A stretch of 64,000 nt of DNA from assembly GCA_973895155.1 (NCBI GenBank), contig OZ316891.1, forward strand, positions 23,993,899-24,057,898, in the 5' to 3' direction. Shown here piece by piece: positions 1-64,000 of this stretch. The DNA is from Marsupella aquatica. Lineage: Eukaryota; Plantae; Marchantiophyta. The translations under genes were made by a program, and so were the position numbers. Every line of letters begins with the position of its first letter. Positions within the stretch are counted from its first letter, which is position 1. The notes below the pieces were generated by a model. It saw only the letters and a list, made by a program, of their open reading frames with translations. It did no database searches and was not told the DNA's origin.

Positions 1-1261
1 CTAGCATAGTCACATGTCCAAGCTTTGCTTTTGACTCTGAATATATTCATTGTCAACCATTGAAGGAGCTACGTGCATGAATTGTCTACTTATTGGGTTG
101 TTTAGGGATTCAATATACAAAAATGACAACTTGAGTAAGGCAGTCTACGGAGGCGCGAAAGAGTCGCGAGGAGTCGAGTTCAGCTACGGCAGTATTCACT
201 TCAGTTGTCTCAATGTGGTTGGCGTGAGCTGCAGGTGAGCTTAGCTGTGTGCACATTTCATGTAAGTCAGGTGGTCGGTGTTTTAGGCATTGCGGAACTT
301 GATTGACCACCCCATGGCTAAGGTTTAAGGTGCGGACTACAACAAATATGTGTTGTTGCTGAAAGTGTTGGTGGTGAGCGACAACTGGTATTGTTTCAGC
401 TAAAGGGAGCACATTGGAGCTTGTGTATCCATGACCTGCGACCGATTGCGGTTGCCTGCTGTTACAATTGCCGAATCAATCACGCACCCAATCTTGCGGG
501 CAGACACAACTTTGCGGGAGTGTTGAAGGTTTAGGGTGAGCAACAGCGGAGAGCTCATTGCTTGGTGGCAGGGTTGAAGGTGGATGATCGGGCTGCAAGG
601 CCAACCGGGGACTTGTTTTGCATTGAGCGATTGCTGCGGATTGCTACGCAGCTTCAGTTAGGGCGGCTTGGTGCTACATCGGCACAGGTAAGGCTGCAAT
701 CCCCTATCGACGCGGACTCACCTCGTGACTGCAAGTATAGTTGTCTAGGTGATGTATGCATTGCGTGTTTAGGGTCTAGGTGACATCGCTGCTAAGCAAA
801 ATTTGTGAGCTGCCTAGGTCCATTGCCGAATGTTGCTTCCTTTAAATTACCTGGTGCCTGCTGTTACAATCGCCTGCTCAATCATGCACCCAATCGCCTG
901 GAGCTCATTTGCCTGGAGCTTCATCCGTCAGATTCAAACTGTTATTGCTGCTCTGCCCTTTTGCCATGGGTTGCCGGCCTACCGGATGCTATCAACAGAT
1001 TAAGAACAAGTCATATCCTAAGTCCCGGTGTTGCAGTGATGTCCCCGACCCTAAGATGCTTTCCAAACTCATCTTTCTTGTTTCCTGTTGCTGCTGATGT
1101 ATGTATGTTCTCCCCTATTTTTGCTTACAGATTGGTCTCTCCACACTTCTTGCTTGACATGATTGTTTTGCTCCTCCCTGTATCAGAACATGCCTTGTGC
1201 CCGGCGGTGGGGTGGGGGGGTGAACAGACGACCTTAAGGTTCACTACATTTCTAGGAACTG

Positions 1262-1425
1262 TGCATCTTTCAGCTGATTTTAGCCGCAAGTTCCCTTGCT
1301 TTCCCCTGTTTTTGCTAAGATCCCTCCCACTAATCACATGCATCTTTCAGCTGATTTTAGCCGCAAGTTCCCTTGCTTTCCCCTGCTTTTGCTAAGATCC
1401 CTCCCCACTAATGACATGCATCCTT
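1262..1425. repeat. 77-bp tandem duplication (2 copies plus a partial third)
   Basis: TGCATCTTTCAGCTGATTTTAGCCGCAAG... starts at 1262 and again at 1339. Confidence 0.9.
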
Positions 1426-2612
1426 TACTTTTCTCGGTGGCCCGTGCGCCTGCCTTCCTACTTTCGTTCTTATGGACTCTCCTTAGGTTTTCATTCACCT
1501 GGTTTTGGACTTTTTGCTCCGGTGGAATCTGTCTTGACAACTTGTGTTTGTTCTAATTGTTAATATCTCAAGAGGGTCGTCAACTAAGCTGAAAGGAGTC
1601 AAAGCTAACTACAAGCTAGCAAAATAATACAGAGAATGCTCCCAAGTCGAGTCAGGAGGAAGTTACTAAAACTAGACCTTCACAACTCTCGAAACTGGAA
1701 AGTGAAATTCAGCGTGAGACACGTAGCTGAAGGCCACAAGGATAACTATATGGCCACGCTGTCCCCCATTCAAGTCCAAAGTCCTCTTCAGATTGTCTGA
1801 ACTCCTATTGAATGTATTGAATAATTATTTCATCACAGAAATTTTCAGAACAAACACGGAAGCACCAGGGGGCTGAGGATTAGGTATTGAGGCTGAAGAC
1901 ATTGAGGTCATAAACTAGGTGTGGTTCGGGTGACAATGTTAGCAACTGATGCTTCTTCAGGGGAACTTCCCATGTGCAGTTTATCCACACATGATTGACT
2001 TTGGTTCTTGCTGTTTTTCTTTTGGTGTACTCTTGAGTTTGGTGTCACTCTATCCTTTCCTATAGCCTCGAAATAGGAACACACCTGCTTAGTGGTCCCC
2101 AATCGCCCAATGATTTATAATGACTGTGTCTAGGTGATGTATGCATTGCGTGTTCATTCCAGAAGAATGAATATGTACACTTTGCACAAACCTGGACAGA
2201 TTTTGAATGTTATTTATCTGAGTTTCTGTTTGTGAGCTCTGACTTGGAGCCTTAACATTTGTGTTTCTGTGGGGCTGAGCAGAGTTTGTTCAGTCTAGAA
2301 GCTGCTATACTGAAGTGATCAGCCTCCGGCTTGGAGGTGAATCTTCAATTTTTTGTGGATCCGAGTGACTTCTGTCCAACTGAGTTTTGCTTTGTCGGGA
2401 CGATTGTGTTTGGCTAAGATGCTAGATTGTGGCTTGTCTTCTTGCTTCCAGCTTGTGTATTTTCAATTAATAGAAGTTGGGAACGAAGTGATAATTGAAT
2501 TTCCTTATATTAAGCATCTTCACCTAGAAACTCAATACATAAACTCCAGGATTCCCTCGGGACATAAAATGAGCCAAATTGTCTCAAAATTGGGAACCTG
2601 CACCCGCACTAC

Positions 2613-2955
2613 TCAAACAATTGTGTTGGGCTTGGTGGCCTTGTAAGTCTTCTTTAGCTTTCGCAATGGAGGTTGAATCTTGCAGTACGTCAAGGGGAAC
2701 TTGATCTTTGAATCATGGAACTGCTTGGTACTTTCTCGCTTGCACAGAGAGACAGGGACTGTCGTAGTCTTCATGATCTGGATGCAAGGGAACCGAACTC
2801 TATGACAAGAAGCCATCTCATCATACATCTGCTCTGCAGCTCCGTTTCTTGTGGTATCACAATATTCCTTGTACATGTTGTGATAACCTGTACGACTCTG
2901 ATACGTGGACCCAGATACCGAAGTTCTTAATTGTGGTGGGCTTCTTTTTGAAGAT
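2613..2955 (-). pseudogene. RPL18A: Captured terminal exon of 60S ribosomal protein L18a (eL20), frameshifted
   Basis: [15 protein letters not shown] / [63 protein letters not shown]...[12 protein letters not shown] matches the plant L18a C-half. It begins right after a CAG acceptor at 2958-2956. Confidence 0.9.
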
Positions 2956-3963
2956 CTGGTAGACACATTATTCAGCATTTGCTAACTTCGAAACTAGAAG
3001 GGTAACACATTAAACAACAGAGAAACTCACAACATCCTCCTTTGGTCCTTCAGAGTCTGTACTTTGATTCTGAAGTTTGACTGAGTTTTTGTTTACTAAA
3101 AGAATGTGACTGTGTAAGAGTTCCGTTTGGCAGTGGATTGGTTGAAGCACTTCATGCTAGTGTGTCATCCACAGCTCTTCAACCAGCTTTCGTCTTCCTT
3201 GTCTTTCACCACTTACGATGACATCAATTCAGCTAAGACCATAGAAGGTTCCAAAGCATCTAACTTGTAAAATCGCATTCTGTTACATCAAGGACTGAGG
3301 TGTTGGGTGCCAAAGGAGACAGCACAACAAACACGCTGAAAAGACTTCAGGACTGGGTTCAACAAGGTAGTGAAGGTGCTTAGAGCCATAGTAAGTATGC
3401 ATTCTGTATCTTTCTCTATTGATGTGAGCTTGTGCATAATGGGAGTTGTAGTTGGCAAGAGTTCCAAATATGAATAGATCCAGAAGTATGTGATCATGTA
3501 CTTGCTCTATAAAGTTCTGAAGATATAAGCATTTTCTGTTAGACCAGGCAACTTGGGAGTTGGTAAGTGTCACCTGCATCTGAGGGGCTACACCGGGGCA
3601 TCAGTGGAGGTTCACTTGCACAACACGACAACCAGTGAATTTTCTCTCTGCTGCAACCTGCAAGGTGAGACTTTCGGTCTTTTTGGATGAAAAAACAGGA
3701 GTTTAATATGATTGATATACATGTCCGTCGAGAATATGGGTTTATCACCAAGCTCTTTGTCTTAGGAAACTCATAAACTCAGAATCAAATATGTACTATG
3801 CACGTTTCATGCTATGTGTATACTATGACCTGTAGTTGGAACCAAGACAATGAGTGGGAACTGATTAGTTTAGGTGGTTGCTGTTGGCGAGGCAAGTCGA
3901 CCTCCTGCTCACCTTGCTCATCAAAGGACGTGAACAGAGGACATCACAACGAAAGCAACACTT

Positions 3964-4413
3964 ATGGTGAGGACCCGCAACGCTGAACATGTGCGACTTG
4001 CACGCAAGGCAGAGATGTTGCGCCTTGAGTATGTCAGACTTGGGATCCTTCCAGCCCAGTCTGCATGGTACTTTGAGTACCCTGTTGTTTCTAGGAACAA
4101 CTACAGCCGGCCTCTACCTGCTTCAGTACCCTTCCCGACATCCTTGGTATTTGTGTCTCTTGTACATGACCCGCCACAAATTAGGTGCCAAGGGTGTGTA
4201 CACAGTTGCCAATATGACTGTCCTGCCTGTAGGGCTTCTGGCCCAGAATTGGATGACCGTTCTCTTGGATGCCGATTTTTGCACAGAGCACAATGTATCA
4301 TCTGGAACCACTCGCCATCCTGCAGTGTGCCTGGTGATGTCACTTGTCCTGCCCTCCCAGACCCCACCACCGGTGACTTTGGTGTCTACACATGTTTGGA
4401 TCACATGCTCTAG
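3964..4413 (+). CDS. Cys/His-rich putative zinc-finger (degenerate PHD-like) protein, 149 aa, transposon cargo
   Basis: ATG-initiated ORF with CQGC-x3-C-x3-CPAC...GCRFLHRAQC...YTCLDH spacing. Confidence 0.5.
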   Translation: MVRTRNAEHVRLARKAEMLRLEYVRLGILPAQSAWYFEYPVVSRNNYSRPLPASVPFPTSLVFVSLVHDPPQIRCQGCVHSCQYDCPACRASGPELDDRSLGCRFLHRAQCIIWNHSPSCSVPGDVTCPALPDPTTGDFGVYTCLDHML

Positions 4414-5028
4414 AGGACCACTTGTCACACCGCATGCACAGACCAGATACCATTGACCTATAGCTTAACACTCTGACTTCAACACAGAGGATATTTACTT
4501 AAAATTTTGATGTATGAGCAATTTTGGGTCCAGGGTTTAGGGTCAACAGTACATAACTTATATCCTATTATGCCTGCACTAAGCAAAATATCCTAATTTA
4601 AGAGGCTAGCAAACTCGCATAAAAGTCTCTATTGAAAGACTGCTTTCATGACTGCTTTAACCTGGTGAACATTGCAACGTTGAATGAATTAATGGGCCAT
4701 GTGATAATATGCAAAATGATTTATGCCTCACTTATTTGTCTCAGCCACTATCATAACCTATTTAGGATGTATAAATTTCAACCCTTATGACACTGCTTCA
4801 TACCAATCCTCTTCGAAGAATGCCTGTTTTACATGTCACGACTATTGTATGTGATTCAAATGCATGAAATGTTGTTGCAGATCTCCTTTGGTGAATCATA
4901 GCCACAATTAAAATTGAGGTGTTGGTGGAGAAATTGTATTAGGGGATCAGTTTTGTGTGTGGGCTCAACATACCAAAAGTATGTGTGCTCTGCATCCTTG
5001 TGTGGCCATTCCAATTCATTGCAGTAGC

Positions 5029-5172
5029 AAATGCCTTTGTACCTTAAATGCTAAATATATTTTACTTTCTGTGCAGTCTGCTAAATTGTAGAGTCTATCT
5101 AAATGCCTTTGTACCTTAAATGCTAAATATATATTACTTTCTGTGCAGTCTGCTAAATTGTAGAGTCTATCT
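5029..5172. repeat. 72-bp tandem duplication immediately upstream of the PHD ORF
   Basis: AAATGCCTTTGTACCTTAAATGC...GAGTCTATCT at 5029 and 5101, with 1 mismatch. Confidence 0.9.
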
Positions 5173-5183
5173 CATGCGCAGGC

Positions 5184-5864
5184 ATGGCACGGCCTAAAAT
5201 TCAAGCCAAAAAGCGTGTGACAGAGGTGAGAAACACAGGTGTACTTGGGGCAGATGCTACTAACTTCTCTGCAAGTCAGATTTTCCAGAAGGCAGCTCAT
5301 TGTTGTGCCATTTGTGACGATGGTGGGGGCCTGGTCATTTGTGAGGGCCCTTGCATGAGGCATTTCCACCTCAACCCGGAGTCTGACCTTGCTGCAGAAA
5401 ACAACTGTCCAGGGGTGGGCCTCCCGTCAACACACCAGGGAGACTGGATGTGCACTGATTGTTTGGAGAAGCAGGCTAAGTGTGCACAGTGTGGGAAGTT
5501 GGGGTCCTATGAGGGCTCTGTTGATGCTGCAGCAAATGTTAGGAAATGTCCAGACCGTTTTTGTGTGAGATTTTTCTGTTTTGAGTGTTTGCCTGCTCAT
5601 GCCACAGCTTGCCCACTTCATAGGTGCAAGGCATGTGGTGAGCATGATGATGACTACTGGACTGACATAGTCCACTGTGCTAGGTGTCCCACTATGTGGC
5701 ACTATCATTGCCTGAAAGACCATCAAGCAGAGGGTTATGCTTGTGACAGAGAAATCTATGATCACTCTGCACATGGTGTTGATCGATGGATATTTTATTG
5801 TCATCGCCATGCCATTGATCCTACCTCGCGCACTCCTGTGAGAGATCACATATCTTGGCTGTGA
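5184..5864 (+). CDS. Stand-alone EDM2-like composite PHD-finger protein, 226 aa
   Basis: CAICDDGGGLVICEGPCMRHFH...C..C...CAQCGKLGS...CPLHRCKAC...CARCPTMWHYHCL...IFYCHRHAID...TPVRDH parallels the EDM2/NSD-type PHD array (CAICDNGG..CCEG.C.RSFH...CPLH.C..C...C.RCP..YH..CL...IYC..H.ID....TPVRDH). Confidence 0.85.
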   Translation: MARPKIQAKKRVTEVRNTGVLGADATNFSASQIFQKAAHCCAICDDGGGLVICEGPCMRHFHLNPESDLAAENNCPGVGLPSTHQGDWMCTDCLEKQAKCAQCGKLGSYEGSVDAAANVRKCPDRFCVRFFCFECLPAHATACPLHRCKACGEHDDDYWTDIVHCARCPTMWHYHCLKDHQAEGYACDREIYDHSAHGVDRWIFYCHRHAIDPTSRTPVRDHISWL

Positions 5865-6456
5865 AGCTGAACATTGTACATGCACAGTGCACCTGATGTG
5901 GATGTACTATTTTTTGAGATTGCAGAGATTCCAATTTTGAAAAGGAGTTGGGTAGGCGAGTTTATATAGGCAGCACTTATCTTGTGCTCTGGCGTCAGTG
6001 GCTGGGTACATGCCTATACAAACTTATCCTTACAAGCCTTCTTGGAAGTATTTAGGCTGAGTGGTCATTTTCATAAACACTTTCATCACACTGCTAAATT
6101 AAAACAGGACTTCTAAGTTGTAAGCGTATAAATTATCAGGCATGCAATTAATCAAATTGCCCTATAAGTTTGTCATTGAATGTATCCTCCTTTACAACAA
6201 AATATGTATGTGCCATGACAAGTTGGTTGCACTTCATTTCACCACGGATATGGATTTTGTAGTATATATTCAAACAATGTCCTGCATCCGTGCAGGTGCC
6301 TAGTACGTATTGTTCACATATCCCTTGTACCTATCAAAATCGGACCTGAGCACCAGTGGGCTAGATCAACTCAAAAAGCAGGAATTTTGTTGTCCTTGTA
6401 TTGTCAGGTGAACCCATTCTTCCAAAATTCACTGTCATCACGTAGGGTGTGTGTAC

Positions 6457-7329
6457 ATGGAGCCTGGTAAACGTAGAAAGTGTGACCACCCAGCAGTGTT
6501 TACAGGGGTCAGAGCGATTTTGGTCCATGGCCAGCATGGGTTGACCAAAGTGCATTGGCCAACTGTACAGAAACGATTCTCTGAGCTCCATGGCACTGTA
6601 GTTCAGGACATCACTCCAGAGACTACACATGTTGTTGCAGGGACATGGCTATCAGTGATAAAGAAGTGGTCATGGTCCTACATGAATTCTGCAATTACTA
6701 AGCAAGGCCTAAAAGTAGTTGAGGCCTCTTGGATCACAGATTCCATAGCACATAAGATTGTACAGGATACTGAGCAATATGAGTTGTGGGAGGATGAAGA
6801 AGCTACTGCATCAGCTTGGGCTGAACAAGAAGTCTGGGAAGCAAAGGCACGGCTTGCTGATCTCCAATATGGACCTGTACTCAACAAAGGACAGAGCTCT
6901 ACAAGGCTGAAGAGTATGTTGGCTGAGGAGACGAAGCAACCAACCCCCATTCTGAAAGGGCTGAGCATGGTATTTGTGGAGGCGGGAATTGGAGAGGTTA
7001 AGTGCAAAGTGTACAAGTCCACAGTGCTTGACCTAGGTGGGACAGTGGAGGAGAATATAACAGAGGACACCACTCATGTCATTACTAAGTCATATCCCAA
7101 AGCCTGCCGCAAGTTTGGGAAGGGAGACATTCGCTTTTATGTCATGTCCCATAATGTGTTTGTGGTTTCATATGCTTGGCTTGTGGAATCAGTAGCAGCT
7201 GGGAAGCGTCAAAACCCAATGGACTATGATCTTTTTGAGGCCTGGCCACGGAAGGGTCAGGATCCTTACAGAGAGGACTATGAGACAACAAGTGAGGAAT
7301 GGGTCATTAGCGATTCTGAATCAGAGTGA
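6457..7329 (+). CDS. Tandem BRCT-domain protein (DNA polymerase lambda-type BRCT), 290 aa
   Basis: Two repeats of F/L.G...LG/HG.V...IT..TTHVV...W..DS/ES. The second repeat (VFVEAGI...KFGK...YAWLVESVAAGKR) resembles the plant Pol lambda N-terminal BRCT. ATG at 6457. Confidence 0.8.
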   Translation: MEPGKRRKCDHPAVFTGVRAILVHGQHGLTKVHWPTVQKRFSELHGTVVQDITPETTHVVAGTWLSVIKKWSWSYMNSAITKQGLKVVEASWITDSIAHKIVQDTEQYELWEDEEATASAWAEQEVWEAKARLADLQYGPVLNKGQSSTRLKSMLAEETKQPTPILKGLSMVFVEAGIGEVKCKVYKSTVLDLGGTVEENITEDTTHVITKSYPKACRKFGKGDIRFYVMSHNVFVVSYAWLVESVAAGKRQNPMDYDLFEAWPRKGQDPYREDYETTSEEWVISDSESE

Positions 7330-7762
7330 GGAGTAGTAGCATCAGTTTGGACACAAGTTTTTTTGTATAAATCAGATCATTGAAATAAATGTGATCTTTG
7401 AACTAATGTACCTTGTTATGGTTGGTGGCAGTTGGGCTTATTTTACTGTTGGCGGATTGTTGTTTCCTGCTGCCTGGGGGTGTCACTGTAAACGTACATG
7501 CAGAGGCGGTACATTTGAGGACAGCGGAGGAGGTGGTGACACCCTCCAACATTTAGAAATTTTGTGTCATTCACTTGACAATAGGTACACTACTTGCGAA
7601 CCTGTTTTTTTCTTTTGGGGTGGTTTAGGGTTTGTGAGAATTTAGTACACGTTATGTTAACTCTTTTGGCAAATACAGTCAGGGATATATGGAACACAAA
7701 TACCACCATTAGGCATCCTTGTTCACTGCTGTCCATGACTGCAGAGCTCCCAGCCTGTTACA

Positions 7763-10700
7763 ATGCACCCTGGTCACCACCCTCCCCAGACCCAGCCCAG
7801 GGCACAGGCACTGCCTTTGCATCATCCCACAAGGATATCACGCCATGATAATAAGCTTTGGCAGCGTGAAAGGTTACGAACCAGACTTTCAGGAGCCAGT
7901 AGGATGAGATGTCCTTGTGCAATCTGCCAAGGATCCCGTACCAGGGGTCTGAATGAGGTTTGGCGGCATATCGCGGTTCATGGAAGAGATCCACGACATC
8001 GAGTTTGGAATGATCCTGCAGAGGAAGATTCTTCCGACGAGGAGTGGAGGTTAGAATTTGATGCTGCCAATGCTGCAAGACGGGCAAGTGAGGTTCTGCC
8101 TGGTGCATTTGAAAATGTTGTAGCTGGTCTCTGTGGGTTGTCAGCTCTCCAATGGGATGGTGCTCAGGCAGCACCACGTGACGAAGGAATTCATGTGGAA
8201 GAGATGGTGAGAGACATCTTCCAAGACTTGGATGCATTTCATGATGGGCTGGACAATGAAGAGGATACGGCTGCAGATGCAAGTGTGCCCCCTGTCGAAG
8301 AGCCTCTTGATGAGTTTGAGATAGGGCAGGAAACCCCTGGGCATGATGGGATGTTTGGCTCTCCCCTGCAAATACAGGAAGGCAGGAAGTCTTTGTACCC
8401 CGGTAGCAAATGTTCTAAACTGGGATTTGTCATCATGTTCCTGAACATTTGCGGCAACCACAATGTCCCCAACGTTTTGGTTTCTGAGTTGTTGGCATTC
8501 TTGCGAACAACTGTGCTACCAGATGGTAATATTTTGCCCAAGAACATGTACGAGGCAAAAAGATGCATATCTAATCTTGGATTGAACTATGATTCGATCC
8601 ATGCCTGTCCTGATGGGCATGTTCTTTTCAGAAAGGAGTATAAAGAATCGTTGACATGCCCTAAGTGTGGGAAGCACATGTATCGGAACTTAGGAAAGTC
8701 TATGGTTCCCGCCAAGGTACTTCGTCATTTTCCACTCATTCCCAGACTTCAGCGGATGTTCAGAAGCCGTGCCATCTCGGAGATGATGACTTGGGCAACT
8801 GACAAGAAAAGTGATGATGGGCTACAACGACATGCTGCAGATTCAAGGCAATGGAAACTCATAGATGAGATGTATCCCGAATTTGCTGCTGAGCCGAGGA
8901 ATGTCAGACTTGGGCTGTCATTGGATGGGGTAAACCCATTTGGAGACAAGAACAACAAATTTTCATGCTGGCCTGTAACTATTTTGAATTATAACCTTCC
9001 TCCTTGGATGACTACAAAGCGATTTTTTGTTCTGATGGTCCTACTGATACCAGGGCCAGACAGTGCTGTATCTGCCAACATAGATGTGTTTCTGGCTCCC
9101 CTAGTGGAGGAATTGAGAAAGCTTTGGGAGGAAGGAGTTCTCACATATGATGTCCTACAGAGGCTTGGGAGGTTAAACCCATTCATCCTTAGAGCCATTG
9201 TCATTCTGACTATAGCTGACTACCCAGCCCATGGGATGATATCAGGCCAAACAACAAAAGGATATTGTGCTTGTACTATCTGTGGGCGCAATGTCACCAG
9301 TGAGTACTCCAGAGCCCTGCAGAAAGTGATATACATGGGCCATCGTCGTTTTCTGAAGACAGATCACCCTTACAGAGAAAGACAGGCACTGATTGCACAC
9401 TTTGGCAATGAGATTGAGCAACGTGGACCCCCGGCACGAGTGACCAAAGAGGAGATCAGGCAGTGGGGAGCACTGAGAGATGACTATATCAAACGAGGGG
9501 GCAGGGAAGATGGAGTGAGTGATCCAATAAAGCGATATGGTGTAAAAAGACTGAGCATATTGGACTTGGAGCTCAAGTACTGGAGGGTAAGCCTCTTGGA
9601 GTTGATGCTAATTGGGATACATGTTTTGGTTCAGAGCATGTGCATTCATTTCGAAGAGAGAGACTAAACTTGAGGCATTTCCTGACGCTTTTGCATTGCA
9701 ACGATGCAGGAGTTTGAGCCAAGCAAACATAACATTGATGTTATGCACATTGAAAAGAATATTTGTGAGAGTCTACTCAGATTCTTGTGTGGAGAGAAAG
9801 ACACTGGTTCAATGAGATTGGATCTTGAACAGAGGGGAATGAAACCCCATCTTTGGTTGAGGCCACATGCCCACAGAGCTGATGTGCTCTTGAAGTACCA
9901 AGCACCCTATGTTCTGACAGACACAGAGTGGGAACTATTTGTGCAGAGGTTGAGTTCTTTGAAGGTTCCTTCAAACTATGGCAGTGCTTTCAAGAAGCAT
10001 ATCATGACTAGAAAGCTTGGTAGTATGAAAAGCCATGACTACCATATGTTGATGCAACAGGTGTTGCCTTTATGCCTGAGGGGCCTGTTGCAGAAGCCTG
10101 TTCGTACTGTGATCATGCGACTCAGTGATGTGTTTCGTCGTATTTGTGTGAAGGTTTGGGATGAAACACACTTCCCACAACTGACAGAAGATGTCGCTCA
10201 GGTGCTGTGTGACCTGGAGATTTATTTTCCTCCCGCATTTTTTGATGTCATGACCCACCTACTTGTCCATGTTGTGGAAGAGCTACACCAATTTGGGCCT
10301 GTGAGTGCTCGTTGGTTGTACCCTTTGGAACGGTACATGAAGCTACTCAAAGGTCACGTGAGAACATATTACAAACCTGAAGCAAGCATGGCTAAAGGTT
10401 ACATCAAGGATGAGACTCTGGGATTTCTGACCGAATACATAGCACAATATGAGCATGTGAAGACCAGGGTGTGGAATTCTGATGAGGAGGAAGGGGTGGT
10501 AGGTGAAGTACTGGAAGGGGCTGCAACCACAAAGAACCTGACCATATCTATGAGAGACTTGGCACATGACTTTGTATTGCACAACACTGTGGTGATGGAA
10601 CCCTGGATACAGTGAGTGCATACATGTGCTATAATCCAGTTCATGAGCTTAAATGTTGTGTTCGTGTGGTTTTCTCCTTCAGCCTGTTCATGTTTACCCA

Positions 10701-11494
10701 AGCTAATGCTGTGTGGTTGTTCGTTCAGGGAGTATGAGTCATTGAAGGCGGCCCATCCCACTGCAGGAACAACTTTTCCAGGTTTCATGGAGTGGATCAG
10801 AGTGGCAATTAGAGAGCATCACGAGACCCACCCAGACATGGATGCAGATGTTTACCTACTGTCTAATGCCCCTAGCCTGAAAGTGAAGACTTACAAACGG
10901 ATGAGAGCATATGGGAATCACTTCCGAGTGAAGGATGGTGACAGTGCCTACAGGGTGACGAATGACTGCGGGCTCATCACTGTATTTGAGCAACAGAGCC
11001 ACAATCACGACAGGGCCTGGATGGAGATGGGATATGTGGGAGAATTAGTTGACATATGGGCTCTGGACTATGGGGCGGTGTCCAGTCCTGTGATTCTTAT
11101 GAAAGGTTCATGGGTGCGGCAGGATTGGCTTGGTAACAGGGCTACCATGAAGAGAGACAACGACGGTTTCTTGCTGGCCAATTTCAGAGGGAAATTGCCC
11201 AAATGGTCTGAGCCATTTGTGTTTCCTAGTCAGGTGGAGCAAGCTTTCTTCCTGGATGTGGAAGACTCCCCAGGTTGGCGTGTAGTGTGTCATAAACAGG
11301 CCAGGCAACGCCGGATGGAAGGATCAAACCTTGAGTTTCATTTACACTCTCATAGTGCCTTTGATCGTCGGCGTTCAGACCAAGTGCCTGTAGTTCATGA
11401 TAGCGGGGACTTCATTCCTGTGACAAGGGTAGATGCATTTGCTGAAGGAGGCGAATTCAGAGATGCAGATGCCAACAGTGTGCCTGTGCCATGA
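7763..11494 (+). CDS. tnpD: CACTA TnpD transposase (transposase-associated Zn domain, Transposase_21/Tnp2, DUF4218, DUF4216); exons ~7763-9586, 9710-10611, 10729-11494
   Basis: CPCAIC...H, IHACPDGHVLF, RNVRLGLSLDGVNPFG, YNLPPW, DYPA, HNIDVMHIEKNICES, MKSHDYH, FFDVMTHLLVH, WLYPLERYM, EPFVFPSQVEQAFF. GT-AG introns join the three ORFs in frame. Confidence 0.93.
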
Positions 11495-11650
11495 GTAATG
11501 TGAATTGTTTGCATAGACATTAGTGAGGGGAAGGATGTGTAATAAAGTAATTCTGAAGCAACACAGATGTATGGATGGATGCCTGGTGATTGTGGTTGCA
11601 TTGTGTTATACGGGGTGACCATAGATGACATGTTTTTGTGGTCCAGTAGG

Positions 11651-14600
11651 ATGGAACAGAGTGACACAGAGATGTGTGAGTATGAAAGGAAAGCTATGGA
11701 ACAACGAGCATACATGAAAGCCAAAATCGCAGAACTGGATCTGGAAAAGGATGTGGCTGAATTGTAAGGGAACGATTCTCAACTACACCCCTCCGCTGAG
11801 TTTGTGTGACATGAATAGTTCAATGTGGCACTGAAATTGTGACTGTATTCTCATATTGGAATGTCGCAGAGCCACAGCATTTTCAAAGAAACAAAAGGAG
11901 TACGCAAGAAGGGTGACCAGCACTATCTCTGGGCCTGTGCGTCGGAGTGACAGGTTGAGCAAGAAGGTCGTACCTACAATGGCAGAATGTGGAGATGACA
12001 TTGATGCTGCACAGGTGGGTGCAGACACTAGACAAGAAGATGCAGATGATGAGTATTTTCCAGAGGAAATGGATGAGGATGGGGGTTATGAAGATGAATA
12101 CATTGCAGAGCAGCCCCAAAAGAAACATGTAAGTAGTTTTCCCAACAAGGTTTTGAGTTAAAAACTCTTGTTTAGAGGTTTCATATGTTCAGTACTACAC
12201 ATATGTACCTTGCTTAGTTCCTGACATTGTAGTTGGTGATGTGATGCAGCGTCCTGCCAGTTCTGTTTTGCCTTCGAAGCCTGTGCATGCACCATACCAG
12301 CAGGGGGGGCTGACCTCTGATCAAGGTTGGCGAGGTGGTAGTAGTGGTAGATCCCAGGCTGGTGCCCAAAACTATGGCAGGGGGCAAGCTCTAGGTTATG
12401 CCCGTGGTAGAGGCAGAGCAGGTCCAAACCCACAATCTCGTGGGTATGGACGTCCACCTCAACCGTGGGGATGTGAGTATATATCTATATGCCAGTTCTT
12501 TGTGAAGGCATGGCACTCCTGAATTTCAGACTGCATATCAATTTTTGACATTGTTTGGGATGTATTGGATTCAGACAACATGAAATTCTGTCCACCTGCC
12601 ATTGCATGCAGATTCTGCCCAACCTGATTGGGCAAATGCTAGTAATGATCAGTTCCAATGTCCACAAGGACAGACATGGGTTGAACCAGGTTGGGAGGAT
12701 GGTGGTGGGTCGTGGAATGAACAAGGTTGGGAAGGTGGTGAAGGTAATTGGCAGGGATATCAAAATTCAGTACCTACAAACGCTGGAAGAGGAGCAGGTA
12801 ATGTCTGATCTTGTCAGCAATGGAAGAACTCATTATATGTGGAGTCCATTCACGTGGGGGGGACTCTGCACATGTATAATGATAGAAAATGTATGTGTGC
12901 AGGTTGGACAGTCGAACCATCGACTCAAGTATTCACTAATGCCCCTATGCAGATGCAGCACGGAAGGGGGACAGGTATGTCGGTGAATGTTCAGTTGTTT
13001 TCCTACAGTTTGTACTTAGTTTTCAGTACATATGTTTGCACACACATACCTAGAAAGTGACATCATCCGGCCCCTGTACTAGGCTGGACAGGTGGTCCAG
13101 GGTCGCAACAATTTCAGAGTGCAGTCCCTGCACAAGCATCTACAGGCAGAGCTACAGGTATGTATGTTTGAAGAATTTTTCTTGAAGTGAAGCATTGAAT
13201 GTTGCCGTCATCCATTCTGCTATATGTAGTTCTCAAGCATGAATGGCATTGTATTTTCCCAGGTGGCTTCAGAACCCCAGGTAGGGTGAATGAAGGGGTG
13301 GCCAATACAACGCCCAGTACTACCGAGAGCAGTGCACGAGGGGAGGTGACAAAGAAAGGGAACGTAAAGTTGAATGAGAGACAATGGGTGGATGCTGAGT
13401 GTCCTCGCAAGAACCGATGGCATGCTGATTTGAAAGCTGAAGTATTGCGTTGGTTAGATGTGAGTGTTATTAATTTTAAAAAACAGCATCCAAAAGATTG
13501 GAAGACTGTATGTGAAAATGTTGCTGCCAAATGGAATTATGTGGGCAGTGATGATGGCGTGGACATAGGTTGCCTAGAGAGTACAGCAGGTAAAATTATC
13601 AAGCAAGAGAGGTGGAGAATGCATAAGGCTTGGAAGGAAGGTGGGGAGAAGCCAGATATGCCTCCACCAGCCAGTTGTGATGATAAAGTGTGGGCAAGGT
13701 TAGTAGCTTATTTTGTAACAGATGCTTCAAAAAAGAAGAGTTCACAGATGACCGAGGCCAGGTTGAGTGTTCAGAACCCTAATCTGACAGGAAGGACCGG
13801 CACTGCACCGACAGCTAAACGTTTGGTAAGAATGAATGGCCTAGCTATGTAATTTATGCTACACTATGTACTATTTTTTAGTGTAAACCCATACATGTAA
13901 ACTTTGTTTTTTAGTGTACGTTCCCTGAATATTGATCGATAACTTGTGTTTGCCATGCATGTGCAGAAAGCCCAATTGGGGCAAAGCCCTTCAAAAGAAG
14001 AGTTGAGGGCTGAAATTGTGAACACCCGGGCTCAAGAGGGTGCATCTGAATCCTCCAAGCATGTAAGTTATATGAGTTCTGATTGGTAATTGAATGACCT
14101 GCGTTGAATTTCAGGTGTACACTGTATATAACATTGATTGTGCATATATTGCCCAACATTTCATATGGAGTGATTGAACCTATACCCCTGTGTCATGTAG
14201 GGAGGTGGATCTTCACTTACAGAGATAAGTGGTCGTTTGAAGGCTGTCGAAACATGTCTTCCAGAGATCAATGAACGCTTGAATTCATTGACTGACTTGT
14301 TCCATGTGAACTTCAAGACATTAATGGAAGCTGTTGTGTCGGTGAGAGATAAAATTGATTCCAATTCTGCAGGAGTTCCACCATCACCACTTGAGGTGGC
14401 AAAGTCGATGCACTCTTCTGGCATGCCAACGACATGTAGGCTTGAAGGTAAGGCCTTTACAACTGTGTGGGATATGATTATTAAATGTATAGTTTGAATT
14501 GACATTGTTTGTTGAATGTGTTATTTTCAGTAACATATATTGTGGTTGTTGTGTCCATAGAGAATAAGACAGGTGCTACAGAGAAGAAGTATGAGAACCT

Positions 14601-15357
14601 GGCAAATACTCGCTGTAATTTAGAGGCAACAAAGTTGCAGTCTGTACAAGCAACTTGTTTGACAGAGGGCAGTCAACCATGTTTGGATGAGGATGACATT
14701 GGCAAGGGAGTGGATGATATCAATGTTGGGGCAAATGAGGATATCAGCAAGCATGACAATGATACCATTGAGCCAGATTCATGCTATGTAGATCTTGACT
14801 CCATTGCAGAGATAAATGATTTGCAGAATGTATCATTCTCAATGACAGGTGTGCCTCTTGTTGAGATAAATCCAACCAAAGAGTTAGTTGGTATGACACT
14901 CCCAGGTGATGAACCTGCTACTGTGACAGTCCTAACAGAGGAACCTACTGAGCCTAGCTTCACTACTGTGAAGAGAGGAAGCATGCGCACACGAAGCAAG
15001 TCTGCTGGTGGGAGCAGAGCCACGTCAAAGGTTTCATACAAACCTCCAAGAACAGTGCTGGCAGAAAGATCTAAGGTGGAAGTGGGGAAAGCACCTAATG
15101 CTGAGGGACAAAGTGGCTTGTTAGCTGTTGATGAGAGTGGAACACGAGTAGGATTTGCCAGAGTGCAGGTTGGTTCCACAACGTTCCATGGCAAGAGGAT
15201 TCCCCCAGGTTATTCAGTAGTGTTAGTCACATTACTAGTGAAACCTAAAGCTGTCCTTCCCATTCCAAACACAAATGATGATCCTCCTCAAAAGACACTT
15301 GGAGATGCTGCAGGTTCTTTGGTATTATGGCCAAGCAAGTTCATAGAGGATCCATAA
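11651..15357 (+). CDS. tnpA: CACTA TnpA-like multi-exon gene (Ptta/Transposase_24-like exon 13263-13825; Tnp1-like C-terminal exon 14561-15357)
   Basis: Chain of GT-AG exons downstream of tnpD. Motifs W.RLVAYF...KKKS.QM..AR...TGRTG and FHGKRIPPGYSVV.V...LPIP...TLGDA.GS.VLWP. Internal small-exon boundaries are approximate. Confidence 0.75.
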
Positions 15358-15856
15358 CAATGTCATGCCATTATTTGTTTGTAGTGTGAGTCATGTTATG
15401 TAGATTTTAGATGTCAAGAAGCAGTACAAGAATCATGTCCTCTTGGAGATTCATAGTATCATGCATGTGCTTTCAGTTATCTCATCCTACAATCATCAAT
15501 TATGAGTTCCTGTTTTGTCTAAATTACATTGATCACATTGTAAACTATTCCATTGGAATTCAAATGATCTTCATTTTTTAGCAAGATTGTGATTGTGTTT
15601 AATTCTTATGAATGTTTTATGTAGGATCTGCTTATATGATGCTTTGTTTCATGTGGATGTCATTCATGCTATGTTCATTTCTTGTATTCAATGTGTTATA
15701 TTTCTAAAGTTAGAACATCAGGTTTCTATGTATTGTAATGTCGAGTGCTCTCTCTTCTTATGAACTGTCCCTCTGTGTTCATTAGTCATGGTTATAACTT
15801 GCATGTGAACCTTATTAGTTATAAACATGAGTATATAGAGTCCCAAATGGTTCTGT

Positions 15857-16212
15857 TGTGTGACGCGGGCCAGGGTCTCCATTGGTCTCTCCTGTGACAC
15901 TAAATAGTCACACGCTAGTCGTTGTTGAATGCGGGTAAGTCATGTATGTGACTTACGATGTGACTCGCTGAAGTCATATTGCAGTCACGTCGAAACAAGG
16001 CTAGACTCCACAATAAAGTCACAGATCAGTCACAAATGGGTATCAAGCAAGTTGCAAAGCCCAGTATCAATAGTGACTTCCATTTTTTGGTCTCAACTTT
16101 TGCAACTCCAAGGGTCACAGCGTGGGTCAAGTCACGTTGAGTCACAATGAAGTCACATGAGCCAAAATGAGTCATATATTGCGGTCTCAGTTCACCTCGG
16201 ATTCTTCTAGTG
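15857..16212. repeat. CACTA right subterminal AGTCAC/GTGACT repeats and terminal inverted repeat
   Basis: More than 10 AGTCAC/AGTCAT/GTGACT motifs in both orientations, ending in CTAGTG. One AGTCAC also occurs at 8-13. Confidence 0.8.
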
Positions 16213-19200
16213 CGAGGGCGTTTCCGCGGCTTAGCGGCATGGGACGCTGCTAACCTTCTACTACTACTATTAACATTTTACACACATATACTGGATAGAT
16301 CCTTCATCGGGTCATGAGATACGTAGCCGGCCTAATATAGGCCTTCCCTTGTCTTCCCCTGTCTTCCCCTCCGTCTTGTTAGGTATGTTTGGATTCCGCC
16401 GCCGGAATGATCCCCAATAGGCTTGGTTAAGCCGCTAAGACCTCTCTCAGCTCGACACATCCAACTATCACTCCCCTGCTTACTTTCCTTCCTTCTGTTG
16501 ATGTGGGCACTCTTCACACAAGTTAATGCGACACACAAATAGCAAAATGACTCATTCTGACTGAGTCATACCATGCACTTGCCATACAAACAGTACATCT
16601 CATACACAAGTTCTGCGAACTAAGCCGTGAGGCCAACTCTATTCAGCTCTTAGGCATGAGGAAACATGAATATACACAAGGGTCACTGTATGACTAACCG
16701 AGAGCTTCTCGTACTACTTGATCCCAGCCCGGCTGGTGCAAACTAAAAACTTGCTAAAGAAGAGGCCCTGAGCTCCCCGCTGCCCAGGTACTTATCCTGG
16801 TAGTGGATCCGCCATTCTTTGCATCGTAAGCCTAATCTACCTGACAGTAATCTACTTGCCCGAATCTACCTATGTACAGCAAGGCAGGAGCACAAGTGTT
16901 GCTCCTACCAGTGGAACCGCAATCCCACTAAGCTAAGTGTCAGGGCCGCTCCTGGTTCTGATCCTAATCCTAAACGTGGAGATCCGCGCCCGCCCTGCCC
17001 ACTCACGCCTCCTCCCTCCACGTCCGCCCTCCCTAAAAGGAACGACGCCCTTGCACCGTCACGACACCGGTGGTGGATCCTCAATGGACGCCCCCAACAC
17101 TTCCTCCTCAGCCACTGCCGTTGGCCCGCCTACTGACAGATTACCTGCCCTTGACCGAGTCAACTCTCCATCGGCCTGACTGGGTCCACCTTCGGCTTCA
17201 GCCTCGACACCGGCCTCGGCAATACCCACGGCTTCGGCCTCAGCCACTCCCACGGCTTCGGCCTCCCCTTCCCCTAGGGTAGTTGGATCCTTAGCCGTGA
17301 CCCTGTCTGGGGTCGGTGCTGGGTCTACCTCCTTGATCACCACGGCCTGTGAAGTCATATTACTCCTTGACCTTGGAGGTTTCCGCTTCTTCTTCGTTGG
17401 TGGCTCGGCAGCTGGTCCCTTCCCCTTCCCACTTACTTCCGGCACTGGTGCAGTTGACGCGGCTTGTCCTTCGGCAATTACCACCCCTGGTAACTGGTTT
17501 GTCCCAACGGGAGATGGACCTGCTGCAGCTAAGCATTTAAATACTGCGGCTTGTTTCTTCAGCCGCTCTGTTTGGTTGTCGGCCCGCCGCTGTAGGTTCT
17601 CCATCTTCCTCGTGATTTCCTCCAACTCCTCTTGGGTTTCATCCAGGTCCTTACGTGCCCCCTCCAGCTCGTTTTTGGCCTCCTCCTGCTCCCTGTGGGC
17701 TTCCTCCAATTCCTTCTTCAAGGTAGCCCTCTCCTCCTGGGTTGCTCTTAGCTCCTTGTCGAGCTCTGCAATGATGACAGACTCCATCTGGTTCATCTTG
17801 GCGTAAGTCTGTTCGAGCATCTCGTCCTTCTCCCTTAGGTCGGCCTTGAAGCTGGCCGTCAGGGACGCAAGCTCCTGCTGCAGCGCCATAATCCCTTGAT
17901 AGGATTTCCCTAACTCGACCTCCTTCTGCTCAAGGGCTCCGCGGATTTTCTCGAGCTCCCCTTTCAACGCCCATTCCTTTCTTTGGGTCTCCGCCATGGC
18001 CCGGCTGTTGGCTGTTATGTGGGCCTCCTCTGTATTCTTCAGCTCTTGCTTCCACTTCTCCCTCTCTTTGATCGTGTCGGCCAACTCTTCCTGCGTCTGA
18101 GTCAGTTTATCCTTGATATTCTGATTATCAGCCTGCGCGGCGTCCAACTGCCCCTGCATGATGTTCAGCTCATGTCGTTTAATCCGCAGTTCATCTTGGG
18201 CTTTCTTGGCCGCCCTTAGATTTTCAATCTCGGCTTCCATCCTCCTAAGCCGCCGAATGACCTCGTCCTTCTTGCTTCTCTCTAAAGCCACCGCTTCTTC
18301 TAATTGGTGCTTCTCCAACTGCTCCTTGTGAAAAAAGGGTCCTACCTCCAACTCCTCTCCAAAGATGCCGAGCGCAAGTTCCCCACACATCTCACCATAC
18401 TCCATGGCTCTATTCTTAGCGTAGGTGGAGTAAGTAGAAGTGATCGGCATCGCCCATCGTGGCCTCTGCTCCCACGCCGTCCTGCGGATCTCTTCAATCG
18501 TGGCTAGAGGTTTGCTTCCTTTTTCGGCTAGCCGCCTGATGTCCTCCGGCCAATCTCCTCCTGGTAAATCCTTTTCCTTAGCCAGGGCGGCCTCTTCCTC
18601 CTGCTTGATTCGCTCCTGAAATTCCTGCACCGTCTGTTTTATGCCGTCAAAGCTCGGGGGAGCGACATCTGGTGGGGGAGACTCAGGGCTACTCTGCTGG
18701 TTGGGGTCCCCTCGCACTACCCTTGGAAGTGTGGGGACAAACCGGCCACAGGTCCTTACTCCTGGAACGTGATGGTCCGACCCATAGCCGGAATTATCAT
18801 GGCTGCAGTCCTCCACTGCCTCCTCTACCTCTTGGACGTCCGACTTCTCCCTCTCCTCTTCGTTGGTAGGAGCTTCAGGCAATTCTGCCTCAGATTCGGA
18901 GCTTGAGGTTCCCACGTACATTCGAACACCTGGCTTGGATTCCGGCCTGATTCTCTTCTTGTCTCCAGCAAAGGGGTTTTCTCTTGTGAGCCGGTGTAGG
19001 CCTACCTCTGTAGTAGTGTCCTGCATTGTTGCCGTTGCCATTGTTGTTGCCGATGCCGATTTCTTTTCTTTCTCCAGTAGTTTCAGCAGACTCTGCATGC
19101 CTGGTTGCTGCATCGGCAAGTCTTCCTTCCTGGGCCTAAACACCTGCTCGATCGTAGGACTAACAGGTGGTTGAGGCTTCTCAGCCAACGGCCTCGGCGT

Positions 19201-20772
19201 TGGAGCTTCCTCGGGTGCCCTTACCTGCAGGGGAAGTACCGGGGCAAAAGTCTGACTCTGGCATACCGGCACAACAGCGGCATGTGATAGCCAAGCTGCG
19301 ACACGCTCCCCATGCCGATTACCTGCTGCTCCTCCTTTAAGATCTTCTTCAATTGGTTGAGGAGGTACCCGTTGTAGTCCCGGCTTGGGTCTGGCCTTTC
19401 TGCCAGATAGACCTGTGCCTTGCCGATCTCTGCCCTCGGTAAGTTACAATGCATGGTCACCCGCAAGAAGTCGATCATCTCTCCTATGTGCGGGTTGGTG
19501 CAGGTGTTCCGGAAGAAGCCATTCTTCGTTGATGGCCCGGGGAACGACCGGAACTCCTTGTCAGGCAAGGTCTTCCTGGTATCAACTTTGGTCTTATTGC
19601 CCATCGGCAAGCCAAACACTTCGGCAATCACCTTGGGAGTAAGATAGAAATCCTTCCCATATATCCTCGTGCAATTGGTCTCGGGTTCCCATGACCCCAC
19701 GAATTCTAATAGGTCTGACTCCGGTACCTCCGGCTTCAGCCATGGTAATCTTACAAAGGCCTCCAAGCCGGATCCGGCCATGAAGCCTTGGTACTTCTTG
19801 GTCTGCATGGCCGTAAAGCATGCATCCTCCTCCCGTGCAAAATGTAGTTGCACCTCCACCGGTAGGGTTGCCGCCCAGCCCTTCCAGGTGTCATCCCTGG
19901 TTGGAATGGCCTTGATGGGATCGACCTCCTCCTCTTCGGCTTCTCCCTGCCTCCTGCTCTGCTGCTCGGCTGGCTTCTTTGGTGCCGCCGACCTCGTTCT
20001 TTTTGCCGGGGTGGCTTCATCGTTGACGGCCCCCTTCCTCTTCATCTCTGCTGCCGTGGAGGTTTCTCCTAGCACCGTTGCCCGGGTCCACCTTTCCGTG
20101 CTACCCTTTAATTCCCAGTGTATGTCGTTGCAGTTCTTGATGGCCTCTCGGATGCCGACGACGCTGTCTTTGCAAAACAGAAGATCGTCGAGTTGATTGG
20201 AAGTAGGCGTCCACAGGAACTCGTCCTTGATGAGTTCGCCTCCTAAGAAAGCCGTCTTCTGCAGCTCCCACAATCGAGCGAGCTCCTGCCGTTCTCGAGC
20301 TGCCCTTTCTGACTCCTCGTCCTCGTAAGTCTTGATGTACTCAGTTGCCCGTTCGAACAGGCATCCCCAGAAATGTGCCGCTTGATTGACGTTGCTCATA
20401 CCCTCCTTAGGTCGATCGTCGGTATCTACTCTCTCCCCGAGTGCTTGCCTAAGCAGCTGACAGTAGTTGGCCTCCCGTAGTCGTCTGCCTAGTTTGTGCT
20501 CGCAAATGAGCCACCATCTCCTGCAAGCGCTCCTTACCCCTCTCCTCTGCCGGTCCTTCTTCCCGTTGATCCTTCCTAGCCGCCGACGCTTAACGCGCCC
20601 TAACCCTAATCGGGTTTTCACCCTCAGCCTTACCTCCGGCCTCTGCCCGGGTTCCATGGTTGCCCCTAATTGTTTATATTTTCCTTGTTTTGTCACTATT
20701 CTAAGGTGTTCCTAGGGTGCCTTCCTGCTTTACCCACTTAACCGGCCGAGTGATTCCTGTCTAGGCATCACA
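16213..20772 (-). repeat. 3' LTR of element A (LTR1), last ~75 bp displaced by the CACTA insertion
   Basis: Starts TGTGATGCCTAG directly after the PPT and is near-identical to 26973-31631. Confidence 0.92.
17059..20657 (-). pseudogene. LTR-encoded ORF (PMD-like domain + coiled coil) with a 1-bp deletion near 19256
   Basis: The 491-aa and 737-aa ORFs join into the single frame seen in other copies (TCTGACTCTGG here vs TCTGACCTCTGG). Confidence 0.85.
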
Positions 20773-23700
20773 TAGCTCCCCACTTAATTGTGAAGCGTCC
20801 TCGCGAACAACTTCATCTTCGTCCATATAGTATTTCTTGAGGCGGTCATAATGGATGCGAACTGGATATACCTCTCCCGTAATGTTGGCCAATTGCACGG
20901 AGCCATTGGGGAACATCATGGTTACTCTAAAGGGTCCTAACCAGCGAGTGTAAAGCTTTCCTGGAAACCTACTATACCTACTGTCATAAAGTAGCACAAG
21001 ATCACCGGTATGAATACTAACTACTTTTAACCTTTTATCATACTGCTGCTTCATGATATTCTGTCTATATTCTACTCTCTCGGCTGAAATCATTCTCGCT
21101 TCCTCTAAAGCTTCTAACCTATATTCTCGCTCCTTTAGGCTCTCCTCCGCTGAGGCTCTTTCCTCAATTGTAACTTGAAATGTCGGTATCTCAAGTTGCA
21201 TGGGTACCAGGGCTTCTTGTCCAAAGGTTAAGAAGAAGGGTGTATGACCGGTAGTGGATTTATAGGCAAGATCGTAAGCAAAAACAGCAGCAAACAATTT
21301 ATCATCCCAATCGAGTTTGTTCTGAGCTACTGTCTTGTTCAATATCTTTCCTATGATTCCGTTTGCTCGTTCTGTCAACCCGTTTGCCTTTGGATGGTAG
21401 GGAGTAGTAGGCCTATGTTTAACTAAATACTGCTCATTTAAACGACTAATTATATCATTCAAAAAATGGGTTCCTCTATCACTAACTAATTCTAGGGGTG
21501 CTCCATACCTGGTGAAGATCTGCTCATACATGAATCTAGCCGTAGTAATTGCATCATCCTTCGTTGTTGGTCTGGCCTCTACCCATTTAGTTGCATAATC
21601 CGTAGCCAGGATTATGTACTTGTTCCGTCGAGGGTGGGTCAGTGGTTTCAGAGGTCCAATGTAATCAATACCCCACTTCTCGAATGGTGCCAGAGGTAGA
21701 ATAGGGTGCAGTGGATGCCTGGTGGACGCCCTTGGTCCTCCCGCTCGTTGACAAGGATCGCATTGTTTGATAAACTGATAGACATCTTTGTGCAAGGTGG
21801 GCCACCAGTAACCGGCATTTAATATCTTCTTAGACGTGGTTACTGGGGCAAAATGTCCTCCGGCCTCCTCTCCATGCATGGCCCGTAGGACTCGTTTTAC
21901 CTCTCTCTTTTCCAAACACCTTTGAATCGTGCCGTTGATTCCATGCTTGTGCAGTATGCCTTTAATGCACTGATACTGTCTGACCTTCCGCACAAAGACT
22001 GCGGCTTGCTCTCGGCTTAATCCTGGCTGTAATCTAGAAGTGCTGAGAAATTGTAAAATCTCAGGGTACCATGTACCAGCTATCTCCACAACGAATAGCT
22101 CCTCGTCGGGGAATCGATCATCGATGCAATCCGTGGCAGGTTTACCTGTGATCCTTGAAAAGAAGTCGGCATTGGCATGTAACTTTCCCGGCTTGATCCT
22201 CAGCTCATAGTCAAACTCCTGTAATAGCAAAATCCATCTTGCTACTCTGCCTGTAAGGTCCGGCTTATTGACTAGGTACTTCAAACTTTCATGATCAGTA
22301 TGAAAGATTACCTTGTACCCTAGTAAATAATGCCTAAACTTTTTACAAGAATAAATGACTCCTAATGCTTCTCTTTCCGTGGTAGAGTAGTTCCGTTCGG
22401 CATCGGCAAGCTGACGGCTTGCGAAGTATATGGGATGGTCCCTTCCTTTCTCATCCAACTGACTTAGTACTGAGCCAATACAGAAGCCCGAGACATCTAC
22501 AAAAACATGAAAATCTTTGTTCCAGTCCGGTGCTATCATGACTGGGGCCTCTACTAACATCTGCTTCAATTCTACCACCGCTGTGACTCGTTCGGGTGTG
22601 GGTTCGAAGTCTGCTCCTGCCTTGAGCATATTGGTTAATGGTAAAGCTAGCTTGGCAAAATCCTTGATGAACCGGCGATAGTAACCAATGCATCCCAAGA
22701 AGGATCTTACATCCTTTATGTTCTTAGGTTGCATGATATCTAGCCATACTGCTAGCTTACCTTTGTCAATCTCAATGCCCTTCCTTGATACCTTGTGACC
22801 TAGTAGCACCCCCTCGGTTACTGCAAAAAAACATTTATCTGGGTGTAACTTGAGACCCACCTCTCTACATCTCATGAAGGTTTTCCTGAGGTATTTAGCA
22901 TGTTTCGATGCCTTCCCGAATACTGCAAAGTCATCAATGAAGATTTCCATGAACTTTCTCAAGTAATCATGAAAAATGTTCACCATTAATCGTTGGAACA
23001 TAGCTGGTGCGTTGCAGAGTCCAAACGGCATACGATTGAAGACATAGATCCCCCATTCCGTGATGAAGGCCGTCTTGATTTGGTTATAACCAGAGTATCC
23101 ATCCATGAATGAATATAGTTCATGACTGGCTACCATGTCTAGTACCATATCAGTAAACGGTAAAGGAAAATGGTCTTTTAATGTTGCTTCATTCAGCTTC
23201 CTGTAATCCTGACAAACCCGGATCTTGGGTTTACCATCGGGTCCAGCTTTCTTGGGCACTATCACAATTGGAGACACCCAGTCTGAATGCAGGACTGGAG
23301 TGATGAATCCAGCTTCCACTAGTTTGTCGATTTCTGTTTTGACCAGTAGGGAATACTTCGGGTTCATCCTTCGAATTGGTTGTCGAAATGATTTGGCTCC
23401 TAACATGAGATCAATTCGATGTTCCCCTAGTGTTGGATCTACTCCCTTTAGATCTTGGTGACTCCATGCAAACACATCCTGAAATTCAATCAATAAGTCA
23501 CTGATCTCTTTCTCGAGCTCAGGTGCTAGGTTTCTCCCTAAGTTCAGTTCTCTTCCCTCTCCTAAGTCGAGCTTCCGATATTGCCGTGCTTGGATCATAT
23601 TAATCTGCTTCTTCAAATTCGGGTCCAGTTCGGCTTCCAGTCTCTCTAATCTCATACCTCCATAAACTGGGATCTCGGCTGGACTAGCCGAGTCGGTCCC

Positions 23701-23979
23701 TTCCTTGGTGTCCATAGATTGTCCCCTTACCGGTCTATTCGGTTTTGAATTAGTGGTCGGCTCCCCTTCCTGCCTTGGCTCTAGATCGTGTCTGTCCATC
23801 TCATCCACCTCTTGCTCCTGAGAGTTAGGCCGCTGTGCTCTCTCGGCTTCTAATAGGGCCTCAATTTGTTCTGCCCTTGTAATTGGCTTGTATGCCGATC
23901 CCTTGGTATTTAATTCCTTGCCGATGATCGATGGCGTTGTGGACCCCGTCGGCTCTGCCACAACGCCTGCAGAAAATCC
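20761..23979 (-). CDS. pol: Pol (RT-RNase H-integrase), in the -1 frame relative to gag-PR; stop codon lies inside the 3' LTR
   Basis: WVSPIVIVPKK, RVCQDYRKLN, MPFGLCNAP, FIDD, VDVSGFCIGSVL, YSTTEREAL, TDH, HHCC zinc finger, PFEKWGIDYIGP, SDRGTHF, NGLTER, WLGPF. Apparent in-frame deletion in RT (GYNQI-KTAF). Confidence 0.93.
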   Translation of the reverse strand, partial: GFSAGVVAEPTGSTTPSIIGKELNTKGSAYKPITRAEQIEALLEAERAQRPNSQEQEVDEMDRHDLEPRQEGEPTTNSKPNRPVRGQSMDTKEGTDSASPAEIPVYGGMRLERLEAELDPNLKKQINMIQARQYRKLDLGEGRELNLGRNLAPELEKEISDLLIEFQDVFAWSHQDLKGVDPTLGEHRIDLMLGAKSFRQPIRRMNPKYSLLVKTEIDKLVEAGFITPVLHSDWVSPIVIVPKKAGPDGKPKIRVCQDYRKLNEATLKDHFPLPFTDMVLDMVASHELYSFMDGYSGYNQIKTAFITEWGIYVFNRMPFGLCNAPAMFQRLMVNIFHDYLRKFMEIFIDDFAVFGKASKHAKYLRKTFMRCREVGLKLHPDKCFFAVTEGVLLGHKVSRKGIEIDKGKLAVWLDIMQPKNIKDVRSFLGCIGYYRRFIKDFAKLALPLTNMLKAGADFEPTPERVTAVVELKQMLVEAPVMIAPDWNKDFHVFVDVSGFCIGSVLSQLDEKGRDHPIYFASRQLADAERNYSTTEREALGVIYSCKKFRHYLLGYKVIFHTDHESLKYLVNKPDLTGRVARWILLLQEFDYELRIKPGKLHANADFFSRITGKPATDCIDDRFPDEELFVVEIAGTWYPEILQFLSTSRLQPGLSREQAAVFVRKVRQYQCIKGILHKHGINGTIQRCLEKREVKRVLRAMHGEEAGGHFAPVTTSKKILNAGYWWPTLHKDVYQFIKQCDPCQRAGGPRASTRHPLHPILPLAPFEKWGIDYIGPLKPLTHPRRNKYIILATDYATKWVEARPTTKDDAITTARFMYEQIFTRYGAPLELVSDRGTHFLNDIISRLNEQYLVKHRPTTPYHPKANGLTERANGIIGKILNKTVAQNKLDWDDKLFAAVFAYDLAYKSTTGHTPFFLTFGQEALVPMQLEIPTFQVTIEERASAEESLKEREYRLEALEEARMISAERVEYRQNIMKQQYDKRLKVVSIHTGDLVLLYDSRYSRFPGKLYTRWLGPFRVTMMFPNGSVQLANITGEVYPVRIHYDRLKKYYMDEDEVVREDASQLSGELCDA
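20773..20786 (-). promoter_or_regulatory. Polypurine tract
   Basis: AAGTGGGGAGCTA immediately precedes the TG of the 3' LTR. The same sequence is at 46907-46920. Confidence 0.75.
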
Positions 23980-26903
23980 ACTGTCCCTGCTACTGCTCCC
24001 CACTTAGCCGTTTCATCCAATTGGTCTACATCCTTAACTTCCTCCGGAATTGCAGCTAAAAAGGTGGATTCTATTGTAAAGCAGTCCTCGACCTCTTCGT
24101 CTTCTTCTTCCAAGTCACCTTCCATTGGTTCTTGCCATAATCCGCTGGGGGGTACCTCTGGTCCAAAGACACCTTCTTCGGTTAGGTTAGTGAGGCATTC
24201 TAACCAACGTACTTCATCGGCTGACTCCAGTCCACTATCATACCCATCTACTTCCCTTATGCTTTTCCTACGGTCATCCTTAGTGTCCCAGGATACCGTG
24301 ATAGAGGGGGTCCCGAAAGTGAACTGCTTTTTACCCCAATCTTCTATTACCTCGGCTAGGTACAGCCATGGCCTACCAATCAATAGCCGGAATGACGTAG
24401 GATTTACCGGCTTCATTACTACATAGTTAATGCTAAAGAAGATACCTCCTATCTCTGTCTTGATGCCGGTTAACACTCCCGTCGGAATGACCTGATATCC
24501 ATTGGCCATGTTCAACACTCTTCCAGTCATCTCCGGTGTTAGACCCCACCCTTTTGCTGTTGAATCAATCATAATACATACCCCTGATCCTCCATCGATG
24601 GGTACCCGTAGTAATAATTCTCCTTGAATCATTAATGGTAATGCTGGGGCTCCTTGATCTTCTTCTATCATTAGTACGTCGGATCTGGTTGCTACCTTGG
24701 GTAATCTCGGCTTGCCGAGAATAGCCTTCCTTAATTGCTTCCGGAAGTACGGGCTATTTTTCAATAGTTGACCTACTATTGCCGAGACTCTAGATTCTAG
24801 TACATCTTTAGCTAGGTCATAGGGAACAATCGGCTTCTCTTCTGGTGGTGTTTCCGTCTTGGATTCGGCCAGTTTTGCCACGCTAGTCTCCACAGCTGTT
24901 GGGTCTTCCGAAGCAAACAATGCTTTTGCTCGTTTTACATCCTTGGCAATGGCTTCGGTATTCTCCAGGGTTTCTAATTCTCTTAGTTGTTCCTTAACAC
25001 TAGCCGTAACAGAGGGGTAGAACAACTTAGGATGATCTCGATTGAAGTCGCTATCTTGTGAAGGATTGGTTTCACTGGTGGGCTCATGGCTTACCTGTAT
25101 TGCCGGAGCCCTCCCTTCTCCTTCTGTTGATGTTGACGAAGAGTCGATCCTTTCCTCCGTAACCTTCCCTTTATTTTTGGCCAGCCCATCCCACCTTTCC
25201 TTCCTTCTGGTAGATCGAGTAGAGACCCGGTAGCAATCATGATCTAAATCCTCCTCTGAGAAGGTTGATAGGGCTTCGGCCTCATCATCAGATGGTACAA
25301 ACTCTGCCTCGGCATCCTCTTGCCATCCTAGTTCGATGTGGTTGATTTGAACTCCTCCGGGGGTAGTACCTGGCGGTAAGATCTTGATCGGCAAAAGCTT
25401 ATGATTTGCGGCCAGGCCTGCCAACCAAGTAGGACATTGCCCTAGCATATGACCTTCCTGTCGGCATCCCATACATAGCTGAGCTGGTTGTCCATCACCC
25501 TGTTTGCGTGCATTCGGGCATTCTCTAGCAAAATGGCCAGGTTGACCACAATTATAGCACGCCGCAAATCTTTGCACATTCAGCCTAGGAGGTACTGACG
25601 GGTTCTGAATAATCCGAGGATACATCTCTCCTGGATTGTTCCTTAATCCTGACCACAGAGATGCAGGTCTGTTGGATAGGTCTCGTGCTCCAGTCTCACT
25701 GATGCCGAAAACACTATCAGCGGCATCTCCCAAAAAGTACTCTACTTCTCCCTGACATGGTCTGATCTCGGCCACATGCCGAACATGATTAGTATTAAGC
25801 TTAGGACACGCATCTTTATGGTGTCCGGTTTTATAACATAAGGCACACCATACAGAGCTATCCTCCTGTACTACCTTCTTCTTTGGTTTTACCTCTGCAA
25901 TGATAGCCTTAAGTTGCTCGGTAAGGGCTACGATGTTATCTGGTGGCTTAGCCTCCATCTTGACTTTCGTCTTCCCTCTCCTTCTGCCCTTCCTTTTCCT
26001 AGTTTTTTCTTCTTCAGAACTAGAAGATGACTCACTCTTGCTACTCCCACTATCCGAGCTTGACTTATCACTTCTAGACTTCTTGGAATGTTTCTTCTTC
26101 TTATCTTTTTTCTTATGGGGTGATCCCTCCTCTGATGAGGAACTCTCAGACTTAAGCTGTTTCTTCCGGCTTGTGATATCTGCATTAATGTATAATTGAA
26201 TATCCTTAATTGCTTCGGCTAAAGTCTCCGGGTTCTCCTTCCTAATTGCAAAACTCATCTTCTGTGGCAAAGCATTCACCAACCATTGAAGTTGCATACC
26301 TTCAGATGCATTGGTCTTTGTACGTCTTACCAGTTTCTGAAAGCGTTGCAAGAACTTCCTGAAGGATTTGTTCTCCTTGAACCGAAGTTGTCCCAACTTC
26401 AACACTGCTAGTTCTGAAGTTCCAATGGGTCGAAACTCCTTAACAAAGAGTGTTTTGAAGATATCCCAGATGGCTTGATCTTCCACATCTAATGCTCTGT
26501 ACCAAGGCCTAGCCTCACCCTTGAACAGGCCGGGAAGAATCTGCATCTTGATGGCCGATTCTCCATTTGCTGCAGCGGTTCCCTCGAAATCATCCAACCA
26601 TTCGTCCGGATCCTCATCTCCTCTCCCATGAAATGCCTTGTAATGTATGCGCGACCGCTGGCTCAATCTGGTCCCTGGCCTCTCGTCTGGCCGTGCCTCT
26701 GGTTCCCCCATGTCGGTTGGAGACTCACTTCTCCTTACCGACTCTTCTTCTGGTATGTCTTCTTCGACGCCACTTCCAGTTTCGGAGCTACCAGCTCTTT
26801 CTGCCCCTCTCAGTCGCTGTGTATCATGCCACCCGGCGAGCTGCTGCAGTCGAGCTCTCTCCCGTTGAATCACTCTTTCTTCCCTCGGCGTAAGGTCAGT
26901 CAT
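23910..26903 (-). CDS. gag: Gag with three CCHC zinc knuckles fused to aspartic protease, 997 aa
   Basis: FHGRGDEDPDEWL...GEARPWY...WDIFKTLFVKEF. Knuckles CALCYKTGHHKDAC, CYNCGQPGHFAREC, CMGCRQEGHMLGQC. Protease IDGGSGV...LLIGRPWL. Confidence 0.92.
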   Translation of the reverse strand: MTDLTPREERVIQRERARLQQLAGWHDTQRLRGAERAGSSETGSGVEEDIPEEESVRRSESPTDMGEPEARPDERPGTRLSQRSRIHYKAFHGRGDEDPDEWLDDFEGTAAANGESAIKMQILPGLFKGEARPWYRALDVEDQAIWDIFKTLFVKEFRPIGTSELAVLKLGQLRFKENKSFRKFLQRFQKLVRRTKTNASEGMQLQWLVNALPQKMSFAIRKENPETLAEAIKDIQLYINADITSRKKQLKSESSSSEEGSPHKKKDKKKKHSKKSRSDKSSSDSGSSKSESSSSSEEEKTRKRKGRRRGKTKVKMEAKPPDNIVALTEQLKAIIAEVKPKKKVVQEDSSVWCALCYKTGHHKDACPKLNTNHVRHVAEIRPCQGEVEYFLGDAADSVFGISETGARDLSNRPASLWSGLRNNPGEMYPRIIQNPSVPPRLNVQRFAACYNCGQPGHFARECPNARKQGDGQPAQLCMGCRQEGHMLGQCPTWLAGLAANHKLLPIKILPPGTTPGGVQINHIELGWQEDAEAEFVPSDDEAEALSTFSEEDLDHDCYRVSTRSTRRKERWDGLAKNKGKVTEERIDSSSTSTEGEGRAPAIQVSHEPTSETNPSQDSDFNRDHPKLFYPSVTASVKEQLRELETLENTEAIAKDVKRAKALFASEDPTAVETSVAKLAESKTETPPEEKPIVPYDLAKDVLESRVSAIVGQLLKNSPYFRKQLRKAILGKPRLPKVATRSDVLMIEEDQGAPALPLMIQGELLLRVPIDGGSGVCIMIDSTAKGWGLTPEMTGRVLNMANGYQVIPTGVLTGIKTEIGGIFFSINYVVMKPVNPTSFRLLIGRPWLYLAEVIEDWGKKQFTFGTPSITVSWDTKDDRRKSIREVDGYDSGLESADEVRWLECLTNLTEEGVFGPEVPPSGLWQEPMEGDLEEEDEEVEDCFTIESTFLAAIPEEVKDVDQLDETAKWGAVAGTVDFLQALWQSRRGPQRHRSSARN
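23920..23979 (-). promoter_or_regulatory. Candidate -1 programmed ribosomal frameshift signal
   Basis: G GAU UUU heptamer in the gag frame, 5-nt spacer, perfect 10-bp stem GGCGUUGUGG/CCACAACGCC, and loop GCCGA complementary to downstream UCGGC. Confidence 0.7.
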
Positions 26904-26950
26904 TACCTACGCTTCCGTTCTAACTTCATATCTCACGGCTTAAGAAATGC

Positions 26951-26968
26951 CCCCTCCATCTAGCGCCA
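26951..26968 (-). promoter_or_regulatory. Primer-binding site, probably tRNA-Asn
   Basis: TGGCGCTAGATGGAGGGG lies 4 nt after the LTR's CA end and resembles the complement of the plant tRNA-Asn 3' end (…CCCUCCUUCUAGCGCCA) with 1 mismatch. Confidence 0.75.
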
Positions 26969-26972
26969 AAAA

Positions 26973-29900
26973 TGTGGTGCGTCCCATGGCTCCCTAAACC
27001 CAAGAAACCCCCCAGCTCAAGCCGATTCCCGCAGGTTTCGTGCTTGGCGAGGCCGTTTCCGCGGCTTAGCGGCATGGGACGCTGCTAACCTTCTACTACT
27101 ACTATTAACATTTTACACACATATACTGGACAGATCCTTCATCGGGTCATGAGATACGTAGCCGGCCTAATATAGGCCTTCCCTTGTCTTCCCCTGTCTT
27201 CCCCTCCGTCTTGTTAGGTATGTTTGGATTCCGCCGCCGGAATGATCCCCAATAGGCTTGGTTAAGCCGCTAAGACCTCTCTCAGCTCGACACATCCAAC
27301 TATCACTCCCCTGCTTACTTTCCTTCCTTCTGTTGATGTGGGCACTCTTCACACAAGTTAATGCGACACACAAATAGCAAAATGACTCATTCTGACTGAG
27401 TCATACCATGCACTTGCCATACAAACAGTACATCTCATACACAAGTTCTGCGAACTAAGCCGTGAGGCCAACTCTATTCAGCTCTTAGGCATGAGGAAAC
27501 ATGAATATACACAAGGGTCACTGTATGACTAACCGAGAGCTTCTCGTACTACTTGATCCCAGCCCGGCTGGTGCAAACTAAAAACTTGCTAAAGAAGAGG
27601 CCCTGAGCTCCCCGCTGCCCAGGTACTTATCCTGGTAGTGGATCCGCCATTCTTTGCATCGTAAGCCTAATCTACCTGACAGTAATCTACTTGCCCGAAT
27701 CTACCTATGTACAGCAAGGCAGGAGCACAAGTGTTGCTCCTACCAGTGGAACCGCAATCCCACTAAGCTAAGTGTCAGGGCCACTCCTGGTTCTGATCCT
27801 AATCCTAAACATGGAGATCCGCGCCCGCCCTGCCCACTCACGCCTCCTCCCTCCACGTCCGCCCTCCCTAAAAGGAACGGCGCCCTTGCACCGTCACGAC
27901 ACCGGTGGTGGATCCTCAATGGACGCCCCCAACACTTCCTCCTCAGCCACTGCCGTTGGCCCGCCTACTGACAGATTACCTGCCCTTGACCGAGTCAACT
28001 CTCCATCGGCCTGACTGGGTCCACCTTCGGCTTCAGCCTCGACACCGGCCTCGGCAATACCCACGGCTTCGGCCTCAGCCACTCCCACGGCTTCGGCTTC
28101 AGCCACTCCCTCGGCTTCGGCCTCCCCTTCCCCTAGGGTAGTTGGATCCTTAGCCGTGACCCTGTCTGGGGTCGGTGCTGGGTCTACCTCCTTGATCACC
28201 ACGGCCTGTGAAGTCGTATTACTCCTTGACCTTGGAGGTTTCCGCTTCTTCTTCGTTGGTGGCTCGGCAGCTGGTCCCTTCCCCTTCCCACTTACTTCCG
28301 GCACTGGTGCAGTTGACGCGGCTTGTCCTTCGGCAATTACCACCCCTGGTAACTGGTTTGTCCCAACGGGAGATGGACCTGCTGCAGCTAAGCATTTAAA
28401 TACTGCGGCTTGTTTCTTCAGCCGCTCTGTTTGGTTGTCGGCCCGCCGCTGTAGGTTCTCCATCTTCCTCGTGATTTCCTCCAACTCCTCTTGGGTTTCA
28501 TCCAGGTCCTTACGTGCCCCCTCCAGCTCGTTTTTGGCCTCCTCCTGCTCCCTGTGGGCTTCCTCCAATTCCTTCTTCAAGGTAGCCCTCTCCTCCTGGG
28601 TTGCTCTTAGCTCCTTGTCGAGCTCTGCAATGATGACAGACTCCATCTGGTTCATCTTGGCGTAAGTCTGTTCGAGCATCTCGTCCTTCTCCCTTAGGTC
28701 GGCCTTGAAGCTGGCCGTCAGGGACGCAAGCTCCTGCTGCAGCGCCATAATCCCTTGATAGGATTTCCCTAACTCGACCTCCTTCTGCTCAAGGGCTCCG
28801 CGGATTTTCTCGAGCTCCCCTTTCAACGCCCATTCCTTTCTTTGGGTCTCCGCCATGGCCCGGCTGTTGGCTGTTATGTGGGCCTCCTCTGTATTCTTCA
28901 GCTCTTGCTTCCACTTCTCCCTCTCTTTGATCGTGTTGGCCAACTCTTCCTGCGTCTGAGTCAGTTTATCCTTGATATTCTGATTATCAGCCTGCGCGGT
29001 GTCCAACTGCCCCTGCATGATGTTCAGCTCATGTTGTTTAATCCGCAGTTCATCTTGGGCTTTCTTGGCCGCCCTTAGATTTTCAATCTCGGCTTCCATC
29101 CTCCTAAGCCGCCGAATGACCTCGTCCTTCTTGCTTCTCTCTAAAGCCACCGCTTCTTCTAATTGGTGCTTCTCCAACTGCTCCTTGTGAAAAAAGGGTC
29201 CTACCTCCAACTCCTCTCCAAAGATGCCGAGCGCAAGTTCCCCACACATCTCACCATACTCCATGGCTCTATTCTTAGCGTAGGTGGAGTAAGTAGAAGT
29301 GATCGGCATCGCCCATCGTGGCCTCTGCTCCCACGCCGTCCTGCGGATCTCTTCAATCGTGGCTAGAGGTTTGCTTCCTTTTTCGGCTAGCCGCCTGATG
29401 TCCTCCGGCCAATCTCCTCCTGGTAAATCCTTTTCCTTAGCCAGGGCGGCCTCTTCCTCCTGCTTGATTCGCTCCTGAAATTCCTGCACCGTCTGTTTTA
29501 TGCCGTCAAAGCTCGGGGGAGCGACATCTGGTGGGGGAGACTCAGGGCTACTCTGCTGGTTGGGGTCCCCTCGCACTACCCTTGGAAGTGTGGGGACAAA
29601 CCGGCCACAGGTCCTTACTCCTGGAACGTGATGGTCCGACCCATAGCCGGAATTATCATGGCTGCAGTCCTCCACTGCCTCCTCTACCTCTTGGACGTCC
29701 GGCTTCTCCCTCTCCTCTTCGTTGGTAGGAGCTTCAGGCAATTCTGCCTCAGATTCGGAGCTTGAGGTTCCCACGTACATTCGAACACCTGGCTTGGATT
29801 CCGGCCTGATTCTCTTCTTGTCTCCAGCAAAGGGGTTTTCTCTTGTGAGCCGGTGTAGGCCTACCTCTGTAGTAGTGTCCTGCATTGTTGCCGTTGCCAT

Positions 29901-31631
29901 TGTTGTTGCCGATGCCGATTTCTTTTCTTTCTCCAGTAGTTTCAGCAGACTCTGCATGCCTGGTTGCTGCATCGGCAAGTCTTCCTTCCTGGGCCTAAAC
30001 ACCTGCTCGATCGTAGGACTAACAGGTGGTTGAGGCTTCTCAGCCAACGGCCTCGGCGTTGGAGCTTCCTCGGGTGCCCTTACCTGCAGGGGAAGTACCG
30101 GGGCAAAAGTCTGACTCTGGCATACCGGCACAACAGCGGCATGTGATAGCCAAGCCGCGACACGCTCCCCATGCCGATTACCTGCTGCTCCTCCTTTAAG
30201 ATCTTCTTCAATTGGTTGAGGAGGTACCCGTTGTAGTCCCGGCTTGGGTCTGGCCTTTCTGCCAGATAGACCTGTGCCTTGCCGATCTCTGCCCTCGGTA
30301 AGTTACAATGCATGGTCACCCGCAAGAAGTCGATCATCTCTCCTATGTGCGGGTTGGTGCAGGTGTTCCGGAAGAAGCCATTCTTCGTTGATGGCCCGGG
30401 GAACGACCGGAACTCCTTGTCAGGCAAGGTCTTCCTGGTATCAACTTTGGTCTTATTGCCCATCGGCAAGCCAAACACTTCGGCAATCACCTTGGGAGTA
30501 AGATAGAAATCCTTCCCATATATCCTCGTGCAATTGGTCTCGGGTTCCCATGACCCCACGAATTCTAATAGGTCTGACTCCGGTACCTCCGGCTTCAGCC
30601 ATGGTAATCTTACAAAGGCCTCCAAGCCGGATCCGGCCATGAAGCCTTGGTACTTCTTGGTCTGCATGGCCGTAAAGCATGCATCCTCCTCCCGTGCAAA
30701 ATGTAGTTGCACCTCCACCGGTAGGGTTGCCGCCCAGCCCTTCCAGGTGTCATCCCTGGTTGGAATGGCCTTGATGGGATCGACCTCCTCCTCTTCGGCT
30801 TCTCCCTGCCTCCTGCTCTGCTGCTCGGCTGGCTTCTTTGGTGCCGCCGACCTTGTTCTTTTTTCCGGGGTGGCTTCATCGTTGACGGCCCCCTTCCTCT
30901 TCATCTCTGCTGCCGTGGAGGTTTCTCCTAGCACCGTTGCCTGGGTCCACCTTTCCGTGCTACCCTTTAATTCCCAGTGTATGTCGTTGCAGTTCTTGAT
31001 GGCCTCTCGGATGCCGACGACGCTGTCTTTGCAAAACAGAAGATCGTCGAGTTGATTGGAAGTAGGCGTCCACAGGAACTCGTCCTTGATGAGTTCGCCT
31101 CCTAAGAAAGCCGTCTTCTGCAGCTCCCACAATCGAGCGAGCTCCTGCCATTCTCGAGCTGCCCTTTCTGACTCCTCGTCCTCGTAAGTCTTGATGTACT
31201 CAGTTGCCCGTTCGAACAGGCATCCCCAGAAATGTGCCGCTTGATTGACGTTGCTCATACCCTCCTTAGGTCGATCGTCGGTATCTACTCTCTCCCCGAG
31301 TGCTTGCCTAAGCAGCTGACAGTAGTTGGCCTCCCGTAGTCGTCTGCCTAGTTCGTGCTCGCAAATGAGCCACCATCTCCTGCAAGCGCTCCTTACCCCT
31401 CTCCTCTGCCGGTCCTTCTTCCCGTTGATCCTTCCTAGCCGCCGACGCTTAACGCGCCCTAACCCTAATCGGGTTTTCACCCTCAGCCTTACCTCCGGCC
31501 TCTGCCCGGGTTCCATGGTTGCCCCTAATTGTTTATATTTTCCTTGTTTTGTCACTATACTAAGGTGTTCCTAGGGTGCCTTCCTGCTTTACCCACTTAA
31601 CCGGCCGAGTGATTCCTGTCTAGGCATCACA
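26973..31631 (-). repeat. 5' LTR of element A (LTR2, 4659 bp)
   Basis: TGTGATGCCTAG...CACCACA termini, followed by the PBS. Confidence 0.93.
27894..31516 (-). pseudogene. LTR-encoded ORF copy with the same 1-bp deletion as LTR1
   Basis: The 491-aa and 745-aa ORFs are nearly identical to the other copies. Confidence 0.85.
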
Positions 31632-34600
31632 TTTGCGAAGACAGAATTGTCGGCATTTGGGAAGCCATCAACCGCTGCAACAACGTGCATTGGGAGTTGA
31701 AGGGTAGCACGAAGGGGTGGACAAAGGCAATTGTGCTAGGAGAAACATCCACGGCAGCCGAGATGAAGAGGAAAGGAAACAACAACGAAAAGGCCACCCC
31801 GACAAAAAGAACGAGGTCGGCGGCACCAAGGAAGCCAGCAGAGCAGTAGAATAGGAGGCAGGGAGAAGCCGAAGAGGAGGAGGTTGACCCCATCAATGCC
31901 ATTCCAACAAAGGATGACACTTGGAAAGGCTGGGCGGCGACCCTACCAGAGGAAATGCAATTACAGTTTGCACAGGAGGAGGATGCATGCTTTACGGCCA
32001 TGTAGACTAAGAAGTACCAGGGTTTCATGGCCGGATTCGGCTTGGAAACCTTTGTAAAATTACCATGGCTGAAGCCGGAGGTGCCGGACTCAGACTTATT
32101 AGAATTTGTGGGATCATGGGAACCCGAGACCAATTCCACGAGGGTGTATGGGGAGGATTTCTATCTCACTCCCCAGGTGATTGCCGAAGTGTTTGGCTTG
32201 CCGATGGGCAATAAGACCAAAGTTGATACCAAGAAGACCTTGCCTGACAAGGAGTTCTGGTTGTTCTCAGGATCATCACCGAAGAATGGCTTCTTCCGGA
32301 ACACCTGCACCAACCCGCACATCGGAGAGATGATCAATTTCTTGCGGGTGACCATGCATTGTAACTTGCCAAGGGCAGAGATCGGCAAGGCTCAGGTCTA
32401 CCTGGCAGAAAGGCCAGACCCAAGCCGGGATTACAACGGGTACCTCCTCAACCAACTGAAGAAGATCTTGAAGGAGGAACATCAGGTGATCGGCGTGGGA
32501 AGCGTGTCCCGGCTTGGCTATCACATGCCGCTGTTATGCCGGTATGCCAGAAGTCAGATCTTTGCCCCAGTACTTCCCTTATTGGCAAGGGCACCAGAGG
32601 AGGTTCCGGAGCAGAGGCTGGCAACAGAAGATCCCAACCAGCCTGCCAGTCCTACGATCGAGCAGGTGTTTTGGCCAAGGAAAGAAGACTTGCCGATGCA
32701 ACAATCAGGCATGCAGAATCTGCTGAAATTGCTGGAAAAGGAGAGGACGGCACCGGCAATGGCAACGGCACCGATACAGGACACTAGGGAAAACCCCTTT
32801 ATCGGAGCCAAGGAGAGAAGGAGGTCAGAACACAAGCCGGGAGTTTGAATGTATGTGGGAGCCTCAAGCCCCAAAGTGGAGGCAGAGCAGCCTAAGGCTC
32901 CTTCCCGCGGAAAGTAGAGGGAGATAATAGCCTGGAAACCAGAGGAGGAACCAAAGCCCATGATCTGTGAGGCCGTTTTCACGGCAAGACGAGGGGAACA
33001 TTGGGGGAAGCCGGGAGTCCAAGCAGTAGAGGAGGCGGTGGAGGACTACAGCAATGATAACTCCGGCTATGGGTCGGATCATCATGTTCCAAGAGTAAGG
33101 ACCTATGGCCGGTTTATCCCCACGCTTCCAAGAGTAGTTCGAGGGGACCCCACCGAGCAGAGTAGCCCCTAGTCTCCCCCACCAGATGTTGCTCCCCCAA
33201 GCTTTGATAGCATAAAGCAGACGGCACAAGAGTTTCAGGAGCCACTTAGGGAGGAAGAGAAGGCAGCCCTGGCTAGGGAGAAAGATTTACCAGGAGGAGA
33301 TTGGTCGGAGGACATCAGGCGGCTTGCCAAAAAAAGAAGCAACCTTCTTGCCACCATAGAAGAAATCCGCAAGGCGGCTTGGGAATAGAGGCCGCGGTGG
33401 TTGATGCCGATGACTTGTACTTACTCCACCTATGCTAAAGATAGAGCCATGGAGTACGGGGAGATGTGTGGGGAACTTGCGCTCAGCATCTTTGGGGAGG
33501 AGTTGGAGCAGGGACCCTTTTTCCAGAGGGAGATGTTGGAGAAGCACCAATTAGAAGAAGTAGTGGCTTTGGAGAGAAGCAAGAAGGACGAGGTCATCCG
33601 GCGGCTTAGGGAGATGGAAGCCGAGGTGGAGGACCTGCAGGCGGCCAAGAAAGCCCAAGATGAGCTGCGGATTAAACGGCATGAGCTAAACATCATGCAG
33701 GGACAATTGGATACCGCGCAGTCTGATAATCAGATTATCAAGGATAAACTGATTCGGACCCAAGGAGTGTTGGCCAACGCGATCAAGGACAGGGAGAAGT
33801 GGAGGCAGGAGCTGAGGGATGCAGAGGAGGCCCATATAACTGCCAACAACCGGGCCATGGCGGAAACCCAGAGAAAAGAGAGGGCGTTGAAAGGAGAGCT
33901 CGAGGATATCCACGGAGCCCTTGAGCAGAAGGAGGCCAAGTTAGGGAAATCCTATCAAGGGATTATTGCGCTGCAGCAGGAGCTTGCGTCCCTGACGGCC
34001 AGCTTCAAGGCCGACCTGCGTGAGAAGGACGACCAGCTCAACCAGACTTATGCCAAGATGAATAAGATGGAGTTGGAGGTCGTAACAGAGCTCGACAAGG
34101 AGCTAAGAGCAACCCAGGAGGAGAGGGCTACCTTAAAGAAGGAATTGGAGGAAGCCAAAAAGGAGCTGCAAGAGGGATGGAAGGACCTGGAGGAAGCCTA
34201 GGAGGAGTTGGAGGAAACCACCAGGAAGATGGAGAACTTATAGCGGCGGGCCGACAACCAAATGGAGCGGCTGAAGAAATAGGCCGCAGTATTTAAGTGC
34301 TTAGCTTCATTTGTTCCAACTCCAATTGTGGGAACCCCGTTACCAGGAGGGGTACTGGCCAAAGGACAAGCCGAGACACACGCCCAATGCCGAAGATAAG
34401 TGGCAAAGGGAAGGGACCAGTTGCCAAATAGGGAAAAAGAAGAAGCGGAAACCTTCTGGGTCTGGGAGTTATACGGCTTCTCAAGCCGTTGTGACCCAAG
34501 AGGTCAACCCGGCACCAACCTTCGGCATGGTCACGGCAGTAGATCCACCTGTTAAAGAAGGTGGGGATGGCAAGGCCAAGGCCAAGACAACTATTGATGA

Positions 34601-34977
34601 AGCCACGGTAGCAAACCCACCACTAGAGCAAGCCGAGGAAACCGTACCCGGGGAGGCCGTGGCCGATGCTGAGGCCGAAGCCGAGGGTGGACCCAGTCAA
34701 GCCAATGAAGAGTTGACTTGGTCCGGGGCAGGTAATCTGTCAGAGGACGGGCCAACGGTAGTGGCTGCGGGGGAAGCGTTGGGGGCGTCCATTGAGGACC
34801 CGCCACCGGTGTCGTGACGGTGCAAGGGCTTTTAGGAAGGGCAAACGTGGAGGTAGGAGGCGTGAGTGGGCAAGGCGGGCTTGGATCTCCAAGTTTAGGA
34901 TTAGGATTAGGATCAGGACCAGGAGACGGCCCTAACACTTAGATTAGTGGGATGGCGGATCCACTGGTAGGAGCAAC
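31632..34977 (+). pseudogene. Older, diverged copy of the ORF-bearing LTR (target of element A)
   Basis: Homologous ORF pieces (273, 266, 168 aa) with many stops. It starts mid-ORF exactly at element A's end. Confidence 0.85.
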
Positions 34978-35053
34978 GGGCATCACCACCAAGATAGGAA
35001 ACAGGAAAACAGGATTACTGGTACCAGTAAAAAACACGATCTAAAAATGTACC
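34978..35053. mobile_element. Terminal fragment of a small MITE-like repeat
   Basis: GGGCATCACCACC...GGAAAC...TTACTGGTACCAG...ACGATCTAAAAATGTACC is the reverse-complement homologue of 54986-55102. Confidence 0.6.
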
Positions 35054-38000
35054 TGTGATGCCTAGACAGGAATCACTCGGCCGGTTAAGTGGGTAAAGCA
35101 GTAAGGCACCCTAGGAACACCTTAGTATAGTGACAAAACAAGGAAAATATAAACAATTAGGGGCAACCATGGAACCCGGGCAGAGGCCGGAGGTAAGGCT
35201 GAGGGTGAAAACCCGATTAGGGTTAGGGCGCGTTAAGCGTCGGCGGCTAGGAAGGATCAACGGGAAGAAGGACCGGCAGAGGAGAGGGGTAAGGAGCGCT
35301 TGCAGGAGATGGTGGCTCATTTGCGAGCACGAACTAGGCAGACGACTACGGGAGGCCAACTACTGTCAGCTGCTTAGGCAAGCACTCGGGGAGAGAATTG
35401 ATACCGACGATCGACCTAAGGAGGGTATGAGCAACGTCAATCAAGCGGCACATTTCTGGGGATGCCTGTTCGAACGGGCAACTGAGTACATCAAGACTTA
35501 CGAGGACGAGGAGTCAGAAAGGGCAGCTCGAGAACGGCAGGAGCTCGCTCGATTGTGGGAGCTGCAGAAGACGGCTTTCTTAGGAGGCGAACTCATCAAG
35601 GACGAGTTCCTGTGGACGCCTACTTCCAATCAACTCGACGATCTTCTGTTTTGCAAAGACAGCGTCGTCGGCATCCGAGAGGCCATCAAGAACTGCAACG
35701 ACATACACTGGGAATTAAAGGGTAGCACGAAAAGGTGGACCCGGGCAACGGTGCTAGGAGAAACCTCCACGGCAGCAGAGATGAAGAGGAAGGGGGCCGT
35801 CAACGATGAAGCCACCCCGGCAAAAAGAACGAGGTCGGCGGCACCAAAGAAGCCAGCCGAGCAGCAGAGCAGGAGGCAGGGAGAAGCCGAAGAGGAGGAG
35901 GTCGATCCCATCAAGGCCATTCCAACCAGGGATGACACCTGGAAGGGCTGGGCGGCAACCCTACCGGTGGAGGTGCAACTACATTTTGCACGGGAGGAGG
36001 ATGCATGCTTTACGGCCATGCAGACCAAGAAGTACCAAGGCTTCATGGCCGGATCCGGCTTGGAGGCCTTTGTAAGATTACCATGGCTGAAGCCGGAGGT
36101 ACCGGAGTCAGACCTATTAGAATTCGTGGGGTCATGGGAACCCGAGACCAATTGCACGAGGATATATGGGAAGGATTTCTATCTTACTCCCAAGGTGATT
36201 GCCGAAGTGTTTGGCTTGCCGATGGGCAATAAGACCAAAGTTGATACCAGGAAGACCTTGCCTGACAAGGAGTTCCGGTCGTTCCCCGGGCCATCAACAA
36301 AGAATGGCTTCTTCCGGAACACCTGCACCAACCCGCACATAGGAGAGATGATCGACTTCTTGCGGGTGACCATGCATTGTAACTTACCGAGGGCAGAGAT
36401 CGGCAAGGCACAGGTCTATCTGGCAGAAAGGCCAGACCCAAGCCGGGACTACAACGGGTACCTCCTCAACCAATTGAAGAAGATCTTAAAGGAGGAGCAG
36501 CAGGTAATCGGCATGGGGAGCGTGTCGCGGCTTGGCTATCACATGCCGCTGTTGTGCCGGTATGCCAGAGGTCAGACTTTTGCCCCGGTACTTCCCCTAC
36601 AGGTAAGGGCACCCGAGGAAGCTCCAACGCCGAGGCCGTTGGCTGAAAAGCCTCAACCACCTGTTAGTCCTACAATCGAGCAGGTGTTTAGGCCCAGGAA
36701 GGAAGACTTGCCGATGCAGCAACCAGGCATGCAGAGTCTGCTGAAACTACTCGAGAAAGAAAAGAAATCGGCATCGGCAACAACAACGGCAACGGCAACA
36801 ATGCAGGACACTACTACAGAGGTAGGCCTACACCGGCTCACAAGAGAAAACCCCTTTGCTGGAGACAAGAAGAGAATCAGGCCGGAATCCAAGCCAGGTG
36901 TTCGAATGTACGTGGGAACCTCAAGCTCCGAATCTGAGGCAGAATTGCCTGAAGCTCCTACCAAGGAAGAGGAGAGGGAGAAGCCGGACGTCCAAGAGGT
37001 AGAGGAGGCAGTGGAGGACTGCAGCCATGATAATTCCGGCTATGGGTCGGACCATCATGTTCCAGGAGTAAGGACCTGTGGCCGGTTTGTCCCCACACTT
37101 CCAAGGGTAGTGCGAGGGGACCCCAACCAGCAGAGTAGCCCTGAGTCTCCCCCACCAGATGTCGCTCCCCCGAGCTTCGACGGCATAAAACAGACGGTGC
37201 AGGAATTTCAGGAGCGAATCAAGCAGGAGGAAGAGGCCGCCCTGGCTAAGGAAAAGGATTTACCAGGAGGAGATTGGCCGGAGGACATCAGGCGGCTAGC
37301 CGAAAAAGGAAGCAAACCTCTAGCCACGATTGAAGAGATCCGCAGGATGGCGTGGGAGCAGAGGCCATGATGGGCGATGCCGATCACTTCTACTTACTCC
37401 ACCTACGCTAAGAATAGAGCCATGGAGTATGGTGAGATGTGTGGGGAACTTGCGCTCGGGATCTTTGGAGAGGAGTTGGAGGTAGGACCCTTTTTTCACA
37501 GGGAGCAGTTGGAGAAGCACCAATTAGAAGAAGCGGTGGCTTTAGAGAGAAGCAAGAAGGACGAGGTCATTCGACGGCTTAGGAGGATGGAAGCCGAGAT
37601 TGAAAATCTAAGGGCGGCCAAGAAAGCCCAAGATGAACTGCGGATTAAACGACATGAGCTGAACATCATGCAGGGGCAGTTGGACGCCGCGCAGGCTGAT
37701 AATCAGAATATCAAGGATAAACTGACTCAGACGCAGGAAGAGTTGGCTGACACGATCAAAGAGAGGGAGAAGTGGAAGCAAGAGCTGAAGAATACAGAGG
37801 AGGCCCACATAACAGCCAACAGCCGGGCCATGGCGGAGACCCAAAGAAAGGAATGGGCGTTGAAAGGGGAGCTCGAGAAAATCCGCGGAGCCCTTGAGCA
37901 GAAGGAGGTCGAGTTAGGGAAATCCTATCAAGGGATTATGGCGCTGCAGCAGGAGCTTGCGTCCCTGACGGCCAGCTTCAAGGCCGACCTAAGGGAGAAG

Positions 38001-39685
38001 GACGAGATGCTCGAACAGACTTACGCCAAGATGAACCAGATGGAGTCTGTCATCATTGCAGAGCTCGACAAGGAGCTAAGAGCAACCCAGGAGGAGAGGG
38101 CTACCTTGAAGAAGGAATTGGGGAGCAGGAGGAGGCCAAAAACGAGCTGGAGGGGGCACGTAAGGACCTGGATGAACCCAAGAGGAGTTGGAGGAAATCA
38201 CGAGGAAGATGGAGAACCTACAGCGGCGGGCCGACAACCAAACAGAGCGGCTGAAGAAACAAGCCGCAGTATTTAAATGCTTAGCTGCAGCAGGTCCATC
38301 TCCCGTTGGGACAAACCAGTTACCAAGGGTGGTAATTGCCGAAGGACAAGCCGCGTCAACTGCACCAGTGCCGGAAGTAAGTGGGAAGGGGAAGGGACCA
38401 GCTGCCGAGCCACCAACGAAGAAGAAGCGGAAACCTCCAGGGTCAAGGAGTAATACGACTTCACAGGCCGTGGTGATCAAGGAGGTAGACCCAGCACCGA
38501 CCCCAGACAGGGTCACGGCTAAGGATCCAACTACCCTAGGGGAAGGGGAGGCCGAAGCCGTGGGAGTGGCTGAGGCCGAAGCCGTGGGTATTGCCGAGGC
38601 CGGTGTCAAGGCTGAAGCCGAAGGTGGACCCAGTCAGGCCGATGGAGAGTTGACTCGGTCAAGGGCAGGTAATCTGTCAGTAGGCGGGCCAACGGCAGTG
38701 GCTGAGGAGGAAGTGTTGGGGGCGTCCATTGAGGATCCACCACCGGTGTCGTGACGGTGCAAGGGCGCCGTTCCTTTTAGGGAGGGCGGACGTGGAGGGA
38801 GGAGGCGTGAGTGGGCAGGGCGGGCGCGGATCTCCACGTTTAGGATTAGGATCAGAACCAGGAGCGGCCCTGACACTTAGCTTAGTGGGATTGCGGTTCC
38901 ACTGGTAGGAGCAACACTTGTGCTCCTGCCTTGCTGTACATAGGTAGATTCGGGCAAGTAGATTACTGTCAGGTAGATTAGGCTTACGATGCAAAGAATG
39001 GCGGATCCACTACCAGGATAAGTACCTGGGCAGCGGGGAGCTCAGGGCCTCTTCTTTAGCAAGTTTTTAGTTTGCACCAGCCGGGCTGGGATCAAGTAGT
39101 ACGAGAAGCTCTCGGTTAGTCATACAGTGACCCTTGTGTATATTCATGTTTCCTCATGCCTAAGAGCTGAATAGAGTTGGCCTCACGGCTTAGTTCGCAG
39201 AACTTGTGTATGAGATGTACTGTTTGTATGGCAAGTGCATGGTATGACTCAGTCAGAATGAGTCATTTTGCTATTTGTGTGTCGCATTAACTTGTGTGAA
39301 GAGTGCCCACATCAACTAATAGATGAAGGGAAGTAAGCAAGGGAGTCAGTGAGAGTTGGATGTGTCGAGCTGAGAGAGGTCTTAGCGGCTTAACCAAGCC
39401 TATTGGGGATCATTCCGGCGGCGGAATCCAAACATACCTAACAAGACGGAGGGGAAGACAGGGGAAGACAAGGGAAGGCCTATATTAGGCCGGCTACGTA
39501 TCTCATGACCCGATGAAGGATCTGTCCAGTATATGTGTGTAAAATGTTAATAGTAGTAGTAGACGGAAGTTAGCAGCGTCCCATGCCGCTAAGCCGCGGA
39601 AACGGCCTTGCCGAGGACGAAACCTGCGGGAATCGGCTTGAGCAGGGGGTTTTCTTGGGTTTGGAGAGCCATGGGACGCACCACA
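35054..39685 (+). repeat. Solo LTR (LTR4), chimeric, no TSD
   Basis: TGTGATGCC...CACCACA termini. Flanks GTACC and CTCCC differ, and the 3' ~370 bp carry variants absent from other copies. Confidence 0.9.
35169..38754 (+). pseudogene. LTR-encoded ORF copy with stop at 37368-37370 and deletions near 38120-38180; likely true start ATG 35427
   Basis: 746+299+188-aa ORFs. TATAAA at 35148. Confidence 0.85.
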
Positions 39686-40327
39686 CTCCCATATATGAAG
39701 GAGAAGTTGGCAGAGATTGATGCCTTGTTGGGTCGGGGTGAGAGTGTTTTGCACTTCCCAGAGGCCACCGGTGACATGCGCACCTTGGTTCATGGTCCAT
39801 TACTTACAGTCACAACTCGAACAGCCATGTGGTCAAAGGGGAGGCATTTCCAAGTTGAACATCTTGATATGAAGAGGGCACCAACACAAGATTGTGGGGT
39901 GATGGGGTGGTTCATCCAAGATTCACAGAGTAGCACATCTAATAGAAATCCCATACGTAGTACTGTGGCACACTATGGGAAAATTGAGGAGATTCTTACC
40001 ATCAAGTATCAACAACATACAACCTTGGAGGAGGTGGTGTTGAAGTGCAAGTGGTTTTGAATGAATCTAGTCGGCCACAACCGGACTTGTGAAGAGGATG
40101 CTTGTGGTTTCACACGGTTGAAGACAAGTGCACGTAGTGTTGTTAGTTCCAGTTGGAGAACGTTAGATCCATTTGCATTTCCCCATCATTTGGAGCAAGC
40201 ATTTTATCTTCCCTATCCGGATGACCCAGAGTGGTCCATTGTCATGCCTTACATCCCTTGCTCGCGATCCACCGTTCAGGATCAACCAAATGTAGTCATA
40301 GTGGAGGATTTGGACCCCTCTCTATAG
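39686..40327 (+). pseudogene. C-terminal (DUF4216-like) remnant of a second CACTA TnpD
   Basis: SKGRHF.V...TQDCGV...HYGKIEEIL...VVLKCKWF*...DACGF...DPFAFPHHLEQAFYL..PDDPEWSIV, with an internal stop. Confidence 0.75.
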
Positions 40328-41484
40328 TACATGCAACCCTAGGTAGGTAAAACCCCTCTATGGTTTCCTTCTATTGGCATTAATGAATCATATATATATC
40401 TGGTTCTACCTATTATAACAATTACTCCACACATATATGTACCTCAAAAGATTAACATGCATGCAAGCTTCAAATATGAATTTCTTGAATGAATGATATA
40501 TTGTTCACTCAAGTCCTTTGATCAGATGGAAATTGTCGTATAGTGCTAAGTATCAAAAGTGACTCTCCTCACCTAAAACCAGGGTTTCGATCCCTTTAAG
40601 AACAGATTTCAGAATGAATTGTATAACTTTTATCACTCCGAGTGATTTAGAGTCTTGAGCTCTATGTTGACTTCACTTCTCAATAAAAAAATCGAATAAA
40701 CAAACAACAAAGTAACTGAACTTCTGATTTATGAATTAGAGAAGAAATGAGTAAGGATTTAGAGACTACAAGCTACTGCCACTCCTTCAGAAAGGATTTG
40801 GGCTCAGTATAGACATGAAATCTATCTCATAATTCATCCATCTCACTCTTCAAAACACAAAGGTTAATGATAATGGAATTCTCAATCTGATGAAGCAGAA
40901 GCTTTCTGATTGCAAATGAATGATATGATTTAAAATGCCGTCAACATGGTTTGACATCAGCGATACGCAATTCAGTCAAACTCTAAACCATATTCCAGAA
41001 TCAAAGCAACAGTACTAACTACTCTGAGAATCAGAATTTACTTCTCATTTATCATTAACTATTCTTGAATTGGCTAGCGAATCCCGACTCTGCAAGCAAG
41101 CCTAGCAGTGAATTCAATACGAGTTTCAGAAATCTGCAACTGAATTCAATCACCACAGGAATCTCTTGAATTCAATCTTAACTTCAATCAATATAGCTTT
41201 ACTTCCATACAAAACACTCACAGCATGCCTTGTTACAATGGAAGGAGGAGAAAACTATTCAGAAGACTCAATTCTGAATACAGTATTAACTCTATTTCTC
41301 TCTACTTCAAATGAGCATTCTACTCTGTCTTATAAGTGCTGGAATCCTAAAATGGAGGAGGTAAGAACAGTCGTGCCTTTCCAAGCTTAAAACTAAACAA
41401 GGGAGAAGCACAGCATAAGTACTTCAACAAGGGTGGTAGAATACTACTTTACTAGTAATCTACTTCAAAAACTAAGTGTTGAGC

Positions 41485-41752
41485 GGACGCTGCTAGAAGC
41501 GTCGGGAGAATCTGGACGCTGCTAGAAGCGTCTTAAGTAAAACCAACGGACGCTGCTCACACTGCTCACAGCGTCAATACTAGGGTGGACGCTGCTCATA
41601 GCGTCGTGTGTTGAAGCTGACGCTTTCCACAGCGTCGGTCGAAATCCTCATAGAGTCTTGGTGGCGGTCGGGCACTGCCAAAAGCGTCATGAGGAGGTTG
41701 GACGCTTCCGCAGCGTCTTGAGTAAAAGAAACGGGCGCTGGTCACAGCGTCG
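41485..41752. repeat. Array of ~8 palindromic GACGCT-N4-6-AGCGTC motifs within an LTR-like non-coding segment (~40530-41860)
   Basis: GACGCTGCTAGAAGCGTC twice, GACGCTGCTCATAGCGTC, GACGCTTTCCACAGCGTC, GACGCTTCCGCAGCGTC and others. Confidence 0.7.
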
Positions 41753-42270
41753 GGCAAAGTACACTAGGAATCGTCAGGAAAGCCGGAGATGTCAAATATT
41801 TCTATAAGTGTCCAGAACAAGTAAATGTTGGCCGGAAGGTGTCTAAAGTGTAAGTAAATCTTGTGATATGCTAAAAATAAACAAGTTTCCAGAAAAAATT
41901 GCAGGGACACCCATACCACAGAAATCCTCCATGCATGCATACTGAAAATTTCCCATCTTTCCCATACCCTTTCCCATGTTTCAAATAACCAAAACCATCA
42001 AACCTTCACCTAAAACATTCAAAAAACCAAAAACCCGGTCTATCCGATATTCACCGCATCGAACCACATTTGCCATACTAACCACATCGGACCTATTTCC
42101 CATCTTTCTTGTGTCGGATACGCACTGCCATACCTCAGCCATCGGACCACCTTTGGAAGGTGTTGCCATTTTATAACTATTGGAATATTTCCGATATGTT
42201 TTGTATCGGATCTAGGATGCCATCTAATGGGTATCGGACACCTCCATAGAACATTTTGAACCTAAGTCTG

Positions 42271-45200
42271 TGTGGTGCGTCCCATGGCTCCCTAAACCCA
42301 AGAAACCCCCCAGCTCAAGCCGATTCCCGCAGGTTTCGTGCTTGGCGAGGCCGTTTCCGCGGCTTAGCGGCATGGGACGCTGCTAACCTTCTACTACTAC
42401 TATTAACATTTTACACACATATACTGGACAGATCCTTCATCGGGTCATGAGATACGTAGCCGGCCTAATATAGGCCTTCCCCTGTCTTCCCCTGTCTTCC
42501 CCTCCGTCTTGTTAGGTATGTTTGGATTCCGCCGCCGGAATGATCCCCAATAGGCTTGGTTAAGCCGCTAAGACCTCTCTCAGCTCGACACATCCAACTC
42601 TCACTCCCCTGCTTACTTTCCTTCCTTCTGTTGATGTGGGCACTCTTCACACAAGTTAATGCGACACACAAATAGCAAAATGACTCATTCTGACTGAGTC
42701 ATACCATGCACTTGCCATACAAACAGTACATCTCATACACAAGTTCTGCGAACTAAGCCGTGAGGCCAACTCTATTCAGCTCTTAGGCATGAGGAAACAT
42801 GAATATACACAAGGGTCACTGTATGACTAACCGAGAGCTTCTCGTACTACTTGATCCCAGCCCGGCTGGTGCAAACTAAAAACTTGCTAAAGAAGAGGCC
42901 CTGAGCTCCCCGCTGCCCAGGTACTTATCCTGGTAGTGGATCTGCCATTCTTTGCATCGTAAGCCTAATCTACTTAACAGTAATCTACTTGCCCGAATCT
43001 ACCTATGTACAGCAAGGCAGGAGCACAAGTGTTGCTCCTACCAGTGGGACCGCAATCCCACTAAGCTAAGTGTCAGGGCCGCTCCTGGTTCTGATCCTAA
43101 TCCTAAACGTGGAGATCCGCGCCCGCCCTGCCCACTCACGCCTCCTCCCTCCACGTCCGCCCTCCCTAAAAGGAACGGCGCCCTTGCACCGTCACGACAC
43201 CGGTGGTGGATCCTTAATGGACGCCCCCAACGCTTCCTCCTCAGCCACTGCCGTAGGTTCATTCTCTGACAGATTACCTGCCCTTGACTGAGTCAACTCT
43301 CCATCGGCCTGACTGGGTCCACCTTCGGCTTCAGCCTCGACACCGGCCTCGGCAATACCCACGGCTTCGGCCTCAGCCACTCCCACGGCTTCGGCCTCCC
43401 CTTCCCCTAGGGTAGTTGGATCCTTAGCCGTGACCCTGTCTGGGGTCGGTGCTGGGTCTACCTCCTTGATCACCACGGCCTGTGAAGTCGTATTACTCCT
43501 TGACCCTGAAGGTTTCCGCTTCTTCTTCGTTGGTGGCTCAGCAGCTGGTCCCTTCCCCTTCCCACTTACTTCCGGCACTGGTGCAGTTGGCGCGGCTTGT
43601 CCTTCGGCAATTACCACCCCTGGTAACTGGTTTGTCCCAACGGGAGATGGACCTGCTACAGCTAAGCATTTAAATACTGCGGCTTGTTTCTTCAGCCGCT
43701 CTGTTTGGTTGTCGGCCCGCCGCTGTAGGTTCTCCATCTTCCTCATGATTTCCTCCAACTCCTCTTGGGTTTCATCCAGGTCCTTACGTGCCCCCTCCAG
43801 CTCGTTTTTGGCCTCCTCCTGCTCCCTGTGGGCTTCCTCCAATTCCTTCTTCAAGGTAGCCCTCTCCTCCTGGGTTGCTCTTAGCTCCTTGTCGAGCTCT
43901 GCAATGATGACAGACTCCATCTGGTTCATCTTGGCGTAAGTCTGTTCGAGCATCTCGTCCTTCTCCCTTAGGTCGGCCTTGAAGCTGGCCGTCAGGGACG
44001 CAAGCTCCTGCTGCAGCGCCATAATCCCTTGATAGGATTTCCCTAACTCGACCTCCTTCTGCTCAAGGGCTCCGCGGATTTTCTCGAGCTCCCCTTTCAA
44101 CGCCCATTCCTTTCTTTGGGTCTCCGCCATGGCCCGGCTGTTGGCTGTTATGTGGGCCTCCTCTGTATTCTTCAGCTCTTGCTTCCACTTCTCCCTCTCT
44201 TTGATCGTGTCGGCCAACTCTTCCTGCGTCTGAGTCAGTTTATCCTTGATATTCTGATTATCAGCCTGCGCGGTGTCCAACTGCCCCTGCATGATGTTCA
44301 GCTCATGTTGTTTAATCCGCAGTTCATCTTGGGCTTTCTTGGCCGCCCTTAGATTTTCAATCTCGGCTCCCATCCTCCTAAGCCGCCGAATGACCTCGTC
44401 CTTCTTGCTTCTCTCTAAAGCCACCGCTTCTTCTAATTGGTGCTTCTCCAACTGCTCCCTGTGAAAAAAGGGTCCTACCTCCAACTCCTCTCCAAAGATG
44501 CCGAGCGCAAGTTCCCCACACATCTCACCATACTCCATGGCTCTATTCTTAGCGTAGGTGGAGTAAGTAGAAGTGATCGGCATCGCCCATCGTGGCCTCT
44601 GCTCCCAAGCCGTCCTGCGGATCTCTTCAATCGTGGCTAGAGATTTGCTTCCTTTTTCGGCTAGCCGCCTGATGTCCTCCGGCCAATCTCCTCCTGGTAA
44701 ATCCTTTTCCTTAGCCAGGGTGGCCTCTTCCTCCTGCTTGATTCGCTCCTGAAATTCCTGCACCGTCTGTTTTATGCCGTCGAAGCTCGGGGGAGCAACA
44801 TCTGGTGGGGGAGACTCAGGGCTACTCTGCTGGTTGGGGTCCCCTCGCACTACCCTTGGAAGTGTGGGGACAAACCAGCCACAGGTCCTTACTCCTGGAA
44901 CGTGATGGTCCGACCCATAGCCGGAATTATCATGGCTGCAGTCCTCCACTGCCTCCTCTACCTCTTGGACGTCCGGCTTCTCCCTCTCCTCTTCGTTGGT
45001 AGGAGCTTCAGGCAATTCTGCCTCAGATTCGGAGCTTGAGGTTCCCACGTACATTCGAACACCTGGCTTGGATTCCGGCCTGATTCTCTCCTTGTCTCCA
45101 GCAAAGGGGTTTTCTCTTGTGAGCCGGTGTAGGCCTACCTCTGTAGTAGTGTCCTGCATTGTTGCCGTTGCCGTTGTTGTTGCCGATGCCGATTTCTTTT

Positions 45201-46906
45201 CTTTCTCGAGTAGTTTCAGCAGACTCTGCATGCCTGGTTGCTGCATCGGCAAGTCTTCCTTCCTGGGCCTAAACACCTGCTCGATCGTAGGACTAACAGG
45301 TGGTTGAGGCTTTTCAGCCAACGGCCTCGGCGTTGGAGCTTCCTCGGGTGCCCTTACCTGCAGGGGAAGTACCGGGGCAAAAGTCTGACCTCTGGCATAC
45401 CGGCACAACAGCGGCATGTGATAGCCAAGCCGCGACACGCTCCCCATGCCGATTACCTGCTGCTCCTCCTTTAAGATCTTCTTCAATTGGTTGAGGAGGT
45501 ACCCGTTGTAGTCCCGGCTTGGGTCTGGCCTTTCTGCCAGATAGACCTGTGCCTTGCCGATCTCTGCCCTCGGCAAGTTACAATGCATGGTCACCCGCAA
45601 GAAGTCGATCATCTCTCCTATGTGCGGGTTGGTGCAGGTGTTCCGGAAGAAGCCATTCTTCATTGATGGCCCGGGGAACGACCGGAACTCCTTGTCAGGC
45701 AGGGTCTTCCTGGTATCAACTTTGGTCTTATTGCCTATCGGCAAGCCAAACACTTCGGCAATTACCTTGGGAGTAAGATAGAAATCCTTCCCATATATCC
45801 TCGTGCAATTGGTCTCGGGTTCCCATGACCCCACGAATTCTAATAGGTCTGACTCCGGTACCTCCGGCTTCAGCCATGGTAATCTTACAAAGGCCTCCAA
45901 GCCGGATCCGGCCATGAAGCCTTGGTACTTCTTGGTCTGCATGGCCGTAAAGCATGCATCCTCCTCCCGTGCAAAATGTAGTTGCACCTCCACCGGTAGG
46001 GTTGCCGCCCAGCCCTTCCAGGTGTCATCCCTGGTTGGAATGGCCTTGATGGGATCGACCTCCTCCTCTTCGGCTTCTCCCTGCCTCCTGCTCTGCTGCT
46101 CGGCTGGCCTCTTTGGTGCCGCCGACCTCGTTCTTTTTGCCGGGGTGGCTTCATCGTTGACGGCCCCCTTCCTCTTCATCTCTGCTGCCGTGGAGGTTTC
46201 TCCTAGCACCGTTGCCTGGGTCCACCTTTCCGTGCTACCCTTTAATTCCCAGTGTATGTCGTTGCAGTTCTTGATGGCCTCTCAGATGCCGACGATGCTG
46301 TCTTTGCAAAACAGAAGATCGTCGAGTTGATTGGAAGTAGGCGTCCACAGGAACTCGTCCTTGATGAGTTCGCCTCCTAAGAAAGCCGTCTTCTGCAGCT
46401 CCCACAATCGAGCGAGCTCCTGCCGTTCTCGAGCTGCCCTTTCTGACTCCTCGTCCTCGTAAGTCTTGATGTACTCAGTTGCCCGTTCGAACAGGCATCC
46501 CCCGAAATGTGCCGCTTGATTGACGTTGCTCATACCCTCCTTAGGTCGATTGTTGGTATCTACTCTCTCCCCGAGTGCTTGCCTAAGCAGCTGACAGTAG
46601 TTGGCCTCCCGTAGTCGTCTGCCTAGTTCGTGCTCGCAAATGAGCCACCATCTCCTGCAAGCGCTCCTTACCCCTCTCCTCTGCCGGTCCTTCTTCCCGT
46701 TGATCCTTCCTAGCCGCCGACGCTTAACGCGCCCTAACCCTAATCGGGTTTTCACCCTCAGCCTTACCTCCGGCCTCGGCCCGGGTTCCATGGTTGCCCC
46801 TAATTGTTTATATTTTCCTTGTTTTGTCCTTATACTAAGGTGTTCCTAGGGTGCCTTCCTGCTTTACCCACTTAACCGGCCGAGTGATTCCTGTCTAGGC
46901 ATCACA
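42271..46906 (-). repeat. 3' LTR of element B (LTR5, 4636 bp)
   Basis: Same termini as the other copies; preceded by the PPT. Confidence 0.92.
43192..46791 (-). pseudogene. LTR-encoded ORF, 1199 codons with one premature TGA (46284-46282)
   Basis: 169-aa and 1005-aa ORFs in the same frame. CGA>TGA relative to other copies. Confidence 0.88.
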
Positions 46907-49148
46907 TAGCTCCCCACTTAATTGTGAAGCGTCCTCGCGAACAACTTCATCTTCGTCCATATAGTATTTCTTGAGGGGGTCATAATGGATGCGAACTGGA
47001 TATACCTCTCCCGTAATGTTGGCCAATTGTACGAAGCCATTGGGGAACATCATGGTTACTCTAAAGGGTCCTAACCAGCGAGTGTAAAGCTTTCCTGGAA
47101 ACCTACTATACCTACTGTCATAAAGTAGCACAAGATCACCGGTATGAATACTAACTACTTTTAACCTTTTATCATACTGCTGCTTCATGATATTCTGTCT
47201 ATATTCTACTCTCTCGGCTGAAATCATTCTCGCTTCCTCTAAAGCTTCTAACCTATATTCTCGCTCCTTTAGGCTCTCCTCCGCTGAGGCTCTTTCCTCA
47301 ATTGTAACTTGAAATGTCGGTATCTCAAGTTGCATGGGTACCAGGGCTTCTTGTCCAAAGGTTAAGAAGAAGGGTGTATGACCGGTAGTGGATTTATAGG
47401 CAAGATCGTAAGCAAAAACAGCAGCAAACAATTTATCATCCCAATCGAGTTTGTTCTGAGCTACTGTCTTGTTCAATATCTTTCCTATGATTCCGTTTGC
47501 TCGTTCTGTCAACCCGTTTGCCTTTGGATGGTAGGGAGTAGTAGGCCTATGTTTAACTAAATACTGCTCATTTAAACGACTAATTATATCATTCAAAAAA
47601 TGGGTTCCTCTATCACTAACTAATTCTAGGGGTGCTCCATACCTGGTGAAGATCTGCTCATACATGAATCTAGCCGTAGTAATTGCATCATCCTTCGTTG
47701 TTGGTCTGGCCTCTACCCATTTAGTTGCATAATCCGTAGCCAGGATTATGTACTTGTTCCGTCGAGGGTGGGTCAGTGGTTTCAGAGGTCCAATGTAATC
47801 AATACCCCACTTCTCGAATGGTGCCAGAGGTAGAATAGGGTGCAATGGATGCCTGGTGGACGCCCTTGGTCCTCCCGCTCGTTGACAAGGATCGCATTGT
47901 TTGATAAACTGATAGACATCTTTGTGCAAGGTGGGCCACCAGTAACCGGCATGTAATATCTTCTTAGACGTGGTTACTGGGGCAAAATGTCCTCCGGCCT
48001 CCTCTCCATGCATGGCCCGTAGGACTCATTTTACCGCTCTCTTTTCCAAACATCTTTGAATCGTGCCGTTGATTCCATGCTTGTGCAGTATGCCTTTAAT
48101 GCACTGATACTGTCTGACCTTCCGCACAAAGACTGCGGCTTGCTCTCGGCTTAATCCTGGCTGTAATCTAGAAGTGCTGAGAAATTGTAAAATCTCAGGG
48201 TACCATGTACCAGCTATTTCCACAACGAATAGCTCCTCGTCGGGGAATCAATCATCGATGCAATCCGTGGCAGGTTTACCTGTGATCCTTGAAAAGAAGT
48301 CGGCATTGGCATGTAACTTTCCCGGCTTGATCCTCAGCTCATAGTCAAACTCCTGTAATAGCAAAATCCATCTTGCTACTCTGCCTGTAAGGTCCGGCTT
48401 ATTGACTAGGTACTTCAAACTTTCATGATCAGTATGAAAGATTACCTTGTACCCTAGTAAATAATGCCTAAACTTTTTACAAGAATAAATGACTCCTAAT
48501 GCTTCTCTTTCCGTGGTAGAGTAGTTCCGTTCGGCATCGGCAAGCTGACGGCTTGCGAAGTATATGGGATGGTCCCTTCCTTTCTCATCCAACTGACTTA
48601 GTACTGAGCCAATACAGAAGCCCGAGACATCTACAAAAACATGAAAATCTTTGTTCCAGTCCGGTGCTATCATGACTGGGGCCTCTACTAACATCTGCTT
48701 CAATTCTACCACCGCTGTGACTCGTTCGGGTGTGGGTTCAAAGTCTGCTCCTGCCTTGAGCATATTGGTTAATGGTAAAGCCAGCTTGGCAAAATCCTTG
48801 ATGAACCGGCGATAGTAACCAATGCATCCCAAGAAGGATCTTACATCCTTTATGTTCTTAGGTTGCATGATATCTAGCCATACTGCTAGCTTACCTTTGT
48901 CAATCTCAATGCCCTTCCTTGATACCTTGTGACCTAGTAGCACCCCCTCGGTTACTGCAAAAAAACATTTATCTGGGTGTAACTTGAGACCCACCTCTCT
49001 ACATCTCATGAAGGTTTTCCTGAGGTATTTAGCATGTTTTGATGCCTTCCCGAATACTGCAAAGTCATCAATGAAGATTTCCATGAACTTTCTCAAGTAA
49101 TCATGAAAAATGTTCACCATTAATCGTTGGAACATAGCTGGTGCATTG
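46895..49148 (-). pseudogene. pol: pol remnant (RT C-half, RNase H, integrase) with two premature stops
   Basis: Near-identical to 20761-23014. Stops at 48250-48248 and 48028-48026. Confidence 0.9.
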
Positions 49149-52100
49149 TGTGGTGCGTCCCATGGCTCCCTAAACCCAAGAAACCCCCCAGCTCAAGCCG
49201 ATTCCCGCAGGTTTCGTGCTTGGCGAGGCCGTTTCCGCGGCTTAGCGGCATGGGACGCTGCTAACCTTCTACTACTACTATTAACATTTTACACACATAT
49301 ACTGGACAGATCCTTCATCGGGTCATGAGATACGTAGCCGGCCTAATATAGGCCTTCCCTTGTCTTCCCCTGTCTTCCCCTCCGTCTTGTTAGGTATGTT
49401 TGGATTCCGCCGCCGGAATGATCCCCAATAGGCTTGGTTAAGCCGCTAAGACCTCTCTCAGCTCGACACATCCAACTATCACTCCCCTGCTTACTTTCCT
49501 TCCTTCTGTTGATGTGGGCACTCTTCACACAAGTTAATGCGACACACAAATAGCAAAATGACTCATTCTGACTGAGTCATACCATGCACTTGCCATACAA
49601 ACAGTACATCTCATACACAAGTTCTGCGAACTAAGCCGTGAGGCCAACTCTATTCAGCTCTTAGGCATGAGGAAACATGAATATACACAAGGGTCACTGT
49701 ATGACTAACCGAGAGCTTCTCGTACTACTTGATCCCAGCCCGGCTGGTGCAAACTAAAAACTTGCTAAAGAAGAGGCCCTGAGCTCCCCGCTGCCCAGGT
49801 ACTTATCCTGGTAGTGGATCCGCCATTCTTTGCATCGTAAGCCTAATCTACCTGACAGTAATCTACTTGCCCAAATCTACCTATGTACAGCAAGGCAGGA
49901 GCACAAGTGTTGCTCCTACCAGTGGAACCGCAATCCCACTAAGCTAAGTGTCAGGGCCGCTCCTGGTTCTGATCCTAATCCTAAACATGGAGATCCGCGC
50001 CCGCCCTGCCCACTCACGCCTCCTCCCTCCACGTCCGCCCTCCCTAAAAGGAACGGCGCCCTTGCACCGTCACGACACCGGTGGTGGATCCTCAATGGAC
50101 GCCCCCAACACTTCCTCCTCAGCCACTGCCGTTGGCCCGCCTACTGACAGATTACCTGCCCTTGACCGAGTCAACTCTCCATCGGCCTGACTGGGTCCAC
50201 CTTCGGCTTCAGCCTCGACACCGGCCTCGGCAATACCCACGGCTTCGGCCTCAGCCACTCCCACGGCTTTGGCTTCAGCCACTCCCTCGGCTTCGGCCTC
50301 CCCTTCCCCTAGGGTAGTTGGATCCTTAGCCGTGACCCTGTCTGGGGTCGGTGCTGGGTCTACCTCCTTGATCACCACGGCCTGTGAAGTCGTATTACTC
50401 CTTGACCTTGGAGGTTTCCGCTTCTTCTTCGTTGGTGGCTCGGCAGCTGGTCCCTTCCCCTTCCCACTTACTTCCGGCACTGGTGCAGTTGACGCGGCTT
50501 GTCCTTCGGCAATTACCACCCCTGGTAACTGGTTTGTCCCAACGGGAGATGGACCTGCTGCAGCTAAGCATTTAAATACTGCGGCTTGTTTCTTCAGCCG
50601 CTCTGTTTGGTTGTCGGCCCGCCGCTGTAGGTTCTCCATCTTCCTCGTGATTTCCTCCAACTCCTCTTGGGTTTCATCCAGGTCCTTACGTGCCCCCTCC
50701 AGCTCGTTTTTGGCCTCCTCCTGCTCCCTGTGGGCTTCCTCCAATTCCTTCTTCAAGGTAGCCCTCTCCTCCTGGGTTGCTCTTAGCTCCTTGTCGAGCT
50801 CTGCAATGATGACAGACTCCATCTGGTTCATCTTGGCGTAAGTCTGTTCGAGCATCTCGTCCTTCTCCCTTAGGTCGGCCTTGAAGCTGGCCGTCAGGGA
50901 CGCAAGCTCCTGCTGCAGCGCCATAATCCCTTGATAGGATTTCCCTAACTCGACCTCCTTCTGCTCAAGGGCTCCGCGGATTTTCTCGAGCTCCCCTTTC
51001 AACGCCCATTCCTTTCTTTGGGTCTCCGCCATGGCCCGGCTGTTGGCTGTTATGTGGGCCTCCTCTGTATTCTTCAGCTCTTGCTTCCACTTCTCCCTCT
51101 CTTTGATCGTGTCGGCCAACTCTTCCTGCGTCTGAGTCAGTTTATCCTTGATATTCTGATTATCAGCCTGCGCGGTGTCCAACTGCCCCTGCATGATGTT
51201 CAGCTCATGTCGTTTAATCCGCAGTTCATCTTGGGCTTTCTTGGCCGCCCTTAGATTTTCAATCTCGGCTTCCATCCTCCTAAGCCGCCGAATGACCTCG
51301 TCCTTCTTGCTTCTCTCTAAAGCCACCGCTTCTTCTAATTGGTGCTTCTCCAACTGCTCCCTGTGAAAAAAGGGTCCTACCTCCAACTCCTCTCCAAAGA
51401 TGCCGAGCGCAAGTTCCCCACACATCTCACCATACTCCATGGCTCTATTCTTAGCGTAGGTGGAGTAAGTAGAAGTGATCAGCATCGCCCATCGTGGCCT
51501 CTGCTCCCACGCCGTCCTGCGGATCTCTTCAATCGTGGCTAGAGGTTTGCTTCCTTTTTCGGCTAGCCGCCTGATGTCCTCCGGCCAATCTCCTCCTGGT
51601 AAATCCTTTTCCTTAGCCAGGGCGGCCTCTTCCTCCTGCTTGATTCGCTCCTGAAATTCCTGCACCGTCTGTTTTATGCCGTCGAAGCTCGGGGGAGCGA
51701 CATCTGGTGGGGGAGACTCAGGGCTACTCTGCTGGTTGGGGTCCCCTCGCACTACCCTTGGAAGTGTGGGGACAAACCGGCCACAGGTCCTTACTCCTGG
51801 AACGTGATGGTCCGACCCATAGCCGGAATTATCATGGCTGCAGTCCTCCACTGCCTCCTCTACCTCTTGGACGTCCGGCTTCTCCCTCTCCTCTTCCTCG
51901 GTAGGAGCTTCAGGCAATTCTGCCTCAGATTCGGAGCTTGAGGTTCCCACGTACATTCGAACACCTGGCTTGGATTCCGGCCTGATTCTCTCCTTGTCTC
52001 CAGCAAAGGGGTTTTCTCTTGTGAGCCGGTGTAGGCCTACCTCTGTAGTAGTGTCCTGCATTGTTGCCGTTGCCGTTGTTGTTGCCGATGCCGATTTCTT

Positions 52101-53808
52101 TTCTTTCTCGAGTAGTTTCAGCAGACTCTGCATGCCTGGTTGCTGCATCGGCAAGTCTTCCTTCCTGGGCCTAAACACCTGCTCGATCGTAGGACTAACA
52201 GGTGGTTGAGGCTTCTCAGCCAACGGCCTCGGCGTTGGAGCTTCCTCGGGTGCCCTTACCTGCAGGGGAAGTACCGGGGCAAAAGTCTGACCTCTGGCAT
52301 ACCGGCACAACAGCGGCATGTGATAGCCAAGCCGCGACACGCTCCCCATGCCGATTACCTGCTGCTCCTCCTTTAAGATCTTCTTCAATTGGTTGAGGAG
52401 GTACCCGTTGTAGTCCCGGCTTGGGTCTGGCCTTTCTGCCAGATAGACCTGTGCCTTGCCGATCTCTGCCCTCGGCAAGTTACAATGCATGGTCACCCGC
52501 AAGAAGTCGATCATCTCTCCTATGTGCGGGTTGGTGCAGGTGTTCCGGAAGAAGCCATTCTTTGTTGATGGCCCGGGGAACGACCGGAACTCCTTGTCAG
52601 GCAAGGTCTTCCTGGTATCAACTTTGGTCTTATTGCCCATCGGCAAGCCAAACACTTCGGCAATCACCTTGGGAGTAAGATAGAAATCCTTCCCATATAT
52701 CCTCGTGCAATTAGTCTCGGGTTCCCATGACCCCACGAATTCTAATAGGTCTGACTCCGGTACCTCCAGCTTCAGCCATGGTAATCTTACAAAGGCCTCC
52801 AAGCCGGATCCGGCCATGAAGCCTTGGTACTTCTTGGTCTGCATGGCCGTAAAGCATGCATCCTCCTCCCGTGCAAAATGTAGTTGCACCTCCACCGGTA
52901 GGGTTGCCGCCCAGCCCTTCCAGGTGTCATCCCTGGTTGGAATGGCCTTGATGGGATCGACCTCCTCCTCTTCGGCTTCTCCCTGCCTCCTGCTCTGCTG
53001 CTCGGCTGGCCTCTTTGGTGCCGCCGACCTCGTTCTTTTTGCCGGGGTGGCTTCATCGTTGACGGCCCCCTTCCTCTTCATCTCTGCTGCCGTGGAGGTT
53101 TCTCCTAGCACCGTTGCCTAGGTCCACCTTTCCGTGCTACCCTTTAATTCCCAGTGTATGTCGTTGCAGTTCTTGATGGCCTCTCGGATGCCGACGACGC
53201 TGTCTTTGCAAAACAGAAGATCGTCAAGTTGATTGGAAGTAGGCGTCCACAGGAACTCGTCCTTGATGAGTTCGCCTCCTAAGAAAGCCGTCTTCTGCAG
53301 CTCCCACAATCGAGCGAGCTCCTGCCGTTCTCGAGCTGCCCTTTCTGACTCCTCGTCCTCGTAAGTCTTGATGTACTCAGTTGCCCGTTCGAACAGGCAT
53401 CCCCAGAAATGTGCCGCTTGATTGACGTTGCTCATACCCTCCTTAGGTCGATCGTCGGTATCTACTCTCTCCCCGAGTGCTTGCCTAAGCAGCTGACAGT
53501 AGTTGGCCTCCCGTAGTCGTCTGCCTAGTTCATGCTCGCAAATGAGCCACCATCTCCTGCAAGCGCTCCTTACCCCTCTCCTCTGCCGGTCCTTCTTCCC
53601 GTTGATCCTTCCTAGCCGCCGACGCTTAACGCGCCCTAACCCCAATCGGGTTTTCACCCTCAGCCTTACCTCCGGCCTCGGCCCGGGTTCCATGGTTGCC
53701 CCTAATTGTTTATATTTTCCTTGTTTTGTCCCTATACTAAGGTGTTCCTAGGGTGCCTTCCTGCTTTACCCACTTAACCGGCCGAGTGATTCCTGTCTAG
53801 GCATCACA
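49149..53808 (-). repeat. LTR6 (4660 bp), abutting pol with no PBS
   Basis: Full TG...CA LTR joined directly to RT sequence. Confidence 0.92.
50070..53693 (-). pseudogene. LTR-encoded ORF, 1207 codons with one premature TAG (53120-53118)
   Basis: 191-aa and 1013-aa ORFs in the same frame. Confidence 0.88.
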
Positions 53809-54012
53809 GTCTGACTTGATCATCATCGGTAATTGTTCGATGTATTTTGTATGGGTAACGTGGTCCGATGTTATTAAAATCGGAACGGTAGTTTCCAAAG
53901 CTTATTATATCGGACAAACCGTTTCTTAAAATATTGGACATGTCTGATAGAAAGGACATGGGACGCCTCTTTTAGGCCGCGATCAAAGCATCAGAAAAAC
54001 TGCAAAAATGTA

Positions 54013-54159
54013 CTAGTGGGAAGGCAAATCTTAGAGTATTTGGTGAAATGGGCTGGCTATGATCAGGCCGAGAGTACTTGGGAACCGGAAGAAAATTTGG
54101 GTAATGCCTCAGAGATCCTTGGAAGCTATCATAAGCAAAGCAACCTACCGCCGTTGTGA
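54013..54159 (+). pseudogene. Isolated chromodomain-coding fragment
   Basis: Manual translation gives LVGRQILEYLVKWAGYDQAESTWEPEENLGNASEILGSYHKQSNLPPL*. Not present in the ORF track. Confidence 0.8.
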
Positions 54160-54769
54160 ACTGGTACAGGCAGCTGTAACTACCTTTCTGAGTTGTATCC
54201 TAGTTTCACTCCTCTTGGCCTCTTAAGGATAAAGTCGGATTGCATTGGTGCTAGAGGTTGTTGGGCGGCCGATTTGCTTTTTGCAAGTGGAAGTTGATGG
54301 TGCCGCCTTACATCTGTGGGCGGTCGGGTAATTGTAACGTGCAAGCAAACAGTAAAATTTTTACTCGCATGAGCAAAAAAAAATCCTGCATTACCCCTAA
54401 TTTTCTACATGCAACTGCCTCGCTATCAACTACTTGGTTGGTAACATCCCTTTTGGGGACTCCCTTTTTGCTAGCAAGCTCGCTAGCCATCTGCAGCCTT
54501 TAAAAAAACACAAAAAATGTAAAAGGCACCAAAAAGTAACTGAAATTTGGAACCATTATTGTCTCGCTATCAAATTCTCCTGTTTGCTCGCAACATAGAA
54601 TACCTCTGGGCGGTCTGGTTTGAACCAAAGGGGAGGACATTGGGTCCGACAAGTTTGGAGTTAGCTTACCCGTTTAAACTGGCATCCTACTTGGATAAGT
54701 GGGATAGGTTGGAATTTCCTAAGTCTGGAATGCGCATACCAACCTGGTTTGCATGGGGTATTTACAAAC

Positions 54770-55102
54770 GACAGGAAACATGAAACAGTAACAGGAAACA
54801 GTTACTGGTAACAGGAAAGTGGGTGGTAATTTTTTTGGATTTTTTTTTGGTTTTTTTTGGGACAATGTTTTTTGGGGATGTTTGTCATCATCATATTGCT
54901 AGCGCCCGGAGCTAACAATAGCAGCGCTTGGCGCTCGCAAAAAAAACCCATGATTTTAATTATTTTGAAAAATAAGACTTTAAATGGTACATTTTTAGAT
55001 CGTATTTTTTACTGGTAACAGTAAAAATTTCCTGGTAACAGGAAACTTTTTGCTGGTACCAGTAATTCTGTTTTCATGTTTCCTCTCTCGGTGGTGATGC
55101 CC
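54770..55102. mobile_element. ~330-bp MITE-like element with imperfect inverted subterminal repeats
   Basis: GGAAACATGAAAC...TTACTGGTAACAG on the left, inverted on the right. The right end is shared with 34978-35053. No TSD found. Confidence 0.5.
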
Positions 55103-55229
55103 GTTTGCATCAGCCTTATGGGCAAACCATTTGTTACCTCATAAAAGTTTTAAGGCCCAAAGTGGTCTAGGCGTGTTGGAACATTTACTGAGGTCACGCG
55201 GACGTGACCATTTTTTAAGGGGGGGTGCA

Positions 55230-58200
55230 AGTCGCGGAACTTGACTACCTTAACACTTAGCTCCGGCGTCGCTGACTCCGACGCCGATGCCGAGCTCCCT
55301 TATGGTCTAGGCCCGGATAGGCCATCTGGGGAGGACTTAGCATAGGGAGACTTGAGGGCAACGAGATGTGGCACTAGCGAAGGCAAGGAGCCAAGCTAGT
55401 GACACACACTGAGGACTTGGACAAGCTGAGAGCTGGTTGGGTCAAGGGGAAATGGGCCGGGCTCAAGGATGGCCGTCCGGACCTCCAGACGGACTTTGAA
55501 TTCTGAGGGCTTGAGTGTGAGCTCCTCTTGGACCCAAGGCCAATGGAGTTGACGCCATGGGCAACGGACGCTTGGGGCGCAAGTTGTGACCCGATCCGGA
55601 TTGGGCCGGTCAGGGGCCCTAAGCGGCAATGAGACCTGAGGGCCTAGGCATGAACACTAGGTCGGCCCGGTCACAACGAGCTAAGGCACTCCATTTGCAG
55701 ATGCCTAACGAGAAAGTTATGGGCGTTGCCAGTTGGTGGTGCGCCTGTTATGCGCGATAGGATCCGGGTTGGGGGCCAAATGTTTAGGGACCAAAGCTTG
55801 TCCGGGGGTGTCAGGTCTCCACAAGCATATATGAGGGGAGTGGCATCTCCCTGGGGGCTAAGGGCGAGCCAAAGTTGTGAGCCGCGGCGGTCGCGACACT
55901 AAGGGAAATTGCCAAACGGAAACGGCGATATCTTCCCAATGGGAAGCCCGTTGAAGGACTTCTTGGGTGCATTGGAAAGTTCTCAAGGAGGACAAGCTCA
56001 GCTGGGTCTGGGGGCACCAGGGGTTCTCGAGGTTTGTGGGTGTTAGCTTGCCCGCTTGCCAAATCCAGCCGAACAGCAGCCAAGCCGCGTTCAGTCTCCC
56101 AAGGGAGCTTGCGTTGGGGAGGCAAGGCCAAGTAGGTGTGGAGGTTGAGTCCCAAGAGTGTCCGGCCCCTAGACCATCAGTGGGGCAAACCGGGAGTGGG
56201 TTGCTAGAGTTGGGACCATTCTGGTCCCAACGTGTTGGGACAAGCTTGGGACAAACTTTAGGACAAGCTACGCTATTTGGGCCATGAGCATGTCCTGAGG
56301 TCAGGTAGGTCAGTTGGTGATGGATAGGTACAAGGGGGAACCCGGGCCGCGCCCATGGATGGAGCTGTTCTGGACGAACACTGAGCGTGGGTTCTGGTTT
56401 CGGCTTATGGCATCGGGAGGACCTATCGCTAACCTATTTACCAATGTCTGTTGAGCTTGAGTTAGGATGCTAGACTTGGCGAGTTCTAGATTCTGAAGGA
56501 TTACTTACCGAGGTGCTTGGTTGCTTGTGCAGACCGTGAGGGCCGTTGAGTAGCGGTCGTGTAGGTGAGCAAGTGCGGCTTTGTATGGGAGGGGCCGTTG
56601 TCTTGAGGATAAGCAAAGAGGTGGGAAAAGAGGCTCAAGGGACACGCAGGGTGTATGGCTGCTTGAGATAGGAAACGGTTGCAAACAAGATAAAGTAGAC
56701 CCTAAGCACTTTCTTTCATCCATGTCATCACAAGCAAGCAAGCAAGCAAGCATGCTTTCAAAACTCAAGCCATTTACATACTCATATCCAATCACAATCA
56801 AAATAACTAGCTCAAGCTTCCCAATGTAATCCTCACAAGTCTAAGCCCAACATTCAATTGGTCACCATTCCTTTTCCAACACTTGATTGCACACAATCCC
56901 TTGCAACCTTCTAAGGTACACAAGTTCATGTGTACATTCAATGTGGTCAAGTTAAGGGTCACTCTTGGTTGTGGCTAAGACAAGTGGGACATCCAAAGGT
57001 ATGCAAGGCATCTCTATGCACCATTCAAACATCCAACTTTTGAAACATGGGAAACTACTTTCGAAAAGTGACCTAGGGTTGGTCAACAAACTCCTTAACA
57101 AACATGGAATTGACCTTAGTCCCTTCCTCTAGTAGAACCACCAAGTATAATCCACAAACAACCCATTCCATCAATAGAAAATGCCTTTACTCTTTACTCT
57201 TGCAACTTCCCTCATGCATAATAACTACTTTTGAAAGTACCTTCATTCAACCTATCTACTTTCAAAAACACCTTCAAGCTCACAACAACATTCAAAAATG
57301 TCATGAAGACATTCATTCTAACCATTCCATCACTCATAGCCAAAGCAAGGCATCAACACACATCTCAAAAACGAGGATCATACCTCTCCTCTAAATGCAT
57401 AGCAAGAAGGCACATGTAGCATCATGGCCTCCAAGTAAAAACATGGGTCACAAGAAAGACCCTCCTAGCAAAAATGAATCATCACCAAGTCTAATCATCA
57501 ACCAAGCATTCAAAATCCCTCCATAGCCTATCCAAGCTTCAAAACCCTAGTCTCCTTCTCTCATACTTCCTTCTATCAACCAAATCTACTTTCGAAGCTT
57601 CAAGTCAAGGAGTTTACAAGAGAGTAGGCCTTCTTAGTGAGCCATCTCTAATGCAAGACTCCCAAGCTTCAACAAGATTAGGTCTCATCTCCTCTAAGCT
57701 TTCAAAAATCTCCTACAAGTCCATTCTCCTCAAAACTTGAAGCAACAAACCTACATTCGAGTATGCCTTCTTGTGGGCAATCTCTCATGCAAGCTCCTTA
57801 TACTTCCTACTCACATCCTACCTCCTTCCTAAGGCTTCAAGTCAGCCTCTCCTACATTCAAAATCTCTCTCCAAATCCCTAGAAAAACCGTCACAAAACT
57901 CAATCTCTTCACATTCAAAGCTTCTCCATCTATCTCTTCACAAAATTGCCTCTACATCTCCTACCCTCAAAACCCTAAGGCCACGGCCAAGGAGGAGGGC
58001 TACCCCTTCACTCATGCCTCATGCTCGAGCTCCCCTCAAGAGGTTCGCTCCTACAACTAAAAATGGGACTTAACACTCCAAAACGGCAGCACTTCAGCAG
58101 CATCTAACTTCCGAACCCTTGGCCACTCGAACTTCCTCCTTTAGTACCCACATGGGAAGGCCCAGGGCACCCACAAGCCCCTCCACTTATGTTTTTAATC

Positions 58201-58833
58201 CTCATTGAATCACAGCCCTAGATCTCACACCAATTAGATCAAACGGCCAAAAAATGAGCCAAAAAACCCCTCCATAGTAACTTGTAAACCAAATGAGCTT
58301 CGACCTTTTTGAAAAAGCCACGACCTCCACCAAGCCCTAACTCACATCTCCACCTTCAATCCAAACCATCCATTAACCAAAACCCAGATCCACCGTTGAA
58401 GTAGATACATTGAATTTGGTCCATTTAACACAAAAATCTGAATCTGGTCCAAATCTCACAAAACTGATGCACTTGGATCAAACCCTCTTACATGCCTTGA
58501 ACCTGGTCACCTCCTCCATGTATTCAATGAACCTGGTCACCATGTTGCCAAAACCCTAAATACCTTGCTTGTTGAGCAAGCAACCTCCATTCCGCCAATC
58601 CGCCAAATGATAACTTAATCGCTGGTCACAAATGAAAAACATACCCCACAATAGTAACAAGGGTGGGTAGGCTCGACCTCATCCCTACCTTGACCCTCAT
58701 AACTCTACTTCCTCCTTCACCTTGGTCAAGTTAGCTCAAGTCAAGTCAACTTGCCCAAGTTAGAAGCAAAATTGGTTTCAACTTCCTTCACAAAACATGA
58801 GGATTCCTCCTTTAGGATGGAAACCTCATGACA
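55230..58833 (+). repeat. Putative large non-coding LTR of another family
   Basis: Follows a PPT-like TTTTTTAAGGGGGGG (55211-55225) and ends ...CATGACA. No credible ORF. Boundaries are uncertain. Confidence 0.35.
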
Positions 58834-58991
58834 CCGCTAGTGGTGCAAGGGGGCACTAGAGTGCTTGCTCGAGGTATTCCGTGGAGGCGTTCGGGCACCA
58901 GGGGCACTTAGGCATGAGTGCTGGGATTGGTGAGGGCGCTGGGTGGCGAGGCCCACCACTCATGCCAGGAGGCGACAAAAGAGACGAACGC

Positions 58992-61900
58992 TGTGACGCC
59001 GCCGGTACGGTGAGTAATGAGTAATTCGGTCTAAACCATGCCTAGCACGTGCGTTAGGGGTATCTTAGGCCGCTATGATTAGCATAACGACAGTATTTAG
59101 GTAGCCATTATGAGTAGGAAATCATTAGTCAATAAGGGGAATTCATGTTTGGGCTGGCGGCGCGTCGCCATTCGCACGCCCGGGTTACGAGCGTGGAGGG
59201 GCCCTCCCTCGGGTCCATATAACGAACTTTCGGAGGCGTCCACTGACACGCGGTGACTCAGACCGGCGGAGTGGCCGGTACACTACAAGCGTGAACGGTT
59301 CAGCCTATGGGCAGCGAGGAGATGTCGGGGGATCGGCAAGCCCTCAAGGTATAAAAAGGGAGCCGACCCTTTGGAGTGCACCAGTCCATCAGTCCACGCG
59401 CCAGCTTCGACCCCAGCTCTCTCGCTCTAAGTCACCACTACTATCTCCTCTGAATGTCGCACACGATCCTCTCCAGTTTGGCCATTCGATTCTGGACACA
59501 GTTCCTATCTACCGGAAGGCACTTGGCCGACTCATTGAAACACGCCAACCTGCGCCGATACGAAATCAAATGCGAGTACGAGAGAGCCATCCACCTAGCA
59601 GGACAACACCACTACATCCTTAACTTTGACTACCCGTCTCAGAGCGAGCTTTACCGACCAGCAGAGGTATGTGGGTACTTCTTCAATGGAGATAAATATA
59701 TCGGTTTTTGGGAAGCATTGCTTCGGCTTCCGAACGAGGTCTTCAATATCCCAGGTACGATCGACTTGCAACAACATCACTTCGACCACATCCCTGCTCA
59801 GGTTCGGGCTATCATCAACAGCGAGTCCAACACTACCCGTTCGACAAGGTCGTCCGCACTTGCTTCGGAGAACTTCTACCAGCACCTGCAGAGCTTCATG
59901 GGAACTAGACCCGCAACCACCGGCGCCAGCCTAGTGGACCCCATACCCGTACCCATACCAATGCAGACTCAGGCTCAGGCTCAGGCTCAGCTTCAGTCTC
60001 AGCCTCAGCCTAGCCAACCCCCACCGCCGATTGCCCCGCCAGCAGTACAAGTACGCTCCGTCATCAACGCTGTGGACCTTAGCGACGACGACGAAACTAC
60101 CCCACCCTTGCTCAGGCGGCCAAGAGGAGCAAACACTCGGGGGCCGACACTACATCATCCCCTCCTCGGACCCAAGGAGCGGCTCCAGCAGACAACAAGG
60201 TGACCGTGGCCGCCCCGGGCCCATTACTAACGGTGGTAGCACTACCTATGCCCGATAAAGAGGATGGGGAGGTGTCACCCTCCCTGAGCCAGCCACGGGG
60301 GAAGAAGAGGAAGGAACCCACCACTGCATCCGGGCCATTGGCCACGGTAGCCGTGGCCAAGGTGACAATACATCGCATGGGGGAAAACGTGCATAAAAAC
60401 ATCCTCCATCCCAAGCATGCGGTGTACCTGAAGACTCAGGGATTTGAGCACCTCGCCTCTCTCCCCTGGAACACTTGCAGGTACTACGGGGAGGACATGA
60501 CAGAATTCGTCAAGAATTATGACGACGCACGTCAACAGACTCGGCTGTGGGGAAGGAATATGTCCCTCACGGAAGAACGGCTCAAGATGATCTTTGGATT
60601 ACCCGAAGGTGACCATCGAGTCGAATCACGGGCTCCCGGGGGCAAGGGAGCCAAGAACCAATCCTTGAGTTTTCCTTCGGAGGGAGCAGTGGACAACGGG
60701 TTCGTGATGAGGACCTGCCTCATCCCCGAGATAGCTGAGCAACTGGAGTTCCAAAGGTACGCCCTCCACATGATGGAACCCGGGGGGGGAGATCTCCGCC
60801 GCCCAGGTTATCCAGGTCAAGAACTATTGACCTAGGAGGTGGGCGTTGTACTTTGCTAAGAAATTCCATGAAGAGATGGAGAGGCAAAAGAAGACGCTAT
60901 ACATTGGCGGGAAGGCATATTTTGCTAGCCACATCGAGATCATTCTTGAGTGGTACGCTCGGTTTGATTGACGAACCCTTCCCCATGTCAACGTTGCAAG
61001 GCTGGTCCCAGCTAGGTGGGTGTTCCCGGCCTTGGAGAGACGGCCCCAACCCGAGGCCCGAAGTCCAGCGGACACGCAGGCTTCACCCACCCCACCCCCA
61101 CAAGTAGTTGTAGTCATGACCGAGGAGGTACCGGATGGGTCGGTTATCACAACCGTAGATGCGATCCAACAGGCCGAGCTTAGTATAGAAGTCGGTACAG
61201 CGGAGGTCTTACTCGAGCCCGGGCCTCCCAATGACCCGGCGGTGGCTATTCCGGAGAACCGGACATCGCAACAGGAGGACACTCCAGCCCCTTCCAACGC
61301 GTCCCCAGGGCTGGATGTCACTGCCCCGGCCCCCGTGCGTGTTGACGTCTGCCCGTGCCCAACTCCAGACAGGCACAACCTGGACCACCCGGAACTCTTC
61401 ATACCGGGCACATTTTTGAATGGGCTTATGGGAGATTTCTCTCATCAAATTGCCCGGGATACCGGGGAGTTCATGGCCCGGAAGGTAGCATGTTTCTTCA
61501 ATCAGGAGTTGGTTGCCACAGTAAAAGTAGGTCGGGCCCAGTCGGAGGCCCTTCAGAGGATAGAGCGGTACCGAGAGGAGTCCGTATACTTAAAGAACGA
61601 GGTTGCGGCTCAAGAGGCTGAGCTTCTGCAACTACGACCCAAAGTTGCAGCCGCTGACGAGTCGTTAGCAAAGGCGCACACCCTTACCGCCCTAGCCGAG
61701 CAGGCCAAAGCAAGGAACAAGGCCGAGATTTCACGGCTCCAATCCCAGATTGACAGTTTGAAGAAACAAACTGTCATCTGGCAGAAAGACTTGGAGGAGG
61801 CCGAAGAACGAGCCCAACGGGACACTACGGAGATAGCCATGCTACAAGCCCAAGTAGCACGGCTTCAGACCAAAGCCAAGAAGCAGGACCAGTTGGTAGG

Positions 61901-62927
61901 CAAGCTGACGAGCGACGCCCAGCAACTAGAGGAGGCATGCCAGAGGCAGCGGAGGAGACGGACGCGGCGAAGCGAGAGAACAAATCTCTGCTAGACCAAG
62001 TCCACCTCCTCAAGTCGGACAACGACAGACTTTGTAGACAGCGGGAAGACCGCTCCCACTCGGGCGGCTCTGGCAAGCGTGCCTGACATTAGCGGCAGAG
62101 TAGGAATAGAATAGGGTTAGGAGTAGCTAAGTCAGGCTATTGGGACAGGCACCTGCCTTAGTTACAGCAGCACTGCCATGCTGTCCAGCCTGCATAGATT
62201 AGGATCTTCTAATAAGACAGCCATTTTTTGGCTTGACAGTCAGATCAGTTAGGACCTAAGTCAGCGGATCTTCGGGTGGGAGGACACTCCGTTCCCCGGC
62301 CCTTAGTATTTAGTGCACCCCTCGGTAGAGGCAGGGGGGTTTTTAGTCTCAGAGTTGGACATCCGTGGTATGTGCGGGGAGTCCCGACCTCTGGGAATGA
62401 AAGAGTACCAAGGGGAGGGGGTAGGACTAAGCTCGCCGGGAGAGTGCGGAGCCGGGCTCCGTTGTAGTATACACTCTCAGCCTTGAACCTATTCATTCCG
62501 GAGCTATCGGGTCAACCAAGTGTACGCACATGTCCCCTATGTAGTAAAATCCTTTCCCATTATTTCCTTCGTGTAAATCAAGATTGTATGCTTGTGCGCG
62601 TGACTGTATGTGTGTGTGAATCTCGTGTATAGGTGACAATGCCGGGCCGAACGCACTACCCGAGTCGTGCACGGGGTGCAGCTTGCGGGTATGTGGTTGC
62701 GAGCACGGGTTGAGGACCTGTATCATAGAATCCGGATCAAAGGCGGACAACACGAAGGCTTAGAAGTCCTTAAGCCGGGGTCGATCCTGTTATCGACTAA
62801 GGTACGTTCCGACGGCGGAACACAAACCATACCTAGGAGATGTCCGTATCTAATAGTAGGCACACTTAGCGCTAGTTTACATGAATTAGGTGCATTACGC
62901 GCTTCCCTCCCTGCCCGAACCCTCATA
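58992..62927 (+). mobile_element. Family-2 ORF-bearing LTR-like unit (right end approximate)
   Basis: Starts TGTGACGCCGCCGG, and the same start recurs at 63436. TATAAAA at 59350, CT-rich leader, then a long ORF homologous to the family-1 LTR ORF. Confidence 0.65.
59454..62092 (+). pseudogene. Family-2 LTR ORF (PMD-like domain + coiled coil), disrupted
   Basis: GFEHLASLPW...EFVKNYD...TRLWGRNMSLTEERLKMIFGLPEG...NGF..RTC..PEIAE aligns with family-1 GLEAFVRLPW...EFVGSWE...TRIYGKDFYLTPKVIAEVFGLPMG...NGFFRNTC.NPHIGE. Stop at 60201, frameshift at the poly-G near 60785. Confidence 0.75.
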
Positions 62928-63435
62928 TTTACGAAGGAGGTGCCCGTTTAAAGCTGAAGCCCGAGTTACGGCCAAGGCTGATGACGTGACAGACGCGGTG
63001 AGGCAGAAGAACAAATCTTTGCTTGACCAAGTCCAACTCCTCAAGCTGGACAACGACAGACTCTGGAAGCAGCGGGATAGCCGCTCCCACTCAGGTAGCT
63101 CTGGCAAACATGCCAGGCATTAGTGGCGGGTTAGGATTAGAATAGGGTTAGGAGTAGCTAAATCAGGCTATAGGGACAAGCGCGAGCCATAAGTTAAGCG
63201 GCGTTGCCACATTGTCCAGCCTGCATAGAATAGATTAGACTAATAAGACAAGCCATTTTTGGCCTGACAGCCAGCTTAGCTAGGATCTTAGTTAGCATAG
63301 ATTCGGGCACGAGGCCATTCCGGTCCTCAGCCCTTAGTATTTAGTGCACCCCTTGGTAGAGGCAGGGGGGATTTTAGTCTCACAAGTTGGGCATTCGCGG
63401 TATGCGCGGGGAGTCCCAAACTTGATGAGTGCCGG
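62928..63435 (+). repeat. Fragment of another family-2 copy (ORF end and 3' region)
   Basis: NKSLLDQVQLLKLDNDRL..QR..RSHSG.SGK.ARH* and downstream DNA match ~61975-62390. Confidence 0.7.
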
Positions 63436-64000
63436 TGTGATGCCGCCGGTATGGCGGGTAATGAGTGATTTGGTCTAACCGCGCTTAGCACGCACATTAG
63501 GGGTATCTTAGGCCGTTATTATTAGCATAACGATAGTATTTAGGTAGCCATTATGAGTAGGAAATCATTAGTCAATAAGGGGAATCCATGTTCGGGCTGG
63601 CGGCGGGTCGCCATTTGCACGCCCGGGTTGCGAGCGTATAATGGGCCCCCTTTCCCCCTCCCTCGGGTCCGTATAACAAACCCCGGGAGGCGGCCACTGA
63701 CACAAGCTGACCTAGACCGGCGAAGGGGCCGGTACACTACGAGCATGAAAGGCTTGGCCTATAAGCGACGAGGAGGCATTGGGCGATCGACAAGCTCTCA
63801 AGGTATAAAAGGGGGCTGATCCTTTGCAGTGCACCAGTTCTTCAGTCCACGCGCCAACTTTGACCCCGTCTCTCTCTTGCTTTTCCTTAGTCACCTGTTA
63901 TCTCCTCTGAATGTCACACACGATCCTTTCCAATTCGGCCATACAATTCTAGACTCAGTTCTTGTCTATCGGAGGGCACTTGGCCGACTCATTGAAACAC
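63436..64000 (+). repeat. Start of a further family-2 LTR-like unit, running off the window
   Basis: TGTGATGCCGCCGG start, TATAAAA ~63804, ATG 63911 (MSHTILS) with TGG>TAG at 63950. Confidence 0.75.

Follow-up and report, generated by a model that had tools for sequence, protein, structure and literature searches.

A stand-alone EDM2-type PHD array from a family of short proteins, probably an accessory gene of a CACTA transposon

Described systems and the reading frame

The PHD fingers of the plant protein EDM2 are reported to bind H3K9me2 (PMC7472560, PMC9910501), and the domains attributed to this protein include RFD, PGR and ELP (PMC7529245). In PHD fingers which read unmodified H3K4, acidic residues before the first Cys are described to bind Lys4, and sometimes Arg8 and Lys9 (PMC3241642); acidic residues ahead of the first Cys are also reported in PMC11724302. 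PHD domains have been described as accessory domains of CR1, Rehavkus, Chlamys and Chlamydomonas Gypsy elements (PMC8557442, PMC9940879). A preprint (10.1101/2024.04.02.587720) indicates that VANC, an accessory protein of VANDAL elements, probably arose by capture of a host chromatin gene that was then repurposed.

The window analyzed here is a stretch of 64,000 nucleotides from Marsupella aquatica (contig OZ316891.1). A sequence-only reading had proposed that a CACTA element in this window carries an intact, stand-alone EDM2-like PHD reader. The frame in question (5184..5864, + strand) starts with the ATG at 5184 and ends with a TGA at 5864. As claimed, its 226 codons are free of stops; an ATG ORF of at least 226 aa was obtained in 1 of 300 shuffles of positions 1-7700. 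The encoded protein (termed PHD ORF protein below) consists of a 40-residue leader and an EDM2-type triple zinc-finger (PHD) array, identified by alignment (residues 41-222; 5304..5849, + strand), which includes the EDM2-specific C-terminal motif. Because residues 1-40 are unrelated to EDM2, the array makes up about 80% of the protein. The attribute "intronless" is valid for the genomic reading frame only. This frame is open, but an acceptor-like AG (5180-5181) is found directly 5' of the ATG, and donor-like sites occur within the ORF. The upstream region contains a 72-bp tandem duplication with acceptor-like sites (5029..5181, + strand), which is the probable end of a 5'-UTR intron.

EDM2 ancestry and the family of short proteins

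Residues 41-222 align with an annotated EDM2 from Cryptomeria (33% identity over 212 columns, E 5e-30). A protein from Marchantia is 36% identical, and identity to any long EDM2-like protein is at most 36%. Among 110 long EDM2-like proteins, 26 Cys/His columns are conserved at a level of at least 80%. The PHD ORF protein is unchanged in 24 of these, which agrees with the claim of largely conserved zinc ligands. Judged by their spacing, 24 of the conserved columns would represent three sets of eight zinc ligands. The two altered columns are at position 98 (His to Ala) and at position 132 (His to Cys), and the Cys at 132 is common to 14 of 15 short relatives. The motif that closes the EDM2 array (Tyr-Cys-x-x-His ... 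Thr-Pro-x-Arg-x-His) is also present. Alignment of the array, ligands and C-terminal motif thus confirm both the EDM2-like origin and the stand-alone form.

Three Pfam models (PHD-1st_NSD, PHD_NSD and PHDvar_NSD) match in this order, each below its curated cut-off, and NSD2 matches the protein with E 0.011. Four long EDM2-like proteins were compared to the window. Their remaining parts have no match below E 0.4 outside the PHD ORF, and the RFD, PGR and methyltransferase-like ELP domains are absent from the locus by this comparison. Because the four proteins match the window solely at the ORF, the latter does not represent an exon from a local EDM2 gene.

An AlphaFold2 model, computed from 13 sequences, has a mean pLDDT of 71.9, with values below 50 for most of residues 1-26 when the single chain is modeled. 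The top Foldseek matches of the model are PZP and NSD tandem PHD domains. Because the TM-scores are low (0.19-0.28), the model supports just an assignment as "tandem PHD-like". The predicted complex of residues 31-226 with residues 1-30 scored 0.02 in a run without controls.

The PHD ORF protein belongs to a family of short proteins (217-245 aa) which are 37-82% identical to it and end with the same closing motif. Five relatives of nearly the same length have 82, 75, 53, 37 and 38% identity; they have their own start and stop, and these are shared down to 37% identity. An unrestricted HMMER search returned 249 matches. Among the best 150, the top seven are short and the long ones are EDM2-like; the long proteins among the matches listed have 33-49% identity and fall outside the short clade. 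A fused form was not encountered among longer proteins, where 3101 candidates yielded three matches (one plant EDM2-type, two animal NSD), which is weak evidence. The ORF thus has many relatives and is not restricted to one copy, and the ligands are kept down to 37% identity.

All short members that were looked up are from unannotated short contigs, and cluster look-ups for 19 short-family and BRCT proteins returned no informative annotation. One protein (P0013) has a JGI label as "ribosomal protein L37AE/L43A", which is contradicted by its alignment with the short family. Several relatives are truncated or frameshifted, which would fit decaying transposon copies, yet would also fit neutral cargo. 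Among candidate stretches, a related locus was found in 1 of 147 from metagenome contigs, in none of 93 from viral contigs and in none of 19 from prokaryote genomes. The single case (L001, 1.9 kb) is a stand-alone ORF of 41% identity, in which a stop precedes finger 1. Apart from the ORF, L001 does not resemble the window, and neither a transposase nor a BRCT domain was found within 0.6 kb on either side. Separately, a number of short or truncated EDM2-like proteins (P0014, P0031, P0039, P0043, P0044, P0068 and others) are outside the short family; they have retained the His ligand and, in most cases, also the acidic residue.

In a tree of 148 cut regions (13 of 161 sequences, which have too little of the array, were left out), the short proteins form one branch with support 1.00. 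A smaller tree of 54 rows represents 12 short proteins, 38 of the 110 long EDM2-like proteins and 4 NSD-like rows. Here, the short proteins are again one branch (100/100; stem 0.84), placed outside the seed-plant and Marchantia groups. This branch joins at an open fork among the EDM2-like groups, and the EDM2-like rows are on one side in 53% of the bootstrap trees. Because of the open fork, the tree settles neither the donor nor the age of the branch, the placement of which may also be distorted by its long stem. The comparison with host EDM2 thus returned one distinct clade, but did not fix a nesting within the host orthologs.

The CACTA element and its accessory genes

The element has an intact transposase gene (TnpD; 7763..11494, + strand) with three exons (7763-9586, 9710-10611 and 10729-11494), for which the splice sites were assigned by GT-AG and subjected to a splice test. 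The 1163-aa product has no internal stop and matches the Pfam domains Transposase_21 (E 2e-70), DUF4218 and DUF4216. It is followed by a multi-exon TnpA-like gene (11650..15357, + strand), which was assembled from ORF pieces and has approximate boundaries; its match to Transposase_24 (E 1.5e-4) is below the curated cut-off. Repeat analysis revealed the right subterminal repeats and the right TIR (15890..16212, + strand), which ends with TAGTG at 16212.

Beyond this point, repeat comparison revealed a Ty3/Gypsy-type LTR (16213..20772, - strand), which hosts the CACTA insertion about 75 nt from its end. The CACTA element has inserted into this LTR, since the LTR resumes past 16212 at the point where four other copies carry about 75 further bases. 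The insertion is young, as the LTR pair is 99.1% identical. The window contains a nested Ty3/Gypsy-type element with LTRs of 4.6 kb, of which there are five near-identical copies (16213-20772, 26973-31632, 35054-39686, 42270-46907 and 49148-53809) and a diverged one (31632-34977). Long open frames are found within these LTRs, either a pair of 496 and about 800 aa or a single frame of 1015-1029 aa. They have a coiled-coil region and match no Pfam family with confidence; it is unusual for LTRs to be coding at this size. Another repeat family (59454-61994, + strand) has ORFs of 249, 250 and 340 aa, the middle one resembling the LTR-borne ORF by eye.

Three ORFs are co-oriented, whole and located upstream of the transposase gene. 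One is the PHD ORF; the sequence-only reading mentions neither the other two nor the N-terminal motif described below. The second, ORF-A (3964..4413, + strand), codes for a Cys/His-rich protein of 149 aa which has no Pfam match below E 0.09 and no Atlas match; it is probably a second accessory gene. ORF-A has a basic N-terminus, and in three of four runs no other part of the element is covered as deeply by contigs. The third ORF (6457..7329, + strand) codes for a stand-alone tandem-BRCT protein of 290 aa (Pfam BRCT, E 2e-13, two stretches). It has two full-length relatives (294-295 aa; 60% and 54% identity), and its matches to PDB are weak (best: BRCA1, E 0.007). It may resemble DNA polymerase lambda and could possibly derive from it. 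BRCT domains act in DNA-damage signaling. The ORF is probably a third accessory gene and possibly links the element to DNA repair.

Further upstream is a captured fragment of ribosomal protein L18a (2613..2981, - strand; Pfam Ribosomal_L18A, E 3e-18), which has a 1-nt deletion in some contigs. Judged from these features, it is decaying cargo and an internal control for neutral capture. Further captured fragments were not detected at positions 1-3900 (23 pieces, no Pfam match below E 0.01). In the region 1-3400, the contig depth is lower in a stepwise manner, and this region looks like variable cargo.

The statement that the element carries the PHD ORF is an inference, because the left end of the CACTA element is outside the window. 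A left TIR was not found at positions 1-16000, neither downstream nor upstream of the ORF: the best candidate agrees in 11 of 13 letters, none has a CACTA start, and there is no subterminal cluster. At position 8, there is a single heptamer of the subterminal repeat, which does not suffice to locate the left end. Membership is supported by contig bridging and by the contig depths, for which it must be kept in mind that contig depth is not copy number. No RNA run was listed among the sequencing runs with matching contigs, which has no bearing on expression. Among the contigs listed for run X1, depths are equal in the spacer between the PHD and BRCT ORFs (5918-6466: 1641), in the BRCT ORF (6787-7166: 1799) and in three parts of the transposase (7938-8454: 1554; 10384-10920: 1782; 10965-11550: 1775). 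Among the same contigs, the depth is 859 at 1805-2221 and 320 at 132-543. In run X7, a contig of 1381 bp with about 95% identity bridges the BRCT ORF to the transposase start. Among the contigs listed, none connects the PHD ORF to the BRCT ORF. From the contig bridging and the equal depths, we conclude that the PHD ORF very probably resides inside the CACTA element.

The ORF might instead belong to a neighboring element or to a host gene family, with a 5'-truncated CACTA copy beside it. The missing left TIR, the stepwise drop of contig depth toward position 1 and the lack of a transposase or BRCT domain around L001 would fit this assumption. It is nevertheless very unlikely, as the equal depths in run X1 begin in the spacer, 54 bp past the stop codon, and extend through the transposase, the BRCT-transposase bridge is found in a diverged copy, and no foreign TIR or LTR was seen between 5864 and 7763. 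In run X6 (5237-5904), three of four PHD ORF bins have a summed depth of 1700-6500, and the flanks are below 20 at 80% likeness. This is a hint of an abundant diverged family in another organism; the depth is not copy number here either.

The ORF could also be a piece of EDM2 that was captured as neutral Pack-CACTA cargo and is still open by chance; this possibility was addressed by comparing variants. The variants counted are the best-supported 40 of 913 and 40 of 454, and all counts are tiny. Among the variants listed, 4 of 5 are silent in the PHD ORF and 4 of 4, at third codon positions, in ORF-A, while none of 4 is silent in the L18a fragment; the values are 0 of 1 for the BRCT ORF and 3 of 6 for the transposase. 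None of the 24 indels listed (of 128) is in the PHD ORF, and one is in the L18a fragment. When the PHD ORF is compared to L001 over 193 codons, third positions differ in 132 cases, first and second positions in 79 and 78. The ligands, which are fixed across 37% identity, and the silent-site and third-position bias argue for purifying selection, and a conserved PHD family under such selection is the supported interpretation. The alternative of neutral evolution thus does not agree with the silent-site bias, the retained ligands and the lack of an indel among those listed. Captured gene fragments are reported from the 5' part of CACTA elements (PMC8978399), and the ribosomal protein fragment shows that this region contains such cargo. 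Neutral cargo is, however, hardly to be expected to retain intact ligands at an identity of at most 36% to long EDM2-like proteins, to have a start and stop in common with relatives down to 37% identity, and to show changes that are fixed throughout the family. We therefore consider this explanation to be very improbable. We are highly confident that the transposon maintains the PHD ORF as a gene and that the product has a role of some kind in the nucleus.

The leader, the reading surface and possible functions

Starting from the binding of EDM2 PHD fingers to H3K9me2-containing marks, the sequence-only reading had inferred a heterochromatin reader or decoy. The altered surface of the array speaks against a protein that reads such marks in the manner of EDM2. 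An acidic residue at -3 from the first Cys is found in 87 of 105 long EDM2-like proteins and in none of 21 short-family proteins, 20 of which have a His at -2. The mean charge over the 30 residues before the first Cys is -10.5 in the long EDM2-like proteins and +2.7 in the short family. In addition, a stretch of finger 2 comprises 7 residues in the short family compared to a mode of 27 in the long proteins, corresponding to a loss of 20 residues, and the other EDM2 domains are gone. Thus, a function as H3K9me2 reader is doubtful. Some H3 binding may remain, however, because the Gly-x-Trp pocket for Ala1 of H3 is kept (Trp or Phe in 16 of 16, Gly in 10 of 16) and because the acidic residue following the second Cys is retained.

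If the protein were a faithful EDM2-like reader, it would bind H3K9me2 on heterochromatic nucleosomes and would recruit or displace ASI1-AIPP1-EDM2, resulting in full-length transcripts of the element. The 24 of 26 retained Cys/His columns, the C-terminal EDM2 motif, the Gly-x-Trp pocket and the reported binding of H3K9me2 by EDM2 are in favor of this function. They are opposed by the missing acidic residue at -3, the switch from an acidic to a basic leader, the shortened finger 2 and the absence of RFD, ELP and other EDM2 domains, so that we regard a faithful reader as unlikely.

The leader has a conserved basic N-terminal motif (5187..5213, + strand), which was detected by comparing the leaders of 21 family proteins. 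It consists of a small residue, followed by Arg at position 2, Lys at 4, Ala or Ser at 7 and often Lys or Arg at 9. The motif is found in 15 of the 21 leaders (shuffle mean 0.30; a value as high was reached in 0 of 5000 shuffles) and in none of 105 long EDM2-like proteins. Lys or Arg occupies the ninth place in 14 of 21 leaders, and Arg-x-Lys directly follows Met and one further residue in 10 of 21. These numbers have to be viewed with the constraint that the pattern was picked after viewing the alignment, that the family members are related, and that the comparison covered shuffles and long EDM2-like proteins. The spacing equals that of Ala1, Arg2, Lys4 and Lys9 in H3. Position 7 presumably corresponds to Ala7 of H3. 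Basic N-termini which serve nuclear import or tethering to DNA or nucleosomes are common. Because they are common, and because the pattern is post hoc and the members are related, the data establish conservation and not mimicry. The motif could equally be an arm for nuclear import or for DNA/nucleosome tethering. The respective H3 positions are named in PMC11724302 and PMC3241642, and histone mimicry by viruses is described in PMC11738798.

A transposition cofactor is another function to be considered. Together with the BRCT protein and the transposase, the PHD ORF protein would tether the complex to particular (repeat-rich) chromatin or would pass broken ends to repair. This would be consistent with the co-orientation of the PHD ORF with an intact BRCT ORF and the transposase gene, with the general role of BRCT domains in DNA-damage signaling and with the insertion into the LTR of a retrotransposon, which is, however, one insertion site only. 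PHD fingers are accessory domains of several transposons (PMC8557442), but those reported are parts of larger proteins and not stand-alone. Furthermore, runs X5, X6 and X7 cover the PHD ORF far deeper than the BRCT ORF and the transposase start, which is a weak hint of other neighbors. We consider such a cofactor to be improbable.

The PHD ORF is intact and belongs to a conserved short family. We favor, tentatively and at slightly less than even odds, that it is a CACTA accessory gene whose product acts against silencing as a rewired chromatin adaptor or as a decoy, probably devoid of the EDM2-style grip on the H3 tail. An ancestral element would have captured an EDM2-type array long ago, and selection would have kept the array. 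Residing within the TIRs, the ORF would travel with the CACTA element. The basic motif would lead the protein to chromatin or would compete for host proteins that bind the H3 tail or modify H3, while the zinc-finger surface would bind a partner from the host or the element. The benefit would be relief from silencing, by analogy with VANC.

A more far-reaching version, which we rate as somewhat less probable than the faithful reader or the cofactor, is that this CACTA lineage encodes a three-gene counter-silencing kit. It would combine an H3-tail mimic (Ala1/Arg2/Lys4/Ala7/Lys9 spacing) with a disarmed EDM2 array as a decoy for H3K4/H3K9 writers and readers or for the EDM2 complex, and its tandem-BRCT protein would co-opt DNA repair. 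If the tail were an H3 mimic, histone mimicry, which is known from viruses, would reach plant DNA transposons.

Comparison with known systems

Only a few counter-defense proteins encoded by plant transposons are known (VANC, TnpA). A family that derives from a reader enabling transcription across heterochromatin would represent a new example of how transposons repurpose host chromatin modules. The fixed changes (loss of the acidic cradle, gain of a basic tail, shortening of finger 2) hint at which surfaces of the EDM2 array matter. As the protein is small and its coding frame intronless, binding and anti-silencing are directly testable. PHD fingers on transposons are already known, and an EDM2-derived stand-alone gene on a CACTA element was not found in the literature searched, with thin coverage of subscription papers, Repbase and the supplements of bryophyte and fern genome papers.

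The PHD ORF protein (226 aa) shares the Cys/His pattern and the C-terminal motif with EDM2 (about 1200-1600 aa). It lacks, however, the RFD, PGR, ELP and proline-rich parts and belongs to a separate clade. It has a basic motif in place of the acidic leader, a Cys in place of one His ligand, and a finger 2 that is shorter by 20 residues. The N-terminal PHD I-II-III cassette of NSD1/2/3 is also similar, as the three sub-cut-off NSD matches occur in order. Identity to these proteins is 28-33%, and the PHD ORF protein is devoid of SET, PWWP and the rest, but has the plant EDM2 C-terminal motif.

Like VANC of the VANDAL elements (Mutator), the PHD ORF is probably an accessory gene of a plant DNA transposon and probably derived from a host chromatin gene. 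VANC is, however, from another superfamily and has a MAIL1-like fold rather than zinc fingers; its anti-silencing activity has been shown, while that of the PHD ORF protein is putative. The CR1, Rehavkus, Chlamys and Gypsy elements also encode PHD domains, but these are single fingers within larger proteins where the sources give the layout. In the present case, the complete EDM2-type triple array constitutes a separate gene, which is probably located on a CACTA element. As in Pack-type CACTA elements (PMC8978399), cargo is found in the 5' region, and the size (>16 kb) and the extra ORFs resemble the enlarged En/Spm elements with 4-5 ORFs reported from Chondrus (PMC6431247). While the cargo of Pack-CACTA elements consists of fragments, the frames for the PHD, BRCT and 149-aa proteins are complete and seem to be under selection.
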